From positions 1 to 64,000 of the forward strand of contig MTMD02000007.1 of assembly GCA_002010065.2 (NCBI GenBank): DNA of 64,000 nucleotides. Reading direction: 5' to 3'. Position 1 is the first letter of the stretch, and every line of letters begins with the position of its first letter. The notes beneath the pieces are model-generated. The model had not been told where the DNA came from, made no database searches, and was given only the letters and a program-made list of their open reading frames with translations. Shown piece by piece: positions 1 to 64,000 of this stretch. This stretch comes from Candidatus Pyrohabitans jungbluthii. GTDB taxonomy: Archaea; Hydrothermarchaeota; Hydrothermarchaeia; Hydrothermarchaeales; BMS3B. A program made the position numbers and the translations under genes.

Positions 1-654
1 CATCCCCAGCGCCTTGCCCATGGCTATGTCGGTATCCAGGCGGTCGCCTATCAGCAGTGTCTCCTCGGGTTTCGCTTTTAGATGGCGCAGTATTAACTCT
101 CCAATTATTTTTGAAGGCTTTCCGATGAGCTTTGCCTTTTTTCCGCTCGCTGTCTCCACCGCAGCGACTATAGCGCCTGCGCCAGGGATTAGCCCCCGCT
201 CAGTAACCAGCGTGGGATCGCGATTGGTGGCGAGCAGCTCAGCGCCGCGAAGCAGGTGGTGCTGTGCCATGGCGAGCTTCTCATAGGTGAAGCGCCTGTC
301 CAACCCAACCACCACAAGTTTGCAGTCGCTCTCTCTAACGCTAATGCCCCGCCACTCAAGCTCCTTTCGCAAACCTCCTTCGCCTATCACGTAAACACCT
401 GCCCTGCGGTAGTGCTCCGCTATATACTGCGCCGCCGCGTAGGCTGAGGTGATTATCTCGCCCTCCTCCACCTCTATCCCCAGCGCAGAGAGCTTCTCCG
501 CATACTCCGCTCTGGTTTTAGTGGAGTTGTTTGTAACGAAGAGCACCTTTCCTCGCTTTCTGAGCTTGGCTATCTTCTCCTCAACGCCCGGCAATAGCTC
601 GCTACCTCGGTACACTACCCCATCTAAATCGAGCACAAAGGCTTTGAAATCCAT
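1..654 (-). CDS. HAD-superfamily subfamily IIA hydrolase (NagD-like); 3' end runs off the window
   Basis: Manual translation from ATG 654: MDFKAFVLDLDGVVYRG...FVTNNS...GKPS...IGDRLDTDI (HAD motifs I-IV). Confidence 0.9.
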   Translation of the reverse strand, partial: MDFKAFVLDLDGVVYRGSELLPGVEEKIAKLRKRGKVLFVTNNSTKTRAEYAEKLSALGIEVEEGEIITSAYAAAQYIAEHYRRAGVYVIGEGGLRKELEWRGISVRESDCKLVVVGLDRRFTYEKLAMAQHHLLRGAELLATNRDPTLVTERGLIPGAGAIVAAVETASGKKAKLIGKPSKIIGELILRHLKAKPEETLLIGDRLDTDIAMGKALGM

Positions 655-690
655 GCACTAAGCTTCCCGCAGAGGTTTTAAATAGCTTAC

Positions 691-1095
691 TTAGCAGTGC
701 AACTCAGCGATGTGGTACGGCTTAATGTGGCTTAGCAGCTCTATCTTAAAAACCAGCCTTTTGCCTACCAGCTCGTGGGGATGAGGAAAGCCCTTCTCGG
801 GAGGCACCTCCACAACTCGAACCTCGCCCTCGCGCATCCCTATCAATGCCTCCTCCACTCCCCGGGGAAATCTACCTGCGCCCGCGATGCTCCACCAGGG
901 TTTATACTCTTCGTTCGGGTCGTATATTCCATGGCGCTTCGCTTCAGCTTCGCTTGTGGTGAACACAGCCTTGCCATTGTAAAAAGCGGTGAGGTGCACC
1001 AGCACGTGGTCGCCTTTAGCCACAAAGCGCTCATGCTCAAGGATGGCACTCTCTCCGTCACACCCCAAGCTGCGCTTGTGGGTAACTTCGCCCAT
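691..1095 (-). CDS. FKBP-type peptidyl-prolyl cis-trans isomerase (short)
   Basis: KGDHVLVHLT...GVEEALIGMREGEVRVVEVPPEKGF...LVGKRLVFKIELL. Confidence 0.8.
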   Translation of the reverse strand: MGEVTHKRSLGCDGESAILEHERFVAKGDHVLVHLTAFYNGKAVFTTSEAEAKRHGIYDPNEEYKPWWSIAGAGRFPRGVEEALIGMREGEVRVVEVPPEKGFPHPHELVGKRLVFKIELLSHIKPYHIAELHC

Positions 1096-1153
1096 GTGAA
1101 TTGCTTTTCCCAGTAACCTGGGAAAATATTGTTACAATGTGTTGAACACTTTA

Positions 1154-1939
1154 TTACTTGCTCTCCTCTTCCTCCTCTCTGCGCTGCTTATCCCTGTACT
1201 TCAGGAAGGGCTCCAGCAGCTCTATGGGCACAGGGAGAATAAACACGCTCGCCTTTTCGCTCGTCGCCTCACGCACCGTCTGAAGGAAGCGCAGCTGCAT
1301 CGCTCCAGGCTCGCGAGCCATAATCTGAGCCGCTTCCGCAAGCTTCTGTGCCGCCTGAAACTCGCCCTGCGCTGAGATTATCTTTGCCCTTCTCTCTCGC
1401 TCCGCCTCAGCTTGAGCCGCCATGGCGCGCTGCATTGTCTGGGGTATCTCTACGTCCTTAATCTCCACCGCCGTGACCTTAACCCCCCAGGGGTCTGTCT
1501 GCTGGTCAATCACCGACTGAAGCCTTTCATTGAGCTTCTCCCTCTCGGCAAGGAGTTCGTCCAGCTCCGCCTGGCCAATAATGCTGCGCAGCGTCGTCTG
1601 AGCTATCATCGAGGTCGCCGCGAGGTAGTTCTCCACCTCAACTATGGCCCTCTCGGGGTCTATAATCCTGAAGTAGACCACCGCATTAACACGCACTGTA
1701 ACGTTATCCTTGGTGATAATCTCCTGCGATGGCACGTCCAGTGTAACGGTGCGCAGGTCCACCTTAACCATGCGGTCCACGATGGGGATGAGGAATATAA
1801 TCCCCGGACCCTTGGCTCCTATCAGCCTTCCCAACCTGAAAACCACGCCGCGCTCATACTCGCGAACCACGCGTATCGCAGAGGATAGCAGAAGAAGCGC
1901 AACTATAATAAGCGCAGGAAGGGTTACAAAGTCAACCAC
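1154..1939 (-). CDS. SPFH/stomatin (slipin) family membrane protein
   Basis: N-terminal [34 protein letters not shown]; paired with NfeD. Confidence 0.95.
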
Positions 1940-3211
1940 TTAACTCACCTCCTCAACTATTAAGGTAAGATTGTCCACATCCACTACTTTAACCTTTTTA
2001 TCCTTTGGTATGCTCCCATGCTTGGCAACAGCCCGCCACAGCTCGCCTCTAACAAAAACGTAGCCCTCCGGCGAGAGATTGGTCTTTGCTACGCCAACCA
2101 TGCCAAGCATGGCCTCTTTACCCGTCTTTGGCTTTCGCCTCATGGCTTTAATCGCCAAGCCGAGTGCAAAGGCGAAGAAGAGCGCTGTAAAGGCGGTTGC
2201 CGAGGCTATTAGCTTGAGGGAGATTGCCACAAAGGGCTCCTTCTCAGCGTCTATGAGCATGAGGGAGCCTAAAAGAAAGGAGATAATACCCCCTGCGGTT
2301 AGTATGCCATAGCTCGGCACCTGAGTTTCTGCTATTAAGAGAAGCACCGCAAAGAGTATCAGAGCCAAACCCGTGGCGCTAACGCTAAGCGCCTGAAAGC
2401 TCCACAGCGCCATAATTATGGCTATTACACCCACCACGCCTGGGAGTATCGCCCCTGGGTTTGAGAGCTCCATAATAATGCCGTAAATGCCTACGAGGAA
2501 GAGGATGTATGCTATGTTGGGGTCAGAAATTTTGTGCAGAAAGTTCTCCCGCATGCTCATGGGTATGCGCACAATCTCAGCGTCGCGCGTGCGAAGCACC
2601 TTAGCCTTGCCCTTAATCTCCACCTCCATGCCGTCCATGCGGGAGAGAAGATCCTCATAGTCTGCTGCCACCAGGTCTATTATCCCAAGCCCCAGCGCCT
2701 CAGAAGCGGAGAGGGATTCGCTCGTTACCACGAAGCTCTCTGCTACGCGAACATTCCTCCCCCTTAGTTCTGCCAGGCTGCGCATATAAGCGCGGGCATC
2801 GTTGACCACCTTCTCGCTCACTGCACCCTCCCCTCCCATAGCCACGGGATGCGCTGCACCGACGTTTGTGCCGGGAGACATCGCAGCCAAGTGACTTGCC
2901 ACGAGGATGAAGCTCCCCGCAGAGGCAGCCCTCGCCCCGCGTGGGTAGACGTACGCAACCACGGGTACGCGCGAATCAAGAATGTCCTGGATTATGCTCC
3001 TCATGCTGGCGTCGAGTCCGCCGGGTGTGTTCATTTCAAGGATGAGCGCCTCAGCGCCCTGCTCCTCAGCCTGCACTATGGCACGAGCTACGTAATCCTT
3101 CACCACAGGGTCTATTACCCCCTCCACCTCCACCACTATAACCTCGCCCCCCTCCGCGTGGGCAGAGTTTATAAGCAGGAAGAAGCTCAATAGTATTGCA
3201 AGTATGCGCAT
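1940..3211 (-). CDS. nfeD: NfeD/STOPP membrane-bound ClpP-class serine protease
   Basis: Signal peptide, MNTPGG, AASAG, GAAHPV, TM bundle, C-terminal OB fold (VRGELWRA); abuts the stomatin gene. Confidence 0.93.
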   Translation of the reverse strand: MRILAILLSFFLLINSAHAEGGEVIVVEVEGVIDPVVKDYVARAIVQAEEQGAEALILEMNTPGGLDASMRSIIQDILDSRVPVVAYVYPRGARAASAGSFILVASHLAAMSPGTNVGAAHPVAMGGEGAVSEKVVNDARAYMRSLAELRGRNVRVAESFVVTSESLSASEALGLGIIDLVAADYEDLLSRMDGMEVEIKGKAKVLRTRDAEIVRIPMSMRENFLHKISDPNIAYILFLVGIYGIIMELSNPGAILPGVVGVIAIIMALWSFQALSVSATGLALILFAVLLLIAETQVPSYGILTAGGIISFLLGSLMLIDAEKEPFVAISLKLIASATAFTALFFAFALGLAIKAMRRKPKTGKEAMLGMVGVAKTNLSPEGYVFVRGELWRAVAKHGSIPKDKKVKVVDVDNLTLIVEEVS

Positions 3212-3255
3212 ATTATAACATTGTACCCGTGGTTTAAAGTCTTTGAGGTGCTAAC

Positions 3256-4221
3256 ATGATAGAAGCTGTATGGGTTGAGAAGTATCGCCCCTCTAAGCTC
3301 GACGAGATGGTGGGGCAGCGCGAGGTGGTGGAGCGCCTAAAAGGTTATGTCGCCTCACGCAATATGCCCAACCTGCTCTTCGCGGGGCCGCCCGGCACGG
3401 GCAAGACCACCGCCGCTTTAGCTCTCGCAAGGGAATTTTTCGGTAAAAATTGGAAAGCCAACTTTCTGGAGCTCAACGCCAGCGATGAGCGCGGCATAGA
3501 CGTGGTTAGGGGCAAGATAAAGAACTTCGCTCGTACGCAGGCGATAGGCGGTGACTTCAAGATAATCTTCCTGGACGAGGCAGATGCTTTAACCAAGGAC
3601 GCGCAGCATGCGCTGCGCAGAACCATGGAGATGTACACCAGCACCTGCCGCTTCATCCTTAGCTGCAACTATTCAAGCAAGATAATTGAGCCCATTCAGT
3701 CGCGCTGCGCTTTATTCAGGTTTCGTCCCCTGAACGACGAGGATATTACCCAGGTGGTGCGTAGGATAGCCATGAAGGAGGGGCTCGACCTCACCAAAGA
3801 CGGACTGGAGGCGATACTCTACGTTGCAGAAGGAGACCTTCGCAAGGCGATAAACCTGCTGCAGTCCGCTGCAGCCTTCGGAAAGGAGATAGATGCAGAG
3901 CTTGTGTACAGGATTGTCGGCAAGGCTAGGCCGCAAGAGGTGAGGGAGATGCTGAGCATAGCCATGAAGGGAGACTTCCTCAAAGCGAGGGAGAAGCTAC
4001 GTGAATTAATGATAACCTACGGGATGAGCGGAGAAGACGTCGTAGCTCAGATGCACCGTGAGACTTTCAATCTGGACATACCCGACCGCCAGAAGGTTGA
4101 GCTGGTGGACATAATAGGAGAGTACGACTTCAGAATTAAGGAGGGTGCAAGCGAGCTTATTCAGCTTGAAGCACTCCTCGCGCAGTTCGTTGCAAGAGGG
4201 GGTGGAGAAAATAGTGTGTGA
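3256..4221 (+). CDS. rfcS: Replication factor C small subunit
   Basis: [33 protein letters not shown]. Confidence 0.97.
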
Positions 4222-5581
4222 AGATTATGAGCAGGAGATGCAGAGAATCCACGAGAAGGTGGGTGAGAGGTATCGCAACGTGTTTGTCACCGATGCGGAG
4301 TCGATAAACAGGCTTATACAGGAGATAAGTGCAGAGATTGGCGACGCTTCGCAGGAGGCGGTGCGCTGCTATGTGTATGAGCACCTCAGCTTGGGGAAGC
4401 TCACTCCCTTCATGATGGACGACAACCTCGAGGAGATTATGGTTGTGGGGCAGGGCTTGCCGGTGTATATCTTTGACAGGATCGCAGGAATGAAGGAGAC
4501 GGACATATTCCTCGAGGAGGATGAGGTAAAGAGGTTAATCCAACGCATCGCAAGGTACAACGGCAGAGAGGTTGATTCCCGCTCTCCTCTGCTCGACGCC
4601 CGACTTCCAGATGGCTCACGAGTTAATGCTACCCTCCATGAGGTTTCCCCACGGGGCTCCACTTTAACTATAAGAAAGTTTCGCAGGGAGCCTCTAACCA
4701 TAGTTGACCTCATAAGGTTTGGAACAATAACACCAAGGCTGGCGGCTTACCTCTGGTTAGCCGTCGAAGGCTTGCGCACAAAGCCTGCGAACATACTCAT
4801 AATAGGCGGCACAGCAAGCGGTAAAACATCCACGCTTAATGCTCTCTCCGCCTTTGTTCCGGAAAATGAGCGCATAATCAGCATTGAGGACGTTCTTGAA
4901 ATATCTCTGGTGCACAAGCACTGGATTCCTCTGGAAACACGTCCGCCGGACAGTGAGGGCAACGAGATAACCATGGATGACCTTCTCAAGAATGCGCTTC
5001 GCATGCGCCCCGATAGAATACTCGTGGGCGAGGTTCGTGGAGAGGAGGCTCTAACCCTCTTCACCGCCATGAACACAGGTCACGACGGGTGCATGGCAAC
5101 GCTTCACGCAAATTCTGCAAAGGAGACAATCTCAAGGCTCACCAGCCACCCCATGAATGTCCCCAGGATAATGATACCTGCCTTGGACATGATAGTTGCC
5201 CAGAAGAGGCAGATAGAGGGGGGCAGGTTAAAGCGCCGCGTGTTTGAGGTTCTGGAAATCTCCGGTACGGAAGGTGATAATGTACTCACCAACACCCTCT
5301 TCAAGCAGAATCCAAAAACAGGTGGGCTTGAAGAGGTGCTCATCAACGGCAGGTATATGCAACACCTCTCCTCCTTGACGAACCTAAGCCTTAAAGAGAT
5401 TGACGCCGAACTCAAGCGCCGCGAAGCTTTGCTTGAGGTGATGGCAAGGAAGAACCTAAAGATGAAGGAAATCCACGAGGTGGTGCAGCTCTACTACAGG
5501 AGCCCTGAGATGGCTGTGGAGATGCTTGAGAGGTACATTACCGAGGCGGAGACAAAGAAGAAGGGCTGGCTGGACCTCTAG
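4214..5581 (+). CDS. Type II/IV secretion-system / pilus assembly ATPase (CpaF/TadA/VirB11 family)
   Basis: [43 protein letters not shown]; GTG 4214 follows GGTGGAG and overlaps the rfcS stop. Confidence 0.9.
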
Positions 5582-6087
5582 TCTACTACCACAATTTTGA
5601 GCACCTTCCTCTTAACAGGCACCAGCTTTTTTAACTCTACAGTAATATTGCGCTCCACCACGAATTTTTCCATCCCAACCTCCGGGAAGTTGCCATCAAC
5701 CTCGTAGATGTAGTAGCCCTCCTCTCCGTCTATGTTGGTAACGTACTCTCTCCCATTGCGCTCCTCTATCTTTATGCCAGAAACCTGTCTCAGCGCCTCG
5801 AGCACAGTGGTGCCTTTCTTTACCGCCACCTCATGCTTTTCAGCCAGCTCGTCAAAGGCAGAATAAATAGTATCCAGCTTAGCCTTGAGCACGTGCGTCT
5901 TTCCGAACCTCTGCCTCTCCACCAGCTTAGCCTCCTCGAGAATTTTCACATGCTTCGCAGCCACAGGCTTTGAGATACCCAGCTCCTTCGCCAAGCCTGA
6001 GATGTGGTACTCCCTGCGCAGGAGCAGCTTCATCATCCTTCGCCGCGTATCACTTGCCAGCGCCTTAAACATATTTTTAGCCTCCAT
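5578..6087 (-). CDS. ArsR-family transcriptional regulator with C-terminal DUF4430/transcobalamin-like beta-grasp domain
   Basis: N-terminal wHTH (FKALASDTRR...KHVKILEEAKLV); C-terminal GTTVLEAL...YVTNIDG...YIYEVDG resembles B12-binding beta-grasp domains. Confidence 0.75.
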   Translation of the reverse strand: MEAKNMFKALASDTRRRMMKLLLRREYHISGLAKELGISKPVAAKHVKILEEAKLVERQRFGKTHVLKAKLDTIYSAFDELAEKHEVAVKKGTTVLEALRQVSGIKIEERNGREYVTNIDGEEGYYIYEVDGNFPEVGMEKFVVERNITVELKKLVPVKRKVLKIVVVD

Positions 6088-6097
6088 GGTAATTTTT

Positions 6098-6115
6098 GTT
6101 ATCCATCTGGGTAAC
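6098..6115. promoter_or_regulatory. Palindromic operator candidate GTTATCC-ATCT-GGGTAAC
   Basis: 7-bp arms with 1 mismatch, between the minus-strand TATA (~6131-6139) and the ArsR start; near-copy at 8022-8039. Confidence 0.6.
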
Positions 6116-6162
6116 TATATGGCGACAAAGGTATAAAAAGTATTAGCACAACTACCAGAATT

Positions 6163-7089
6163 ATGGACATAAGGATAGAGAATCTGCGCGTTTTTAACGG
6201 CATCGCCTTCGTCGCCCACTCGGCAAGGGTTAGCGGCGTGGGAAAGGTGCCCTGCGAGTGCGGTGGCGTCGCAAGCTGCGAGCGCTGCTCTGGTTCTGGG
6301 TTACGCGAGCCAAGCGACGAGGAAATCTTCAACATGATTTTAGAAAACGACTACTCCAGCGCTCTGGAGCATGTGGTTTTCAGCTTTGAGATTCGCGGGC
6401 TGAGCAAGGGCAACGCCGCAGAGCTTCTGGAGCATCGAATAGCTTCGCATACCGGGCGAAGCACCCGCTATCAGAGCGAGGCAGGCTTCGACTTCAACCT
6501 CCCACCCAAGGTGGAGGAGATTCTGGGGAAGCACGGCATACGCGAAGAGGAGTACAAGGAGATGGTGCTCCGCGGCGCAGCTATGCCGGAGCACCTTCCC
6601 GAGCAGGAGCGGGAGATACTCAGGCACTACGCAGAGGCGATACGCTGCTCCCAAGCTGCGTACGAGGCTCTTCTCGAGCTGGGCGCAGGCAAGGAGTCGG
6701 CACGCTACGCTACGCCATTCGCGATGCACACCGCGTACACCTACACCATAAACCTGCGCAGCCTGATAAACTTCTTTGGCTTGCGTTTATGTGTTCGCGC
6801 CTCGCCTGAGATGCGCGAGCTGGCGGCGAAGCTCTACTTGGCTGTGCGCGAAAAGTTTCCTCAAATATCGCGGGTGTGGTGCAGGGGTTATAACTACGCA
6901 GCCTGCCCAGAAAATGAGGTGCGCGACTCGCCCCAGGGTAAAGAGTGCCCCTTCAAAAATCCTAATAGCAGGGTATTCATACCCACGCGGAAGCAGATTC
7001 GCAAAGGCATAGCCCCCAAAAAATTCGACCAAGAGGCGTTTGAAAGGGTTAAGGAGGAATTGCTGCGCAGGTGGAGCGGCTATCCCTAA
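6163..7089 (+). CDS. thyX: Flavin-dependent thymidylate synthase, atypical Cys-rich variant
   Basis: SALEHVVFSFEI, EHR-x7-S (RHR-x7-S variant), KESARY, TINLRSLINFFGLRLC, EMRELA. Confidence 0.85.
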   Translation: MDIRIENLRVFNGIAFVAHSARVSGVGKVPCECGGVASCERCSGSGLREPSDEEIFNMILENDYSSALEHVVFSFEIRGLSKGNAAELLEHRIASHTGRSTRYQSEAGFDFNLPPKVEEILGKHGIREEEYKEMVLRGAAMPEHLPEQEREILRHYAEAIRCSQAAYEALLELGAGKESARYATPFAMHTAYTYTINLRSLINFFGLRLCVRASPEMRELAAKLYLAVREKFPQISRVWCRGYNYAACPENEVRDSPQGKECPFKNPNSRVFIPTRKQIRKGIAPKKFDQEAFERVKEELLRRWSGYP

Positions 7090-7820
7090 GAGCCACCGTC
7101 TTCTTTCTCCACTCTGGGCAGAAGCTTGTCTTTGAAAAGCTCGAGGTACTCCCAGGCTCTTCTGGAGAATAAGCCCAAGATGAAAGCGAATCCGTAGAGG
7201 GCATAAGAGGGAGCCTGCTTTCCACCATCCTGTTTTATAAGCATCTCAGAAAGGTTCATACTAATGCCCTCGCCAACGCCAAAATTGATGCTCACCAGCA
7301 GGAAGAGCAGGGCGAGGGCTATTAAAGGTGCCTGAACAGACTTGGAGAGGTACCAGCTTATGTGGAGCTTGCTGAAATCCCTCTGCATCACGTGCTTTGA
7401 GGCAGAGTACGTCAGGTTGGTCATGACTCCGAAAAAGCTCCAGAAGGCTGCATGGATTGCCCAGTGGGAGATACTTCTGTAGATAGTGATGTAAAGAATG
7501 GCAGCCGCGCCTGTGACTATGGCGAGAGTAACTATAACCTTCCACCCGAGGCGCAGGTTTATCTCTCTTGCCTTTTCCAGGGCATCTATGGAGAGGAGTC
7601 TCAGCTCTCTGGAGATGTCCAGAGCTTTCATTAAGTCGGCTTTGCTCTTACTTTCCTCGTAGACAAGCACAGCCTCTTCAAGCTCCTTAAACTTCTCGTG
7701 GGCTTTCTTTATAAGCTCCTCAGCCTCAGGGCTCTTTCCCTCCCACCTCTCAGCTTCGAGGATGTTCCTCTTGGCTATCTCGTAATCCTCCTTAACCTTC
7801 GCCTCCAGCTCCAAATCCAT
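7086..7820 (-). CDS. Hypothetical membrane protein (N-terminal coiled coil, about 4 TM segments)
   Basis: 244-aa ORF with charged helical N-terminus and hydrophobic segments ending AFILGLFSRRA. Confidence 0.65.
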   Translation of the reverse strand: MDLELEAKVKEDYEIAKRNILEAERWEGKSPEAEELIKKAHEKFKELEEAVLVYEESKSKADLMKALDISRELRLLSIDALEKAREINLRLGWKVIVTLAIVTGAAAILYITIYRSISHWAIHAAFWSFFGVMTNLTYSASKHVMQRDFSKLHISWYLSKSVQAPLIALALLFLLVSINFGVGEGISMNLSEMLIKQDGGKQAPSYALYGFAFILGLFSRRAWEYLELFKDKLLPRVEKEDGGS

Positions 7821-8021
7821 GCTTTATTCCCCACCCGACCGGCATAACCTCAATTTCCAGGAGAACGTCTGCATCTGCCCGAAAAAGGCGTATGCAGAGG
7901 TATTTATAGCCTATCTTGTTTTGTCATAGAATATAAATATATTGTTAGAATAAGTGTCCATATATCTGGCGCGTATTGAAAAACGTTTCACAAATGCAAA
8001 GTTGAAATGTAGCCTTCCTTT

Positions 8022-8039
8022 ATTACCCTTTTGGGTAAC
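8022..8039. promoter_or_regulatory. Palindromic operator candidate ATTACCC-TTTT-GGGTAAC upstream of cbiM
   Basis: Perfect TTACCC/GGGTAA core; same arms and spacing as 6098-6115; TATA-like element at ~8060-8068. Confidence 0.6.
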
Positions 8040-8101
8040 ACATCGCATCTATTTCGTCAAATATATAAGTGCACCTTCCAAGGCTATACGCAGGTGATGA
8101 T

Positions 8102-8782
8102 ATGCACATAATGGAAGGATTTTTACCTTCACCATGGTGGTACCTCTGGTTTATCTTCACAATACCAGTGCTCGCTTATGGGCTAACGAAGATGCGCGTC
8201 CTTGTGGAGAAAAACCCCGACATAAAGGTGCTCCTCGCCCTTGCGGGAGCCTTTACCTTTGTGCTCTCGGCGCTTAAAATGCCTTCCGTAACCGGCTCAT
8301 GCTCACACCCCACAGGCACGGGCTTAGCGGTGGTGCTCTTTGGGCCGGCGATAACCGCGGTGCTGGCGAGCATAGTGCTGCTATTTCAGGCCCTCCTCCT
8401 TGCCCACGGTGGGCTAACCACGTGGGGCGCCAATGTGGCGAGCATGGGCATAGTTGGTCCCTTCATCGGCTACGCTGTATGGAAGCTCACCTCTAAAATG
8501 AGCACGAGGGTCAGAGTTTTTCTGGCTGCGGCGGTAGCTGACCTCGCAACCTACGTGGTCACCTCGCTACAGCTTGCCCTTGCCTTCCCCGCAAAGGAAG
8601 GAGGTGTGTTGGCAAGCTTTAAAATCTTCGCGAGTATATTCGCGGTAACCCAGGTGCCCCTGGCGATAACAGAAGGTATTGTCACAGTAATAGTGTTCAA
8701 GTACATCCTGGAGCTAAAGCGGGATGTGCTTGTAGAGCTTGGGCTGTTGAAAAAGAGCGCTGCAGGAGGTGCACGTGCATGA
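8102..8782 (+). CDS. cbiM: Cobalt ECF transporter substrate component CbiM
   Basis: MHIMEGFLP metal-binding N-terminus, [17 protein letters not shown]. Confidence 0.96.
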
Positions 8783-9072
8783 GGCTAAGTATAGCAGCTT
8801 TCCTACTGATGCTACTCCTACCCTTCGTTGTCTTTGCGGAGAAAGAGGCAGAACCCTGGAGTGGAGCAGATGCCTTGGCAGAGCAGAAGATTGTCGAGAT
8901 TACCGGCGGCGAATATAAACCCTGGTTTTCGCCGATATGGGAGCCGCCCAGCGGTGAGATAGAGACCTTCCTTTTCTCTCTTCAAGCTGCAGCAGGAGCT
9001 GTGGTGATAGGCTACTTTGTGGGCTACTTCAGGGGCATTAAAGAAGGAATGCGCAGGGCAGAGGCGAGGTAA
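8779..9072 (+). CDS. cbiN: Cobalt transporter component CbiN
   Basis: WSGAD...[26 protein letters not shown]. Confidence 0.95.
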
Positions 9073-9075
9073 GCT

Positions 9076-9867
9076 ATGCACATAGAGCATGTGCTTGAGA
9101 GTTATGCCCACTCAGGCAGGCTGAGCAGCGTCGCTCCTCAGCTTAAGCTGCTCCTTGCAGGCTCCGCTCTCGTGACGACGGTGTTTTCCACCTCACCTGT
9201 TGCGCCTATTTTTATTTTCCTGGCGATGAGCACAGCACTTCTATTACTGGCAGGCATTCCCCTCAGGGTATACCTCGCTGCACTGGCAGCGCCTGCGTCC
9301 TTCACCTTACCTGTGGTGCTCCTGATGCCCTTCTTTATAGCGAGCGGCGAACCTCTGCTCACAGTAAAGCTTTTCTCCCATACCTTCGTAGCCACCAGAG
9401 AGGGGCTGAATGAAGCCCTACTTCTAGCTTCTCGCGTGCTCGCAGGTAGCGCCTCGCTCTTTTTCATAATCTTCACAACCCCCACCGCGGCGATATTCGC
9501 GGCGATGCGCTCTTTGAGGATACCCGCGCTCTTTGTGGAGATGTGCATGCTCATATACCGCTTCCTCTTTGTGCTAATAGATGAGGCGGAGCGCATGCTT
9601 AAAGCGCAGAAGATTCGCCTGGGTTACGCCAGTTACAGGCGAAGCTTCGATTCCTTCGCCTTGCTTGCCAGCAATCTCTTCCTGCGCTCATATCTAAGGT
9701 CTGAGCATGCCTTCGCGGCCCTTGAGGCGAGGGGCTATAGGGGCAATCTTGAGTTTTCCGAGTTTGGGAGAGCAAGGCTTAACCTCTCAGGGACTCTCCT
9801 CGTGACTACCTTCTCTGCGCTGCTCGCAGCCCTTGCGTATGTTACCAGAAATCTGGAGCTGGTGTGA
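9076..9867 (+). CDS. cbiQ: Cobalt ECF transporter T component CbiQ
   Basis: Multi-TM, IYRFLFVL, AQKIRLG, ALEARGY. Confidence 0.93.
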   Translation: MHIEHVLESYAHSGRLSSVAPQLKLLLAGSALVTTVFSTSPVAPIFIFLAMSTALLLLAGIPLRVYLAALAAPASFTLPVVLLMPFFIASGEPLLTVKLFSHTFVATREGLNEALLLASRVLAGSASLFFIIFTTPTAAIFAAMRSLRIPALFVEMCMLIYRFLFVLIDEAERMLKAQKIRLGYASYRRSFDSFALLASNLFLRSYLRSEHAFAALEARGYRGNLEFSEFGRARLNLSGTLLVTTFSALLAALAYVTRNLELV

Positions 9868-11171
9868 AGATGAATATCCTGGAAACTCGCGAATTGGAGT
9901 ACCAGTATCCCGATGGCACCCGTGCGCTGCGCGGGGTAAGCGTCGCCCTTAGAACCAATAACAAAATCGCCTTTGTCGGCTCAAACGGCGCTGGGAAAAG
10001 CACCCTTTTTCTCCACTTCATAGGCATCCTTCGCCCTTCTCGTGGAGAAGTGCTCTTCAGAGGCAAAACCCTGAGGTACGATAAGGCCTCTCTCCTCTCG
10101 CTAAGGCGCAGCGTTGGCATGGTTTTTCAGAATCCGGACGATCAGCTTTTTGCTCCGACGGTGGCGCAGGATGTTAGCTTTGGGCCGAAAAATCTTGGCA
10201 TGAGCGAGGCTGAAGTTGAGGCGAGGGTGAGGAGGGCACTTAAAATCGCTGGCATTGAAGAGCTTGCGGATAAGCCACCTCACCTGCTCAGTTATGGTCA
10301 GAAGAAGCGCGTAGCTATAGCCGGTGTACTCGCCATGGAGCCAGAAGTACTGATTCTGGACGAGCCACTCGCCGGTTTAGACCCTGCAGGCAAGCGCAGA
10401 TTTATTGAATTTCTGAATGATCTTGCGAAGAGGAAAACCATAGCTGTGGCCACGCATGATGTGGACTTCGCGTATGAGTGGGCAGATTATGTATATGTCC
10501 TCCATCGTGGTAAAGTGGTAGCCGAGGGCGAACCCAAGGAGGTTTTCCAGGAGGTAACGCGAGCTAACCTCTCGCCGCCAAGGGTTCTGGAGTTCTACGA
10601 AGCGCTGGCCGAGCTGGGGCTTGCAACACCAGGTATTCAGCCGAGCAACATGTTCGAGCTGGTGCGAAGCGTAGCATCACTGGGTGTGCGCGTAGCCTTG
10701 GCGGAAGACACTTTAAAAGAGGGCGAAGCGGTGAGCTTGGAGGTGGAGAAGGGCAGGATTCTGGCGAAGCCCAGCCGGGAAGGCGGCTCGAGCAGAGTTA
10801 TAAAAACGCTTGATGCGGGGGTGGTGGTCTCCGCCAATGGCAATATCCCACCTAAGGGTAAGGTGTACCTCTACCCCATTGAGAACTTCGACGCTCTTGC
10901 TTTCCAAGAGACGCTGGCTAAGCATGAAGTTGATTTTGTGGCTTCGCTGGGAAGTGAGGCGAGGCTGCTTGTAGAGCGCGAGGGGATAGAGCTTGCTCTG
11001 GAAGGCGCTGCCCTTGAGAGGTGCCTGCTCAAGGCCCTCGCTGGTTACCATGCGCTGCTCCTCATACCCCAAAGCCAGATTGAAGAAACCGTCAAAAAAA
11101 TTCGCAGCTATCTCTCTGGCTGTGCTGCGCCGGAGATTGAAATTTTAAGGGATGGTGGAAATGAAGCATAG
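9864..11171 (+). CDS. cbiO: Cobalt ECF transporter ATPase CbiO with long C-terminal extension
   Basis: GSNGAGKST, FQNPDDQLF, LSYGQKKR, LDEP; extra C-terminal region of about 160 aa. Confidence 0.93.
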   Translation: MKMNILETRELEYQYPDGTRALRGVSVALRTNNKIAFVGSNGAGKSTLFLHFIGILRPSRGEVLFRGKTLRYDKASLLSLRRSVGMVFQNPDDQLFAPTVAQDVSFGPKNLGMSEAEVEARVRRALKIAGIEELADKPPHLLSYGQKKRVAIAGVLAMEPEVLILDEPLAGLDPAGKRRFIEFLNDLAKRKTIAVATHDVDFAYEWADYVYVLHRGKVVAEGEPKEVFQEVTRANLSPPRVLEFYEALAELGLATPGIQPSNMFELVRSVASLGVRVALAEDTLKEGEAVSLEVEKGRILAKPSREGGSSRVIKTLDAGVVVSANGNIPPKGKVYLYPIENFDALAFQETLAKHEVDFVASLGSEARLLVEREGIELALEGAALERCLLKALAGYHALLLIPQSQIEETVKKIRSYLSGCAAPEIEILRDGGNEA

Positions 11172-11225
11172 CCAGTGTTTATATTATTTACATGAGTTAC
11201 CCCAGGAAAGATAGGAGGTATAGCG

Positions 11226-11636
11226 ATGAAGACCGGTGTAGTTATAGTAGGTCACGGCTCACGCCTGGCTGAGACCCGCGGGATTTATGAAACCATAGCA
11301 AGCGTTGCCCAGGCTAAGTCCGGCTACGAAGTGCGTGTTGGCTACATGAAGCACCATCGCCCCAACCTTGTTGAAGCGGTTCAGAGCCTTATCGATGAAG
11401 GCTTCAAGCGAATTGTGGTGGTGCCTCTGTTCATTGTACCCGGGTTGCATGTGCGCGACGACATCCCCATACTTTTAGGCAAGAAGCAGGGCGAGGTTCC
11501 TGAGTTTGGCTACTCCCGCGTTAACGCCCCGAGCGACGTGGAGATAATTTACGCGGAAGCGATAGGCGCGGACCCCCGCTTAGCCGAGGTTGTGCTCGAC
11601 CGCGTGGCTAAGGCGCTGAACGGCTCAGGGCAATAA
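11226..11636 (+). CDS. cbiX: Small sirohydrochlorin chelatase (CbiXS/CfbA-like)
   Basis: VGHGSR, VVPLFIVPGLHVRDDIP, AIGADPRL; own TATA (~11178) and GGAGG RBS. Confidence 0.88.
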   Translation: MKTGVVIVGHGSRLAETRGIYETIASVAQAKSGYEVRVGYMKHHRPNLVEAVQSLIDEGFKRIVVVPLFIVPGLHVRDDIPILLGKKQGEVPEFGYSRVNAPSDVEIIYAEAIGADPRLAEVVLDRVAKALNGSGQ

Positions 11637-11676
11637 AGCTTATAAGGTACGCGTGCGAGGCAAGCTTGGTTATAGC

Positions 11677-12579
11677 ATGGTAGCCCTTGTTACAGGAGGC
11701 GCAGGCTTCATAGGTTCCCACCTGGTTGAGGCTCTTCTCAGCGAAGGTTACAGCGTAGTGGTGCTCGACGACCTGAGCACCGGCAATGAGAAGAACCTCG
11801 CCAGCGTGAGGTATAAAATAACCCTCTATAGGGAAAGCATCCTCTCGCAAGACCTTAAAGGCGTTCTCCGCGACGTGGAGGTGATTTTCCACCTGGCGGC
11901 ACAGATAAATGTGCGCAGGTCAGTTGAAGACCCTACGTACGACCTAAAGGTGAACGCCCTGGGCACTCTTAACCTACTGGAGCAGGCGCGGGATGTGGAG
12001 AGGTTTATATACGCCTCTTCTGGGGGAGCAGTCTACGGAGAGCCTCGCTACTTACCGGTGGATGAGGAGCACAGCACCGACCCAATCTCGCCTTACGGCG
12101 CGAGTAAGCTCGCCGGGGAGAAGTACGTACAGCTTTACGGGTACAACTACGGGGTTAAGTATGCTATTTTAAGATATGCTAACGTTTACGGCGAGAGGCA
12201 GGACGCGAGAGGAGAGGCAGGGGTTATAGCGATATTCCTGGACAGGTTGAAGGCTGGCAGGGCTTTGACAGTCTTCGGCACAGGCGAGCAGACTCGAGAT
12301 TATATCTACGTGGGCGACGTGGTCAGGGCGAACCTCCTCGCACTAAAGCGTGAGGGTGTGTTCAACATCGCCACAGGTGTGGAGACCAGCGTTAATGAGC
12401 TGATTGAGATTATCGCCGGGGTTACTGGCATTGTGCCCGAGGTGGAGTATGCTCCTCCACGCAAAGGCGAGGTGCAAAGGATTTACCTGAGCACCACCCG
12501 CGCAAGGGAGAAACTCGGGTTTAATGCGGAGGTTTCCCTGAGAGAGGGCATCGCCAGAGTGTGGCGCAGCATGAGGTGA
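11677..12579 (+). CDS. NAD-dependent epimerase/dehydratase (GalE-like)
   Basis: TGGAGFIGSH, ASSGGAVYG, YGASK, RYANVYG. Confidence 0.92.
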   Translation: MVALVTGGAGFIGSHLVEALLSEGYSVVVLDDLSTGNEKNLASVRYKITLYRESILSQDLKGVLRDVEVIFHLAAQINVRRSVEDPTYDLKVNALGTLNLLEQARDVERFIYASSGGAVYGEPRYLPVDEEHSTDPISPYGASKLAGEKYVQLYGYNYGVKYAILRYANVYGERQDARGEAGVIAIFLDRLKAGRALTVFGTGEQTRDYIYVGDVVRANLLALKREGVFNIATGVETSVNELIEIIAGVTGIVPEVEYAPPRKGEVQRIYLSTTRAREKLGFNAEVSLREGIARVWRSMR

Positions 12580-12611
12580 AGTTTTATCTTTGCTGAGGGC
12601 GAGTTAGAAGT

Positions 12612-13538
12612 ATGCAGAGCTATGATGTTATCGTAGTCGGGGGCGGCCCCGCAGGGCTTAGCGCTGGGATATTCTGCGCAGAACGCGGTCTGCGCGTCGC
12701 CATCTTTGAAAGCGGAAGCTTTGGCGGCGCTCTGGCTGCGATTTACCCCAATAAGCTTGTGCTCAACTACCCCGGGTTTCCCTCCGGTATTAAAGCGAAG
12801 GAGCTGGCGGAGCTTCTGGTTAAGCAGGCTCGTGACTATGGCGTAGAGATGCGCAGGGAGCGGGTGCTGGAAATAACGCGTGAGCTAAATGTGCGCACCG
12901 AGGAGGGGGAGTATTCCGCTAAGGCAATAGTTATCGCCACGGGTACGCGCCCTAGAGAGCTGGGTATCCCGGGCGAGGCGGAGTTCAACTACGGCGACCT
13001 GGGGGTTTACTACAACGTAGCAAACATTGAAAAGTTCGCGGGCAAGCAGGTGCTTGTGGTGGGTGGTGGAGATTCTGCGGTTGAGGCGGCGGTTGAGCTT
13101 TCGCAGGTGGCGCGCGTTACACTGGTGCACCGCCGCAGCGAGTTCCGTGCGATTGCGAGAAATGTGGAAAGGCTCCGCCAGAGCAGCGTGGAGGTGCTTC
13201 TAAACACAGAGCTTGAAGAAATCGGCGGCGATGGAAAGGTAGAGTGGGTGAGGTTGCGAAGCGATGGCGAGAGCTTTACCCGCAGCGCCGAAGCAGTGGT
13301 GCTCGCCGTAGGGCACGTGCCAAACACGGAGATCTTCGCCAAGCTTGGCTTGGATTGCGACAGCGATGGCAGGATTAAGACTGACGCCGCCCAGCGCACC
13401 AGCATCACTGGAGTATACGCTGCTGGCGATATAGTCTCCGGCGTGGGGCATCTTGAGCTACTTGTAGTGGCGGTAGCTCAGGGAGCGGTGGCGGCGCACA
13501 ACATCTATATGGAGCTTTACGAGCCTTATTGGGCTTAA
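12612..13538 (+). CDS. Thioredoxin-reductase-fold flavoprotein lacking CxxC (ferredoxin-NADP+ reductase-like)
   Basis: GGGPAG, IATG, GGGDSA, HRR, GVYAAGD; GVYYNVAN occupies the place of the CxxC segment. Confidence 0.8.
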   Translation: MQSYDVIVVGGGPAGLSAGIFCAERGLRVAIFESGSFGGALAAIYPNKLVLNYPGFPSGIKAKELAELLVKQARDYGVEMRRERVLEITRELNVRTEEGEYSAKAIVIATGTRPRELGIPGEAEFNYGDLGVYYNVANIEKFAGKQVLVVGGGDSAVEAAVELSQVARVTLVHRRSEFRAIARNVERLRQSSVEVLLNTELEEIGGDGKVEWVRLRSDGESFTRSAEAVVLAVGHVPNTEIFAKLGLDCDSDGRIKTDAAQRTSITGVYAAGDIVSGVGHLELLVVAVAQGAVAAHNIYMELYEPYWA

Positions 13539-13626
13539 AAATTGCAGGGAGAATAAGGCCCCCCTCCCCCCAATACAGGAAGGTTGGTACAGCCACTTAA
13601 GTAATTTTTCCGAACATGTCAGGTGT

Positions 13627-14244
13627 TTAAAAATCAGGCTTTCTAATCATCTTGCTTTCAATAATCTGCAGAGTCTCGGAGAGGTAAGATTTGGAGACGT
13701 TGAGCTTCTCCGCCAGCTGGGTTAAAGTTATCCTGCGGGGGTAGCTGTAGTATCCGTACTGTATAGCTTTTTTGAGAATATACTTCTGCCTCTTGGTTAA
13801 GCCATCGGAGTAGGCTTCACCCGAGGCGTCCTTGTATATCCTGAATGGGTAGCCCACCTTTTTGAGGGAGTCGAGCAGAAAGTTCAGCGCTCTGGAGTTG
13901 GAGTACACCCTGGCGCTGACTATGCCCCGCCTTATCACTATAGGGGTGAGCATAAGAATTTCCGCGCTGGCGAAGATGTGCACCGGGAGTACGCGAATAG
14001 CGTGGATTTCGAACACCACCGCATTGCGGCTCTTTGAGTATATGGAAATGCTCTTTGTGGAACTGCTCTTCTCCACATCGCGGAGAAATTCCTGTGTATC
14101 GTCGCCATCTGCCTTTACCAGGGCGATATAGCGCCTGTAGCCCACCCAGGCGAAGCTTATTATTGTGGCGGTTACGTTGTAGCTCCGGGTTAAATCCGTC
14201 CAGCACCCCTCCGGTGTGGGAAACTGAAAGGTGTACAGGGGCAT
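13627..14244 (-). CDS. Transcriptional regulator with C-terminal HTH_10 (Bat-like) domain
   Basis: LTKRQKYILKKAIQYGYYSYPRRITLTQLAEKLNVSKS. Confidence 0.85.
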   Translation of the reverse strand: MPLYTFQFPTPEGCWTDLTRSYNVTATIISFAWVGYRRYIALVKADGDDTQEFLRDVEKSSSTKSISIYSKSRNAVVFEIHAIRVLPVHIFASAEILMLTPIVIRRGIVSARVYSNSRALNFLLDSLKKVGYPFRIYKDASGEAYSDGLTKRQKYILKKAIQYGYYSYPRRITLTQLAEKLNVSKSYLSETLQIIESKMIRKPDF

Positions 14245-14607
14245 GGGAGATACTATAAATTTTTGGTCATATTTATACCAAGCGGATGTGTCAGAGACTT
14301 AATGAAAACCCTGCCATGCTGGTTGCCTTACTATCGTTGAGAGGATATTTAGTGATTAACTAAAAAATATATCAACGTAGCACAACTAATTAAACTACCT
14401 ATTATCCATAATTTTTCTACTACTGAAACTATAAAGAAATTAATAATAAAATACCGCAGAAAAAAACAAGAGCTGCACTGAGATGTAGTAGAGACAAGTG
14501 TAAATTTAATTCTTGATAACACAGAAACCACACATTAGGGAAAAGTTTTTATAGGAGGATGTGAAGAAAAATAAGGAATAACTAGATATGGAAGGGGGTT
14601 TCGGGGA

Positions 14608-17600
14608 ATGAGCTCAAGAAAGGGGGTACTCTCTCTAATTACCTTTGGTCTGGTAATGACCATGTTGTGGGGCGCGGTAAGCGCCTACCATCTAACCGCC
14701 TCTACGAGCAAGATTCTGTACGAGAAGGCGGATTCACTGGTGATAAGTGGCACAGTGGAAACCAGTAGTTCAGTTACAGTTTACGTGGAAGTTTACAACT
14801 CCTCGGACAATCTTGTAGAAAGTGGGAATACTACAAGCGTTGCCGCGGGCAATATCTCCACTTTCTCGGTGTCCATACCTCTGGCAAACTTCTCACCGGG
14901 CAGCTATTATGCACTGGTTTACCACACACCTGGCGACAGCGTCAGGCTTGAGTTCGATGTTGTGGAGAAGATAGTGCTCTTCAAGATCCGTCTTATCAAC
15001 TCTTCTGATAGCGTCGTGATGGTTAACACCAGCACCGTAGTGACTGATGCCGGCTACCTAGGCGGTAACTTCTCCGATTTCCTTGCGGCTGGCTACGAGG
15101 TGCACTACGGCAACCGTAACGTGCTCGAAGGCGGCAAGCTTGCCCACTTTGTACTTGTGAATGAGAGTGCCCCCGATGTATTCGATACCGTATACGTGGA
15201 CGACGACCCGCGATTTGAGCTGTACAATTCTCTTGAGGACAACTCCTCTTCACCAATGGTTGAAACCCCCCTGAAGAAGGGCGATTCCGTTGGGGATTAT
15301 ATCGTCGCTGATATTGAGTTCACTTCCGGCAACAAGGTGCTCCTCGCCAAGCCGCGCTCCTCACCGATTTATACAGGCGGCGAAAAGGTGTACTTCATGG
15401 TGGTGGCGAGGGATAAGGTGGGCAACATCCTCAGCGGCGAGAGCATTAAGGTTGACCTGCGCTACTCCAACGGCACGATTATCTCCTCCACCTCCGGCGT
15501 AATTCAGAACGGCTACTTCGTCGGGAACTTCACAGCTCCCGACCTCGCCGGGACGTATTTAATAACTGTAAACAACACCCTTGGGATGGAGGTCTTCAGT
15601 GTAGAAGCCTTCAAGCTCTTCGGGAAGATTACTGATATAAACGACAATCCAACGGCGGTTTTTGCTCCCAATCCTGTAGTGAAGCTTACCGCCATAGCCA
15701 AGGACTTAAACGGCAACCTGCTCACCCTGAACAGCGCCCAGGCAAGAGTGGTGTATCCCAACGGTACGCAGACTACAGTGCAGCTCAGCCAGACTGAGCA
15801 GGGGCTATATTCGGGAGAACTAGACCTTAAGGGTGCGCCTACAGGCGACTACGGCGTAACCTTCCGCGGAAGCTATGGCTCTACCACTCAGGAGGTCTCC
15901 CTTGGCTTCACCATCGCAGAGAGCAGGGCGGAGCTTTACGCGGTGAATGTGGAGTTCTTAGACCAGGTGGATGAAGGTGGCATATTCGTGAGCGCCTTCC
16001 ACCCGCAGAAAGACGTAACCCTGCTTGCGATTCTCAGCGATGTTACGAAGGGCGGGCTAATGGCTTCTGGTCCTGAAGGGGCGGGTATCATAGACATAGA
16101 CGACCCCTCAACATCAGAGGACGAGTGCAACACCAGCGTTGAGCTGATAGAGCTTAAGGACGACCGTGAGGTTTCATACCTGGGCAACGTCACTGTGCAG
16201 ATAATGAACCTCTCCAACTTTATGAACTACCTCGCACAGTCGGGAGTTCAGCCTGGTGACGAAGGCCCGCCTAAGGAGATGCTGAGCCAGTGTATGGTGG
16301 TTATTAGCAACCTCTCCAAGCAGGGCGCCTACAGGGCTAAGGTGAGGATTACCCACAACAGCGAAAGCAGCGTCGCCGGCACGACCTTCGGGGTGCAGGA
16401 GCTCTACGCCTACGGCTCCACCGTAGATTTCAAGGGCGAAGAGTTTGGATTTAACACTCCAAACTCAACAATAAGGGTAAAGCTCCACGTGCAGGACCTG
16501 CTCACTAGAGAGTTCCTCCCGCCCGAGAGCATCATAAGCGCCAATATAGTAAGTTTAAGGCGGGAGTTCCCGAGCTTCCAAGATGTGCCAGTGAGCGATA
16601 TTGCAACCACTGTTGAGGTCAACGGGGGTGTACTCTCATTTAAGGCGCCCAACATGGAGGGCTTCTTCTCCATGAAGTTCAGGTTCAAGGCGAATGTGAG
16701 CAACAAAATTAAGGAGGGCGTGGGCAGCGCCTTCTTCATGCTCAAGAAGTACATCATCTGGGCGGAGCCCCAGTGCACAGGCGGCGGCTTTGGACCGTGT
16801 GTGTTCTCCGGCAAGGGCAACGTATCCCTCAAGGTGTACATCGCAGACAGCAGCAAAGGTTCGCTCCTCGACAGAGGCGCTACCTCCTCTGCGCTGTGCT
16901 CCACCTGCGACGGCTTGGCGGTAAAAATAAGCATGCTCAGAAACGACCAGCTGGGTAAGGAAATTCCATCCTCGGAGTTTACAATCTACGGCGGCAGCGT
17001 TACCAACGGTACGGCAACGCTCAACATAAGCTCCACCACCGGAGGTCTCACCTCCGGGTGGTACGGTGCCGACATAGAGGTGTACAATCCCGCCGATCCC
17101 AACGAGAGCTACTTCGGCTTCGGCTGGTTTGAGGTGCGAAACTTCTTCGTTGAGGTTATGCCTGTCAGCGTGGACAAAGCGACGGGCAACCTCACCGCCA
17201 GTTGGGGCTGGGAAGGCAACACCTACGCGGTTAACCAGTCGATAGCCTTTGCGGTGATACCGCGCGACCCCTTCAACTGGGGTATCCTGCCCATTCAGAA
17301 TGTGACCATCGCCAGCGTGCAGCGCGTTGATATGTGGCCGCCGGTGGAGGCGAATTACAAGCTTGTGGACATCTCCAATAAGCTGGTTTATATTGACATG
17401 GGCGGGTTTAAACAGGGTGTGAATGTGACGGTAGTAAACATCACCGGCATTGAAAAGGAGGGCTCCTACAGGGTCAACGTCAAGGTGACCACCGCAAATG
17501 GCTCCGACATAGGCACCATGTGGTTCGACGTGGCGAGCTTTCAGGTTAATGTCTACTACCGCGGCATGTATGAGTGGCCGCCCACCTTCGGAAGCAATGA

Positions 17601-20439
17601 GAACCTGACGGTGAATGTCACCGCATTTGAATTTGATGGCTCACCTCACGAGCTTAATCAGAATGAGACGCGCTTAGCCGGCTTCTTCGACATAAAGCGC
17701 GGACGCCCGCTGAAACGCAACTATACCACAGTCTGCTCAGCAAATTCGTGCAACATCAGCATAGACCTCTCTGGCTTGGAGAGCGGCGAGTACGAGGCGA
17801 GGTTGAAGATCGTCGATACGAAAGGTGCTGAGAAGGAAACGGGCGTGTGGTTCATGGTGCGCAACCTGATAATAGCAGTGCCCAGCATCGAAGAAGCATG
17901 GCTGTGGCAGAGCGATACCGCGAAGAAGGAGATAAGGCTGGACGAGTTCATAGACACAAATATATTTGGTGAACTTGTGCCACCACCGGGCAACCACTCC
18001 AGCAACTACTCGGGCTGCGTTGACAACATGATAGAAGACCCAGGATTCTTCTGGGAGCTGAACATTTCCCAGCGCCAGATGTGCTTCTTCCACAACACCA
18101 CCCACCTTTGGGTTAGCTTAAATGCGAACTTCTCCAACGCGAGCGGCTCCGCGCCGGTGGGTGGGATAATAACCGACCCGTATGGTGGCAAGTGGAAGGT
18201 GGATAACCTGAACAAGGAGAAGGTCACTCTGCGCGGCATCAATGTGCTCGCAAAGACGGGTGCATGGCTCAACGCCTCACTCTCCAAGAGCGGAATAATA
18301 AAGCTGGGCAGGATGGAGGAGCAGTGGCTGGGAGGCTGGGATCCCAGCACGGGAATGCCGCGTGGGCTCGACCTGAATGGCGATGGCTACACTAATGGCA
18401 CTGCCTACATAGCGATTGCAGACTCGGTCACAGCCGGAATCTACGACACCCTGTTCTTCTCCTTCGATGGCAACTTCACCAGCTACGGCTCCGTGAATGA
18501 CGCTCCTGCTCAGCGAACCTTCGCCAACGGCAAATTTACACTCCTCAGCATAGACCCGCGCGCCGACAGGGTGAGGATATACACCAGAAGCAAGGGCGAC
18601 TGGGCAGAGCTGGGTGACGTCCGTCTTGGCGATGTGGTAAACGTACCGGTGATGGTGACACAACCTGATGGCACTCCTGTGGAGGTGAACGTCACCATAA
18701 GGCATGTGAGGAAGGAGAGCCTCACGGGTCCGCCACAGTTCATAACCCTCTCTTCTCCTGAGACTACCAGCATAAATGGCACCGGCGAGGTGCAGTTCAA
18801 CCTAAGCAAGCACAACCTGGGTTCTGGCATATATGCCTTTGAGATAGAGGTGCAGGTTGGCGATACTGTGGAGATACTCGAGGAGTGGATGTGGCCTCGG
18901 GTAACTGTGCGCGCCTTCCTGGTGAGTAGTGACCAGGGCGCTGCCGCATACGTGGGCGAGTTCAAGCCTCTGCCAACCTACGCCTTCGACTGGAGAACCT
19001 ACGGAGGAGACATACCTCAGCTGTTTGAGGTGACAGGTGGGGTCAACTTCTCCATGGTGATGGACCATTTCTATGGCTTAGGATCTCCTTTGAGCGGTTG
19101 CACAGAGCCAAGTGATGCAGGAAGCGGTACCAACTACACCATAGAAAGCCAGTTCCTGAGAGACACCAACTCCGGCTACTACTACTATCTGACCACCGCC
19201 AACGCCAGCACGCTCTGGATAAAGAAGGGCAACTGCAACTTTACCAGCGGCGCTACCGTGAAGAGCGTGAATGAGTCCATAAACATAACCCTGAACGGCA
19301 GAACCTACATGATGAGTGTGCTCGCCGCTGACGCCAACGCGGGCGGTCAGGCGCTCGTGGTAATAGGCGTGAGGGAGGACAACCTCAATCCGAATATCCT
19401 CAACAATCCGCTGACGCAGGATGGCGGCAAGCGCTGGAACATTGTGTCCTTCAATATAGGCGGCACGACGTACAACGCAATCCTCGCGAATGCGAGCGTG
19501 GACTATCCAATGTGCGACATCTGGTGGATACCCGACTGCGCAAAGGCGGCATACTTCACCACCGATGGCAACTACTCCGCATCGCAAGAAACGCTGATAG
19601 GCGAGGAGATAATGCCGGGCAGCGAACTCTACCTCGCCAGGATAGGAGCTTCGCCATGGGACGGCATAGTTATTGCAAACTCGTCGCAGGTTGGAGTCAT
19701 GCCTGGACTCGACATAATCGTGGAAGACAACTACAATGCGACGTTCGCAGCGTTAAACGAGAGCCAGCTCAGTGTTGACCTGAACCTAGACAACGACACC
19801 AGCGATGTGTTCTACGCCGTAACCTTCGACGACTATCCGGATGGAACCGCCAAGGCGACCAGCATACTTGTAGACGATGACCTCAACATCACCCAGGACT
19901 GGTGGGGAGAGGGCTGGAATGGGTCCCTGATAATCAACCCCAAGGACTTCTACGGCAATGAGAGCGGAACCGCGGAGGTCAGGGGCAACATGCCCACCGC
20001 AATGTGGGGAGGTTCCCTAGGATTTGCACCCTGGAACGACTTCATGCCGTATGAGGAACAGCCGTGGTGGGACATAAAGATGTACAACGGCACCCACATG
20101 CTGCTGATGAAGAACAAGTGGTCCATCAAGCCAGAGGAAAACATGACCTTTGTAATCCGTGCATACGACTTCGATCAGAAGCCTATTGTGAGTGCAAACC
20201 TCACCGTTGATAAGGTTGTGATGTTCACACCTCTGGGTCCGAAAGTGCTGGAAGAGGGCACCCACTACGTCCTCAACAAAGTGCAGGATACCACAGATGC
20301 GAATGGCTATGGAATAATCACAATCGCTCCCAAAGACGGCACCTGGGAATACGGTGACTACATGGTGACCATCACCGTTACCAAGAGCGGAGGCAGCGAG
20401 AGGGTTGATATGTGGTTCCAGGTAGGAGGTGGGTGGTAA
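14608..20439 (+). CDS. Giant (1943 aa) secreted beta-rich surface protein, S-layer/adhesin candidate
   Basis: Signal peptide ending AVSA, tandem Ig-like modules, abundant N-x-S/T sequons, DLNGDG-type motifs, no C-terminal TM. Confidence 0.75.
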   Translation: MSSRKGVLSLITFGLVMTMLWGAVSAYHLTASTSKILYEKADSLVISGTVETSSSVTVYVEVYNSSDNLVESGNTTSVAAGNISTFSVSIPLANFSPGSYYALVYHTPGDSVRLEFDVVEKIVLFKIRLINSSDSVVMVNTSTVVTDAGYLGGNFSDFLAAGYEVHYGNRNVLEGGKLAHFVLVNESAPDVFDTVYVDDDPRFELYNSLEDNSSSPMVETPLKKGDSVGDYIVADIEFTSGNKVLLAKPRSSPIYTGGEKVYFMVVARDKVGNILSGESIKVDLRYSNGTIISSTSGVIQNGYFVGNFTAPDLAGTYLITVNNTLGMEVFSVEAFKLFGKITDINDNPTAVFAPNPVVKLTAIAKDLNGNLLTLNSAQARVVYPNGTQTTVQLSQTEQGLYSGELDLKGAPTGDYGVTFRGSYGSTTQEVSLGFTIAESRAELYAVNVEFLDQVDEGGIFVSAFHPQKDVTLLAILSDVTKGGLMASGPEGAGIIDIDDPSTSEDECNTSVELIELKDDREVSYLGNVTVQIMNLSNFMNYLAQSGVQPGDEGPPKEMLSQCMVVISNLSKQGAYRAKVRITHNSESSVAGTTFGVQELYAYGSTVDFKGEEFGFNTPNSTIRVKLHVQDLLTREFLPPESIISANIVSLRREFPSFQDVPVSDIATTVEVNGGVLSFKAPNMEGFFSMKFRFKANVSNKIKEGVGSAFFMLKKYIIWAEPQCTGGGFGPCVFSGKGNVSLKVYIADSSKGSLLDRGATSSALCSTCDGLAVKISMLRNDQLGKEIPSSEFTIYGGSVTNGTATLNISSTTGGLTSGWYGADIEVYNPADPNESYFGFGWFEVRNFFVEVMPVSVDKATGNLTASWGWEGNTYAVNQSIAFAVIPRDPFNWGILPIQNVTIASVQRVDMWPPVEANYKLVDISNKLVYIDMGGFKQGVNVTVVNITGIEKEGSYRVNVKVTTANGSDIGTMWFDVASFQVNVYYRGMYEWPPTFGSNENLTVNVTAFEFDGSPHELNQNETRLAGFFDIKRGRPLKRNYTTVCSANSCNISIDLSGLESGEYEARLKIVDTKGAEKETGVWFMVRNLIIAVPSIEEAWLWQSDTAKKEIRLDEFIDTNIFGELVPPPGNHSSNYSGCVDNMIEDPGFFWELNISQRQMCFFHNTTHLWVSLNANFSNASGSAPVGGIITDPYGGKWKVDNLNKEKVTLRGINVLAKTGAWLNASLSKSGIIKLGRMEEQWLGGWDPSTGMPRGLDLNGDGYTNGTAYIAIADSVTAGIYDTLFFSFDGNFTSYGSVNDAPAQRTFANGKFTLLSIDPRADRVRIYTRSKGDWAELGDVRLGDVVNVPVMVTQPDGTPVEVNVTIRHVRKESLTGPPQFITLSSPETTSINGTGEVQFNLSKHNLGSGIYAFEIEVQVGDTVEILEEWMWPRVTVRAFLVSSDQGAAAYVGEFKPLPTYAFDWRTYGGDIPQLFEVTGGVNFSMVMDHFYGLGSPLSGCTEPSDAGSGTNYTIESQFLRDTNSGYYYYLTTANASTLWIKKGNCNFTSGATVKSVNESINITLNGRTYMMSVLAADANAGGQALVVIGVREDNLNPNILNNPLTQDGGKRWNIVSFNIGGTTYNAILANASVDYPMCDIWWIPDCAKAAYFTTDGNYSASQETLIGEEIMPGSELYLARIGASPWDGIVIANSSQVGVMPGLDIIVEDNYNATFAALNESQLSVDLNLDNDTSDVFYAVTFDDYPDGTAKATSILVDDDLNITQDWWGEGWNGSLIINPKDFYGNESGTAEVRGNMPTAMWGGSLGFAPWNDFMPYEEQPWWDIKMYNGTHMLLMKNKWSIKPEENMTFVIRAYDFDQKPIVSANLTVDKVVMFTPLGPKVLEEGTHYVLNKVQDTTDANGYGIITIAPKDGTWEYGDYMVTITVTKSGGSERVDMWFQVGGGW

Positions 20440-20441
20440 AG

Positions 20442-21893
20442 ATGAGGCTTATAACATTTGCAGCGCTCCTGCTGGCGATTCTCACCATTCCCGGTGTATA
20501 CGCGGCTACTGTTACGGTGTCCCAGTCAGGTGCAGACCCGGGAACAGTGATGAAGGGGAGGTACTTCACAATTACCGTTTCCGGTTTGAGCGGTAGCGGC
20601 ACAGTCTCCTTGATAAACCTGCCCTCCGGTATAAGCGTGGAGGAGGGCACCACAAAGTCCTTCAGCTCAGGCACGAGTAGTGTTTCGTGGACCACCGCAA
20701 TAGCAAGCCAGACACTCACCGGGCAGAAGATACAGGTTAGCATAAGCACCACGGGTTCGCCCACAACCGCTGAGTCGGATGCCTTCGACATAGTGCTTCC
20801 CCCTTCGCTGGAGGCGAGCGTTACTCCCACTTCTTTCTCAGATCCAAGCGGTGATAAGAGCCTGCAGCTAACCATAAAGAACTGGGGCGAAACCACAGCT
20901 CGAGACGTGGTGGTGGCAATCTCACTGCCCTCGGGGGTGACCATTAAATCTGGAAGCGCAAGTCAGGTAATCTCAACGATACTCGGCGGCACAGGTGGAA
21001 GCGGTGAGAGCAAGGGCGTATCCTGGACTCTCAGCTTCAGCAGCAGCGTTACCAACAGCAGCATAAACATCTCCATAACGCCGTCAAATGCCGATGCCAA
21101 GAGTGTCAGCATACCTATAACTGTTACCACAACTACGACAATTACAACCCCAACAACTACTACAGGAGGAGGCGGTCCATCTGAGAAACCGAACATTAAG
21201 GAAATACCAAAGCTACTCACCGGCAAGTCCTACCTTGTGGTATTCGATGAGAAGTACGTGCCAGACATTGCAAGCATAGAGATATTCGCATCCCGAGACC
21301 AGTTTTACACCACTATTTCGGTTGACACGTATCAAGAGAAACCAAACTGGGTGGTATTCGACGACGCCCCGGGCAAAATCTACCGCTACTTCAGGATAAA
21401 GTACAGCAAGCCCAACACCTACATCGAAAAGGCTAAGATAGCCTTCAAATTAAACATCACCTGGCTCAAGGTTAACGACATAGACCCCTCGACGGTGGTC
21501 ATGTACCGCCTCAGCGACACCAAAGAGTGGGAGAAGCTTCCAACCACGCCGGAGAAGGCTGAAGGCGGTTATATATACTACACCGCAGAGACTCCAGGCT
21601 TCAGCTGGTTTGCGGTGTCAGCGCAGGAGAAGAGTGGCTTCAGGGACATATTCGCAGAGGCGGACGGTGTCAAACCCGAGCCAACGCCAGCGCCCACACC
21701 TGAGCCCGAGGAGAAGCCCGTTGTGACGCTTCCGCCGGTAGAGACCAAGCCGCCTGTGACAACGCCGAAGCCCAAGCCCACGCCAAAGGTGGAAGAGAAG
21801 AAGCCAGAGAAAAAGGGTATCTGCGGTCCCACTCTGGTTGCGGTTATAGCGGCACTTCCTGTGTTTCTGGGGAGGGGAAGGTTAAGAAATTAG
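20442..21893 (+). CDS. Cell-surface protein with PGF-pre-PGF domain, Pro/Thr stalk and CGP-CTERM anchor
   Basis: Signal peptide; Thr run; AETPGFSWFAV; PTP/PKP linker; KKGICGP followed by TM and basic tail. Confidence 0.85.
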   Translation: MRLITFAALLLAILTIPGVYAATVTVSQSGADPGTVMKGRYFTITVSGLSGSGTVSLINLPSGISVEEGTTKSFSSGTSSVSWTTAIASQTLTGQKIQVSISTTGSPTTAESDAFDIVLPPSLEASVTPTSFSDPSGDKSLQLTIKNWGETTARDVVVAISLPSGVTIKSGSASQVISTILGGTGGSGESKGVSWTLSFSSSVTNSSINISITPSNADAKSVSIPITVTTTTTITTPTTTTGGGGPSEKPNIKEIPKLLTGKSYLVVFDEKYVPDIASIEIFASRDQFYTTISVDTYQEKPNWVVFDDAPGKIYRYFRIKYSKPNTYIEKAKIAFKLNITWLKVNDIDPSTVVMYRLSDTKEWEKLPTTPEKAEGGYIYYTAETPGFSWFAVSAQEKSGFRDIFAEADGVKPEPTPAPTPEPEEKPVVTLPPVETKPPVTTPKPKPTPKVEEKKPEKKGICGPTLVAVIAALPVFLGRGRLRN

Positions 21894-21924
21894 GCCGCCC
21901 GCCCCCTTCCCATTTTTCAGGTAT

Positions 21925-23070
21925 CTAAGTTTTCTCCTCACCCAGCCAAACCACCTTCGCCTTACTCGCCATCTCCTCTGCAAGCGCGTCAACATTAAGC
22001 CCTGCCTCAGCTTTTTCTGCCCTCTCTACCGTCGCCTTTGTCACAGGCTTTAGAGGAGGACCCAGGCAGCAGTTGGCAGGGCGAATTGAAATTTCGTAGG
22101 TGCCTATTTTCTTAGCCAGAGAGATTATCTCATCCTTATCCATTCCTATCAGGGGGCGCAGCACTGGCATGGTAGCAGCCCTGGAAATCGACGCGAGGTT
22201 GGCAAGCGTCTGCGATGCCACCTGTCCAAGGCTCTCACCGGTTACCAGAGCCAGAGCCTTCTCCTGCCTTGCTACCTTCTCCGCCACACGGTACATCATG
22301 CGCTTGCACAGCACACAACCCATGCGGTAGTCTTCCACCTTCAAAAGCTGGATGAGCACGTCGCCGTAGGGTACGAGGTATGTCTTTATCGGCTCCCCCA
22401 CCCAGGTGGAAAGAGCCTTAATTGAGTCAACCGCTCGCCTTGGGGTGCGCTCATCCACGAGAGGCGTGGGGTCCATGAACAGAGCTACCACTTCAGCGCC
22501 GCGGCGCATCATCAGCCAGGCAGCGACAGGTGAATCAATACCCCCGCTAACCAGCGCGAGCACTTTACCCTGGGTCGCGTACGGTAAGCCGCCCACTCCA
22601 GCGATTACCTCGTCGAAGAGGTAGGCACGGTCGCCGCGAATTTCGATGAAAATCTCCTTCTCCGGTGCCTTGAGGTCCACCTTAGCGCCAGTCGCCTCAA
22701 CTATCTGCCTGCCGAGCTCCCTTGCCACGTCGATGCTCCTGTATGCGTGCTTCCCTTCCCTGCGCACGCGAAGGGCGAAGGTGTCTTCGCTTGAGATTCG
22801 CCTCAGCGCGTACTCCACCCCTGCCTTCATCAGCTCATCAAAATCTGCGCTCGCTACCTCAGCGAGAGAGGTTGAAGCCACGCCAAAGACGCGACTCGCC
22901 TTTACCGCGTCTTCGCGAGAGTCTGAGTGGATGAAGATTCGTCCCCACTCCCGGGTTATCTTCACCTCGCCGAGCACGCGCTTCAGATGAGCAATAAGGG
23001 CGCGCTCCATCTCCATGCGCACAGGCTTCGATTTTAACCCTATCTCGCTGTACCTGACTATTATCACCAT
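21925..23070 (-). CDS. thiI: tRNA 4-thiouridine synthase (THUMP + PP-loop, CxxC...C Fe-S type)
   Basis: RYSEIGLKS, SGGIDS, CVLCKRMM, TGESLGQVASQT, NCC. Confidence 0.95.
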   Translation of the reverse strand: MVIIVRYSEIGLKSKPVRMEMERALIAHLKRVLGEVKITREWGRIFIHSDSREDAVKASRVFGVASTSLAEVASADFDELMKAGVEYALRRISSEDTFALRVRREGKHAYRSIDVARELGRQIVEATGAKVDLKAPEKEIFIEIRGDRAYLFDEVIAGVGGLPYATQGKVLALVSGGIDSPVAAWLMMRRGAEVVALFMDPTPLVDERTPRRAVDSIKALSTWVGEPIKTYLVPYGDVLIQLLKVEDYRMGCVLCKRMMYRVAEKVARQEKALALVTGESLGQVASQTLANLASISRAATMPVLRPLIGMDKDEIISLAKKIGTYEISIRPANCCLGPPLKPVTKATVERAEKAEAGLNVDALAEEMASKAKVVWLGEEKT

Positions 23071-23115
23071 AACCCCAGCCGAAAGCTCAACGTTTATAAA
23101 ATATGCTCCTCGCAG

Positions 23116-23703
23116 CTATCGCTCTTCCTTTGTTGCAAGTGCAACCTGCCGCTTGTAGCTTTTTAAGCATATTGGACAGCAGAAGTAGCGCTCCACATTT
23201 CTAAACTTGTACACATGGGGCTTGGAGATTGCGCTTCCGCAGTACTCGCATGTAAGCTCAGCTTTAATCATCTCCACAGGGGGCTCGCTCTCTTTCAGAA
23301 CCCCAGTCACCACTTCCGCCTCTAGTGACTCTGCCACGCCGCGAAGTGTGTTGACAAGCCTGCCCACGTCGTCGATGTCCTTAACCAGAGCCTTGCAGAA
23401 TAAGTTCTTCTCTCCGGTTAGGGAGTAAACCTCCACCACCTCAGGCAGATCCCTGAGAAGCTCAACCGCCTCCTCGCCTGCCTTCATCCTCAACAAAACA
23501 ACCACAGGCTTCTCCAGCGCATCCCTGCTTATCTCCACAGTAAATCTGCTTATCACCCCGCTCTCCTTCAGCTTGTCTATCCTCGCCTTTACCGTGGGTC
23601 TACTGAGCCTTAGAAGCTTTGCAATCTCAGCCACAGGCATGCGCGCATCTTCCTGAAGCAGGCGGAGTATCTTCACATCGATAGCATCGAGTTTCAAAAC
23701 CAT
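23116..23703 (-). CDS. copR: Lrp/AsnC regulator with C-terminal TRASH domain (CopR/CopT-like copper regulator)
   Basis: Lrp HTH plus CEYCG...YFCCPIC; located in the copper locus. Confidence 0.85.
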   Translation of the reverse strand: MVLKLDAIDVKILRLLQEDARMPVAEIAKLLRLSRPTVKARIDKLKESGVISRFTVEISRDALEKPVVVLLRMKAGEEAVELLRDLPEVVEVYSLTGEKNLFCKALVKDIDDVGRLVNTLRGVAESLEAEVVTGVLKESEPPVEMIKAELTCEYCGSAISKPHVYKFRNVERYFCCPICLKSYKRQVALATKEER

Positions 23704-23747
23704 CACCCTTTACATTATCAAATTTAAAAATCACAAGATAAATTAAT

Positions 23748-23762
23748 TTTACAAAATGAAAA
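23748..23762 (+). promoter_or_regulatory. CopR box TTTACAAAATGAAAA just upstream of BRE/TATA of the YHS gene
   Basis: Fits TTNNCAWWWTGNNAA, the Pyrococcus CopR motif as recalled. Confidence 0.65.
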
Positions 23763-23809
23763 CAAAAAAGTATATCTGTTTTGCCATAGATTGTTATGCG
23801 GTGGTAAAC

Positions 23810-23974
23810 ATGGCAATAGACCCTGTGTGTAAAATGGAAGTGGACGAGGCGAGCGCGAAGTGGAAGACCGAGTACAAGGGAAAGACATACTACTTCTGCG
23901 CTCCCGGATGCAAGACCGCATTCGAATCTGACCCAGAGAAGTACCTGAGTGGTGGCGGCGAGCCCCACCACTAG
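23810..23974 (+). CDS. YHS/TRASH-domain copper chaperone (CopM-like)
   Basis: MAIDPVCKMEV...YYFCAPGCKTAF. Confidence 0.9.
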   Translation: MAIDPVCKMEVDEASAKWKTEYKGKTYYFCAPGCKTAFESDPEKYLSGGGEPHH

Positions 23975-23985
23975 TCTTTTATTTT

Positions 23986-24309
23986 TTACACAAGCTTCTC
24001 TATCGCCTCTATGAACTCCTCCCGTGAGGGAAGCGCGTCTAGCCTCTCAACTTCTTTACCAGCCTTGAAAAATACAAAAGTGGGGACGCTGGTAATTTTG
24101 GATCTCTCCACGAGCGCTGGATTCTCCTCCACATTTACGCGGAAGAAGTTGATTTTCCCGGCGTACTCCCTTGCAATCTCCTCAGCGAGGGGCTCAATCT
24201 TCTTGCACGGCGGGCAGGTAGGCAGAGAGAACCATACCATCGCAGGCTTAGCTGAGCGGAGCACCGCTTCGTCGAACTCTTCCTTGCGTATGAATCTGAA
24301 CATGCTCAT
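23986..24309 (-). CDS. Thioredoxin
   Basis: WFSLPTCPPCK, ITSVPTFVFFK. Confidence 0.9.
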   Translation of the reverse strand: MSMFRFIRKEEFDEAVLRSAKPAMVWFSLPTCPPCKKIEPLAEEIAREYAGKINFFRVNVEENPALVERSKITSVPTFVFFKAGKEVERLDALPSREEFIEAIEKLV

Positions 24310-24340
24310 GCTCTCAGCCTCTTGGTACGGATGGGTTTAT

Positions 24341-24412
24341 AACCGCCACTCAGCTTACGCTGAGTAGCTGGGCGGGGTTACCCGTCTCACGCGTTAGCGT
24401 GATAAGGTGACG
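24341..24412. other. Pair of bulged stem-loops between copA and the thioredoxin gene
   Basis: CCGCC-ACTCAGC-TTAC-GCTGAGT-AGCTG-GGCGG and CGTC-TCACGC-GTTA-GCGTGA-TAAGGT-GACG. Confidence 0.5.
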
Positions 24413-24424
24413 AAGAAGGCGCCC

Positions 24425-26878
24425 TTATTTTGCAACCCTCTTAATCTCTGGCACGTAGTTCTTCATCAGCAGGGAGTTGCTAACCACCGAAACGGAGCTC
24501 AGCGCCATCGCCGCAGCCGCCCACTCCGGACGGAAGACTATGCCGAAAAGAATGTAGCCCAGACCAGCGGCGAAGGGGATGAGTATGCTGTTGTAAAACA
24601 GCGCCCAGAATATATTCTGCTTTATCTTGTTCAGTGTCTTCTCGCTAAGCTGAATCGCGGCAACGACGTCGCGCAGGTCGTCTTTAATGAGCACTATCTC
24701 ACCGCTCTCTATGGCAACGTCAGTACCCGAGCCTATGGCTATGCCCACATCAGCCTGCGCAAGCGCGGGAGCGTCATTTATCCCGTCGCCCACGAAGGCT
24801 ACTACTTCTCCAGCCTGCTGGAGGCGTTTAACCTCATTGGCCTTGTCCTGGGGCAAAACCTCAGCCATAACCACATCGATACCCAGCTTCTTTGCTATAG
24901 CCTCTGCCGTACGCCGATTATCGCCAGTGATCATCGCCACCTTCTTGCCCATGCGATGGAGGTATTCAATCGTTTCGAGGGCGTGCTCCTTTATCTTATC
25001 TGCCACTGCGATTATGCCTGCTAACGTGCCGTCAATCGCAGCCAGCATCGCTGTCTTTGCCTCGCCCTCAAGCTTTTGGAGCTGCTCTTCTACCTCGGCG
25101 CTAATATCTACCCCGTGCTCCTTCATCAGCGTGCGATTGCCTATAAGCACCTCTCTGCCAGCGACCTTCGCCACGACTCCCTTTCCTGTTATAACCTCAA
25201 ACTTCTCAGCCTCGAGAAGCTCCACATTCGCTTCTTTGGCATAGTTTACAATAGCCTGAGCAAGGGGATGCTCCGAGTTCTTCTCTGCACTTGCGACTAT
25301 GCTCAAAAACTCCTTCTCGGGCATGCCGAAGGTTAGCACGTCGGTAACCTCTGGCTTGCCCTTCGTGAGTGTGCCCGTCTTGTCGAAGATTACAGTGGTA
25401 ACCTTTCTTGCCAGCTCCAGCGCTTCGCCATTGCGTATGAGTATGCCCTGCTCCGCTCCGCGTCCCATGCCGACGGTTAAAGCGGTCGGCGTCGCTAAGC
25501 CAAAGGCGCAGGGGCACGCGATTACCAGCACTGAAATGAGAGATATAAAGGCGAATAGCTCAGGTGGCATTATGCTTACGTTTCCAAAGAACCGCCAGTA
25601 TATGTAGGAGGCTATGGCTATTGTAAGCACCACCGGTATGAAATAAGCGACGATTTTGTCGGCAAGGTGCTGTATTGGGGGCTTGCTCGCCTGCGCCTCT
25701 TCCACCATCTTTATAATCTGCGCCAGAAGCGTGTCCTTGCCCACCTTTGTTGCCCTAAATTTGAGCACACCGTTCTGGTTGAGCGTTGCACCCACCACCT
25801 CGTCTCCGGGTTTTTTCAGGTTGGGGATGGGCTCGCCGGTTATCATGGACTCGTCCACGTAGCTCTCTCCCTCTATCACCACGCCGTCGACGGGTATCTT
25901 CTCCCCTGGTTTCACCACCACGAGGTCGCCAACCTCTACCTCTTCAACCGGCACCTGCATCTCCTTTCCGTCTCTAATCACCGTTGCCGTCTTCGCTTGC
26001 AGGCCTATAAGCTTCTTTATCGCCTCGCTTGTCCTACCCTTCGCTATTGTCTCAAGAAGCCTGCCCAGCATAAGGAAGCTTGCGAGGAGTACCGCCGCCT
26101 CGTAGAAAACATAACCGCTGGGGAGAAAGCCAAAGGTGGCAAATAAGCTGGATATGTAGGCAGCACCTATACCCATGGCATACATCACATCCATATTTAG
26201 TGTGCCATGGGTTAGTGAGCGATAAGCAGCTACGAATATAGGCTTTGCCACATAGTACATCACCGGCGTGGCAATTATGAACTGAAGCCAGAGAAGGTTG
26301 GGAATTTTATCAAGAGGCAGGCCCAAAAGGTCGCCATAGATAAGCAACAGCAGCACCGCACCCGCGCCGAAGCCTACGAAAACGCGCCTCTTGAGCTCCG
26401 CTATGTACTTTTCTCTGGCCTCGCGCTCAGTGTCACGGGTTTCCTCCTCGGCTAAACCGAGGTATTTGTAGCCCGTCTCCTCTATCGCGTGCCTTATGTC
26501 CTCAAGACTTAGTAAGCCGGCATCGTAGACAACGCGTGCGCTTTCTGTGCCTAGGTTGACGCTCACCTCTTTAACGCCCTCAAGCTTCTTGAGCGCCTTC
26601 TCTATCGTGGCGACGCACATGGCGCAGGTCATGCCGCCTATCCTTATAATCGCCTCCTTTGTCTCCCTCACCACTCCGTAACCAGTGTCCTCTATCGCCT
26701 TGATTATCTGCTCCAGGGACACCTTCTCAGGGTCATACTTAACCGTCGCGGTCTCTGTGCCAAGGTTCACCGCCGCCTCCTCAACGCCCTCGAGCTTCTT
26801 GAGCGCCTTCTCTATCGTGGCAACGCACATGGCGCAGGTCATGCCCGTGACCTTTATACTAGCCTCCTTAGTAGCCAT
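24425..26878 (-). CDS. copA: Cu(I)-exporting P1B-1 ATPase with two HMA domains
   Basis: 2x GMTCAMC, TGE, CPC, DKTGT, SEHP, GDGIND, YN and MALSS. Confidence 0.96.
26573..26845. repeat. 63-nt near-identical direct repeat within the tandem HMA domains of copA
   Basis: 26573-26635 vs 26783-26845, 2 mismatches, 210-nt period. Confidence 0.85.
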
Positions 26879-27029
26879 CTTTTATCCTCCATTTTCCGCT
26901 GCGAAGCGCAGTTTCAATCTCCCATATCTGCGTGCGAGTGAGCCCATACTTCTGTATAATCTCATCTTCCTGCACAACCCCAGTGATAAGCTCCACCAGG
27001 TCGCGCAGCTTTAATGTAATTCTCACCAT
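26868..27029 (-). CDS. Small hypothetical protein (53 aa), first gene of the copA operon
   Basis: [53 protein letters not shown]; starts about 25 nt after the TATA and overlaps the copA start. Confidence 0.55.
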
Positions 27030-27068
27030 GAAAAAATATGGCGCAGCGTTCATAGATAAACCTTTTTG

Positions 27069-27083
27069 TTTTCAAAAAGTTAA
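27069..27083 (-). promoter_or_regulatory. CopR box upstream of BRE/TATA of the copA operon
   Basis: TTTTCAAAAAGTTAA (1 mismatch to consensus); promoter sequence closely matches that of the YHS gene. Confidence 0.6.
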
Positions 27084-27239
27084 TCTGCCTCGACGATTTA
27101 TTATTCATATGAAACTTGTGGCTTAGACATCTCACAAAATAAAAATTCTGCAAAGCGACCTTTTCAAATTGAAGCGTAGTAAAGTGCGGCAAGTATTAAC
27201 GAGGTGAAGCTTCAAGGTTACAATCCCCGAGGTGGTGTT

Positions 27240-27659
27240 ATGGCTGAGCTGAGCGACGAGGAGATAAAGGAGTTGCTTCAAAATGCTAAGACCATAGCTG
27301 TGGTGGGTTTTTCAACCAATCCTGAAAAAGACGCGCATCAGGTGCCTAAAAAGCTTATGGAGCTGGGCTACCGTGTAATCCCCGTGAATCCCTTTGCTGA
27401 GGAGATTCTCGGCGAGCGGTGCTACCCCTCGCTTCGCGAGATTCCGCGCGATGTAAATGTGGATATAGTGGACGTCTTCCGCCCGGCAGAAGAAGTACCG
27501 GAGATAGTGGAGCAGGCGATAGAGATTGGAGCTAAGGCGATATGGCTCCAGCTGGGCATCTCCCACGACGAAGCGGCAAAGCGCGCGAGAGAGGCTGGGC
27601 TCAAGGTAATCCAGAACAGGTGCATAAAGATGGAGCACCTTCGCCTGCTCGGGGAGTAA
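27240..27659 (+). CDS. CoA-binding protein (YccU-like)
   Basis: IAVVGFS, IPVNP, VDIVDVFR, IWLQLGI, NRCIKMEH. Confidence 0.92.
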   Translation: MAELSDEEIKELLQNAKTIAVVGFSTNPEKDAHQVPKKLMELGYRVIPVNPFAEEILGERCYPSLREIPRDVNVDIVDVFRPAEEVPEIVEQAIEIGAKAIWLQLGISHDEAAKRAREAGLKVIQNRCIKMEHLRLLGE

Positions 27660-27700
27660 ATTGGGTAAAATATTTAATCCACGCAGGAAAAATTGCATCA

Positions 27701-28873
27701 ATGAGCGAAATACGTGGAGCAAAGAGTCGAAGACTCTGGGATAAACGCATCGCCCTGTGCGTAACCGGGAGCGCCGCCGCAATCGAGGCACCCCGCCTTG
27801 CTCGAGAGCTTCAGAGGCATGGGGCGAGGGTTAAGGCTTACATGAGTGAGGCAGCTACCAAGATTATTCATCCCTACGCCATGGAGTTCGCCACAGGGAA
27901 AAAACCCGTAACCGAGATTACAGGTGCCCTTGAGCACCTTGCAGAGTACGATTTAATCCTTATCGCGCCGGCCTCTGCTAATACAATTGCAAAGCTTGCT
28001 CACGGTATAGGTGATACTCCGCCCACGCTTCTCTGCCTATCCTCGCAGGCGAAGCTTCTTCTCGCACCAGCGATGCACCTGGCAATGCATCGCAACCAGG
28101 CTGTTAAGGAAAATCTTGAGACGCTCAAAAATCGTGGCATAGCCATCGTAGAGCCTATGATTGAAGAGGGTGCCGCCAAGATGGCGCCCATCGCTGAAAT
28201 CGCTGACTACGCCATACGTGCGCTCAGCAGCGGGGAGCTTTCTGGTAAGCACGTTGTCGTTACCGCGGGTGCAACCGAGGAAGCAATCGACGCGGTGAGG
28301 GTTATAACAAACCGCAGCTCGGGTAAAATGGGGCTCGCCTTGGCGAAGGAAGCCTTCTACCGCGGCGCAGATGTGACACTTATCGCGGGAAGGCTGAACG
28401 TGGCTCCGCCAAGATATATCCGTACAGTTAAGGCATTGAGCATAAGCGAGATGCGCGAAGCTGTGGTTGAGGCTGTAAGGGATGCGCACATCTTCATCTC
28501 AGCCGCTGCAATTGGCGACTTTGTGGTTTCAGACGAGTTTAAAGGCAAGCTGGACTCCACGCGAGAGGTCACGCTTCGCTTAAAGCCAGCGCCCAAGGTG
28601 TTAAGAGCGCTTAGAGAGGAAGGGTTATTCAAAGTCGGCTTTAAGGCGGTTTACGGCGCAACAGAGCAGGAGATGTTAAATGCGGCAAGGCAGATTCTAA
28701 AAGAGGCGAACCTCGACCTCGTCGTGGCCAACGACATTTCCCGTGGCGTATTCGGCTCTGAGGAGAATGAGGTTGTGATAGTAGCTCGTAATGGCGAAGT
28801 TGCACTGCCCCGAATGTCCAAGAGTGAGGTGGCTCAGTACATCTTTGACGAAATTGTAAAGAGGCTTAAATAA
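27701..28873 (+). CDS. coaBC: Phosphopantothenoylcysteine decarboxylase/ligase
   Basis: VTGSAAA, APASANT, APAMH, TAGATEEAIDAVRVITNRSSGKMG, VVAND. Confidence 0.94.
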   Translation: MSEIRGAKSRRLWDKRIALCVTGSAAAIEAPRLARELQRHGARVKAYMSEAATKIIHPYAMEFATGKKPVTEITGALEHLAEYDLILIAPASANTIAKLAHGIGDTPPTLLCLSSQAKLLLAPAMHLAMHRNQAVKENLETLKNRGIAIVEPMIEEGAAKMAPIAEIADYAIRALSSGELSGKHVVVTAGATEEAIDAVRVITNRSSGKMGLALAKEAFYRGADVTLIAGRLNVAPPRYIRTVKALSISEMREAVVEAVRDAHIFISAAAIGDFVVSDEFKGKLDSTREVTLRLKPAPKVLRALREEGLFKVGFKAVYGATEQEMLNAARQILKEANLDLVVANDISRGVFGSEENEVVIVARNGEVALPRMSKSEVAQYIFDEIVKRLK

Positions 28874-29745
28874 TGCGAGCGAGAGCCTTTGCTCCAGCCC
28901 ACATCACCGGCTTTTTTGAGGTTTTCCTCACCGGCGATGCCCTTACCTCGGGCTCCCGGGGCGCGGGCGTGGTGCTGAGCGAGGGCGTGGTAACAGAGGT
29001 TGAAGTCACCCCTGCAAGGGAGAGCAGGATTCACGTAGAGATTAGCGACAGAGCGTGCGAGTGTGAGGTCAGTACACATGTCGCCAGAGCTTTGCTTGGC
29101 AGATGCTCAGGTAATTACGAGGTTCGCATTACACATAAAATCAGCGTACCCCAAAGGCAGGGCTTTGGTACAAGTGGCGCGGGAGCGCTGAGCACAGCGA
29201 TAGCTCTGAACGAGGCGCTCAATCTCGAGCTCAGCGCAACAGCACTTGCACAGGTGGCGCATCGCGCTGAGGTGGAGTGTCGCACAGGTTTGGGCGACAT
29301 AATAGCCCAGTTTACCGGCGGGCTGGTGGTGCGCACCCGCGCTGGCGCTCCCGGCATAGGTGAGGTTGAGAAGTTTTACTCCAACGCCCGCGTGGCTGTT
29401 TTTCTTGTGGGCAAAGGTATAGAAACAAAGAAAGTGCTCTCGTCTCCTGAGGCTTTATCCAGGATAAACCGCGCGGGCAGAGAATGCGTGGAAGAGCTTC
29501 TTAGAGATCCAAGCCTGCAGCGCTTCGTCTCTCTTTCAAAAAAATTCGCCCTTGCAACGGGGCTCGCGAAGGGGAAGGTCGCGAAAGCAATACTTGAGCT
29601 TGAGGAGCATGGCATCGACGCTGGTATGGCAATGCTGGGCGAGGCGGTCTTTGTTATTTCTGAAAAACCAGAGGAGGTCGTTAACCTTCTGGATTACCCC
29701 TGTATAACTGCAAGAGTAGACAACTGCGGGGCGAGGCTGCTATGA
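28873..29745 (+). CDS. Archaeal pantoate kinase (GHMP family)
   Basis: FAPAHITGFF, GSRGAG, GFGTSGAGAL, TGLGD, AMLGEAVF; in the CoA cluster. Confidence 0.92.
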   Translation: MRARAFAPAHITGFFEVFLTGDALTSGSRGAGVVLSEGVVTEVEVTPARESRIHVEISDRACECEVSTHVARALLGRCSGNYEVRITHKISVPQRQGFGTSGAGALSTAIALNEALNLELSATALAQVAHRAEVECRTGLGDIIAQFTGGLVVRTRAGAPGIGEVEKFYSNARVAVFLVGKGIETKKVLSSPEALSRINRAGRECVEELLRDPSLQRFVSLSKKFALATGLAKGKVAKAILELEEHGIDAGMAMLGEAVFVISEKPEEVVNLLDYPCITARVDNCGARLL

Positions 29746-30329
29746 AGCTGCTCCAGAGCATAAGGAACACATTTCTGGCAGGACTCATTGTATTCATACC
29801 GCTCGTTGCCACGGTGTATGTGCTGTGGTTTGGGTTTGATTTCTTGGACAGCCTTCTCCGCCCCGTGCTGAAACGCGTACTCGGCGTATATCTCCCAGGC
29901 TTCGGCCTGGTTGCGACGCTGCTCTTAATCTTTGCTCTCGGCGCATTGGCAAGGCTCACCCTGGGAAAGCGCGTAGTCGCGGCGCTTGAACAGGCGATAA
30001 TGCGTATCCCTCTGGTAAAGACGGTGTACGCCACGGTGAAGCATGCGAGCGAGGCGCTGATAGACAACAAGGCGAGCGGCTTCAAGGGTGTAGTGCTGGT
30101 GGAGTACCCGAGGCGGGGATGCTACGTAATCGGCTTTACCACGGGCGCGAACATAGAGGAAGTGCAGGAGAAGATAAAGGAAAAGGTGATCAATGTGTTC
30201 ATTCCCACCGCGCCTAACCCCACCTCGGGCATGGTGATAATAGTGCCAGAAGATGAGGTGATACCCCTGAAGATGACCGTGGAGGAGGGACTCAAGCTGA
30301 TAGTCTCTGGAGGTTTTGTGAGAAAATGA
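29742..30329 (+). CDS. DUF502 family membrane protein
   Basis: RIPLVKTVY, VLVEYPRRG, VFIPTAPNPTSG. Confidence 0.9.
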   Translation: MKLLQSIRNTFLAGLIVFIPLVATVYVLWFGFDFLDSLLRPVLKRVLGVYLPGFGLVATLLLIFALGALARLTLGKRVVAALEQAIMRIPLVKTVYATVKHASEALIDNKASGFKGVVLVEYPRRGCYVIGFTTGANIEEVQEKIKEKVINVFIPTAPNPTSGMVIIVPEDEVIPLKMTVEEGLKLIVSGGFVRK

Positions 30330-31072
30330 GCGTACCTCGCGACCATCCGCGCTACCATTCGCTTATGCAGCGGGAGAAGCTTGCAAGGGGATATGAGCAG
30401 GGGATTACTGTAATAGAGGGGCTTATCGCTCATGGCAGGGGCGAAGCCTTCGACTACCTCATAGGCGAAGCCACCGCTGAGCCAGCTAAAAGAGCGATTC
30501 GCGCAGCCGCGGCAACGCTGCTACTCGCCTCTATGCCAGTGATTTCAGTGAACGGCAACACCGCTGCGCTTTGCCCCGCGCAGCTTGTTCACCTCGCGAG
30601 GGTAGCGAATGCAAAGCTGGAGGTGAACCTCTTCTACCGCTCTCGCGAGAGGGCGCGCAGAATCGCTGCTGTGCTTAAGCAAGCGGGCGCTGAGGAAGTG
30701 CTTGGGGTGGAGCCTGAGGCAGAGATTCCAAACCTGAGCAGTGAGCGCAGGCTGGTGGCGAAGCGGGGCATCTACTCAGCGGACGTTGTGCTTCTCGCAA
30801 TAGAGGATGGTGACCGTACCGAGGCTCTGGTTGAGATGGGGAAGAGGGTTATAGCCATAGATTTAAATCCCCTCTCCAGAACGGCGCAGCGTGCAAGCAT
30901 AACCATAGTGGACGAGGTTACGCGTGCACTTCCATTGCTTACCCAGGAGGTGGAGAAGCTGCGCGGTCTCAGCAAGGCGCAACTCGAGGAACTCGCAAGC
31001 TTTGACAACCGCGCTAACTTAAAGGCTATGCTTAGACACATTACCCAGCGCCTCTCTGAGCTTGAGCCGTAG
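30326..31072 (+). CDS. 4-phosphopantoate--beta-alanine ligase (PPS)
   Basis: HPRYHSL, AHGRGEAFDYLIGE, SVNGN, EDGDR, IDLNPLSRT. Confidence 0.94.
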   Translation: MSVPRDHPRYHSLMQREKLARGYEQGITVIEGLIAHGRGEAFDYLIGEATAEPAKRAIRAAAATLLLASMPVISVNGNTAALCPAQLVHLARVANAKLEVNLFYRSRERARRIAAVLKQAGAEEVLGVEPEAEIPNLSSERRLVAKRGIYSADVVLLAIEDGDRTEALVEMGKRVIAIDLNPLSRTAQRASITIVDEVTRALPLLTQEVEKLRGLSKAQLEELASFDNRANLKAMLRHITQRLSELEP

Positions 31073-31114
31073 CATGATGTCTTTTATAAACGTTATCTAT
31101 CTTGCAAAGAAAAA

Positions 31115-32692
31115 ATGGATGAGCTTCTCGCACTCGCAGCTAAGGGCGAGGGAGGCAATGTAGAGTTTAAAGAGTACCTCTCGCGCAAAGTGCACCTCTC
31201 CCGAGATAGGAGGCAGAGCTTGGCCTCGCAGCTGAAGTACCGCGCAAATAACGGCTCGGGTAGGGCGGTTTACCTTCTCGGGGTGAGCGACTCAGGCGAA
31301 GTTGTGGGGCTTACGCAGGAGAGGCTGGAGGAGAGCCTTGAGGTGCTCGAATGCATAGCACGAGACGTTGGCTTCGCCATAACAGAGAAGAAGATTTACA
31401 GCATGGACTCCCGCTACGCTGCGATGCTCACCCTGGAGCGGGCTCGTCTGGAGAAGGAGCACCTGCTTATAGCCACTGCCGGACATGTGGACCATGGGAA
31501 GTCCACCCTGGTGGGTACCCTCGTTTCTGGTGAGCACGATGACGGCTCCGGCAGGACGAGGCGCTATCTGGATACGCAGAAGCACGAGATTGAGCGCGGC
31601 TTAAGCGCAGATTTAAGCTACGCCGTCTATGGGTTTACCAGCGGAGGCGAGGTTATTCGCCTCAGAAACCCGCTGAGCAGAGAGGAGCGCGCAGGCGTGG
31701 TTGCGCGAGCTTCCAAGCTTGTGAGCTTTGTCGACACCGTTGGACATGAGCCCTGGCTGCGCACTACAATAAGAGGCATAGTGGGGCAGAAGTTGGATTA
31801 CGGCCTGCTGGTTATCGCCGCTGACGACGGCATAACCCACATAACCAAGGAGCACCTAGGCATAATGCTGGCGATGGATTTGCCGGTGATCATCGCCATA
31901 ACCAAGGCAGACAGGGCGAAAAACTTGGGAAAGCTTCAGAGCGATATCTCTTCGCTCCTCGCTCTCGTAGGGAGGGTTGCAAAGTTTATCTCCTCACCTC
32001 GGGACATAGCCGAGCTGGGCAACTTCTGGCAAAGCAAGGTACTCGTGCCCGTGGTGGTTACCTCTGCGAAGACCGGAGAGGGACTGGAAATTCTTGACAG
32101 GCTTTTCTACTACCTTCCCAAGAGGGCTTCTCAGCGAGAGCGCGAGGCGGAGTTCATGATGTACATAGACAAAATTTACAGCGTCGCGGGCGTGGGCACA
32201 GTGGTGAGCGGGAGTGTGAAGCGCGGTATGGTCACGCGCGGGCAGACTCTGTATTTAGGTCCTGACGAAAAAGGGGAGTTTCACAGGGTGAAGGGTTCTT
32301 CAATTGAGATACATCATCTCAGCGTCGAAAGCGCAGAGGTTGGCGAGGTGGTGGGTATTGCGATAAAGGGCACCAAGATTAAACCGCGACGCGGCATGGT
32401 CTTAACCTCACGCAAGGATTTGTACGCAGTCAAGAGCTTCCTCGCAGACGTGGTGGTGCTGAACCACCCCACCAGGATAGCTCACGGATATGAGCCTGTG
32501 ATTCACCTTGAGACGATTTCAGAGGCGGTGGTACTCGAGCCTCTGGAGCGGGAGTTCCTCGCCGCAGGGGATAGAGGAAAGGTTAAGGTGACATTTAAAT
32601 ATGCGCCGCACTTCGTGGAACGGGGGCAGCGCTTTGTTTTCCGCGAAGGGAGAAGCAAGGGCATCGGTGTGGTGACTGAAATTGTGGCGTAG
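31115..32692 (+). CDS. Archaeal GTPBP1-like translational GTPase with N-terminal AlbA_2-like domain
   Basis: GEGGNVEFKE; GHVDHGKST; DTVGHEPW; TKAD; EF-Tu-like domains II/III. Confidence 0.88.
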   Translation: MDELLALAAKGEGGNVEFKEYLSRKVHLSRDRRQSLASQLKYRANNGSGRAVYLLGVSDSGEVVGLTQERLEESLEVLECIARDVGFAITEKKIYSMDSRYAAMLTLERARLEKEHLLIATAGHVDHGKSTLVGTLVSGEHDDGSGRTRRYLDTQKHEIERGLSADLSYAVYGFTSGGEVIRLRNPLSREERAGVVARASKLVSFVDTVGHEPWLRTTIRGIVGQKLDYGLLVIAADDGITHITKEHLGIMLAMDLPVIIAITKADRAKNLGKLQSDISSLLALVGRVAKFISSPRDIAELGNFWQSKVLVPVVVTSAKTGEGLEILDRLFYYLPKRASQREREAEFMMYIDKIYSVAGVGTVVSGSVKRGMVTRGQTLYLGPDEKGEFHRVKGSSIEIHHLSVESAEVGEVVGIAIKGTKIKPRRGMVLTSRKDLYAVKSFLADVVVLNHPTRIAHGYEPVIHLETISEAVVLEPLEREFLAAGDRGKVKVTFKYAPHFVERGQRFVFREGRSKGIGVVTEIVA

Positions 32693-32694
32693 GG

Positions 32695-33204
32695 ATGAGG
32701 ATGAGGCTTATCGTATACCACGCTAAGCAATGCTCGCCAAAGAAGTGCACAGCTTTAAAGCTCTCCCGTTTTGCGCTGGTCAAGCTGGTGCACAGCGCAA
32801 AGGCAATCCCACGAAATGCGATTGTGCTCAACCCCTTTGCCGCTAAGCCTCTCTCGCCAGCTGAGGATGCAAATGCCACAACCTTGGTGGCGCTGGATTG
32901 CTCCTGGGAGCATGCCAAGGAGGTTTTCCGCAGCTATCGCAGCAGAGCCAGGCATCGCTCTTTGCCCCTGCTGGTAGCCGCTAATCCCGTGAACTACGGA
33001 AAAATCGCCAAGCTAAGCACCGTCGAAGCTTTAGCTGCGGCGCTCTACATCCTGGGCGAGCGGGAGCATGCGGAGAAGCTGCTTTCAAAATTTAACTGGG
33101 GGCACAGTTTCCTTGAGCTCAACCGTAGCCTGCTGGAAGACTACGCCAGCGCTTCAAGCATGGAAGCTTTGCTTGAGGTGCAGCGGGAATACTTCGGCGT
33201 CTAA
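32695..33204 (+). CDS. tsr3: rRNA aminocarboxypropyltransferase Tsr3
   Basis: QCSPKKCT, LDCSW, LPLLVAANPVNYG, LSTVEA, FNWGHSFLELN. Confidence 0.94.
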   Translation: MRMRLIVYHAKQCSPKKCTALKLSRFALVKLVHSAKAIPRNAIVLNPFAAKPLSPAEDANATTLVALDCSWEHAKEVFRSYRSRARHRSLPLLVAANPVNYGKIAKLSTVEALAAALYILGEREHAEKLLSKFNWGHSFLELNRSLLEDYASASSMEALLEVQREYFGV

Positions 33205-33290
33205 GCTTCGCCGGCTAACCTCGCCTTGAAGGGTCCGGAGAATATCTTCAGGTTGAGAATCTCCTCCTCGGTTATGATTGAAGGGTCGTG
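33201..33290 (-). pseudogene. Possible 3' remnant of an HMA-domain protein gene
   Basis: Reads [29 protein letters not shown], like an HMA-domain tail; no CxxC 5' part present. Confidence 0.4.
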
Positions 33291-33397
33291 AGGTAATAGA
33301 TACGCTGCACGTCTTTCCAACATTATCAGAGGCGATAAAGATTGCCGCTCAATCCTTCCGAAGGGATGTAACCAAGATGAGCCGTTGTGTGGAGTGA
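33290..33397 (+). pseudogene. merA: 3' remnant of mercuric reductase
   Basis: [35 protein letters not shown]; MerA-type C-terminus with the CC pair changed to RC; in-frame stop upstream and no credible start. Confidence 0.75.
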
Positions 33398-33407
33398 TGG
33401 GTACTTT

Positions 33408-34313
33408 TTATTTTTTCTTAACCTTTGCGGCAAGCTCTTCAATAAGCTCTTTCAAACCCTTCCCCGAGCTTATGTCGAAACCTTCGCCGTCCTTGAAGGT
33501 TGCATAGAGGTCTGTCCACGCGCCGCGCTTTCTCGCCTGGAAGGGTGGAGTTACCTCAACCTCACCTTTAACAGGGAAGTGGATTGTTACATAGCTTATC
33601 TTACCGTTAATGTCCTTGTTCAGGTAGATGCGCACATTTTGCGAGTCAACCCTTCCAAAGAAGTAGTCTATGCCCCGCTCAAAGCCAAGCTCAGAGAACA
33701 CCTGGATTACTCGCGGCGGAAGGTCGCTGGTCTTGCACCCGCAAAGCGCTCCGCAGCTCTTTTCGAGAGCTTTAACTTTAGTCTCGAGCTCCTTGAAGAC
33801 CTCCAGAGGCGCGCCCAAGATAACCTCGCTGTCCTTGTAGTCAGCGAACATTCTGGCGCCGCCGCACAGGAAGGTTACATTTGCCTTCCCGCTCTTAAGC
33901 GGCTCTGCAATAACCTCACCGCACACGGCAATTTCGCCGGCGAACTTCGCTTCGATGCCGTGGAGAAGTGCCGCCGCCTCCATCACTTGGCGCGGGGTGG
34001 CTATCATCAGAACCACATCCGGGTCTGGAATCTCCTCCACGGGCGCGATGAGCACCGCCTTGGTTTCAGCGGGCTGTATCCTCGGCTGGATGTCTATGAA
34101 CATGGGCTCCTGAAAGCCCAGAGCGATCAGCGACTGGTGGCACTCCTCATCCTCGGCGCGCATGAGTATCGTCTCACCCAACGCGGCGCGCCTAACAAAC
34201 TCGCAGAATTTTCCGGGCTTCGCCGGCGTGGGATAACCTTCTGGAATCTCCTTAAACAGCTTCACACCCACAAGGCGATACTTGCTACCGAAATAGGCGC
34301 GTATGCTCTCCAT
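33408..34313 (-). CDS. DUF169-family protein with Cys-containing C-terminal extension
   Basis: LVGVKL, FCEFVRRA, PDVVLMIATPRQVM, AVCGE, TFLCGGAR; then CGALCGC. Confidence 0.75.
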   Translation of the reverse strand: MESIRAYFGSKYRLVGVKLFKEIPEGYPTPAKPGKFCEFVRRAALGETILMRAEDEECHQSLIALGFQEPMFIDIQPRIQPAETKAVLIAPVEEIPDPDVVLMIATPRQVMEAAALLHGIEAKFAGEIAVCGEVIAEPLKSGKANVTFLCGGARMFADYKDSEVILGAPLEVFKELETKVKALEKSCGALCGCKTSDLPPRVIQVFSELGFERGIDYFFGRVDSQNVRIYLNKDINGKISYVTIHFPVKGEVEVTPPFQARKRGAWTDLYATFKDGEGFDISSGKGLKELIEELAAKVKKK

Positions 34314-34315
34314 GG

Positions 34316-34564
34316 CTAATCCTCGAAAGCGGGAATCTCTATATAAATTTCGTATGTTCTTTCTGCCACCTGCTTAACCTCTAGAACCTTGTATCCCTTG
34401 CCCTCCTGAGCCAGGCTGCGCGGTATACTCTCCACCGCCGGCGGATAGTCCACTATCACCTTGAGCTTCCCGCCGCCCGAGTAGCCTATCTCCTCAGCTT
34501 TAATCTTGGTGTACACAAAGGTATCAGGGCACTTCTCGCCGCGAAGGTCTAAAGTCTCCATCAC
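34316..34564 (-). CDS. TusA/SirA-family sulfurtransferase
   Basis: LDLRGEKCPDTF...VIVDYPPA. Confidence 0.88.
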   Translation of the reverse strand: MMETLDLRGEKCPDTFVYTKIKAEEIGYSGGGKLKVIVDYPPAVESIPRSLAQEGKGYKVLEVKQVAERTYEIYIEIPAFED

Positions 34565-35385
34565 TCATCACCCTCCGTCACACCGGAAGCTTCACTTCCG
34601 GGTAACACTGTGCATACATCTTCTACGGGTTTGGGAATAAAGTGCTCTCCACATGCGGTGCAGTCGTCTCGCTTCGCCACTCTAACCTTCTCAAAGCGCA
34701 TCTCGTCCACATTTATTATCAGCAGCTGATTCTTCAGTCCAATCTCCAGTCCAGCGAGGTAACGTATCGCCTCACTCGCCTGTATGGCACCGACGATGCC
34801 CACGACAGAGCCCAGAATACCTGCTTCTCTGCAGGTGGGTATCATGCCCGCGGGTGGCGGCTCGGGGAATACGCATCTAAAGCATGCGGTCTCGCCGGGG
34901 ATTATGCTCATCGCCCTGCCCTCGTACATCAGCGCGGCGCCGTGAAAGAGAGGCACGCGGTTAACCACGGCGGCGTCGTTAACAGCGTAGCGCACAGCGA
35001 AGTTGTCTGTTCCGTCGACGATGGCGTCATAGCCCTTGAGCAGCTCAAAGGCATTGTCGTAGGTTACCTTCTCGTTTATCCCCTCTATCTTAATCTCCGG
35101 GTTTATCTCACTTAGCCGCTTTGCCGCCATCTCCGCCTTGGGTTTGCCAACATCCTCGGGGGTGTAGAGGAACTGCCTGTTCAGGTTGCTCATCTCTATG
35201 CGGTCAAAATCGAAGATGTGAATCTCGCCCACGCCAGCCAGAGTGAGGTAAGTCGAAACCGGGCAGCCCAGTCCACCTGCCCCGGTTACAGCTACTTTGG
35301 CCTTCTTAAGCCTAGACTGCTCCTTGGTACCGAAGTCCGGAAGGATGAGCTGCCTTGAATAGCGCTTTATCTCATTCAGATTCAT
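34561..35385 (-). CDS. MoeB/ThiF/UbaA E1-like adenylyltransferase
   Basis: RYSRQ, GAGGLG, SNLNRQ, DGTDNF, CFRC, PTC, CTAC. Confidence 0.93.
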   Translation of the reverse strand: MNLNEIKRYSRQLILPDFGTKEQSRLKKAKVAVTGAGGLGCPVSTYLTLAGVGEIHIFDFDRIEMSNLNRQFLYTPEDVGKPKAEMAAKRLSEINPEIKIEGINEKVTYDNAFELLKGYDAIVDGTDNFAVRYAVNDAAVVNRVPLFHGAALMYEGRAMSIIPGETACFRCVFPEPPPAGMIPTCREAGILGSVVGIVGAIQASEAIRYLAGLEIGLKNQLLIINVDEMRFEKVRVAKRDDCTACGEHFIPKPVEDVCTVLPGSEASGVTEGDE

Positions 35386-35842
35386 GCTCTCGACTCTCCT
35401 TCAGGTAATCTTTAATCTCCCTGACGAACTGGTTGCCCAGCTCTTCAATGCGGAGCTCAAACTCCTCGCCCAGCGTGTCGCCCCTGCCTATGCCGGGGCA
35501 CTCGTCGGCGCAGCGAAGCTTGAGTACCAGCTCGTCCGCGTAAATTATCCCATCGAACAGGAAGGGATACATCTGGCAAGAGAGGGGCTTCACCCCAAGC
35601 TCATGAAGCTCACAGCTCAGATCCTCGCGCAGGAAGATGCATTTTCCAGCCTTGCCCTTGAGGCGGAAGAGCCCCTTCTCAGGCTTGAGCTCTGCGAACT
35701 CCTCCGGTGCTTTGCCTGTTGCACGGGAGATTCGCTCAACTCCTCGCGAGGTGACCACTCTGCCCTCAACGCAGCACTTGGCTCCGCACTCGCGGTAAAC
35801 GCAGGAGAAGCGCTCCACTTTGTGCGGCGAGTATATTATCAC
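35372..35842 (-). CDS. YkgJ-family Cys-cluster (Zn/Fe-S) protein
   Basis: CVYRECGAKCC, CIFL, CELH, KPLSCQMYPF, CPGIG. Confidence 0.85.
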   Translation of the reverse strand: MIIYSPHKVERFSCVYRECGAKCCVEGRVVTSRGVERISRATGKAPEEFAELKPEKGLFRLKGKAGKCIFLREDLSCELHELGVKPLSCQMYPFLFDGIIYADELVLKLRCADECPGIGRGDTLGEEFELRIEELGNQFVREIKDYLKESREHESE

Positions 35843-35845
35843 CGC

Positions 35846-36115
35846 TCAGCCTCCAGAGACCGCGGGTAAGATGCTTATAACGTCATCCTCGGCGACCTCT
35901 GTGTCTAAGCCTTTCTTGAAGCGCACATCCTCGTTGTTGTGGAAGATGTTTATAAACTGCTTTATCTCGCCGTTCTCAATTATGCGCTCCTTGAAGCCAG
36001 GCTTCGCTTTGTCTATGTTTTCTATAATCTCGCGTATCGTTTTGCCGCTCGCCTGTATTTCGGGCTTACCATCGCTGAACTTTCTAAGGGGGGTAGCAAG
36101 CCTAACTGTTACCAT
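35846..36115 (-). CDS. MoaD/ThiS/CysO-like ubiquitin-fold sulfur carrier
   Basis: INIFHNNEDVR...ISILPAVSGG C-terminal diglycine. Confidence 0.93.
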   Translation of the reverse strand: MVTVRLATPLRKFSDGKPEIQASGKTIREIIENIDKAKPGFKERIIENGEIKQFINIFHNNEDVRFKKGLDTEVAEDDVISILPAVSGG

Positions 36116-37356
36116 GCGACCACCTCCTTCTCGAGCTTCTTTTCTACTAACTCGCGAAATGCGTCGAGATCAGGCTTTATAACAGGCGGCTTTGTTAAGT
36201 AGTTCGCAAGAACGTCCTGCGTCTTTAAGCCATTGCCTGTGATGTACGCAACAACACTCTCATCGCGGTCGATTTCTCCCGCCTCAACCAGCTTTTTAAG
36301 CGTGGCTATCACAACACCGCCCGCGGTTTCTGTGAATATACCCTCTGTCTTTGCGAGAAGCTTTATCCCCTCGATGATCTCGGGATCGCTGGCAGCGCCG
36401 GCTGTGCCTCCGCTCTCCTTAATCACCTTTACTGCATAGTAGCCGTCCGCTGGATTGCCTATGGCAAGGCTCTTCTCTATCGTATTCGGCTTCACGGGCT
36501 TAATGGGCTCGCCGGTGCGGAACGCCGTGGTTACAGGCGAACATCCCTCGCTCTGGGCTGCGGTAATGCGCGTGTCTGCGCTGTCTATTAAGCCTAGAGT
36601 CTCAAACTCCTTCAAGCCTTTGTATATCTTTGTGAGCAGCGAACCACTGGCTACGGGGATAATCGCCCGCTCTGGAGCGCGCCACCCAAGCTGCTCCGCA
36701 ACCTCGTATCCTAGGGTTTTTGAGCCCTCTGAGTAGAATGGCCTCAAGTTTATGTTCACAAAGCCCCAATTATAGTAGCCTGCGATCTCAGTGCACAGGC
36801 GATTGACATCGTCGTAGTTGCCCTCCACGCTTATAAGGTTGGGGTCGTAGGCAAGGGTCTGGATTATCTTCCCGAGGTTGAGGTTCGCTGGTATGAAGAT
36901 ATAGCAGTTCAGCTTCGCCTTAGCAGCGTGCGCTGCCACGCTGTTCGCCAGGTTACCTGTGGAGGCGCAGCCCACCGTATCGAAGCCAAACTCTATCGCC
37001 TTGCTCACCGCCACGCTCACAACGCGGTCCTTGAATGAGAATGTGGGGTTAACTGAGTCGTTCTTTATGTAAAGCTCCTTTAAGCCGAGAGCTTCCGCTA
37101 AATTATCAGCGCGGTGAAGCGGTGTGAAGCCTGCCTGCAGGTCAACGATGCTCGAATCACTCTCCACAGGCAGGAGTTCGCGGTAGCGCCACAGCGTGGG
37201 TGCACGCTTCTCAATCTTCTCTTTGCTCAGCTTCTCCTTTATCGCCTCGTAGTCGTACTCTACCTCAAGCGGACCAAAGCACTCCTCGCAGATGCTTATC
37301 GCCTCTACGGGGTAGCGCTTTCCACAGTTCCTGCACTTTAGGCTAATGACCGTCAT
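36109..37356 (-). CDS. Threonine synthase-like PLP enzyme with N-terminal Zn ribbon
   Basis: CRNC...CEEC, NPTFSFKDR, CASTGN, EGSKT, PVASG, ITGNGLKT; overlaps the carrier gene. Confidence 0.88.
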   Translation of the reverse strand: MTVISLKCRNCGKRYPVEAISICEECFGPLEVEYDYEAIKEKLSKEKIEKRAPTLWRYRELLPVESDSSIVDLQAGFTPLHRADNLAEALGLKELYIKNDSVNPTFSFKDRVVSVAVSKAIEFGFDTVGCASTGNLANSVAAHAAKAKLNCYIFIPANLNLGKIIQTLAYDPNLISVEGNYDDVNRLCTEIAGYYNWGFVNINLRPFYSEGSKTLGYEVAEQLGWRAPERAIIPVASGSLLTKIYKGLKEFETLGLIDSADTRITAAQSEGCSPVTTAFRTGEPIKPVKPNTIEKSLAIGNPADGYYAVKVIKESGGTAGAASDPEIIEGIKLLAKTEGIFTETAGGVVIATLKKLVEAGEIDRDESVVAYITGNGLKTQDVLANYLTKPPVIKPDLDAFRELVEKKLEKEVVAW

Positions 37357-37463
37357 GGTATCACCTTCCAGAATACAGATATGTAACAATATATATAATT
37401 TTCGGTAAAACTTATTACCAAAAGTAATATTAAAAAATAGAGAAAATAGAAAAGCTCCCAGCT

Positions 37464-37649
37464 TCAGCAGGAGCTATGCGAGATTGCACCCTCTGGACAC
37501 GCCTCTACGCAGGCGCAGCACTCCACGCAGTCGTCGGCGTTCACCACTACGCTCTTGCCGTCGTTCAGCTCATAAACCGACGAGGGGCAGGTGTCAACAC
37601 AGGTTCCACAGCCGACGCACTTTGCTTCGTCAACGCTTATGTCTACCAT
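37464..37649 (-). CDS. 2[4Fe-4S] ferredoxin
   Basis: CVGCGTCVDTCP and CVECCACVEACP. Confidence 0.92.
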   Translation of the reverse strand: MVDISVDEAKCVGCGTCVDTCPSSVYELNDGKSVVVNADDCVECCACVEACPEGAISHSSC

Positions 37650-37821
37650 TCTCTTCAACCTCCGACTTTTCAGGGTTATCGCTGCTTATTTAAACTTTTT
37701 GGTGACCTCGCAGAGCACGAGGCACTTAAGCCCAGAGGTTTAACAAGTTAAAACTGAACATAACAAAATTTAAATATGTTAAGCTAAAGCTATGCTTGGA
37801 AAACTAAAAGGAGGCTAAGTA

Positions 37822-38028
37822 ATGGCGAACATAGAGGTTGATCTCGACGCGTGTGTGGGTTGTGGCACCTGCGAGTCTCTCTGCCCAAGCACCTTCCAGC
37901 TTCAGGACGGCAAGAGCTACGTGATTGGTGACGGCTCAGACTGCGACCTGGAAGAAGTAGTAAACAGCTGCCCGACCAGCGCAATAACTGTCGAGGGCAT
38001 AGGTTCTGCTGAGAGAAAGCAGGTGTAA
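37822..38028 (+). CDS. Single-cluster ferredoxin
   Basis: CVGCGTCESLCP...NSCPTSAI; GGAGG RBS. Confidence 0.9.
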   Translation: MANIEVDLDACVGCGTCESLCPSTFQLQDGKSYVIGDGSDCDLEEVVNSCPTSAITVEGIGSAERKQV

Positions 38029-38148
38029 ATACCCCTCCACCTTTTTTAAATTTTAAAACTTACAAAATTTTATTCTGCTTTTATCAAAATTGGTTATTTA
38101 AAAAGTATCTAAATTTTAAACACAAAAAAAGACAAAAGGGGGAGGGCT
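38029..38148. terminator. Probable bidirectional T-rich terminator region
   Basis: T and A runs between the convergent ferredoxin and dsrB genes. Confidence 0.45.
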
Positions 38149-39261
38149 TTAGGAGAACTTCTTCATCTCCTTGCCCTTCACGCGAGCGCCGGCGTTCATG
38201 TCGCGGATGTTGAAGATGTAGTCGTCGATGTGCTTGTGGGTGAACTCCAAGCCAGTGCGTTCGAAGAACTCCGTCCAGCCGATGCGCTCTATCCACTCAC
38301 CCATGCGCTCGTCCGGCTTGGCATCGCTGGCCCAGGCGTCGATTATCTTCTTAACTGTCTCCACAACCTCTGGCCAGCGTGGCGGGTTGTTGGGTATGAA
38401 AGGCACCGCGAGGCGCGAGAAGGCGGGACCTCCTCTGGTGTTGGAGATCTTGCCACCCACCCAGATTGAAACGCCGTCGTTCTTGGGGTCAGCCAGTGGT
38501 GTGCCTGGGCAGAGACCATAGCAGATACCGCAGTACATACACTTCTCGCCGTCTATGCTAATGCTCCTTATGGTGGTGCCGTCCTCCTTCTTTATCATCT
38601 TGGGCTTTATTGCATAGGTTGGGCACGCGGCGATCATGCTGGGAATCTCGCACGCCTTGCTAACCACTTCGTCAATAACCGTCGGTGGGCGGCGGTGAAC
38701 GCCTAGGATAGCGATATCCGAGCAGTGCACTGCACCGCACATGTTAAGGCAGCCTGAGACAGCTATTGTGAGGCGCGTGGGAAGCTTCTCGCTCACGAAG
38801 TAGTCGTATAGCTCGTCCATGAGCACCTTCTGAAGACCTGGTGAGTCAGTTGCAGGTGTGTGGCAGTGCACCCAGCCGGTGCATGCTACGATACTGCGCA
38901 CAGTCCTGCCGGTACCACCTACTGGGAATCCCAGCTCCGCAAGTTCCTTCTTCAGGGGCTCCACGTTATCTTTATTGTCCAGGATGAACTCAACGCTGTG
39001 CCTAGAGGTAAAGCGCAGGTAGCCGTTGGCATACTTGTCAGCAAGGTCGCACAGCTTGAGCACAGTCTCGCTAGCGATAAACTTGGGCTGCCCGGCGCGG
39101 ACAGTGTAGGCTTCCTCACCGCTCTCGCTTACGTGCTTGTAAACCCCTGGCTCAAGCTCCTCGTGGTACTTCCACTTGCCGTAATTGCGCTGCACCACAG
39201 GGGGGAGCATCTCCTTATAATCTGGTGGACCAAAATCCAGCTCATCAAAGGAAAGCGCCAT
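38149..39261 (-). CDS. dsrB: Dissimilatory sulfite reductase beta subunit
   Basis: NYGKWKYHE, CTGWVHCHTPA, SGCLNMCGAVHCSD, CMYCGIC, NNPPRWPE. Confidence 0.96.
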   Translation of the reverse strand: MALSFDELDFGPPDYKEMLPPVVQRNYGKWKYHEELEPGVYKHVSESGEEAYTVRAGQPKFIASETVLKLCDLADKYANGYLRFTSRHSVEFILDNKDNVEPLKKELAELGFPVGGTGRTVRSIVACTGWVHCHTPATDSPGLQKVLMDELYDYFVSEKLPTRLTIAVSGCLNMCGAVHCSDIAILGVHRRPPTVIDEVVSKACEIPSMIAACPTYAIKPKMIKKEDGTTIRSISIDGEKCMYCGICYGLCPGTPLADPKNDGVSIWVGGKISNTRGGPAFSRLAVPFIPNNPPRWPEVVETVKKIIDAWASDAKPDERMGEWIERIGWTEFFERTGLEFTHKHIDDYIFNIRDMNAGARVKGKEMKKFS

Positions 39262-39274
39262 CTTCTTTCACCTC

Positions 39275-40444
39275 CTACTCCTCATCCACCTGTACTTCGC
39301 CCGGGAAGTAGAACCAGAACGGGTTGTTCCTGGGCGCCTTCACCATCGTTGGCAGTGGGTCAAGTCCCACTTCGTGGAGGAACTTGCCAGCGCCTATGCG
39401 GTATATGGTTTCGCCGATTCTCTCCTTCGCTCTGCCGTTCTCATCCCACCAGTCGAGAAGCTTGTACATCAGCTCTTTAAGCTCAGTGTACGGAGGCTCC
39501 AGCTTCATGAAGGGTATCAGCGTCCACGCCAAGAAGGCACCGTAGCGACCTCTCGCACGTCCGCCAACGAGTATCGTGGCACCCCTGTCGTCTCCTGGGG
39601 AGAGTGCCTTGGGCATCTTCTGCAGGCAGTACATGCAGCGCACGCACTCGTCGTTGTTTATCTTGAGCTCATTACCATCCCAGCTCATCGCATTTGTGGG
39701 ACAGTTTTTAACTATGTACTCCACATCCACCTTGCCACTCTTGGCGTAGTTCCTTACTTCCTCCTGATCTATCTTGATGTCATCGCGCCAAGTACCCATT
39801 ATAACGAAGTCTGCTCTGGGAACACCTGCAACGCAATCGGTGGGGCAGCCGGAGATCTTCACCTTGAACTTGTACGGGAAGCGCGGGCGGTGCATGTCGT
39901 TGAGGATCTCTTCGTCGGTCATCAGAGTGTGGTATATATCGTTGGTGTCTATGCACGCCATTTCACAGCGCGCGGGGCCGATACAGTTGCTCGCAGTACG
40001 GAAGTCGCCAGCGCTTCCTCCAATGTCCCAGTGCTCCTTCGCTGCCTCGTCGAAGAAGGGTTCAATGTTCTCAGTTGGTATGCCCACAACCTGCAGGTCT
40101 CCAGTGGCGCCGTGGAAGTTCATCAAACCAGAGCCGTACTTGTTCCACAGTTCAACAAGCTTGCGCAGCTTCTTTGTGCTGTAGAACCACCCGGCGGGCT
40201 GGATGAACCTTATTGTGTGGGCATCTGCGAGGATGTCACGCCTGTCAGAGACCCTGCCAATAACACCAGCGTCGTAGCCGGGAACACCCACCATGCCGCC
40301 ATGGGTCCAGTGGGTCATTTTGTCTTCGTAGTTCAGCTCATAGAGCTTGAGCAGCCCAGTGTAGCCCGTCTTTTTAATCTCTTTGACTATACTGGGCCAT
40401 GGCCCCTTTTCAAGCTCGTCCAGAAGAGGGGTTTCCGATGCCAC
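39275..40444 (-). CDS. dsrA: Dissimilatory sulfite reductase alpha subunit
   Basis: TPLLDELEKGPWPS, HGATGD, CIGPARCE, FPYKFKVKISGCPTDC, CVRCMYC. Confidence 0.96.
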   Translation of the reverse strand: MASETPLLDELEKGPWPSIVKEIKKTGYTGLLKLYELNYEDKMTHWTHGGMVGVPGYDAGVIGRVSDRRDILADAHTIRFIQPAGWFYSTKKLRKLVELWNKYGSGLMNFHGATGDLQVVGIPTENIEPFFDEAAKEHWDIGGSAGDFRTASNCIGPARCEMACIDTNDIYHTLMTDEEILNDMHRPRFPYKFKVKISGCPTDCVAGVPRADFVIMGTWRDDIKIDQEEVRNYAKSGKVDVEYIVKNCPTNAMSWDGNELKINNDECVRCMYCLQKMPKALSPGDDRGATILVGGRARGRYGAFLAWTLIPFMKLEPPYTELKELMYKLLDWWDENGRAKERIGETIYRIGAGKFLHEVGLDPLPTMVKAPRNNPFWFYFPGEVQVDEE

Positions 40445-40618
40445 CTCATTTCACCTCCTGCCTTAGTTACAACAAAATCTACCTACGCCTAGCGAATTGA
40501 ATTAAAGTTTTTTTGGTATATATAATTTTTCATTAAAGTGACCAGTCTGTGCAAAGTTGCCCACAACCGTGCACAATTTTACCTCGTTAGGCTACGCTGC
40601 GCCTATGGTTGTGGTTTT

Positions 40619-41161
40619 ATGGACAAGGAGGAATTTCTGGAGAGGTTCTACCTCGACGAGGAGGAGAGGCACAAGCGTGCGGAGCGCATAAGCAAGGGGA
40701 TGGTGCGCTACGAGCGCAAGAAGAACGCCATTTTCACCTTTAAAGACAGCGTTGCCAAAATCGACCTCTGCGAGGTGTGCAGGCATCCCAAGGGCGTGAC
40801 CTATACCCTGTGCGAGGTTGTGCCGAGCTTTGAAAATGTGGACGTTGGCGAGATGCTCGTCGAGGCGAGGGAGAAGGCAGAGGTGTTCTGCAAGAGCGAG
40901 GGCACCAGGGGGCAGTGCATAATCAACATAGTGATACCCCCGGAGCCTAAGATGATTATGGAGCTTGGTGAGCACCTCGACGAGATGACAAAGCTTGGAA
41001 ACTTCGCTGTTACCGTGTACGACACGAAGAGCGGGAAGATGGGAATGCTTGTGATAGATGAGAGCTTCCTTTCAGAGCTGCGCGAGGACCCCGATTACAA
41101 GGGGATGAGCGACGCCGAGATATTCACGAATTTTATGATGAACTACGCTGAGCTACTATGA
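40619..41161 (+). CDS. Hypothetical protein with CxxC, first gene of the operon divergent from dsrA
   Basis: 180-aa ORF with host-like codon use, LCEVCRHP; 4-nt overlap with the next gene. Confidence 0.7.
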   Translation: MDKEEFLERFYLDEEERHKRAERISKGMVRYERKKNAIFTFKDSVAKIDLCEVCRHPKGVTYTLCEVVPSFENVDVGEMLVEAREKAEVFCKSEGTRGQCIINIVIPPEPKMIMELGEHLDEMTKLGNFAVTVYDTKSGKMGMLVIDESFLSELREDPDYKGMSDAEIFTNFMMNYAELL

Positions 41162-42135
41162 CGCTGCTTTGCTTATCTCTGCACCACATAAAAACGAGCT
41201 ATAAGAACTTCTCCCGGGTTAGGTTTTCCTCTCCCTCGAGCTTTTATGAGGCCACTCAGAGCTTTGGCGAGCGAGTGTTATTCCAGACTGGCACCAGGGT
41301 TGAGGTATACACTACTGGCGATTCAACATCTGCGATGCTGAAGGTGCTATCACAACACAGTGGCATCGCAGAGGAGGAACTCTCAAAGCTGTTCATGGTT
41401 TACAGTGCCTCCGACGCAGCGGAGCATCTTTTCAGACTTGCGTGCTGCATTGAGTCTCGCGTGCTGGGCGAAACCTATATCCCCTGGCAGGTGGAGGCGG
41501 CGCTTGAGCAAGCTAAAGCGGCAGGTGCCGCTGGCGAGGTGCTTGAAAAGCTTTTCGGCGCATCGCTGCAGGCAAGCAGGAGGGCAATAGAGGAGACGGG
41601 CATAGCCAAAGGCGACCTCCACATCAGGGCACTGGAGGCGCTTCGTGCAGCGACAGAGCTTAAAGGAAAAAAGGTGCTCCTGTACGGCGCAGGTTTAACC
41701 GGCAGAAGGGTTGCAAAGCTGGCTAAGCAGCATGGCGCAAGCATCGCCGTACTAAACCGCAACTACGACATAGCGCAGCGATGTGCACATGAGATTGGCG
41801 CTGAGGCGCTTAATTATGAGGAGCGCAATGACGCGCTGAGGGATGCCGACATCCTGGTATGCGCCACTCTCGCCTCGCACTACCGCGTTACCCCGGAGCT
41901 TCTCGCTAAGCTTGAGCGGGAGAAGCGCCTTGTGATTCTTGATGTCTCACCCTTCAGAAACGTCTCGCCAGAGGTGGCGAAGCTTGGCTTTGTCACCCTT
42001 GTTAACGGCGGGGTAGCGAAGGCTGCGGAGGAGAACCTCAAGGCGATGAGGGTAGAGGTTCCCAAAGTGGAGGGGATAGTGGCTGAGGAGCTGGCCAAGC
42101 TCAGGGCTGAGCTTCCTGAGCTTTTTGAGGTGTGA
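41158..42135 (+). CDS. Glutamyl-tRNA reductase (HemA)-like protein lacking the catalytic Cys
   Basis: AEHLFRLACCIESRVLGE, YGAG, LNRN, DVSPFRNV; TCNRxE replaced by TGTRVE; short C-terminus. Confidence 0.8.
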   Translation: MTLLCLSLHHIKTSYKNFSRVRFSSPSSFYEATQSFGERVLFQTGTRVEVYTTGDSTSAMLKVLSQHSGIAEEELSKLFMVYSASDAAEHLFRLACCIESRVLGETYIPWQVEAALEQAKAAGAAGEVLEKLFGASLQASRRAIEETGIAKGDLHIRALEALRAATELKGKKVLLYGAGLTGRRVAKLAKQHGASIAVLNRNYDIAQRCAHEIGAEALNYEERNDALRDADILVCATLASHYRVTPELLAKLEREKRLVILDVSPFRNVSPEVAKLGFVTLVNGGVAKAAEENLKAMRVEVPKVEGIVAEELAKLRAELPELFEV

Positions 42136-42138
42136 ACC

Positions 42139-42336
42139 ATGCCCTACATAGCGCTTGAGCTTGGCGACGAGGATTTGGAGCATGCGAAGCTGGTGCTTGG
42201 CGAAGCATGCGAGAGCTGCGAGGTTAATATAGATGGCAGAGTGGAGAAAGGGATACTGCTGTCAAAGAAGACCCCTAAAAATCTTTACGCCCTCCTCGCG
42301 ATATACATGCAGAACCGCGTGGACTGGAGGCGGTGA
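42139..42336 (+). CDS. Small hypothetical protein (65 aa)
   Basis: GAGGTG RBS, 3-nt gap after the HemA-like gene; resembles the next ORF. Confidence 0.65.
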   Translation: MPYIALELGDEDLEHAKLVLGEACESCEVNIDGRVEKGILLSKKTPKNLYALLAIYMQNRVDWRR

Positions 42337-42337
42337 G

Positions 42338-42535
42338 ATGGGCTACGTGCTCCTCGAAGTCAGCGACGAAGCCTTCGCAGCCATAGAGGCGCTGTTAAAG
42401 GGAAGCTTCCGAAAGCTCAGCGTGGAGTGCTCCTCCTTCAAAGAAGGTGAAGAGGTTCTGGTTTTCGAGGAAAGGCTGAGCTCTGGCGACTACCACCTGC
42501 TCCAGTCGATACTGGTGCAGGATTTGGAGTGGTAG
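42338..42535 (+). CDS. Small hypothetical protein (65 aa), paralog of the preceding ORF
   Basis: GGAGGCGGTGA upstream; MGYVLLEVSDE...YHLL...LEW vs MPYIALELGDE...YALL...VDW. Confidence 0.65.
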   Translation: MGYVLLEVSDEAFAAIEALLKGSFRKLSVECSSFKEGEEVLVFEERLSSGDYHLLQSILVQDLEW

Positions 42536-42536
42536 G

Positions 42537-43745
42537 CTAACTCACGCGTCTCGAAAAATTCGTAACCCTCAGCTCATTCAGTATTGCCTCTTTATTCACA
42601 TCGGGAAGCTCAATTCTGCCCGGCACGTAGGCGCAGTAGGGGTCCTCCGCAAGGTAGTCCCCGGTTACAGCGTAAGCGCGAGAGCGCGAGCCCCTGCATA
42701 TGTCGTTGAACTCGCACACTCTGCACTTACCCTTAAGCTTCGTTGCGTCGTGGAGCTCTTTCAGCACCTCTGAGCTGGAGTATATCCCTTCCAGCGTATC
42801 CTCTCTCACGTTGCCAAGCGTTACGGGCATGAAGCTGCTCGGGTAAACTTCACCCTTGTGCGCCACGAATATTCCCTTTCCAAACACCTTCTTGTCTTTG
42901 GGCTTATAGCCGCTGCCCTTTACCTCAACCTCAGGAAGCTCAACATCGCGGGTTAGCTGCTCCAGCTTTTGCCTTAGATGCCCGTATAGCGCGCCCTGCA
43001 TCAGTGCGCTTTCGTCGAGCATGCCCTCTTCAACCATGCGGCGCATAACCGCAACCCGGCGATAGGGCTCACTCCCTGCGATGGCATTCACGGTGATAAG
43101 CGGTAAACGCATGACGTCGTAGACGAAGTTGAAGACATCCTCGTACTCCTCCGGCGAAAGCGCAAGCTCTTCCGTCGCTCTGCCTGTGGGGATGAGCATG
43201 TACAGGTACCAGCCTATTGCGCCCAGTCTCTTCGCGAGAAACATAATCTCGGGCAGCTCGCGCACATTGTGCCTGGTAACCGTCGTTAGGAGGCGGAAAG
43301 GCAAACGCAGCTCTCGCATTATCTCCGTAGCTTTAACCAGCCTTTCGAAGGTTCCCGGCACGCCTCTAAAAGCGTCGTGCTGCTCTGGTGTAGCCCCGTC
43401 GATGCTTATTGCCACTGTATCGCAGCCCGCCTCCTTGAGCTTCTCTATGTTCTTCCTGTTCAGCAGGGGCGTGGTGCTGGGCGCTATCGTAACCGTGAGC
43501 CCGACGTCTTTGGCGTAGCGTATTAGGTCAAAGATATCCTCCCGCCTCAAAGCGTTGCCACCGGTGATGCGCAGTATTGGATACGGCTTGCCAAAAGCGA
43601 CAATCTGGTCAATAAAGGCGTAGCTTTCCTCTGTAGTAAGCTCCCGCGGGTCTCGTTCTGTGCGCGCACTCGCCTTGCAGTGCTTGCAGCGCAACCCGCA
43701 GGCTATTGTAGACTCCCACATCACAGAAACTGGCTTGAGATGCAT
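42537..43745 (-). CDS. Radical SAM/SPASM protein (NirJ/Ahb-related)
   Basis: WESTIACGLRCKHC, ITGG, ISIDG, GKCRVCEFNDICRGSRSRAYA...DPYC. Confidence 0.85.
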   Translation of the reverse strand: MHLKPVSVMWESTIACGLRCKHCKASARTERDPRELTTEESYAFIDQIVAFGKPYPILRITGGNALRREDIFDLIRYAKDVGLTVTIAPSTTPLLNRKNIEKLKEAGCDTVAISIDGATPEQHDAFRGVPGTFERLVKATEIMRELRLPFRLLTTVTRHNVRELPEIMFLAKRLGAIGWYLYMLIPTGRATEELALSPEEYEDVFNFVYDVMRLPLITVNAIAGSEPYRRVAVMRRMVEEGMLDESALMQGALYGHLRQKLEQLTRDVELPEVEVKGSGYKPKDKKVFGKGIFVAHKGEVYPSSFMPVTLGNVREDTLEGIYSSSEVLKELHDATKLKGKCRVCEFNDICRGSRSRAYAVTGDYLAEDPYCAYVPGRIELPDVNKEAILNELRVTNFSRRVS

Positions 43746-43833
43746 CCCCCTACCACAGAAGCATAACAAGGTAAAGCAGTAGCAAGAATCAGCCGGGAAA
43801 CAAAAATCAGAAGGAGAAAAAGGGAGAGAGAGT

Positions 43834-45477
43834 TTACTCCTCGTCGCCGCCGGCGCCGCCTTCGTCGCCTTTCTTGGTCTCACCGCTGGCAGCGATGACG
43901 TCGTCGATGCGGAGTATCATCACCGCAACCTCGCTGGCGCTGTCTATCGCCTGGCTCTTCACAGAGAGCGGCTCCACTATGCCCTCGCTGTACATGTCTT
44001 TCACTTCACCCTCGTACACGTCCAAGCCGAAGCGGTAGCCTTTGTCCTCCTTCTCGTGCTTGGCGCGCAGGGCGACGACCATGTCTATTGGATCAAGACC
44101 TGCGTTCTCTGCAAGCGCGCGCGGAATCACCTCAAGCGCGTCTGCGAAGGCCTCAATTGCAAGCTGCTCCCTGCCGCCGACGGTCTTGGCATAGTCGCGC
44201 AGGCGCAGGGCAAGCTCTATCTCGGGTGCACCGCCACCAGCTAAGACCTTGCCGTCGCGTATGGCAGCGGGCACAACGCCCAGGCAGTCCTCAAGGGCGC
44301 GCTCCACCTCATCGACGATGTGCTCAGTGCCGCCGCGTATGAGTATCGTCACGCTCTTGGGATCCTTGCACTCGCGCACAAACACCATCTCATCGTCGCC
44401 TATCTTGACCTCCTCGACGATGCCCGCATAGCCAAGGTCCTTCTCGCTCAGGTCGTCGATGTTGGTCACTATGGTAGCGCCTGTAGCCTTCGCCAGCTTC
44501 TCCATGTCGCTCTTCTTCACCCTGCGTACGGCGAAGATGCCTTCCTTGGCAAGGTAGTGCTGCGCCAAGTCGTCGATACCCTTCTGGCAGAAGAGCACAT
44601 TCGCCCCGCTCGCCTTAATCTTCTCCACCATCTCCTTAAGCATGCGCTCCTCTTCGTCGATGAAAGCCTTGAGCTGGTTCGGGTCGGTGATGCGTATCTC
44701 GGCGTCGAACTCGGTCTTCTCAATCTCCAGCGGGGCGTTTATCAGCGCAATCTTGGCGTCCTTCACCTTGCGCGGCATTCCTGGATGCACGCGCTCCTTG
44801 TCTATAACTATGCCGTTGATGAGCTCAGTATCCTCAACGGCGCCGCCCTCCTTCTTCTCAAGCTTTATGTCGTCGGTGTCTATGATGTACTTGCCATTCT
44901 CCTTCTCAGCCACGGCGCGCACTGCCTTAACCACGAGGTCTGCGAGGTACTCCTTCGCCAGCTCTGCACCCTTGCCGGTCATCGATGTCATGGCTATCTT
45001 CTTCAGAAACTCGTCGTCGTTCACGTCTATGCTCTCTGCGATCTCCTGGAGAATCTCCTGGGCTTTCTCGGCTGCCATGCGGTAGCCATTGGCGATTATC
45101 GTGGGATGTACATCCTGGTCAAGAAGCTCCTCGGCGTTCTTCAGAAGCTCGCCCGCGAGTACGACCGCCGTTGTGGTGCCGTCGCCGACCTCGTTCTCCT
45201 GAGTCTTCGCCACCTCCACCATCATCTTCGCGGTGGGGTGCTCCACGTCCATCTCTTTAAGTATGGTGGCGCCGTCGTTGGTTACGACAACGTCGCCTAT
45301 CGTATCTACCAGCATCTTATCCATGCCCTTGGGACCCAGCGTTGACTTCACCGCCTCGGCAATGACGCGCGCCACCATTATGTTGGTGCGCTGCGCGTCC
45401 CTGCCGCGGGTGCGGGTAGTTCCCTCCTTCAGTATCAACACAGGCGTACCTCCAAGCTGGGAAGGTGCTGCTGCCAT
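43834..45477 (-). CDS. ths: Thermosome (group II chaperonin) subunit
   Basis: [33 protein letters not shown]. Confidence 0.98.
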
Positions 45478-45600
45478 CTTCTTCCACCTCCTTTAAATTC
45501 TCCTCCTTATAAGCTATAACCGCGAAAATTCTTGTCAACCATTATGAGAGCGATGTTTTGCCTGGCGATTAGATTATCACCAGTTACCGTGGTAAAAAAT

Positions 45601-45624
45601 TTTAGTAACTATTGGTTAGGAAAG
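45601..45624. promoter_or_regulatory. Phr/HSR1-type heat-shock operator upstream of the thermosome gene
   Basis: TTTAGTAACTATTGGTTAGGAAAG fits TTTAnnnACnnnnnGTnAnnAAA; lies downstream of a minus-strand TATA at ~45652-45659. Confidence 0.65.
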
Positions 45625-45835
45625 TAGGGGCGCGTCCCTTTTATGAGGGGGTTTATAAGGTGGTTTATACAAGGTGAATAACCCAAACTCTGGTGGTAGG
45701 GGAAAGTACTCCACCCGAAGCAAGGGAGCCGGAGTACCCCATTTCATCCTTTATTTTTACGCTGGGTTTATGGTCTGTGTTCGGGTGGCTCATGGGGTAT
45801 GTAGCGAGCATTGCCCTCAAAGGTGATAGCTATGA

Positions 45836-46030
45836 GTGAGATTTTTGACCTTTCCTAGGTGGATTCGCCCTGCCCAAGAGGATGAGCCGGAGATTACAGC
45901 TATAGCTGAGTTCACAAAGGATTTAAAGAGCATTCAGGGCAAAGTCACAGCCTACATCTGCAAGGACTACGCCTGTAGCGAGCCCACCACTAGTGTAGAG
46001 GAGATGTTGGAGAGGCTGAGGCGTGGGTGA
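45836..46030 (+). pseudogene. C-terminal remnant of a YyaL/SSP411-like thioredoxin-domain protein
   Basis: GKVTAYICKDYACSEPTTSVEEM matches the typical C-terminus of this large protein family; the rest is absent. Confidence 0.6.
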
Positions 46031-46048
46031 AATACGTTTATGTAGTGT

Positions 46049-46288
46049 TTACTTTCTCTTTTTCAGCAGCCTCTTAAATTCCTCAACAGTTAAATCGGCA
46101 TCTCTGATAATACTTTTAACCAACTTTGGGTGGAGAATTTTTCCGGAATGGTATGGTACTGTAATTCGCACACCTTTATCATTCTTGTAAATCTTATGAC
46201 TCCCACTCTGCCTCACAAGGTAAAAACCTACCTTTTCGATTACCTTTATAACGTCTCTGGCGGTCACCCTCGGAAGCTTTTCACTCAT
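46049..46288 (-). CDS. hicA: HicA-family toxin
   Basis: GFYLVRQSGSHKIY...ITVPYH. Confidence 0.92.
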   Translation of the reverse strand: MSEKLPRVTARDVIKVIEKVGFYLVRQSGSHKIYKNDKGVRITVPYHSGKILHPKLVKSIIRDADLTVEEFKRLLKKRK

Positions 46289-46509
46289 ACTGTAACTTCC
46301 ACCGCTGCCAGGTTTATCATCTCAACTCTGGGTATCTCCTCCCCCTCTTCCAGCCTATCTTTAATATGAAGCTTTATTGCATCTTTAATGTTCTCCAAAA
46401 CCTCCTCATAGGTATCCCCCTGTGTATAACACCCCTGCAACTCAGGACAATAAGCAAAGTAACCATTTTCGTCCTTCTCTATCACTACAGACACTCTATA
46501 GACAGTCAT
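46285..46509 (-). CDS. hicB: HicB-family antitoxin (no DNA-binding domain)
   Basis: YFAYCPELQGCYTQGDTYEEVLENIKDAI. Confidence 0.92.
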   Translation of the reverse strand: MTVYRVSVVIEKDENGYFAYCPELQGCYTQGDTYEEVLENIKDAIKLHIKDRLEEGEEIPRVEMINLAAVEVTV

Positions 46510-46640
46510 CCTTATTCCACCTCATTAATATCCGTCAAGCTAACATGATAAGGGTTTGGTCAGCTTCTTAGGAGAGCTTCCAAACATCAGTAACAAAACC
46601 TTTTTATCCTCTCGCCTCGAAGCTACCTGCGGTGATAGTT

Positions 46641-47906
46641 ATGGAAGGCTCACGCATTCCTGGCTTCTACAAGCTTCCGCCACAGCAGAGGCTGGAGAAG
46701 GTCAAGAGTTTCGCCTCCCTGGGCGAGGAGGAGGTTGAGGCTATCGCAAGGCACGGCTCGCTTACCATTGAACAGGCAGACCGCATGATTGAGAACGTCA
46801 TAGGCACCTTTGAGCTTCCCCTTGGCATAGCTACCAACTTTCTGATAGACGGAAAGGACTACCTCATACCCATGGCTATAGAGGAGCCCAGCGTGGTAGC
46901 TGCGGCAAGCAACGCCGCAAAAATGGCGCGCCCCGGCGGAGGCTTTGTAACCAATGCCACGCCGCCAATAATGATAGGGCAGGTGCAGCTTTGCGGTGTA
47001 GATGACCCCTATGCCGCGAGGATGGAAATCCTCACCATTAAGGATGAGATAATAGCAAAGGCAAATGAGCAGGATCCAATACTGGTAAAGCTGGGCGGTG
47101 GATGCAAGGACATCGAAGTTAGAGTGGTTGAGTCTAAGCAGGGGCCGATGGTTGTAACCCATCTCCTAGTGGACTGCCGCGATGCAATGGGGGCAAACGC
47201 GGTGAACACCATGGCAGAAGCGGTGGCTCCGCTGATAGAGCGCGCCACCGGGGGCAAGGTTTACCTGCGCATAATCTCCAACCTGGCGACTTTCCGCCTG
47301 GCTCGTGCAAAGGCGGTTTTCAAGGCAGAGGCGATAGGCGGCGAAGAGGTGGTAGAAGGCGTGCTCAATGCCTACGCCTTCGCGGAGGCGGACCCCTTCC
47401 GCTGTGCCACCCACAATAAGGGGATAATGAACGGGGTTACCGCCGTGGTGCTCGCCACGGGCAATGATACTCGCGCTGTAGAAGCTGGGGCGCATGCGTA
47501 CGCTGCGCTTAGAGGCTACAAGCCCCTGACCACCTACGAGAAGAACCGCGATGGCGACCTGGTGGCGACGATTGAGCTCCCTGTGGCGGTGGGTTTGGTT
47601 GGCGGTGCTACAGCTTCGCATCCCGTTGCAAAGGCGTGCATTAAAATTCTCGGAGTTAAGAGTGCTGAAGAGCTTGCCCGTGTAATCGCCGCGGTTGGGC
47701 TGGCGCAGAACTTCGCTGCTCTGCGCGCTCTGGCAACGGAAGGGATACAGCGGGGGCACATGGAGCTTCATGCTCGCAATATTGCGGCAATGGCAGGCGC
47801 TAAAGGCGAGGAGATAGACGCCGTAGCCGAGGTGCTCGTGAGGGAGCGCAAGATACGCGTTGACCGCGCAAAGGAGGTGCTGGAGGAGATAAGGAAGAAG
47901 GGATAA
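46641..47906 (+). CDS. mvaA: Class II HMG-CoA reductase
   Basis: [38 protein letters not shown]. Confidence 0.94.
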
Positions 47907-47909
47907 CAT

Positions 47910-48063
47910 CCCCTCGTTCCACCTCGCATAGCGAGGGTAACAGTGGAAGGGTCCCTATATTAGAATCTATAGTTGCAGGAGGTCTCGCAACTCTCGCAGA
48001 GAGTTGCTTCGGTCTCCCTCGCGAATGCTCAGGAAACAATAGGAACCCGCTGGTGGTTCCTAT
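47910..48063 (+). other. Intergenic cluster of three stem-loops
   Basis: TTCCAC-CTCGC-ATA-GCGAG..GTGGAA; GCAACTCTC-GCA-GAGAGTTGC; ATAGGAACC-N7-GGTTCCTAT. Confidence 0.5.
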
Positions 48064-48090
48064 ATGTAAAACCCCTTTTACTCGTTAGTT

Positions 48091-48630
48091 ATGGCTCAGA
48101 AAACCATGAACCTTGAAATTCTTCAGCAGAAGTGGCTTGCGACAATGGACATGCTGGTTGAGCTTAACCGCGAGAAATTCCGCTCACCGAAAGCGAGTGA
48201 GCTTTTGAGGCATGCAAGAAGCATGATAAACGAAGCCTCGCTGAATCGCGCAGCTGACGAGAGTTTTCTGGTAAAGGTGGAGCGTTTGCTGGAAGAAGCG
48301 CAGCGTGAAATCTTTGTTGCCGCGCAACCTCTGGGCGATGAGTTTCTACTGCGCTGGAGCAGCACTTTTGACCGCATCGACGCTGGGGAGCGCTACGGGG
48401 AGTACAGTTTTGGCGTTACTCGCTTTTATCCACATCTGCCCAGGGCGAGGAAGTGGGTGAGGATTAAGCAGCCTTCTAACCTAACCCCGCGGAGGCTTCT
48501 GGAAATTTCCCACAGCTGCGATGTGAAGATAAAGCGTCACGGGAAGGATCACCTTGTAATAGTGGGTGAAGGCGAAGCGCTCAAGCGCGCCCTCGCTGAA
48601 GTTGCACCCTACATCAAGGGCGAGAAGTAG
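48091..48630 (+). CDS. DUF2096-like archaeal protein
   Basis: QQKWL...LLRHARSMIN...WVRIK...LVIVGE..ALKRAL pattern. Confidence 0.6.
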   Translation: MAQKTMNLEILQQKWLATMDMLVELNREKFRSPKASELLRHARSMINEASLNRAADESFLVKVERLLEEAQREIFVAAQPLGDEFLLRWSSTFDRIDAGERYGEYSFGVTRFYPHLPRARKWVRIKQPSNLTPRRLLEISHSCDVKIKRHGKDHLVIVGEGEALKRALAEVAPYIKGEK

Positions 48631-48631
48631 A

Positions 48632-49477
48632 ATGATAATCGACGCTCACACTCACTTCTCAACCGCAAAAGAGCTAAGCGCTCTTGAGAGGGAAGCGGCG
48701 AGGGAGTATCTCTTAGCCACTGGCATAGAGGTTTCCCGCTACGGCAGTGTGGAGGAGCTTCTTGAGGCGATGAAAAAGCACGGCATAGCCAAGGCTGTGC
48801 TAATGCCACTGGCAACCTCAACTTCGCTGCGTGAGGCAGAGAAGCTAAACAACTTCGTAGCCAAGGTGGCGAGGGAAAGCGAGGCTATAATCCCCTTTGC
48901 ATCCGTGAATCCAAATTGCGAGGATGCAGTGGAAGAGCTAGACCGCGCCGTGGCTGAGCTTCGCTTACGAGGGGTGAAGCTTAATCCAAACCTGCAGGGC
49001 TTTACCTTTGACCAAGATGAGGTTTGGACGCTTTTCGAAGCTATAGAACAGCTTCGCGTCCCTGCGTTTATCCACTCTGGCTTCACCGTTGGCATGGGGA
49101 AGAACAACTTTTCGCCGGAAGAAGCGAACGAGCTCATCGCAAGCTTCCCCCGCGTAACCTTCATCTTTGCCCACATGGCGAGACATAAAAGCAGGGAGGA
49201 CGCGCCCAGCGTCATACCTGAGCCCAACGTTTACTTGGAGACCTCTCACGCCCCAGCGGAGGTTATCCTCAAGGCGATAGAAACCTTCGGCGTGGATAAG
49301 CTCCTCTTCGGTTCAGACTTCAAGTACAACTTCTACCCCAGCTATGAGATTGAGAAAATCGCCTCTCTGCTCATTAGCGAGGAGGAAAAGAGGAGCATAT
49401 TCTACGCCAACGCAGCTAGGCTCTTCGGAGTGGAGAAAAAGAATGGCTTGCTCTCGTCTCTGCTGAAAAGGCGTTAG
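48632..49477 (+). CDS. Amidohydrolase (TIM-barrel, Amidohydro_2)
   Basis: IIDAHTH, GVKL, FIHSG, AHM, VYLETS, LFGSDF. Confidence 0.9.
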   Translation: MIIDAHTHFSTAKELSALEREAAREYLLATGIEVSRYGSVEELLEAMKKHGIAKAVLMPLATSTSLREAEKLNNFVAKVARESEAIIPFASVNPNCEDAVEELDRAVAELRLRGVKLNPNLQGFTFDQDEVWTLFEAIEQLRVPAFIHSGFTVGMGKNNFSPEEANELIASFPRVTFIFAHMARHKSREDAPSVIPEPNVYLETSHAPAEVILKAIETFGVDKLLFGSDFKYNFYPSYEIEKIASLLISEEEKRSIFYANAARLFGVEKKNGLLSSLLKRR

Positions 49478-50499
49478 TACTTTCTCCTTATTAGGAACTC
49501 TGCCAGCACCTCTATCTTTTCTATAGCTTCGTTTTTTATCCCAGTGGCGCGAAGCTCCTTCAAAGCTTCGCTCTCGTACTTCTCTGCCATCTCTGTGGTG
49601 TACTCTCTCGCACCTGTGCTTTCAAGAATCTCGAGCACCCTAGCTACGTCCTCCTGATTGAGCTTCTCCTTGGCGTAGGTCTCGGTAAGAATCTCCTTCT
49701 CTTCCCGCGATGCCCTCTCAAAAGCGTAGATCACAGGTAGGGTCTTCTTCTTGTTGCGGATGTCGCTCGCCTTGGGCTTGCCAGTCTTCTCCTCCCATAT
49801 GCCTATGATGTCGTCTATTATCTGGAAGGCTATGCCTATCTTCCGTCCAAAGTTTTTGAAATGCTGTATAACCTCCTCATCTCGCGTTGCGAGCATAGCC
49901 CCTATGTGGGTGCTCGCTTCAATAAGCGCGGCTGTCTTTCGGGATATCATGTCCAGGTAGCTCTCCACGTCTATGTCCATGCGCTCCTCAAAGCTCATGT
50001 CCAAGTACTGCCCCTCGCACAGCTCCATTATTGTTCTATTCAGTATGGCGAGCACATCCACTATCTTTTCATCCGTAACATTGTAATCGCGCAGGCGAAG
50101 CGCGGCTAAGTTGGCAAGAACGTGCATCCCATCGCCCGCGTTTATCGCATGGGGTATGCCGAAGAGCTTCCATAGCGTGGGCCGATGCCTGCGCTCCTCG
50201 TCCATGTCCTCAATGTCGTCGTGGATGAGGGAGAAGTTGTGTATCAGCTCAATCGCCGCCGCCGCAGGCAGCGCCTTGGTATAAACCCCTGCCAGAGCCT
50301 TATATGTGAGCAGGCACAGCGTTGGCCTGAAGCGCTTCCCGCGGTACTGCTTCGCAGGTTTCAGCGACTCGTCCAGCCAGCCCAGGTGGTATTCCATCAT
50401 CTCGTAAAGCCTGCGAGGCTCGCTGCGCTGGAGAAAAACCGCCCTTATCTCATTGTCAATCATCTCAATGTGCTCGGCAAGAATATCTTCTGCGCGCAT
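49474..50499 (-). CDS. idsA: Geranylgeranyl diphosphate / polyprenyl synthase
   Basis: GKRFRP, SLIHDDIED, GQYLD, KTA, FQIIDD. Confidence 0.92.
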   Translation of the reverse strand: MRAEDILAEHIEMIDNEIRAVFLQRSEPRRLYEMMEYHLGWLDESLKPAKQYRGKRFRPTLCLLTYKALAGVYTKALPAAAAIELIHNFSLIHDDIEDMDEERRHRPTLWKLFGIPHAINAGDGMHVLANLAALRLRDYNVTDEKIVDVLAILNRTIMELCEGQYLDMSFEERMDIDVESYLDMISRKTAALIEASTHIGAMLATRDEEVIQHFKNFGRKIGIAFQIIDDIIGIWEEKTGKPKASDIRNKKKTLPVIYAFERASREEKEILTETYAKEKLNQEDVARVLEILESTGAREYTTEMAEKYESEALKELRATGIKNEAIEKIEVLAEFLIRRKY

Positions 50500-50574
50500 T
50501 GCCACACCTTCAAAAGCTTGCTTAGCTTTGGTCTTGGAGAATAAAAATGTTTCTATATAGGGGCGCCGCACCCG

Positions 50575-50670
50575 CCCCTATCACCCCATCCTCACCAAAT
50601 AGGACACCTTCCCCGCTTCGTCACCCGGAACAGAACGTTCCGGGCAACCCCTATTACCCCACTCTCACCA
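50575..50670. repeat. Two 23-bp imperfect direct repeats within a hairpin-rich spacer
   Basis: CCCCTATCACCCCATCCTCACCA (50575-50597) and CCCCTATTACCCCACTCTCACCA (50648-50670), 20/23 identical. Confidence 0.75.
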
Positions 50671-50810
50671 TAGCAAGAGCAACTCAGCTAACTGATTTCA
50701 CTTTTCCGGTGCTCTCGGAAAAGGGAGATAAGGGTAGGAGGAAGAGGTAATACCACCCTTACCCCCCAGGTGAAAACCTTTATACCCGCTGAAAGGGAAA
50801 ATAAAAGGAG

Positions 50811-51944
50811 ATGTGCCCGAGAAGCTTTAAGGACCTGCTCTCCGCTGAGGAAAGCCTCTTCCGCAGTCCGGAGGTATTCGACCCGGATTACGTGCCGGAG
50901 GAGTACCTCCACCGTGGGGAGCAGATGCAGAGCATAGCTCAGTGCATAAAGCCAGCGCTACGTGGAGAGCGCCCTCTCAATGCGCTGATTTACGGCCCGC
51001 CTGCGACGGGCAAAACCACTGCGATGCGCAAGCTCTTTGAAGAGCTTGAGGACATACCCGAAGCAACGCGAATCGCAAGGGTGCATATAAACTGCCAGAT
51101 AAACGCGACGAAGTTTGGCATCTTTTCTCTAATCCACAAAGCGGTGGTGGGACATCTCCCCCCCGAGACAGGGGTGCCCTTCTCAAGGGTTTACGAAGCT
51201 ATTTTTAGAAAATTGCGCCGTGAGAATAAGGTTCTGCTTGTGGTGCTGGACGACATGGACCACTTATTCTACGACCGCTACGCAAACGAGATACTCTACG
51301 ACATACTGCGCGCCCATGAAGTTTTTCCGGGAGCTAAGACTGGGATATTCAGCATCGTTAGCAGCACCGAGTTTCTTTACAAGCTCGACGACCGCGTGCG
51401 CTCAATGTTCCGCCCGCAGGAGATATACTTCCCGCCCTACAGCGCAGGCGAGATGTATGACATACTTAAGCGCAGAGCTGAGCTGGGCTTCTTCGCAGGG
51501 GTTATAAGCGACGAGCTCGTGGAGAAAATTGCAACCTATGCGTATGAGCACGGGGATTTGAGGCTCGGTATAGAGCTTCTCAGAGTGAGTGCCCATATAG
51601 CAGAGTACCACGCCTCGCGGAAGATTACAGAAGAGCATGTTGAGGAGGCGTATGCAAAGTCTCGCGTAGCCACGCTTCGCTCTCTGGTGGAGCCCCTCTC
51701 GAAGGAGGATAAGCTGCTTTTGAAGCTTCTGTGCGAGGCGGAGCAGGGTATAACCTCCGGCAAGTTGTACGAGCGCTTTTCCAAAGCTTCCGGGCTGAGC
51801 TACACCAAGTTCTACCGCATTCTCACGAAGCTGGAGGAGCTTCGCCTGGTAGACACAAAGGTTGCGAGCGGTGATAAGCGCGGGCGAAGCAGGGAGATAT
51901 TCCTGCGCCATCCACGGGAGGAGCTTTTGAAGGTGCTCCCATGA
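50811..51944 (+). CDS. cdc6: Cdc6/Orc1 replication initiation protein
   Basis: [36 protein letters not shown]-terminal wHTH. Confidence 0.94.
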
Positions 51945-52474
51945 GGGTAGTGGTTCTGCGCCTGGGACACAGGCAGGAACGCGATAAGCGCGTGACCACC
52001 CACGTGGGCTTAGTGGCGAGAGCCTTTGGGGCGGACGGGATGATACTCACCACACAGGATGAGAAGGTGGTGGAGAGTATATGCAAGGTTGTGGAGAACT
52101 GGGGGGGCGATTTCTTCGTTGAGGTAGAGCAAGAATGGCGCAGGTTCATCAAAGAATGGAAGGGCATAACGGTGCACCTCACCATGTACGGTGAGCACGT
52201 CGATGACAGAATCGCTGAGATTCGCTCATCGGGTAAGGACGTTCTCGTGGTGGTGGGCGCTGAAAAGGTGCCGGCAGAGGTCTTCAAGCTGGTGGACTAC
52301 AACATAGCTATAGGGCACCAGCCCCACAGCGAGGTGGCAGCGCTTGCGGTATTCCTCGACAGGTACTTCTCTGGCAGAGAGCTTCACAGGGAGTTTCAAG
52401 GTAAGCTGAAGGTGGTGCCCTCACGGCGAGGGAAGCGCGTTGTCGAGCAGGTTTCCGGTTCTGCGGAGCAATAG
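51941..52474 (+). CDS. trm56: tRNA (cytidine56-2'-O)-methyltransferase
   Basis: [37 protein letters not shown]. Confidence 0.96.
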
Positions 52475-53618
52475 GGAAACGAAGGGTGAGCGCCTTCTTA
52501 TCGTGGGAGTGCACACCCGCCCTGCGGTAGCCTCGGCGAAGCGCTCAGGCTACGGCGTCGCAAGCGCAGATTATTTTGGCGATATTGATTTAAAGAGGCT
52601 GGCGGATGAGTCTCGCTCCATAGTTAAGCAGAAGCCCTACTGCTCCAACGGCAGGCTGGCTGAGAACTACTCCGACGAGAAGCTTCTTGCCCTTGCGCAA
52701 CGCTTGGAAGGCGACAGGATAATTCTGACCTCCACGCTACCTTTGCGAAGCAGAAAGATCGCCGGAATCTCTGGCGTAAGGGCAAAGAAGCTTAAAGACA
52801 AGGCGTACCAGCTTAAAAAGGTGAAAAAGCTCAACATAGCACTGCCAGAGACGAGGGTGGTTGAGAGCAGGGAAGAGGCGGTGCAGGCGGCGGAAGAGAT
52901 TGGTTTTCCCGTGGTGGTTAAACCAGCGCTCGGCGCAGGAGGCGAGGGGGTTGTGCTGGCGCGTTCTCCGCGTGAGATTCCAGAAATTTACGAGCGCTTC
53001 CTGGTGCAGGAGTACATTCAAGGCAGGGCGATAAGCGTCTCAACCCTTTCTTACCGCAATGAAAGCGTGGCTATCTCCACCAGCGTTCAGATTCTTGGCT
53101 CCAGACTAGCGAAAGCCAGAGGTTTCAGATACTGCGGAAGCCTTGCGCCTTACTCAAGCGATGATCGCCTCTTAAGCATTGCCGAGGAGATTTCCTGCCT
53201 CTTTAACCTTCGTGGCTGGAACGGTATAGACTTTGTGGAGGCAAAGGGTGAGTACTACTTCATTGAACTCAACCCGCGCTTTCAAGGCACTCTCGACGTT
53301 GTGGAGCGTGCATATGGATTGGCCATAGTGGAGGCCCACCTTGCAGCTTGCGATGGCGAGCTACCCGGGCAGCGTCCTGAGGCGAATAGCTTTGCCGCGA
53401 GGCTAACGCTTTTCGCTAGCGAGAAGTGCATAGTGAGGGGCAACCTTCTGAAGCTGTGCAGCGACGTGCCCGCGAGAAATGCGATAATCGAGGCGGGCGA
53501 GCCTGTAACCACGGTGCTGAGCTCTGGCAAAAGCAGGAGCGAGGCGCTGCAGAGGGTTAAGAAGAAGGCGAGGCAGGTGTACTCCCGCTACCTCTTTAGC
53601 GTGCCCGAAGCTTTTTAA
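52440..53618 (+). CDS. ATP-grasp protein (COG2232-like); start uncertain
   Basis: [41 protein letters not shown]. Confidence 0.8.
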
Positions 53619-53636
53619 ACCACTGCCGCAAAAGCT

Positions 53637-54710
53637 ATGCGTAGAATGAGCGACCTGGCGGAGATGAGGAAGGAGATAGACGAAATAGACGCCCAGCTTC
53701 TAGAGTTACTCAGGCGCAGGATTCGGGTTGCAGAGCAGGTTGGCAAGTACAAGCTCGCCAAGGGGATGCGCATCGAAGACCCGGAGCGGGAGAAGCAGGT
53801 GCTCTCGCGAGCACTTGCAAACGCCGGTGAGCTTAGCCGCGAGTTTGTGCGCGACATCTTTGAGCGGATTATCCTGGAGAGCAAGCGTGCCCAGCGGCAG
53901 GGCAAAATAGCCATACTCGGACCGAGAGGTACATTCTCCGAGGAAGCGGCGCTCAGGTTCATGAAGTCCCCGCATTTAGTGCTCGCCCGCGACATCGAGG
54001 AGATATTCGATCTTGTTGAAAGGGGAGAGGTGGAGTTTGGTGTCTTACCTGTGGAGAACTCCCTCGAGGGCAGCGTCGCCCTCGCCATGGAACTGCTCGT
54101 CAAGAGGAATGCTAAGGTTTATGCGGAGGTGATTCTGGACATAAACCACCACCTGCTCGCGTTGCCGGGGGTTAAACTGGGTGAGATACGCAAGATAATC
54201 TCCCATCCTCAGGCACTGGCGCAGTGCAAAGGCTTCATCTCGAGCTTAGCGGTGGCTACAGCCAACTATCCGAGCACTGCCGACGCTGCACGGGAAATTA
54301 AAGAGAAGCAGCTTCGCGACGTGGCTGCTATCGCTCCGCTGGCAGCGGCAAAGCTCTACGGCTTAGAGGTGCTCAAGGAGAAGATTCAGGATATAGACCA
54401 CAACCAGACGCGCTTCTTCATCCTTGCCAAGAAGGACCACGCGCCCACGGGCAGGGACAAAACCTCTATTATCCTCAGCCTTAAGGACAAGCCGGGCGCC
54501 CTGTATGAGATACTTGAGGCCTTTGCCAAGGCGAAGGTGAACCTCACAAAGATAGAGTCTCGCCCCTCTCGTCGCGCTCTTGGCGATTATATATTCTTTA
54601 TAGACTTTGAAGGGCATCGCAGCGAGGAGAGAATAAAACGTGTGCTTGAGGAGATAGAGAAACGGGCGTCCTTCCTGAAGATACTGGGGAGTTATCCTTC
54701 GGGAGGTTAG
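53637..54710 (+). CDS. pheA: Chorismate mutase / prephenate dehydratase
   Basis: RKEIDEID, LGPRGTFSE, PVENS, SHPQALAQC, NQTRF, LTKIESRP. Confidence 0.95.
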   Translation: MRRMSDLAEMRKEIDEIDAQLLELLRRRIRVAEQVGKYKLAKGMRIEDPEREKQVLSRALANAGELSREFVRDIFERIILESKRAQRQGKIAILGPRGTFSEEAALRFMKSPHLVLARDIEEIFDLVERGEVEFGVLPVENSLEGSVALAMELLVKRNAKVYAEVILDINHHLLALPGVKLGEIRKIISHPQALAQCKGFISSLAVATANYPSTADAAREIKEKQLRDVAAIAPLAAAKLYGLEVLKEKIQDIDHNQTRFFILAKKDHAPTGRDKTSIILSLKDKPGALYEILEAFAKAKVNLTKIESRPSRRALGDYIFFIDFEGHRSEERIKRVLEEIEKRASFLKILGSYPSGG

Positions 54711-54740
54711 GGATGCCGTGCGCTCGCCGTAGGTGAGGAG

Positions 54741-55700
54741 ATGAGCTTTCTGGGCATGGACCACGGCACGCGGGAGGTGCGCTTCTACATCCTTCCCGAG
54801 AATGTGGGCTTTTCTGTACCCCGCAGCAAAGCTGCGCGCGAGGGCGTGCTACGCGAGATTGAGCGCAGGGTTGAGCTGGCGAAGATAGAGCTTGCGGCGA
54901 TAACCTACTCCATGGGCGATGCGCTAACGGCGATCACCCGCATAGATAAGGTTGAGAACCGCGGAGTGCTCCCAGGAGGCGGCGCTGGCGAGCATGTTGG
55001 CGGGGGCACCCGCGCCTACGATGAGCTTGCGGCGAGCGGGATTAAGGCGGTGGTTATACCCGGGCTCCACCGCGGCTTAGCCAGCTTAGACGAGCGCATG
55101 CGCGCGCTTTACTCCCACATGGCGAGCGCGGAGAAGGTGAGCATAGCCTACGATGCCTATCTGAGGGTAAAGCGCGAGCTTGGCGCGGAGAACTTTATTG
55201 TGAGCGACATAAGCTCCAATACTGTGAGCGTGGCTGTGAAGTCTGGGAGGATAGTCGGTGCTATTGACGCCTGCCTAGGTGCGATAGGCATGTTCCACGG
55301 TCCCCTTGACTTAGAGGCGATCCGCCGCATTGATAAAGGTGAGGTTACCGCAGGCGAAGCCTTTTCCCGCGCGGGTGTTGTGAAGATATACCCCTTTTCA
55401 GATCTCAGGGAGATTCTTGAACCCAAAAACGAAAGAGCGAGGCTCGCCTTGAATGCTCTCGTGCTGAGCGTGGAGATGGAGATTCGCTCCCTCACGGCGC
55501 TGGTGGAGCCTCAGGCGATAGTAATAACCGGCGGTGCAGGTGTTCACGAGGCGGTGTTTTCGAGGCTCGCGGAGAGGCTGCGCAAACTCGCGCCGGTGCT
55601 GCGCATAGACGAGTATAGTGCAGCAAGGGGGAGTGCCGAGATTGCAAGGGCGGTTTACGAAGGCGAGAGGGAGATTCTGGGTATAGGGGTGGAGGTTTGA
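54741..55700 (+). CDS. Methanogenesis marker 12-like protein (ASKHA fold)
   Basis: GMDHGT, TYSMGD, GGGT, IPGLHR, YSHMASAEK, DISSNTV, HGPLDLE. Confidence 0.8.
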   Translation: MSFLGMDHGTREVRFYILPENVGFSVPRSKAAREGVLREIERRVELAKIELAAITYSMGDALTAITRIDKVENRGVLPGGGAGEHVGGGTRAYDELAASGIKAVVIPGLHRGLASLDERMRALYSHMASAEKVSIAYDAYLRVKRELGAENFIVSDISSNTVSVAVKSGRIVGAIDACLGAIGMFHGPLDLEAIRRIDKGEVTAGEAFSRAGVVKIYPFSDLREILEPKNERARLALNALVLSVEMEIRSLTALVEPQAIVITGGAGVHEAVFSRLAERLRKLAPVLRIDEYSAARGSAEIARAVYEGEREILGIGVEV

Positions 55701-55747
55701 GTAAGCAGCAGGTAGTTTTTTAAGCTTTGAATAGCATTTGCACTCTT

Positions 55748-55945
55748 GTGAGCAGATTCAGAATTTTCAAAACAGAAGAATTCGACAAGGACTATGCTAA
55801 ACTGGACAAATCAGAACAAAAACGCGTGGATAAGATTCTCAAGCAGTTGATGGAGAGGGGCGACGAAGTAGGTAAACCTTTAGCAGGACTCTCATTTTTC
55901 AGGGAAAAGAAGTTTAATGGTAAGCGCTTATATTACTTAGTATAC
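55748..55945 (+). pseudogene. 5' part of a RelE-like toxin, truncated
   Basis: SRFRIFKTEEFDKDYAKL...VGKPL...FREKKFNGKRLYYLVY, then reads into the antisense of another gene. Confidence 0.65.
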
Positions 55946-56061
55946 CACTCACTAATCCTTCCCTGCTTTATGTCTTCAAGGCTTCTTTTTATCTTCTCTA
56001 CGAGCTCCCAGTCTATCTCTGTCCTCTCTTTAAGTTCCTCATATTCCTTCTTTGTTTGCAT
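55933..56061 (-). CDS. Small antitoxin-like ORF (42 aa), possibly partial
   Basis: MQTKKEYEELKERTEIDWELVEKIKRSLEDIKQGRISEWYTK; the SLEDIKxGR tail is typical of RelE-partner antitoxins. Confidence 0.55.
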   Translation of the reverse strand: MQTKKEYEELKERTEIDWELVEKIKRSLEDIKQGRISEWYTK

Positions 56062-56069
56062 GCCCACAG

Positions 56070-56456
56070 CTACCAGCTTCTCACCTTAAGCCCTTTAATT
56101 CTGCTGAAGTGCTTCACATTTCTTGTAATCAGCGTGAGGTCATACGTTGCCACCGTCGCTGCAATCATCACATCCCTCACATCTAGGCTGAGCCCCTCCT
56201 TCTTCAGGGTTGCAAAGATTTCCCCCGCCCTCTCAGCGCAGGCATCGTCGAAGGTGAGGATGTGAAACTTGGACAGCAGATTTTTAGCCTCTCTGACGGC
56301 TCTCCCGCCGGTGTAATATGCGCCGGCGTAGAGCTCGAAGGCATTTATGACGGTGGTGAACCTCACCCTCTCCCTGTCCAGCTCCTCAATCACCGGCACA
56401 GCACTCTTATCCCCCCTGAGCACCGCCACGAGGAAGTCGGTATCCACGCACTTCAA
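56070..56456 (-). CDS. vapC: VapC PIN-domain toxin
   Basis: VDTDFL, FELYAG, DVMIAAT, ITRNVKHF. Confidence 0.93.
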   Translation of the reverse strand: MKCVDTDFLVAVLRGDKSAVPVIEELDRERVRFTTVINAFELYAGAYYTGGRAVREAKNLLSKFHILTFDDACAERAGEIFATLKKEGLSLDVRDVMIAATVATYDLTLITRNVKHFSRIKGLKVRSW

Positions 56457-56659
56457 GGCATAGCCTCCGTGTACTTCTTCCAGGCTTTCCTGAGGTCTTT
56501 CATAACCTCCTCATCTATACTGCACCTGCCAAAGCTGTCCATAATCCTGCCCTCCTTTGCAACAAGCCGCTTGATGACGTCGGAGAAACTCTCGTCTCTC
56601 CTCTTCACACTCTTCAGGAGGTTGTAGCTCTCCTCCGTAATAGTAATGGTCTTTGCCAT
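56453..56659 (-). CDS. vapB: VapB antitoxin (archaeal RHH/DUF217 type)
   Basis: MAKTITITEESYNLL...ESFSDVIKRL; overlaps vapC. Confidence 0.88.
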   Translation of the reverse strand: MAKTITITEESYNLLKSVKRRDESFSDVIKRLVAKEGRIMDSFGRCSIDEEVMKDLRKAWKKYTEAMP

Positions 56660-56745
56660 GTATGTTTAAACTTATGTTCACATCTTAAAACTCGAAACCC
56701 CACAAACTTTTTTATTCTACACCCTGAATTTAGCATGGTGGTGTG

Positions 56746-57888
56746 ATGTACAAAATCGCTGTGATACCCGGTGATGGAGTCGGGCCTGAGGTGATGCAGG
56801 AAGGTATAAAGGTTCTTGAGGCGGCTGGAGAAGTGGCTAATATAGACTTCGAGTGGGTTCGCTACCCCTTCGGCGCGGAGCATTACCTTGCCACTGGAGA
56901 GATTCTCGGCGAGGATGCGCTGAAGGAAATCTCCGGCTGCGATGCAATTTACCTCGCGGCCGTGGGTGACCCGCGCGTTAAGCCGGGCATCCTGGAGCAG
57001 GGCATCCTGCTGAAGCTGCGCTTCTACTTCGACCAGTATGTGAACCTGCGCCCCGTGAAGCTTTACCCCGGCATCCCTACGCCGCTGAAGGATAAGAAGC
57101 CCGAGGACATAAACTTCTTTGTGGTGAGGGAGAACACAGAAGACTTCTACGTTGGCGTGGGTGCGAGGGTGACTTCGCCAAAGCAAAGGGAAGAGCTTGA
57201 AGTTAAGCGCGAGCTGTACGAACTCAAATTTGGGGTGGATATAACAAAGGAGAGAAGCGAGGAGGTAGCCTTTCAGATAGGCGTGATCTCCCGCGAGGGT
57301 GCGGAGCGCGTGATTCGCTACGCCTTCGAGCTGGCGAAGCGTCAGGGCATGCACAGGGTGACAAGCGTGGACAAGGCGAATGTGCTCACCCACGTTTACT
57401 CCCTGTGGCGGGAGGTGTTTGAAGAGGTGGCGAAAGGTTACGCTGAGATGGAAACGGAGTTTAACTACGTGGATGCGATAACCATGTACTTCCTCACTAT
57501 GCCGGAGCATTTTCAGGTTATCGTGACCCCCAACATGTTCGGGGACATAATCACCGATCTGGGTGCGCAGATTCAGGGGGGCATAGGCCTAGCACCCAGC
57601 GGGAATATAAATCCTGACGGAGTGAGCATGTTTGAGCCGGTGCACGGCTCTGCGCCCAATCTGAAGGGCAAAGGGTTAGCGAACCCTGTGGCTCAGATAC
57701 TTGCAGGAGCGCTCATGCTCCAGGAACTCGGCGAGGCTGAGGCTTCACGCCTGGTTGAGCAGGCGGTGGCAGAGACGCTGCGCTCAGGCGTGCGCACACC
57801 CGACATAGGTGGCAGCGCCTCAACAGCGCAGGTGGGCTCGGCGATAGCGGCGAAGGTGAAAGAGCTGGCTGAGAATGGAGGAGATTGA
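56746..57888 (+). CDS. leuB: 3-isopropylmalate dehydrogenase family enzyme
   Basis: [43 protein letters not shown]; exact substrate not determinable. Confidence 0.8.
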
Positions 57889-58786
57889 GAAGCGAGTGGT
57901 GGAGTTTCTCAGGCAGCATGGCGTAGCCCTAGGAAAGGAGCTTTACGAGAGCCTGGGCATAGACTCCTTTCTGCTGTGGCGCACCTGCATGCTGAGCAGA
58001 CGCATAGTAACCAGGCGAGTGGGAAGGCGCTACCTCCGCCTGGATAGGCGCGTCGAGGGCTACGCTAGGCTTTCGCCTTCGATTCAGCGGGAATTTCTTA
58101 CCTACACCGTCGTCGGACTAAAGGAGCAGGAGCGCGAGGTAGCGGCGAGGGCAGCGCAGCTTGAGAGGGAAATCGCGGAGATAAGCGCGCAGAAGCTAAG
58201 GTTAGCGAAGCGTGTGGTTGAGGAGGCGATTGAGAGACTTGGCAGCGAGAGAGTGGCGCTTCTCAGCAAAGCGTGCTTTGTAATAGGAGGCGACGTGCCC
58301 TTGGGAATGGCGCACGCAGACCCTCGCCCGGAACGCAGCACCGGTGAGCTTGTGGCGGGCTCCGACTTAGACCTGGTGGTCATCCTCGGCGATGAGGTTA
58401 GCCATGAGATTGAGGAAAAGCTGGACAGCGCGCTCTTTGAGATAAAGCACCGCCTGCTTGCGATGCCCCGCAAGGAGGAGCTTGACTACCTGATTAAAAG
58501 GTGGAGCAGGGTGAAGGAGCAGCTCAGCTTCGCAAGCTTCGAGGATATGGTGGCGTGCAAGATACTCGACGAGGCGAAGCTTCTCGCGGGTAGCAAAGAA
58601 ATGCTCTCAAGGCTCAGGGAGGAAATGCGCCAGCGTAGTGTGGTTGCGAAGCTTCGCGAACTCGAGAGGCGAGCACAGGAGTATCGCAGATGGAGCGAGG
58701 AGGTGCTCCTCGCAACGCCTCAGCCAGAGGAAGAGCTTCTGCTGCGCACCTTCACCACTACCATAGAGGCGAGTGAGATTTTCTAG
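57875..58786 (+). CDS. Conserved hypothetical protein with nucleotidyltransferase-like motif
   Basis: FVIGGDV...GSDLDLVVIL...ELDYLIK. Confidence 0.6.
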   Translation: MEEIEKRVVEFLRQHGVALGKELYESLGIDSFLLWRTCMLSRRIVTRRVGRRYLRLDRRVEGYARLSPSIQREFLTYTVVGLKEQEREVAARAAQLEREIAEISAQKLRLAKRVVEEAIERLGSERVALLSKACFVIGGDVPLGMAHADPRPERSTGELVAGSDLDLVVILGDEVSHEIEEKLDSALFEIKHRLLAMPRKEELDYLIKRWSRVKEQLSFASFEDMVACKILDEAKLLAGSKEMLSRLREEMRQRSVVAKLRELERRAQEYRRWSEEVLLATPQPEEELLLRTFTTTIEASEIF

Positions 58787-58822
58787 GCGAACCCTTTTAT
58801 TGCCAGAATCCTAACTAAAAAC

Positions 58823-60520
58823 ATGCCTAAAATCCGCGTGCTCAGCGAGAGCATTGCAAGCAAAATCGCCGCTGGGGAGGTGGTGGAGCGTCCCGCAAGC
58901 GTTGTCAAGGAGCTGGTGGAGAACAGCCTGGACGCGAGCGCTACCCGCATAGCTGTGGAGATTCGCGATGGAGGCAAGAGCTACATCCGCGTTAGCGACG
59001 ACGGCTTTGGGATGAGTCGCGAGGATGCGCGCCTAGCCTTCGAAAGGCATGCGACGAGCAAAATTTCCAGCTTCGAAGACCTCTACGCCGTTCGTAGCCT
59101 GGGCTTCCGTGGCGAGGCGTTGCCCAGCATAGCGAGCGTGGCAAAGGTTACTATGGAGACCAGGGAGAAGCACAGCCTCGAGGGTACCCGCGTAGTGGTT
59201 GAAGGCGGGAAGGTGCTCAGCCTTGAAGCCTGGGGCTGTCCCCCAGGCACGAGTGTTGTGGTGGAGAGACTATTCTTCAACACTCCGGCGAGGCGAAAGT
59301 TTCTCAAAAGCGATGCCACAGAGGCGAGAGAGATTGTCGCGGTGCTTACGCGCTACGTGCTCGCCTTTCCGGAGGTACACTTCGAGTTTTTCAAAGACGG
59401 AAGGCGCAGTTTAGTTGCGCCTAAGGGTAGCCTTAGAGACAGGCTGGCGCTGCTCTTTGGTAAAGAGGCAGTGATGCAGATGCGGGAGGTGGAGGCTGAG
59501 AAAGACGGCTACCGCATCTCTGGTTTTGTATCGCTGCCTTCGCTGAGCAGAGCCTCGCGGGGGGAGCAGTACCTCTTCGTCAACCGCCGCTTCGTCAAAA
59601 GCAGGCTGCTCAACATTGCCCTGGATGAAGCATACCATACCCTTCTGCCCAGGCATCGCTATCCCCTCGCCTTCATCTTCCTCGAGCTTGACCCTGCGCA
59701 GGTGGACGTGAATGTGCACCCTGCAAAAATCGAGGTGAAGTTTAAAGAGGAGGAGAAGCTTCGCCAGCTCTTAGTGGAGGCGATTCGTGAGGCGCTGCTC
59801 ACACCTGCGAAGGCACAGGTGATGCCCCAGAGGCAGCTCAGCCTCCAAGTTGAGCGCGCTCCCGCGGAAAGCGTGGTGAGGGAGGCGAAGGCTGATTACG
59901 CCTTGCAGCTTCATCAAAGCGAGCCAAACTACACCCTTTTTTTCAGGCAGCTTAAACCCCTCGCCCAGCTCCACAACACCTACATCCTCGCGGAAAGCAG
60001 CGAGGGTTTAGTGCTAATAGACCAGCATGCGGCTCATGAGCGGGTGCTCTTTGAGAGGTTCAGGGCACAGCTTGAAGAGGCAAAGCTGGAGAAGCAGGAG
60101 CTACTCTCGCCGGCGCTTATTGAGCTTTCCCCCCGCGAGGCTGCGATACTCGAGGAAAACCTCGAGCTGATCTCGGAGCTGGGCTTCGAAATTGAGAGCT
60201 TCGGGGAGAGGAGCTACCTTGTTAAGGCGGTACCCCTTTTCCTGGGCAGGGCGGTGGAGAAGGAGGAGATTTACGAGATAATCCACTCACTGATAGAGGC
60301 GGGGAGCATAAGGCAGCGGGAGCAGCGCAGGGAGGAGATGATATACCGCGTTGCCTGCAAGAAGGCTGTGAAGGCCGGAGATTACCTGACAATGGATGAT
60401 ATGCTCGCGCTACTTGCCCACCTCAGCAGAACTTCTCAACCCACCACCTGCCCCCATGGAAGGCCGACAATGATCACCCTGGACTTAAAGGAGATTGAGA
60501 GGAGGTTTAAGCGGAGCTAG
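58823..60520 (+). CDS. mutL: DNA mismatch repair endonuclease MutL
   Basis: IAAGEVVERP, KELVENSLDA, GFRGEAL, DQHAAHER, ACK, CPHGRP. Confidence 0.97.
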   Translation: MPKIRVLSESIASKIAAGEVVERPASVVKELVENSLDASATRIAVEIRDGGKSYIRVSDDGFGMSREDARLAFERHATSKISSFEDLYAVRSLGFRGEALPSIASVAKVTMETREKHSLEGTRVVVEGGKVLSLEAWGCPPGTSVVVERLFFNTPARRKFLKSDATEAREIVAVLTRYVLAFPEVHFEFFKDGRRSLVAPKGSLRDRLALLFGKEAVMQMREVEAEKDGYRISGFVSLPSLSRASRGEQYLFVNRRFVKSRLLNIALDEAYHTLLPRHRYPLAFIFLELDPAQVDVNVHPAKIEVKFKEEEKLRQLLVEAIREALLTPAKAQVMPQRQLSLQVERAPAESVVREAKADYALQLHQSEPNYTLFFRQLKPLAQLHNTYILAESSEGLVLIDQHAAHERVLFERFRAQLEEAKLEKQELLSPALIELSPREAAILEENLELISELGFEIESFGERSYLVKAVPLFLGRAVEKEEIYEIIHSLIEAGSIRQREQRREEMIYRVACKKAVKAGDYLTMDDMLALLAHLSRTSQPTTCPHGRPTMITLDLKEIERRFKRS

Positions 60521-60544
60521 TAATACTTTTATTTAGTGTGCTCC

Positions 60545-60675
60545 GGGTCTTGGTAGCTGTTCCCGGGAGAAGGATTTCAAGCTCATCTCCCTTTTCATCC
60601 AGATCAAACACCATGTTCTCTGCCACCAGCTCATATTTTTCCACCCTTTCGCAGGCGCAGGTAGAGGGCGCCTAT
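60545..60675 (-). pseudogene. Frameshifted DUF2283-like remnant
   Basis: GALYLRLRKG then, in another frame, VEKYELVAENMVFDLDEKGDELEIL. Confidence 0.5.
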
Positions 60676-60948
60676 CTTCTTGACCTTGGCTACCCAAAAC
60701 TTTTAATAACATCTGGCAGAGATAATACTTAATGAAGCTAAGAATAGGAACCTCTGGCGAAATGGCTCACAATGTTGGCTACATACCTCTCATTTTATCT
60801 GTAGCAGAGAGTTTGGAGAAGTTTCCGGGTAACGCAAGGGTTTTCGAGGTAAAGAAGGAGTACACATGGAGGATTATGAGTATAGAGGGGGACTACAGAT
60901 ATTTGACGGCTTTCCAGCTCCAGAATAGCAACCTACGGCGGAAAAATG

Positions 60949-61116
60949 CTTTTCCTCTTCTTCGCTGTAGACCATTTTCGTCTCTTCATCCTCGTCTTTC
61001 AGTATCTCTTCGAGCACAAAGTTCACAAATTCCTCCACTGAAGCAAATTCTTTGCTGTCTTCAACACGTTTCTTTATCTCTCCATATATCTTATCTTTTA
61101 TCTCGATTTTCACCAC
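60949..61116 (-). pseudogene. RHH/CopG-like protein, 3'-truncated
   Basis: FASVEEFVNFVLEEIL...VYSEEEEK then unrelated sequence; relatives as recalled end ...ERLxxLGY. Confidence 0.55.
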
Positions 61117-61251
61117 TTTACCACCTCAAATTATTTATCCTTTTTCAACTTTACTTCTTAACTTCGCATTTTCATAGCCTCTATTTGAAGCCAGATATAT
61201 AAAGAATGATTTAATCAAATACTATTAGCTGTGTTTGATCGGAATTAATGA

Positions 61252-62616
61252 CTATAAACTTATCTTGATTATGATGCTCTTTATCTCTTTCTTTATCTTC
61301 TTCATCAGCTCCCTGTCATAGTCATCTATTTCTAGTATTTCTTTAAATATAATTCTTATACCCTCCCTTCTTATATATTTATATCTAAGTAAGAATCCGA
61401 TAAGGCCGTTTATAATGAAAGCTAATGCGAATCCATATAAACCGCCGAGTAATATTAAAATGATACCTAAAAGAAGGAAAGTCATCGTACTTATGGCATA
61501 TATTATGAAGAGATACTTTTGTGCTCTTAGACCAAAAAACAATGGGCGCATAGTCAAATTAAGTGCGTAAACTAAAGAAATGAAAATCAATATCTGAAAT
61601 ATCCTTGCTGATTCTGAATAAGAACTGCCAAAGAATATATTGAATGCAAAAGGAGAAAGTATTATGGAGAGTGTAATAATTGGTAGAGAAAACCATATTG
61701 AATATTTAATGCTTTTGTTAATTATCTTGTTTATTCTTTCAATATTTTTAATCTCTTTGGAGATAACAGGCATCAGTACATTCTCAAGAGGAGAAAATAA
61801 AAAAATTGTATACCTAACTGCTTTTCTAGCAACGTTAAATATCGCAACTGCTTCAACACCAAGGAAAAACTGGATTAACCATGGTTGGATGTTATCGGTT
61901 AATTTTTTAAGTGGCCGTATCCCAATTGCCCATTTCCCATGAGATGTCACAGTTTTCAAGAAAAAGTTTTCTTTTGGTCTTGAAATTGAAAAATAACCTT
62001 TTATTATTCTGAGATAATTAGGAAAAATTAAAAGAAGAGAGGTAAATGATGAGAGAGGATACGCAAGCATTACACCATAGAGACCAAGTTCTAAGTGATA
62101 GCCAAATAATATAACATAGATAAGTTTAAAGAAACTTTCTCCCACATTTAAAGAAAAAATAGACTTAAAATCAAGATGAGAATTGAAAGTAGTTAGGAAT
62201 ATATTCTTCCCAGCAGTTGTGATTATTAAAAATGCAGATATCTTGACTAGTTCGCTAACTATCTCTGAGTATCTCTGCTCGAAATATGTATTTGACAAAA
62301 ATATGATCACGAATAAGAAAAAACCAGAAAAAATCTCAACTTGAGAATAGTGGTAAAGAAGTGATTTTACCTTATCATAGCGCTTGGCTCCCCTTTCCCT
62401 TGATGCATCTGCTGTTATAACCCCTCCTATACCAGGGTCAAGTAAAGTGCCTGCAATGCTTATAGCGGAAGAAGCGAGGACTATCAGGCCATATTCAAAT
62501 CTTCCAAGTATCCTGACAATTACTATGAAACTCAGAAGACCAAAAATTCCTGTAATTATATTTGCTAGGCTTATTAGTGCTGTTCCTTCTGCAATTTTAC
62601 GAGCTAAGGATGTCAT
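61252..62616 (-). CDS. Wzx-like oligosaccharide flippase
   Basis: LARKIAEGT, ILGRFEYG, multi-TM, FLGVEAVAIFNVA; very AT-rich. Confidence 0.88.
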   Translation of the reverse strand: MTSLARKIAEGTALISLANIITGIFGLLSFIVIVRILGRFEYGLIVLASSAISIAGTLLDPGIGGVITADASRERGAKRYDKVKSLLYHYSQVEIFSGFFLFVIIFLSNTYFEQRYSEIVSELVKISAFLIITTAGKNIFLTTFNSHLDFKSIFSLNVGESFFKLIYVILFGYHLELGLYGVMLAYPLSSFTSLLLIFPNYLRIIKGYFSISRPKENFFLKTVTSHGKWAIGIRPLKKLTDNIQPWLIQFFLGVEAVAIFNVARKAVRYTIFLFSPLENVLMPVISKEIKNIERINKIINKSIKYSIWFSLPIITLSIILSPFAFNIFFGSSYSESARIFQILIFISLVYALNLTMRPLFFGLRAQKYLFIIYAISTMTFLLLGIILILLGGLYGFALAFIINGLIGFLLRYKYIRREGIRIIFKEILEIDDYDRELMKKIKKEIKSIIIKISL

Positions 62617-62679
62617 GATTTTTGATTAGAAAGTATAGATATTAAAATCTATTCTTAGGTAGCCCCCTAGCTACTCTTT

Positions 62680-64000
62680 TTACTTTTTGTTTAATTTTTC
62701 CAATGTTTTTAATTCTCTAATTTTTCGCCTGATTCTTTCTTTTTCAGTATATTCTTGATATTTTATTGGCATTTTAGCATATTTGCTATCCCCATTAAAA
62801 ATATCCTTTAATACTCTTCCGTCCATGTCCTTTGGGATAGGTATGTCGAATAAATGTAAAACTGTTGGAGCAATATCTGTAATTTCAATTTCTCCTAATT
62901 TCTTTCCCTTTTTAATATCATGACCATAGGCGATAAAAATACCTTCTCTTGCTTTTTCGTGACGCCCTATGATTTTAGTTTCCTTTCTTTTATTAAATAT
63001 GTTTTTGGATAAGGAAGTGGTAGTATTAAAATATTCTGAGGCTAAATATACAATATCTGGAATATGAGAAATATATCTTCCATCAAACACTTCTTCTCTT
63101 TTCCATACATTTTCTAAAACTCTTTTTCCATCTTTGTTAAGATGCTTTAGTTTACTAATTATCTCTTCTCTTATCTTTTCATAATCCTGATCTTGACGCA
63201 GATTCTTTTTAATTATCTTTATTCCCAATGGATTAGCGCCGTAAGCTATTGCTATTGTATCGTTATGATTTACACCCCATGGAAAATATATATTTTCTTT
63301 TTTTTGAGTTAAACTCTTTTCATACCAATTATCTAAAATTAATTTATTAACCAATTTATTTATATTATATTTTAGAGATTTAAAATGCTTCAATAAAATC
63401 CTTCCGACACGATATTTTGCAAATGAATAGGCTTTATATGTTAACCACTGTCGAAGTCTATTTCCTTTTAATTTAAGGTATCCCTGATCCAATAACCATG
63501 AATTAACATTAAACTCATATATTGCAGGTCCATGGAATCCATGATCAGATATTATGAAAATCTCCATATTTTGGAAGTTTTTAATGATGTCACTTAAAAT
63601 TTTATCGACTTCTTTAAAAAAATCCAAAATAATATCTTTATAATTCCAATACCAATGTTGAATCGAATCTGTTTCTTCAATCCAGTATATTATGAAATCA
63701 TATTTACGTTCCTTTGTAAGATTTTTGAATATCTTATATCTTCGCCACATTCTTTGAACATAAAGGGAAAATAACCTTTCATCAAAAATTTTTTCTTTCC
63801 ATAATTTTTTAAGCTCTTCGTTCTCTAAATGAAACCCTTTAACTTTATTTTTTAAATCCGGTGGATATGTGTATTCACTATCTTCAGAAGGCGGCAATCC
63901 AGAAATCATAATTCCATTTATTTTTTTAGGCGGATATGTCATTCGCAAGTTAATAATCATCGATTTATATCCATATTCACCTAGTATATCCCAAATAGCT
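62680..64000 (-). CDS. Alkaline-phosphatase-superfamily phosphodiesterase/nucleotide pyrophosphatase; 5' end outside the window
   Basis: IWDILG...TYPP, TDSIQH, ISDHGF, PDIV, GRH, DIAPTVL, MDGRVL; frame open to the window edge. Confidence 0.88.
   Translation of the reverse strand, partial: AIWDILGEYGYKSMIINLRMTYPPKKINGIMISGLPPSEDSEYTYPPDLKNKVKGFHLENEELKKLWKEKIFDERLFSLYVQRMWRRYKIFKNLTKERKYDFIIYWIEETDSIQHWYWNYKDIILDFFKEVDKILSDIIKNFQNMEIFIISDHGFHGPAIYEFNVNSWLLDQGYLKLKGNRLRQWLTYKAYSFAKYRVGRILLKHFKSLKYNINKLVNKLILDNWYEKSLTQKKENIYFPWGVNHNDTIAIAYGANPLGIKIIKKNLRQDQDYEKIREEIISKLKHLNKDGKRVLENVWKREEVFDGRYISHIPDIVYLASEYFNTTTSLSKNIFNKRKETKIIGRHEKAREGIFIAYGHDIKKGKKLGEIEITDIAPTVLHLFDIPIPKDMDGRVLKDIFNGDSKYAKMPIKYQEYTEKERIRRKIRELKTLEKLNKK

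Follow-up and report, generated by a model that had tools for sequence, protein, structure and literature searches.

A HemA paralog without the catalytic cysteine, conserved with dsrAB in Hydrothermarchaeota, is a probable helper of the DsrAB sulfite reductase

What is a relative of glutamyl-tRNA reductase (GluTR, HemA) without its catalytic cysteine doing beside the genes of a sulfite reductase? In GluTR, the Cys of the TCNRxE motif is the nucleophile and forms the thioester. In the window, a 64,000-nucleotide stretch of Candidatus Pyrohabitans jungbluthii DNA, a HemA-like gene with Gly at this position lies between dsrAB and a radical SAM gene, in the following arrangement (window positions).

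37822-38028, plus strand: small single-cluster 4Fe-4S ferredoxin
38149-39261, minus strand: dsrB, 370 aa, TIGR02066
39275-40444, minus strand: dsrA, 389 aa, TIGR02064
40445-40618, no strand: divergent intergenic region between dsrA and ORF1, carrying a TATATATA box and, before ORF1, a conserved stretch about 55 nt long
40619-41161, plus strand: ORF1, 180 aa, C51xxC54
41158-42135, plus strand: HemA-like paralog, 325 aa, GluTR N-domain and NAD(P) Rossmann domain, Gly45 at the Cys position
42139-42336, plus strand: s65a, small protein of 65 aa, no known family
42338-42535, plus strand: s65b, small protein of 65 aa, no known family
42537-43748/43883, minus strand: radical SAM/SPASM gene of the AhbD/NirJ kind, TIGR04053, CxxxCxxC

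The first-pass annotation had read this locus as a coupled four-gene unit divergent from dsrA and convergent with an Ahb/NirJ-like radical SAM gene, and the layout agrees. ORF1, the HemA-like gene, s65a and s65b share the plus strand, the first two overlapping by 4 nt (ATGA) and the others following at spacings of 3 nt and 1 nt; dsrA diverges from ORF1 across 174 bp, and the stop codons of s65b and the radical SAM gene are 1 nt apart. The TATATATA box and the conserved block of the divergent region (~55 nt) were seen in an alignment of four genus-level loci, and a structured RNA in the 5' leader upstream of ORF1 was considered and rejected (fold z -0.11, no Rfam family). Both reductase genes exceed their NCBIfam cut-offs (dsrA 478.5 against 392.85, dsrB 485.6 against 341.5), and DsrA contains CIGPARC, CPTDC and CVRCMYC, corresponding to the sirohaem Cx5C...Cx3C and ferredoxin Cx2Cx2C motifs as defined in passages of PMC12948486. 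A TusA/E1/ThiS sulfur-carrier cluster lies just past dsrB.

The HemA-like protein reads FQTGTRVE (residues 42-49, positions 41281-41304) where GluTR has TCNRxE, and GETYIPWQV (residues 104-112) where it has GExQILGQV, placing a Tyr in the GExQ motif; both replacements had been called correctly from the sequence. The frame is intact and GxGxxG is preserved as GAGLTG (residues 177-182). Pfam searches detected GlutR_N (PF05201, 1.8e-25) and Shikimate_DH (PF01488, 1.7e-19) and gave no match to the dimerisation domain PF00745, which bears out the reported loss of the dimerisation tail. The TIGR01035 score of 195.5 falls below the equivalog cut-off of 209.55. Using phmmer, we aligned the protein to 1gpj, the solved GluTR of Methanopyrus kandleri, at 1.3e-34 and 31% identity, with Gly45 opposite position 48; the AF2 model (pLDDT 94.9) likewise has 1gpj as its closest solved structure, followed by plant GluTRs. 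Like GluTR, the protein consists of GlutR_N and Rossmann domains followed by the first part of the long helix, and keeps the Arg/Glu/His/Ser/Glu pocket residues together with GxGxxG. Unlike GluTR, it is about 120 residues shorter, lacks the Cys and the dimerisation domain, carries Asn-to-Thr and Gln-to-Tyr changes, has invariant CATLASH..R and SPFxN blocks of its own, forms a clade apart and shares its genome with a canonical hemA. The latter, which the first-pass annotation had proposed to look for, lies on another contig of the same genome, encodes 444 aa with TCNRVE and GEDQILGQV, and adjoins a SirC-like gene and hemB.

Homologs of the paralog form a family seen only in Hydrothermarchaeota-type archaea and comprising about ten clusters at 50% identity; these clusters score 216-488 bits, after which canonical GluTRs take over. 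The nucleophilic Cys is present in none of 78 family members, its position being held by G, T, N, S, E, R or P, and by Ala in G037. PF00745 is found in none of the short homologs (P0005-P0054) and in 19 of the 20 canonical-type matches listed (P0055-P0074), and in a quick tree a branch with SH-aLRT 100 separates the 22 paralog rows from the rest. The dN/dS of the paralog is 0.13-0.22, indicating purifying selection, at 4-6 times the DsrAB value. Because the orthologs never carry the Cys and are under purifying selection, the Cys-less HemA is a true conserved paralog, neither decay nor a sequencing error, the two outcomes that the earlier annotation had kept in view.

Ten conserved positions of the family are also kept at ≥85% in 125 canonical GluTRs (R47, E49, H90, S100, G104, E105, G177, G179, R201, D262), and among them we take R47, E49, H90, S100 and E105 to be the counterparts of the glutamate-recognition residues R52, E54, H99, S109 and E114 of E. 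coli GluTR. Among family members that are only 40-50% identical, these pocket positions do not vary, and the Arg after beta-2 is conserved as well. Relative to canonical GluTR, Asn has become Thr46 (100%), Gln has become Tyr107 and Pro has become Phe266, and H9, F29, Y30, C235-A-T-L-A-S-H and R243 are new invariants private to the family. GxGxxG is found in 75 of 79 family proteins; two of the other four are short fragments without the region and one is a 245-aa fragment whose scanned window stops short of it, leaving P0084 as the sole real exception. In the copies most distant from the rest (G036, G037; P0084), the motif has degenerated. Conservation of GxGxxG, of the Arg that follows beta-2 and of the glutamate pocket speaks for a protein that would bind a ligand and is probably catalytic. 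Siroheme supply, one of the roles first suggested for it, is unlikely in the sense of making ALA, since the Cys is missing. No fused forms appeared among longer proteins at E ≤ 1e-20, which is weak evidence. A role as replacement homoserine dehydrogenase was considered and dropped, a canonical PF00742 gene being present.

A phyletic survey of 38 genomes of the phylum revealed that the paralog tracks with one type of DsrAB. It occurs in 24 genomes (as distant copies in two of these), the same 24 that have the high-scoring dsrA/dsrB type or its contig-edge fragments; the remaining 14 have neither, and three of them have only a lower-scoring DsrA type (327-349 bits). The paralog neighbours dsrAB in 13 of 24 loci, in at least four gene orders: divergent dsrA-HemAL; dsrB>Fd<HemAL; HemAL>rSAM<...dsrBA; and ORF1 placed immediately before HemAL or rSAM. 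It lies away from dsrAB in at least six genomes (G001, G002, G003, G006, G035, G037), and in G013, which has two DsrAB types, it adjoins the high-scoring one. With the linkage conserved by locus and genome by genome (24/24 against 0/14), the earlier suggestion of 'possible new Dsr accessory genes' was a fair reading. Only in the window and its closest relatives, L003-L005, do the four genes stay together, and the operon in its exact form is genus-specific, not fixed: 12 of the 38 genomes, every one of them dsr-positive, have ORF1, and 7 of the 24 loci have the 65-aa pair. The 14 negatives comprise four whole families and G010. Since kin are not independent, a small number of gains or losses may underlie the pattern, and a single contig missing from G010 could account for every absence there. 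As the paralog and the radical SAM gene occur only in relatives with this sulfite reductase, the Cys-less HemA is probably an undescribed helper of DsrAB. Other DsrAB lineages are without it and it is found only in Hydrothermarchaeota-type genomes, so the family is not a general Dsr requirement.

The radical SAM gene had been treated as a mere neighbour, a view that the survey does not support. It has CGLRCKHC, matches PF04055 and PF13186, and passes TIGR04053 (412.9 against 395), with the conserved part beginning at Met46 of the 448-aa ORF. AhbD and NirJ, both radical SAM-SPASM enzymes, serve the sirohaem-dependent routes to haem b and haem d1; like them, the dsr-linked enzyme has CxxxCxxC and a SPASM domain, and its best named relatives are AhbD (TIGR04545, 308.3 against a cut-off of 500) and NirJ2 (198 bits). 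Unlike them, it belongs to the unnamed family TIGR04053 and is restricted to genomes that have both dsrAB and the HemA-like gene. A separate housekeeping copy on another contig, closer to AhbD, scores 463.7 bits with TIGR04545, also below the cut-off. Most genomes, dsr-positive or not, have TIGR04053 copies at about 310-375 bits, whereas the high-scoring type (≥393 bits) occurs in 17 of the 24 paralog genomes, with two further partial copies, and in none of the 14 others. In G013 the gene is 1 Mb away, and G002 (96% complete) is without the high-scoring type. Because the dsr-linked gene tracks with dsrAB and the paralog, and because ORF1 lies directly upstream of it in two genomes, it belongs to the module. 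The locus combines paralogs of tetrapyrrole-pathway enzymes of the first step (HemA-like) and the last step (radical SAM).

The module can do without ORF1 and without the pair of 65-aa proteins. ORF1 has no Pfam or NCBIfam family and carries an invariant C51-E-x-C54-x-H56-P motif. Its AF2 model (pLDDT 93.8) aligned to 2okf_B with a VIA Z of 10.9 (rmsd 2.6, 122 aligned residues); 12 chains reached Z ≥ 8, those listed being mostly nuclease-fold proteins, and the best Foldseek E-value was merely 1.7e-3. We give the fold, from the model, as a predicted PD-(D/E)xK (restriction-endonuclease-like) fold, a class defined by an alpha-beta-beta-beta-alpha-beta core. Conserved acidic residues are D/E49, E52 and E66, with no Lys after E66, in a sequence-level comparison with the D...(D/E)xK signature. 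A complex prediction of ORF1 with the HemA-like protein scored 0.01, evidence neither way. Orthologs of s65a were found in L003, L004, L005, L011, L021, L007 and L010 (dN/dS 0.12-0.19) and those of s65b in L003, L004, L005, L011 and L021 (dN/dS 0.12-0.26). A common beta-alpha-beta-beta-alpha pattern for the two is unsupported, BLASTP of s65a against s65b giving no alignment, and ESM Atlas results were not usable, with a DUF8052 cluster best for ORF1 (0.90) and only generic small alpha/beta look-alikes for s65b (best 0.77). Like DsrD, the small allosteric DsrAB activator, the 65-aa proteins are small and encoded beside dsrAB; unlike it, they have no match to PF08679, and any role at DsrAB is putative. 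Passages of PMC8794893 report DsrD absent from Hydrothermarchaeota, which leaves room for Dsr accessories particular to the lineage. The small ferredoxin recurs near the cluster in L003, L004, L005, L009, L011, L014, L016, L021 and L038 by tblastn.

We tentatively favour a reading, to which we give somewhat less than an even chance, in which the HemA-like protein is an NAD(P)H-dependent reductase that works without a thioester and, paired with the radical SAM enzyme, acts on the sirohaem-type cofactor of DsrAB; catalysis, substrate and any effect on DsrAB are inferred. A repurposed GluTR would have kept its NAD(P)H site and a pocket that takes a carboxylate of the glutamate or propionate kind, and given up thioester chemistry, the tRNA-dependent dimer architecture and ALA synthesis. 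Such an oxidoreductase might transfer hydride directly to or from a carbonyl, an imine or a C=C bond, the substrate being a guess. The HemA-like protein, the extra AhbD/NirJ-type radical SAM enzyme and the small ferredoxin would form one lineage-specific module, joined in some lineages by ORF1 and the 65-aa proteins, that may tailor or mature the sirohaem-type isobacteriochlorin cofactor of the early-branching Hydrothermarchaeota DsrAB. A more specific but unlikely version is that Hydrothermarchaeota make a new derivative of sirohaem or its precursor for DsrAB through this thioester-free, GluTR-derived reductase and the AhbD/NirJ-type enzyme; the old glutamate pocket would then recognise a propionate or acetate side chain, with the ferredoxin, the CxxCxH protein ORF1 and the two small proteins as optional helpers. 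Counted against the favoured reading are the unlinked paralogs, the G013 and G002 radical SAM cases, the restriction of the family to the phylum and the kinship of the negatives. The degenerate GxGxxG of G036, G037 and P0084 fits a non-catalytic role, at least there, and the nuclease-like fold predicted for ORF1 has no obvious fit with a tetrapyrrole pathway.

That non-catalytic role, extended to the whole family, would make the protein a pseudoenzyme that only binds a ligand (glutamate, a Glu-like metabolite, NADP(H) or sirohaem) and serves DsrAB or the radical SAM enzyme as sensor, chaperone or allosteric partner, perhaps in the niche held elsewhere by DsrD. The free variation at the nucleophile position, the degenerate GxGxxG of the most divergent members, the dN/dS excess over DsrAB and the reported absence of DsrD all speak for it, and we regard it as a serious minority possibility. 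Against it stand the pocket residues that persist at such low identity, and because GxGxxG and the Arg after beta-2 are kept and a new invariant C-A-T-L-A-S-H...R block has arisen in the Rossmann domain, the site looks remodelled rather than drifting. A working GluTR isoenzyme feeding sirohaem synthesis for DsrAB, by comparison, is barely credible: homology and the retained glutamate pocket suit it, but no member has the Cys or any conserved nucleophile there, the TIGR01035 score is below cut-off, the dimerisation domain is absent and the genome already has a canonical hemA.

The module might also act outside tetrapyrroles, with the SPASM enzyme maturing a protein or peptide (the 65-aa proteins, or DsrA, DsrB or DsrC) or acting with ORF1 on a nucleic acid such as tRNA, and the HemA-like protein, descended from a tRNA-binding enzyme, providing a redox step in sulfur-linked chemistry. 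Many SPASM enzymes are peptide maturases, and in NCBIfam the Ahb/NirJ group is followed by mycofactocin, PqqE and related maturases; downstream come two conserved small proteins in translational coupling, the PD-(D/E)xK-like fold is predicted for ORF1, and the sulfur-carrier cluster lies past dsrB. We nevertheless think this rather improbable: the radical SAM protein is much nearer AhbD/NirJ (E 7.5e-92 and 2.7e-58) than peptide maturases (E ≥ 4.7e-35), ORF1 and the small proteins are absent from many genomes that keep the HemA-like gene, the radical SAM gene and dsrAB, and the lost dimerisation domain also serves GluTR for reaching tRNA. Less probable still is a merely historical link, in which the paralog has an unrelated housekeeping role and was inherited or lost with the same genomic island. 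The confinement of the negatives to few whole families would suit this, as would the unrelated neighbours (tRNA-splicing endonuclease, purP-like, MTHFR, IF2/eIF2-gamma, Bud32-like kinase) in L012, L013, L015 and L027; yet co-occurrence persists where the genes are unlinked (G001, G002, G006, G035), adjacency survives several gene orders, and the G013 paralog sits beside the high-scoring of two DsrAB types.

Known enzymes offer partial models for the favoured cofactor-tailoring role. Precorrin-2 dehydrogenases (SirC/Met8p/CysG-N) are NAD-dependent Rossmann enzymes acting on an isobacteriochlorin precursor, and such chemistry needs no Cys; unlike the HemA-like protein, they belong to a different fold family, and a SirC-like gene is already present beside canonical hemA. 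DsrN is, to our knowledge, the sole known cofactor-tailoring accessory of DsrAB. This sirohaem amidase, as presented in passages of PMC10504309, sets a precedent for tailoring of the DsrAB cofactor by a dsr-encoded paralog of a tetrapyrrole enzyme. Unlike the HemA-like protein, DsrN is a CbiA/CobB-type amidotransferase of unrelated fold and chemistry; the genome encodes two CbiA/CobB homologs at other sites, either of which might be DsrN.

GluTR is, as far as we know, viewed as a single-purpose enzyme, and a Cys-less clade without the dimerisation domain and with pocket and NAD(P) site kept would be the first repurposed member of its fold. We know of nothing comparable in the standard dsr gene list (DsrABCMK(JOP), N, D, L). 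The strict association with an early-branching DsrAB type and an extra AhbD/NirJ-like enzyme points to cofactor or maturation chemistry particular to the lineage, which would belong to an enzyme system from which the origin of sulfite respiration is reconstructed. The sirohaem-derivative proposal, if true, would extend modified-tetrapyrrole biosynthesis by a new branch and define a new class of Dsr accessory genes. The literature searched, to which supplementary synteny tables may add these neighbours, gave no description of the Cys-less family and no paper on TIGR04053; the passages of PMC10504309, PMC12948486 and PMC6775978 contain no mention of 'glutamyl', those of the first two no mention of 'radical SAM', and PMC11237513 mentions only HemA-HemB and AhbAB-AhbD fusions. 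The paralogs are now named 'glutamyl-tRNA reductase', which would wrongly credit these genomes with a second ALA-forming enzyme, and the family supplies a simple rule for annotation.

We found the dsrA and dsrB genes of the window to score above their NCBIfam cut-offs, with the Cx5C...Cx3C and Cx2Cx2C cysteine motifs visible in the DsrA translation, in a setting of archaeal content (thermosome, HMG-CoA reductase, RFC). Across a 174 bp gap from dsrA lies a divergent, tightly packed set of four plus-strand genes that includes a gene for a HemA-like protein (HemAL), whose start overlaps the stop of ORF1 by ATGA. A radical SAM/SPASM gene converges on this set, the stop codons lying 1 nt apart; it scores above the TIGR04053 cut-off, and its nearest named relatives are AhbD and NirJ proteins. 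The motifs and coordinates reported by the first-pass annotation were all correct on re-check.

38149-39261, minus strand, dsrB
39275-40444, minus strand, dsrA
40445-40618, dsrA/ORF1 intergenic region, with a TATATATA box and a block of about 55 nt, TGCAAAGTTGCCCACAACCGTGCACAATTTTACC..GTTAGGC
40619-41161, plus strand, ORF1, 180 aa
41158-42135, plus strand, HemA-like gene, 325 aa
42139-42336, plus strand, s65a, 65 aa
42338-42535, plus strand, s65b, 65 aa
42537-43883, minus strand, longer reading of the radical SAM ORF, with 45 extra upstream codons that run into the 3' end of the thermosome ORF
43834-45477, thermosome gene

Homology begins at Met46 (43748), the likely start of the radical SAM protein. 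The intergenic block of about 55 nt is nearly invariant in four genus-level loci whose flanking genes have a dS of 0.6-0.9, and it folds no better than its shuffles; it probably serves as a promoter or operator.

To characterize HemAL, we combined domain, structure and residue comparisons. Pfam recovered the GlutR_N and Rossmann domains and no dimerisation domain, and the hemA equivalog model scored 195.5, below its cut-off of 209.55. The AlphaFold model is confident (pLDDT 94.9); among solved structures it best matches 1gpj, the GluTR of M. kandleri, with plant GluTRs next. The phmmer alignment to 1gpj (1.3e-34) places Gly45 on position 48, which we take to be the nucleophile position of GluTR, and further pairs Thr46/Asn49, Arg47/Arg50, Glu49/Glu52, His90/His84, Ser100/Ser94 and Glu105/Glu99. 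We then compared 73 full-length family members with 125 canonical GluTRs, the latter chosen by their TCNRxE motif, so that the Cys contrast is there by construction. The two sets share R47, E49, H90, S100, G104, E105, G177, G179, R201 and D262; the family has changed Asn to Thr46, Gln to Tyr107 and Pro to Phe266, and has newly conserved H9, F29, Y30 and C235-A-T-L-A-S-H with R243, the last being a new invariant His/Arg-containing block within the Rossmann domain. HemAL is a GluTR fold with a conserved carboxylate/amino-acid pocket and NAD(P) site, from which the thioester nucleophile and the dimer domain are gone. A canonical hemA, which the first-pass annotation had proposed to look for elsewhere in the genome, is indeed present on another contig, flanked by a SirC-like gene and hemB; its 444-aa product carries TCNRVE and GEDQILGQV.

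The family is small and discrete. A word-indexed search returned about 50 short HemAL-type proteins (39-98% identity; 228-354 aa, or 294-354 aa without one partial record), none with PF00745, and canonical GluTRs ranked below them at no more than 34% identity. An exhaustive HMM search of 1.84 billion representatives gave about 10 HemAL-type clusters (216-488 bits), all remaining matches being canonical GluTRs, from 234 bits. Across 79 family proteins the Cys position is occupied by G (64), T (5), N (3), S (3), E, R or P (1 each), and Cys is found in 0 of 78 once a fragment without this region is set aside; a distant copy in genome G037 has Ala. In a quick ML tree, 22 of 22 paralog rows group on the same side of a branch supported at SH-aLRT 100. 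Within the genus, the paralog evolves at a dN/dS of 0.13-0.22, ORF1 at 0.06-0.14, the small proteins at 0.12-0.26 and DsrAB at 0.02-0.04. Since the family is Cys-less, forms a discrete clade and shows low dN/dS, the loss is an old, fixed one and the gene is being maintained. Between the window and L003, a locus of a close relative, dS is 0.16-0.25 for HemA-like, s65a and s65b, 0.84 for ORF1 and 0.62-0.89 for dsrAB; this mosaic divergence suggests recent recombination inside the cluster (window 40619-42535).

We next surveyed the 38 genomes of the phylum, reading three hit classes by score per position and frame length. The paralog occurs in 22 genomes, as full-length or nearly full-length genes (223-485 bits, frames up to 356 aa) or as contig-edge partials (best 242-303 bits), and as a distant copy in two more (G036, G037). 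By TIGR02064, an above-cut-off DsrA or contig-edge dsrA/dsrB pieces are present in exactly these 24 genomes, with fragments only in G003, G004, G005, G021 and G034, those of G004 and G005 being of uncertain type. Among the 14 genomes without the paralog (G010, G019, G020, G023-G033), 11 have at most distant sulfite-reductase-like matches below 100 bits (G026 none), and G023-G025 have solely a lower-scoring DsrA type (327-349 bits, below the TIGR02064 cut-off) that is found alone or beside the high-scoring one. Both types occur in G013 and G015, and the G013 paralog lies 155 bp from the high-scoring type; a HemA-like gene of its own was never seen for the lower-scoring DsrAB in these five genomes. 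Of the 24 paralog genomes, 17 carry a radical SAM type of at least 393 bits and another 2 hold partial copies; none of the 14 negatives has it. A second type (about 310-375 bits) is nearly universal among the 38 and, in the window's genome, is the better AhbD match (463.7 bits). These distributions show a tight evolutionary association of HemAL with one DsrAB type and an extra AhbD/NirJ-type enzyme. Paralog and dsrAB are on separate contigs in G001, G002, G006 and G035, and G002 (96% complete) is without the high-scoring radical SAM type. Because the 14 negatives are G010 and four entire families, a small number of independent events would suffice for the pattern; in G010 (93% complete), one missing contig could explain the absence of all three genes.

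In G036 and G037, the most distant family, dsrAB is directly preceded by a radical SAM gene of a different, NirJ/AhbC-like kind (383 aa), and the HemA-like copy, with QTATRID and a degenerate GxGxxG, neighbours what by eye seem to be a Bud32-type kinase and ribosomal protein genes (L029 7117-10557; L030 1417-4737; L027 4062-4958).

A pattern scan that took one genome for each of 185,579 species gave 24 HemAL loci. The MAGs that contain them all bear the label Hydrothermarchaeota, Methanobacteriota archaeon or archaeon, and the closest is labelled Ca. Pyrohabitans. By tblastn with the window's proteins, dsrAB is inside 13 of these loci and the radical SAM gene inside 10; ORF1 is immediately upstream of the paralog in 8, and s65a and/or s65b, read as ORFs, are in 7. 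Eight of the 11 loci without dsrAB are truncated no more than about 1.2 kb upstream of the paralog or ORF1, and the other three (L006, L012, L015) have unrelated genes there. Gene order varies by lineage: divergent dsrA and HemAL, ORF1 being present or not; dsrB, ferredoxin (opposite strand) and HemAL (L009); or HemAL, convergent radical SAM gene, ferredoxin and dsrBA (L016, L021). G022 has two HemAL copies, each with an s65a-like gene divergently upstream, not downstream (L007 37-237, L010 37-237). The two closest relatives carry an insertion of about 2.5 kb, absent from the window, between s65b and the radical SAM gene (L003 7966-10464, L004 11366-13815); it holds a 414-aa ORF, secreted or lipoprotein-like, and encodes a 388-aa protein resembling, by eye, an FtsX-type ABC permease.

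ORF1 and the two 65-aa proteins are optional members of the module. ORF1 is found in 12 of the 38 genomes, all within the 24, and in G015 and G016 it immediately precedes the radical SAM gene and not the paralog. It has no Pfam or NCBIfam family; a profile search recovered 40 proteins, every one named 'hypothetical protein' and devoid of Pfam domains. In an alignment of eight orthologs, C51-E-x-C54-x-H56-P and H119 are invariant. Foldseek gave no match to the model (pLDDT 93.8) at E <= 0.001, and VIA-align matched XisH-like and restriction-endonuclease-fold chains (12 chains with Z >= 8; best Z 10.9, rmsd 2.6, 122 residues). ORF1 is predicted to adopt a PD-(D/E)xK-like fold in which no D...(D/E)xK signature stands out clearly. 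Family scans placed s65a and s65b in no known family, and similarity between the two was not detectable.

What might this module do? Without the Cys, HemAL should not reduce an acyl ester via a thioester, and therefore should make no GSA; that it is still a functional GluTR is very improbable. In databases, family members carry the name 'glutamyl-tRNA reductase' or 'hypothetical'. HemAL could pass a hydride directly to, or take one from, a carbonyl, imine or C=C of a molecule that bears a carboxylate, and the module may tailor or mature the isobacteriochlorin cofactor of this DsrAB. We tentatively favor this role for HemAL and the radical SAM enzyme as the most economical reading, because each of the two conserved partners derives from an enzyme of the tetrapyrrole pathway and DsrAB requires sirohaem. 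For tailoring of the DsrAB cofactor, DsrN is the known precedent (PMC10504309).

HemAL could also be a ligand-binding pseudoenzyme, which we consider rather unlikely, and a target other than a tetrapyrrole, be it a peptide, a protein or a nucleic acid, is doubtful. The link to dsrAB might be historical hitchhiking, which seems quite improbable. HemAL, a GluTR-fold subfamily with a lost nucleophile, is a candidate lineage-specific Dsr accessory; the literature searches and the passages covered in the Dsr and Hydrothermarchaeota papers name neither a GluTR-like nor a radical SAM gene as a neighbour of dsrAB.

Other features of the window are as follows.

8069-11636, cbiMNQO transporter genes, then a CfbA/CbiX-type sirohydrochlorin chelatase
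14608-21893, 1943-aa ORF, then a PGF-pre-PGF domain protein
34316-34564, minus strand, TusA
34561-35385, minus strand, MoeB/UbaA-type E1
35846-36115, minus strand, ThiS
36109-37389, minus strand, threonine-synthase-like PLP enzyme with an N-terminal zinc ribbon
37464-37658, minus strand, 2x[4Fe-4S] ferredoxin
46049-46509, HicA/HicB pair
56070-56659, PIN/VapB toxin-antitoxin pair

The 1943-aa ORF has no NCBIfam match and is probably a giant surface protein. The small chelatase (11226-11636; 113 bits, just below the cut-off of 120) is another tetrapyrrole gene less than 30 kb from dsrAB. Just past dsrB, the sulfur-carrier set from TusA to ferredoxin (34316-37658, minus strand) keeps the same order in L004 and partly in L003, and looks like a thiocarboxylate-dependent Cys or homocysteine route beside a 'dissimilatory' sulfite reductase.
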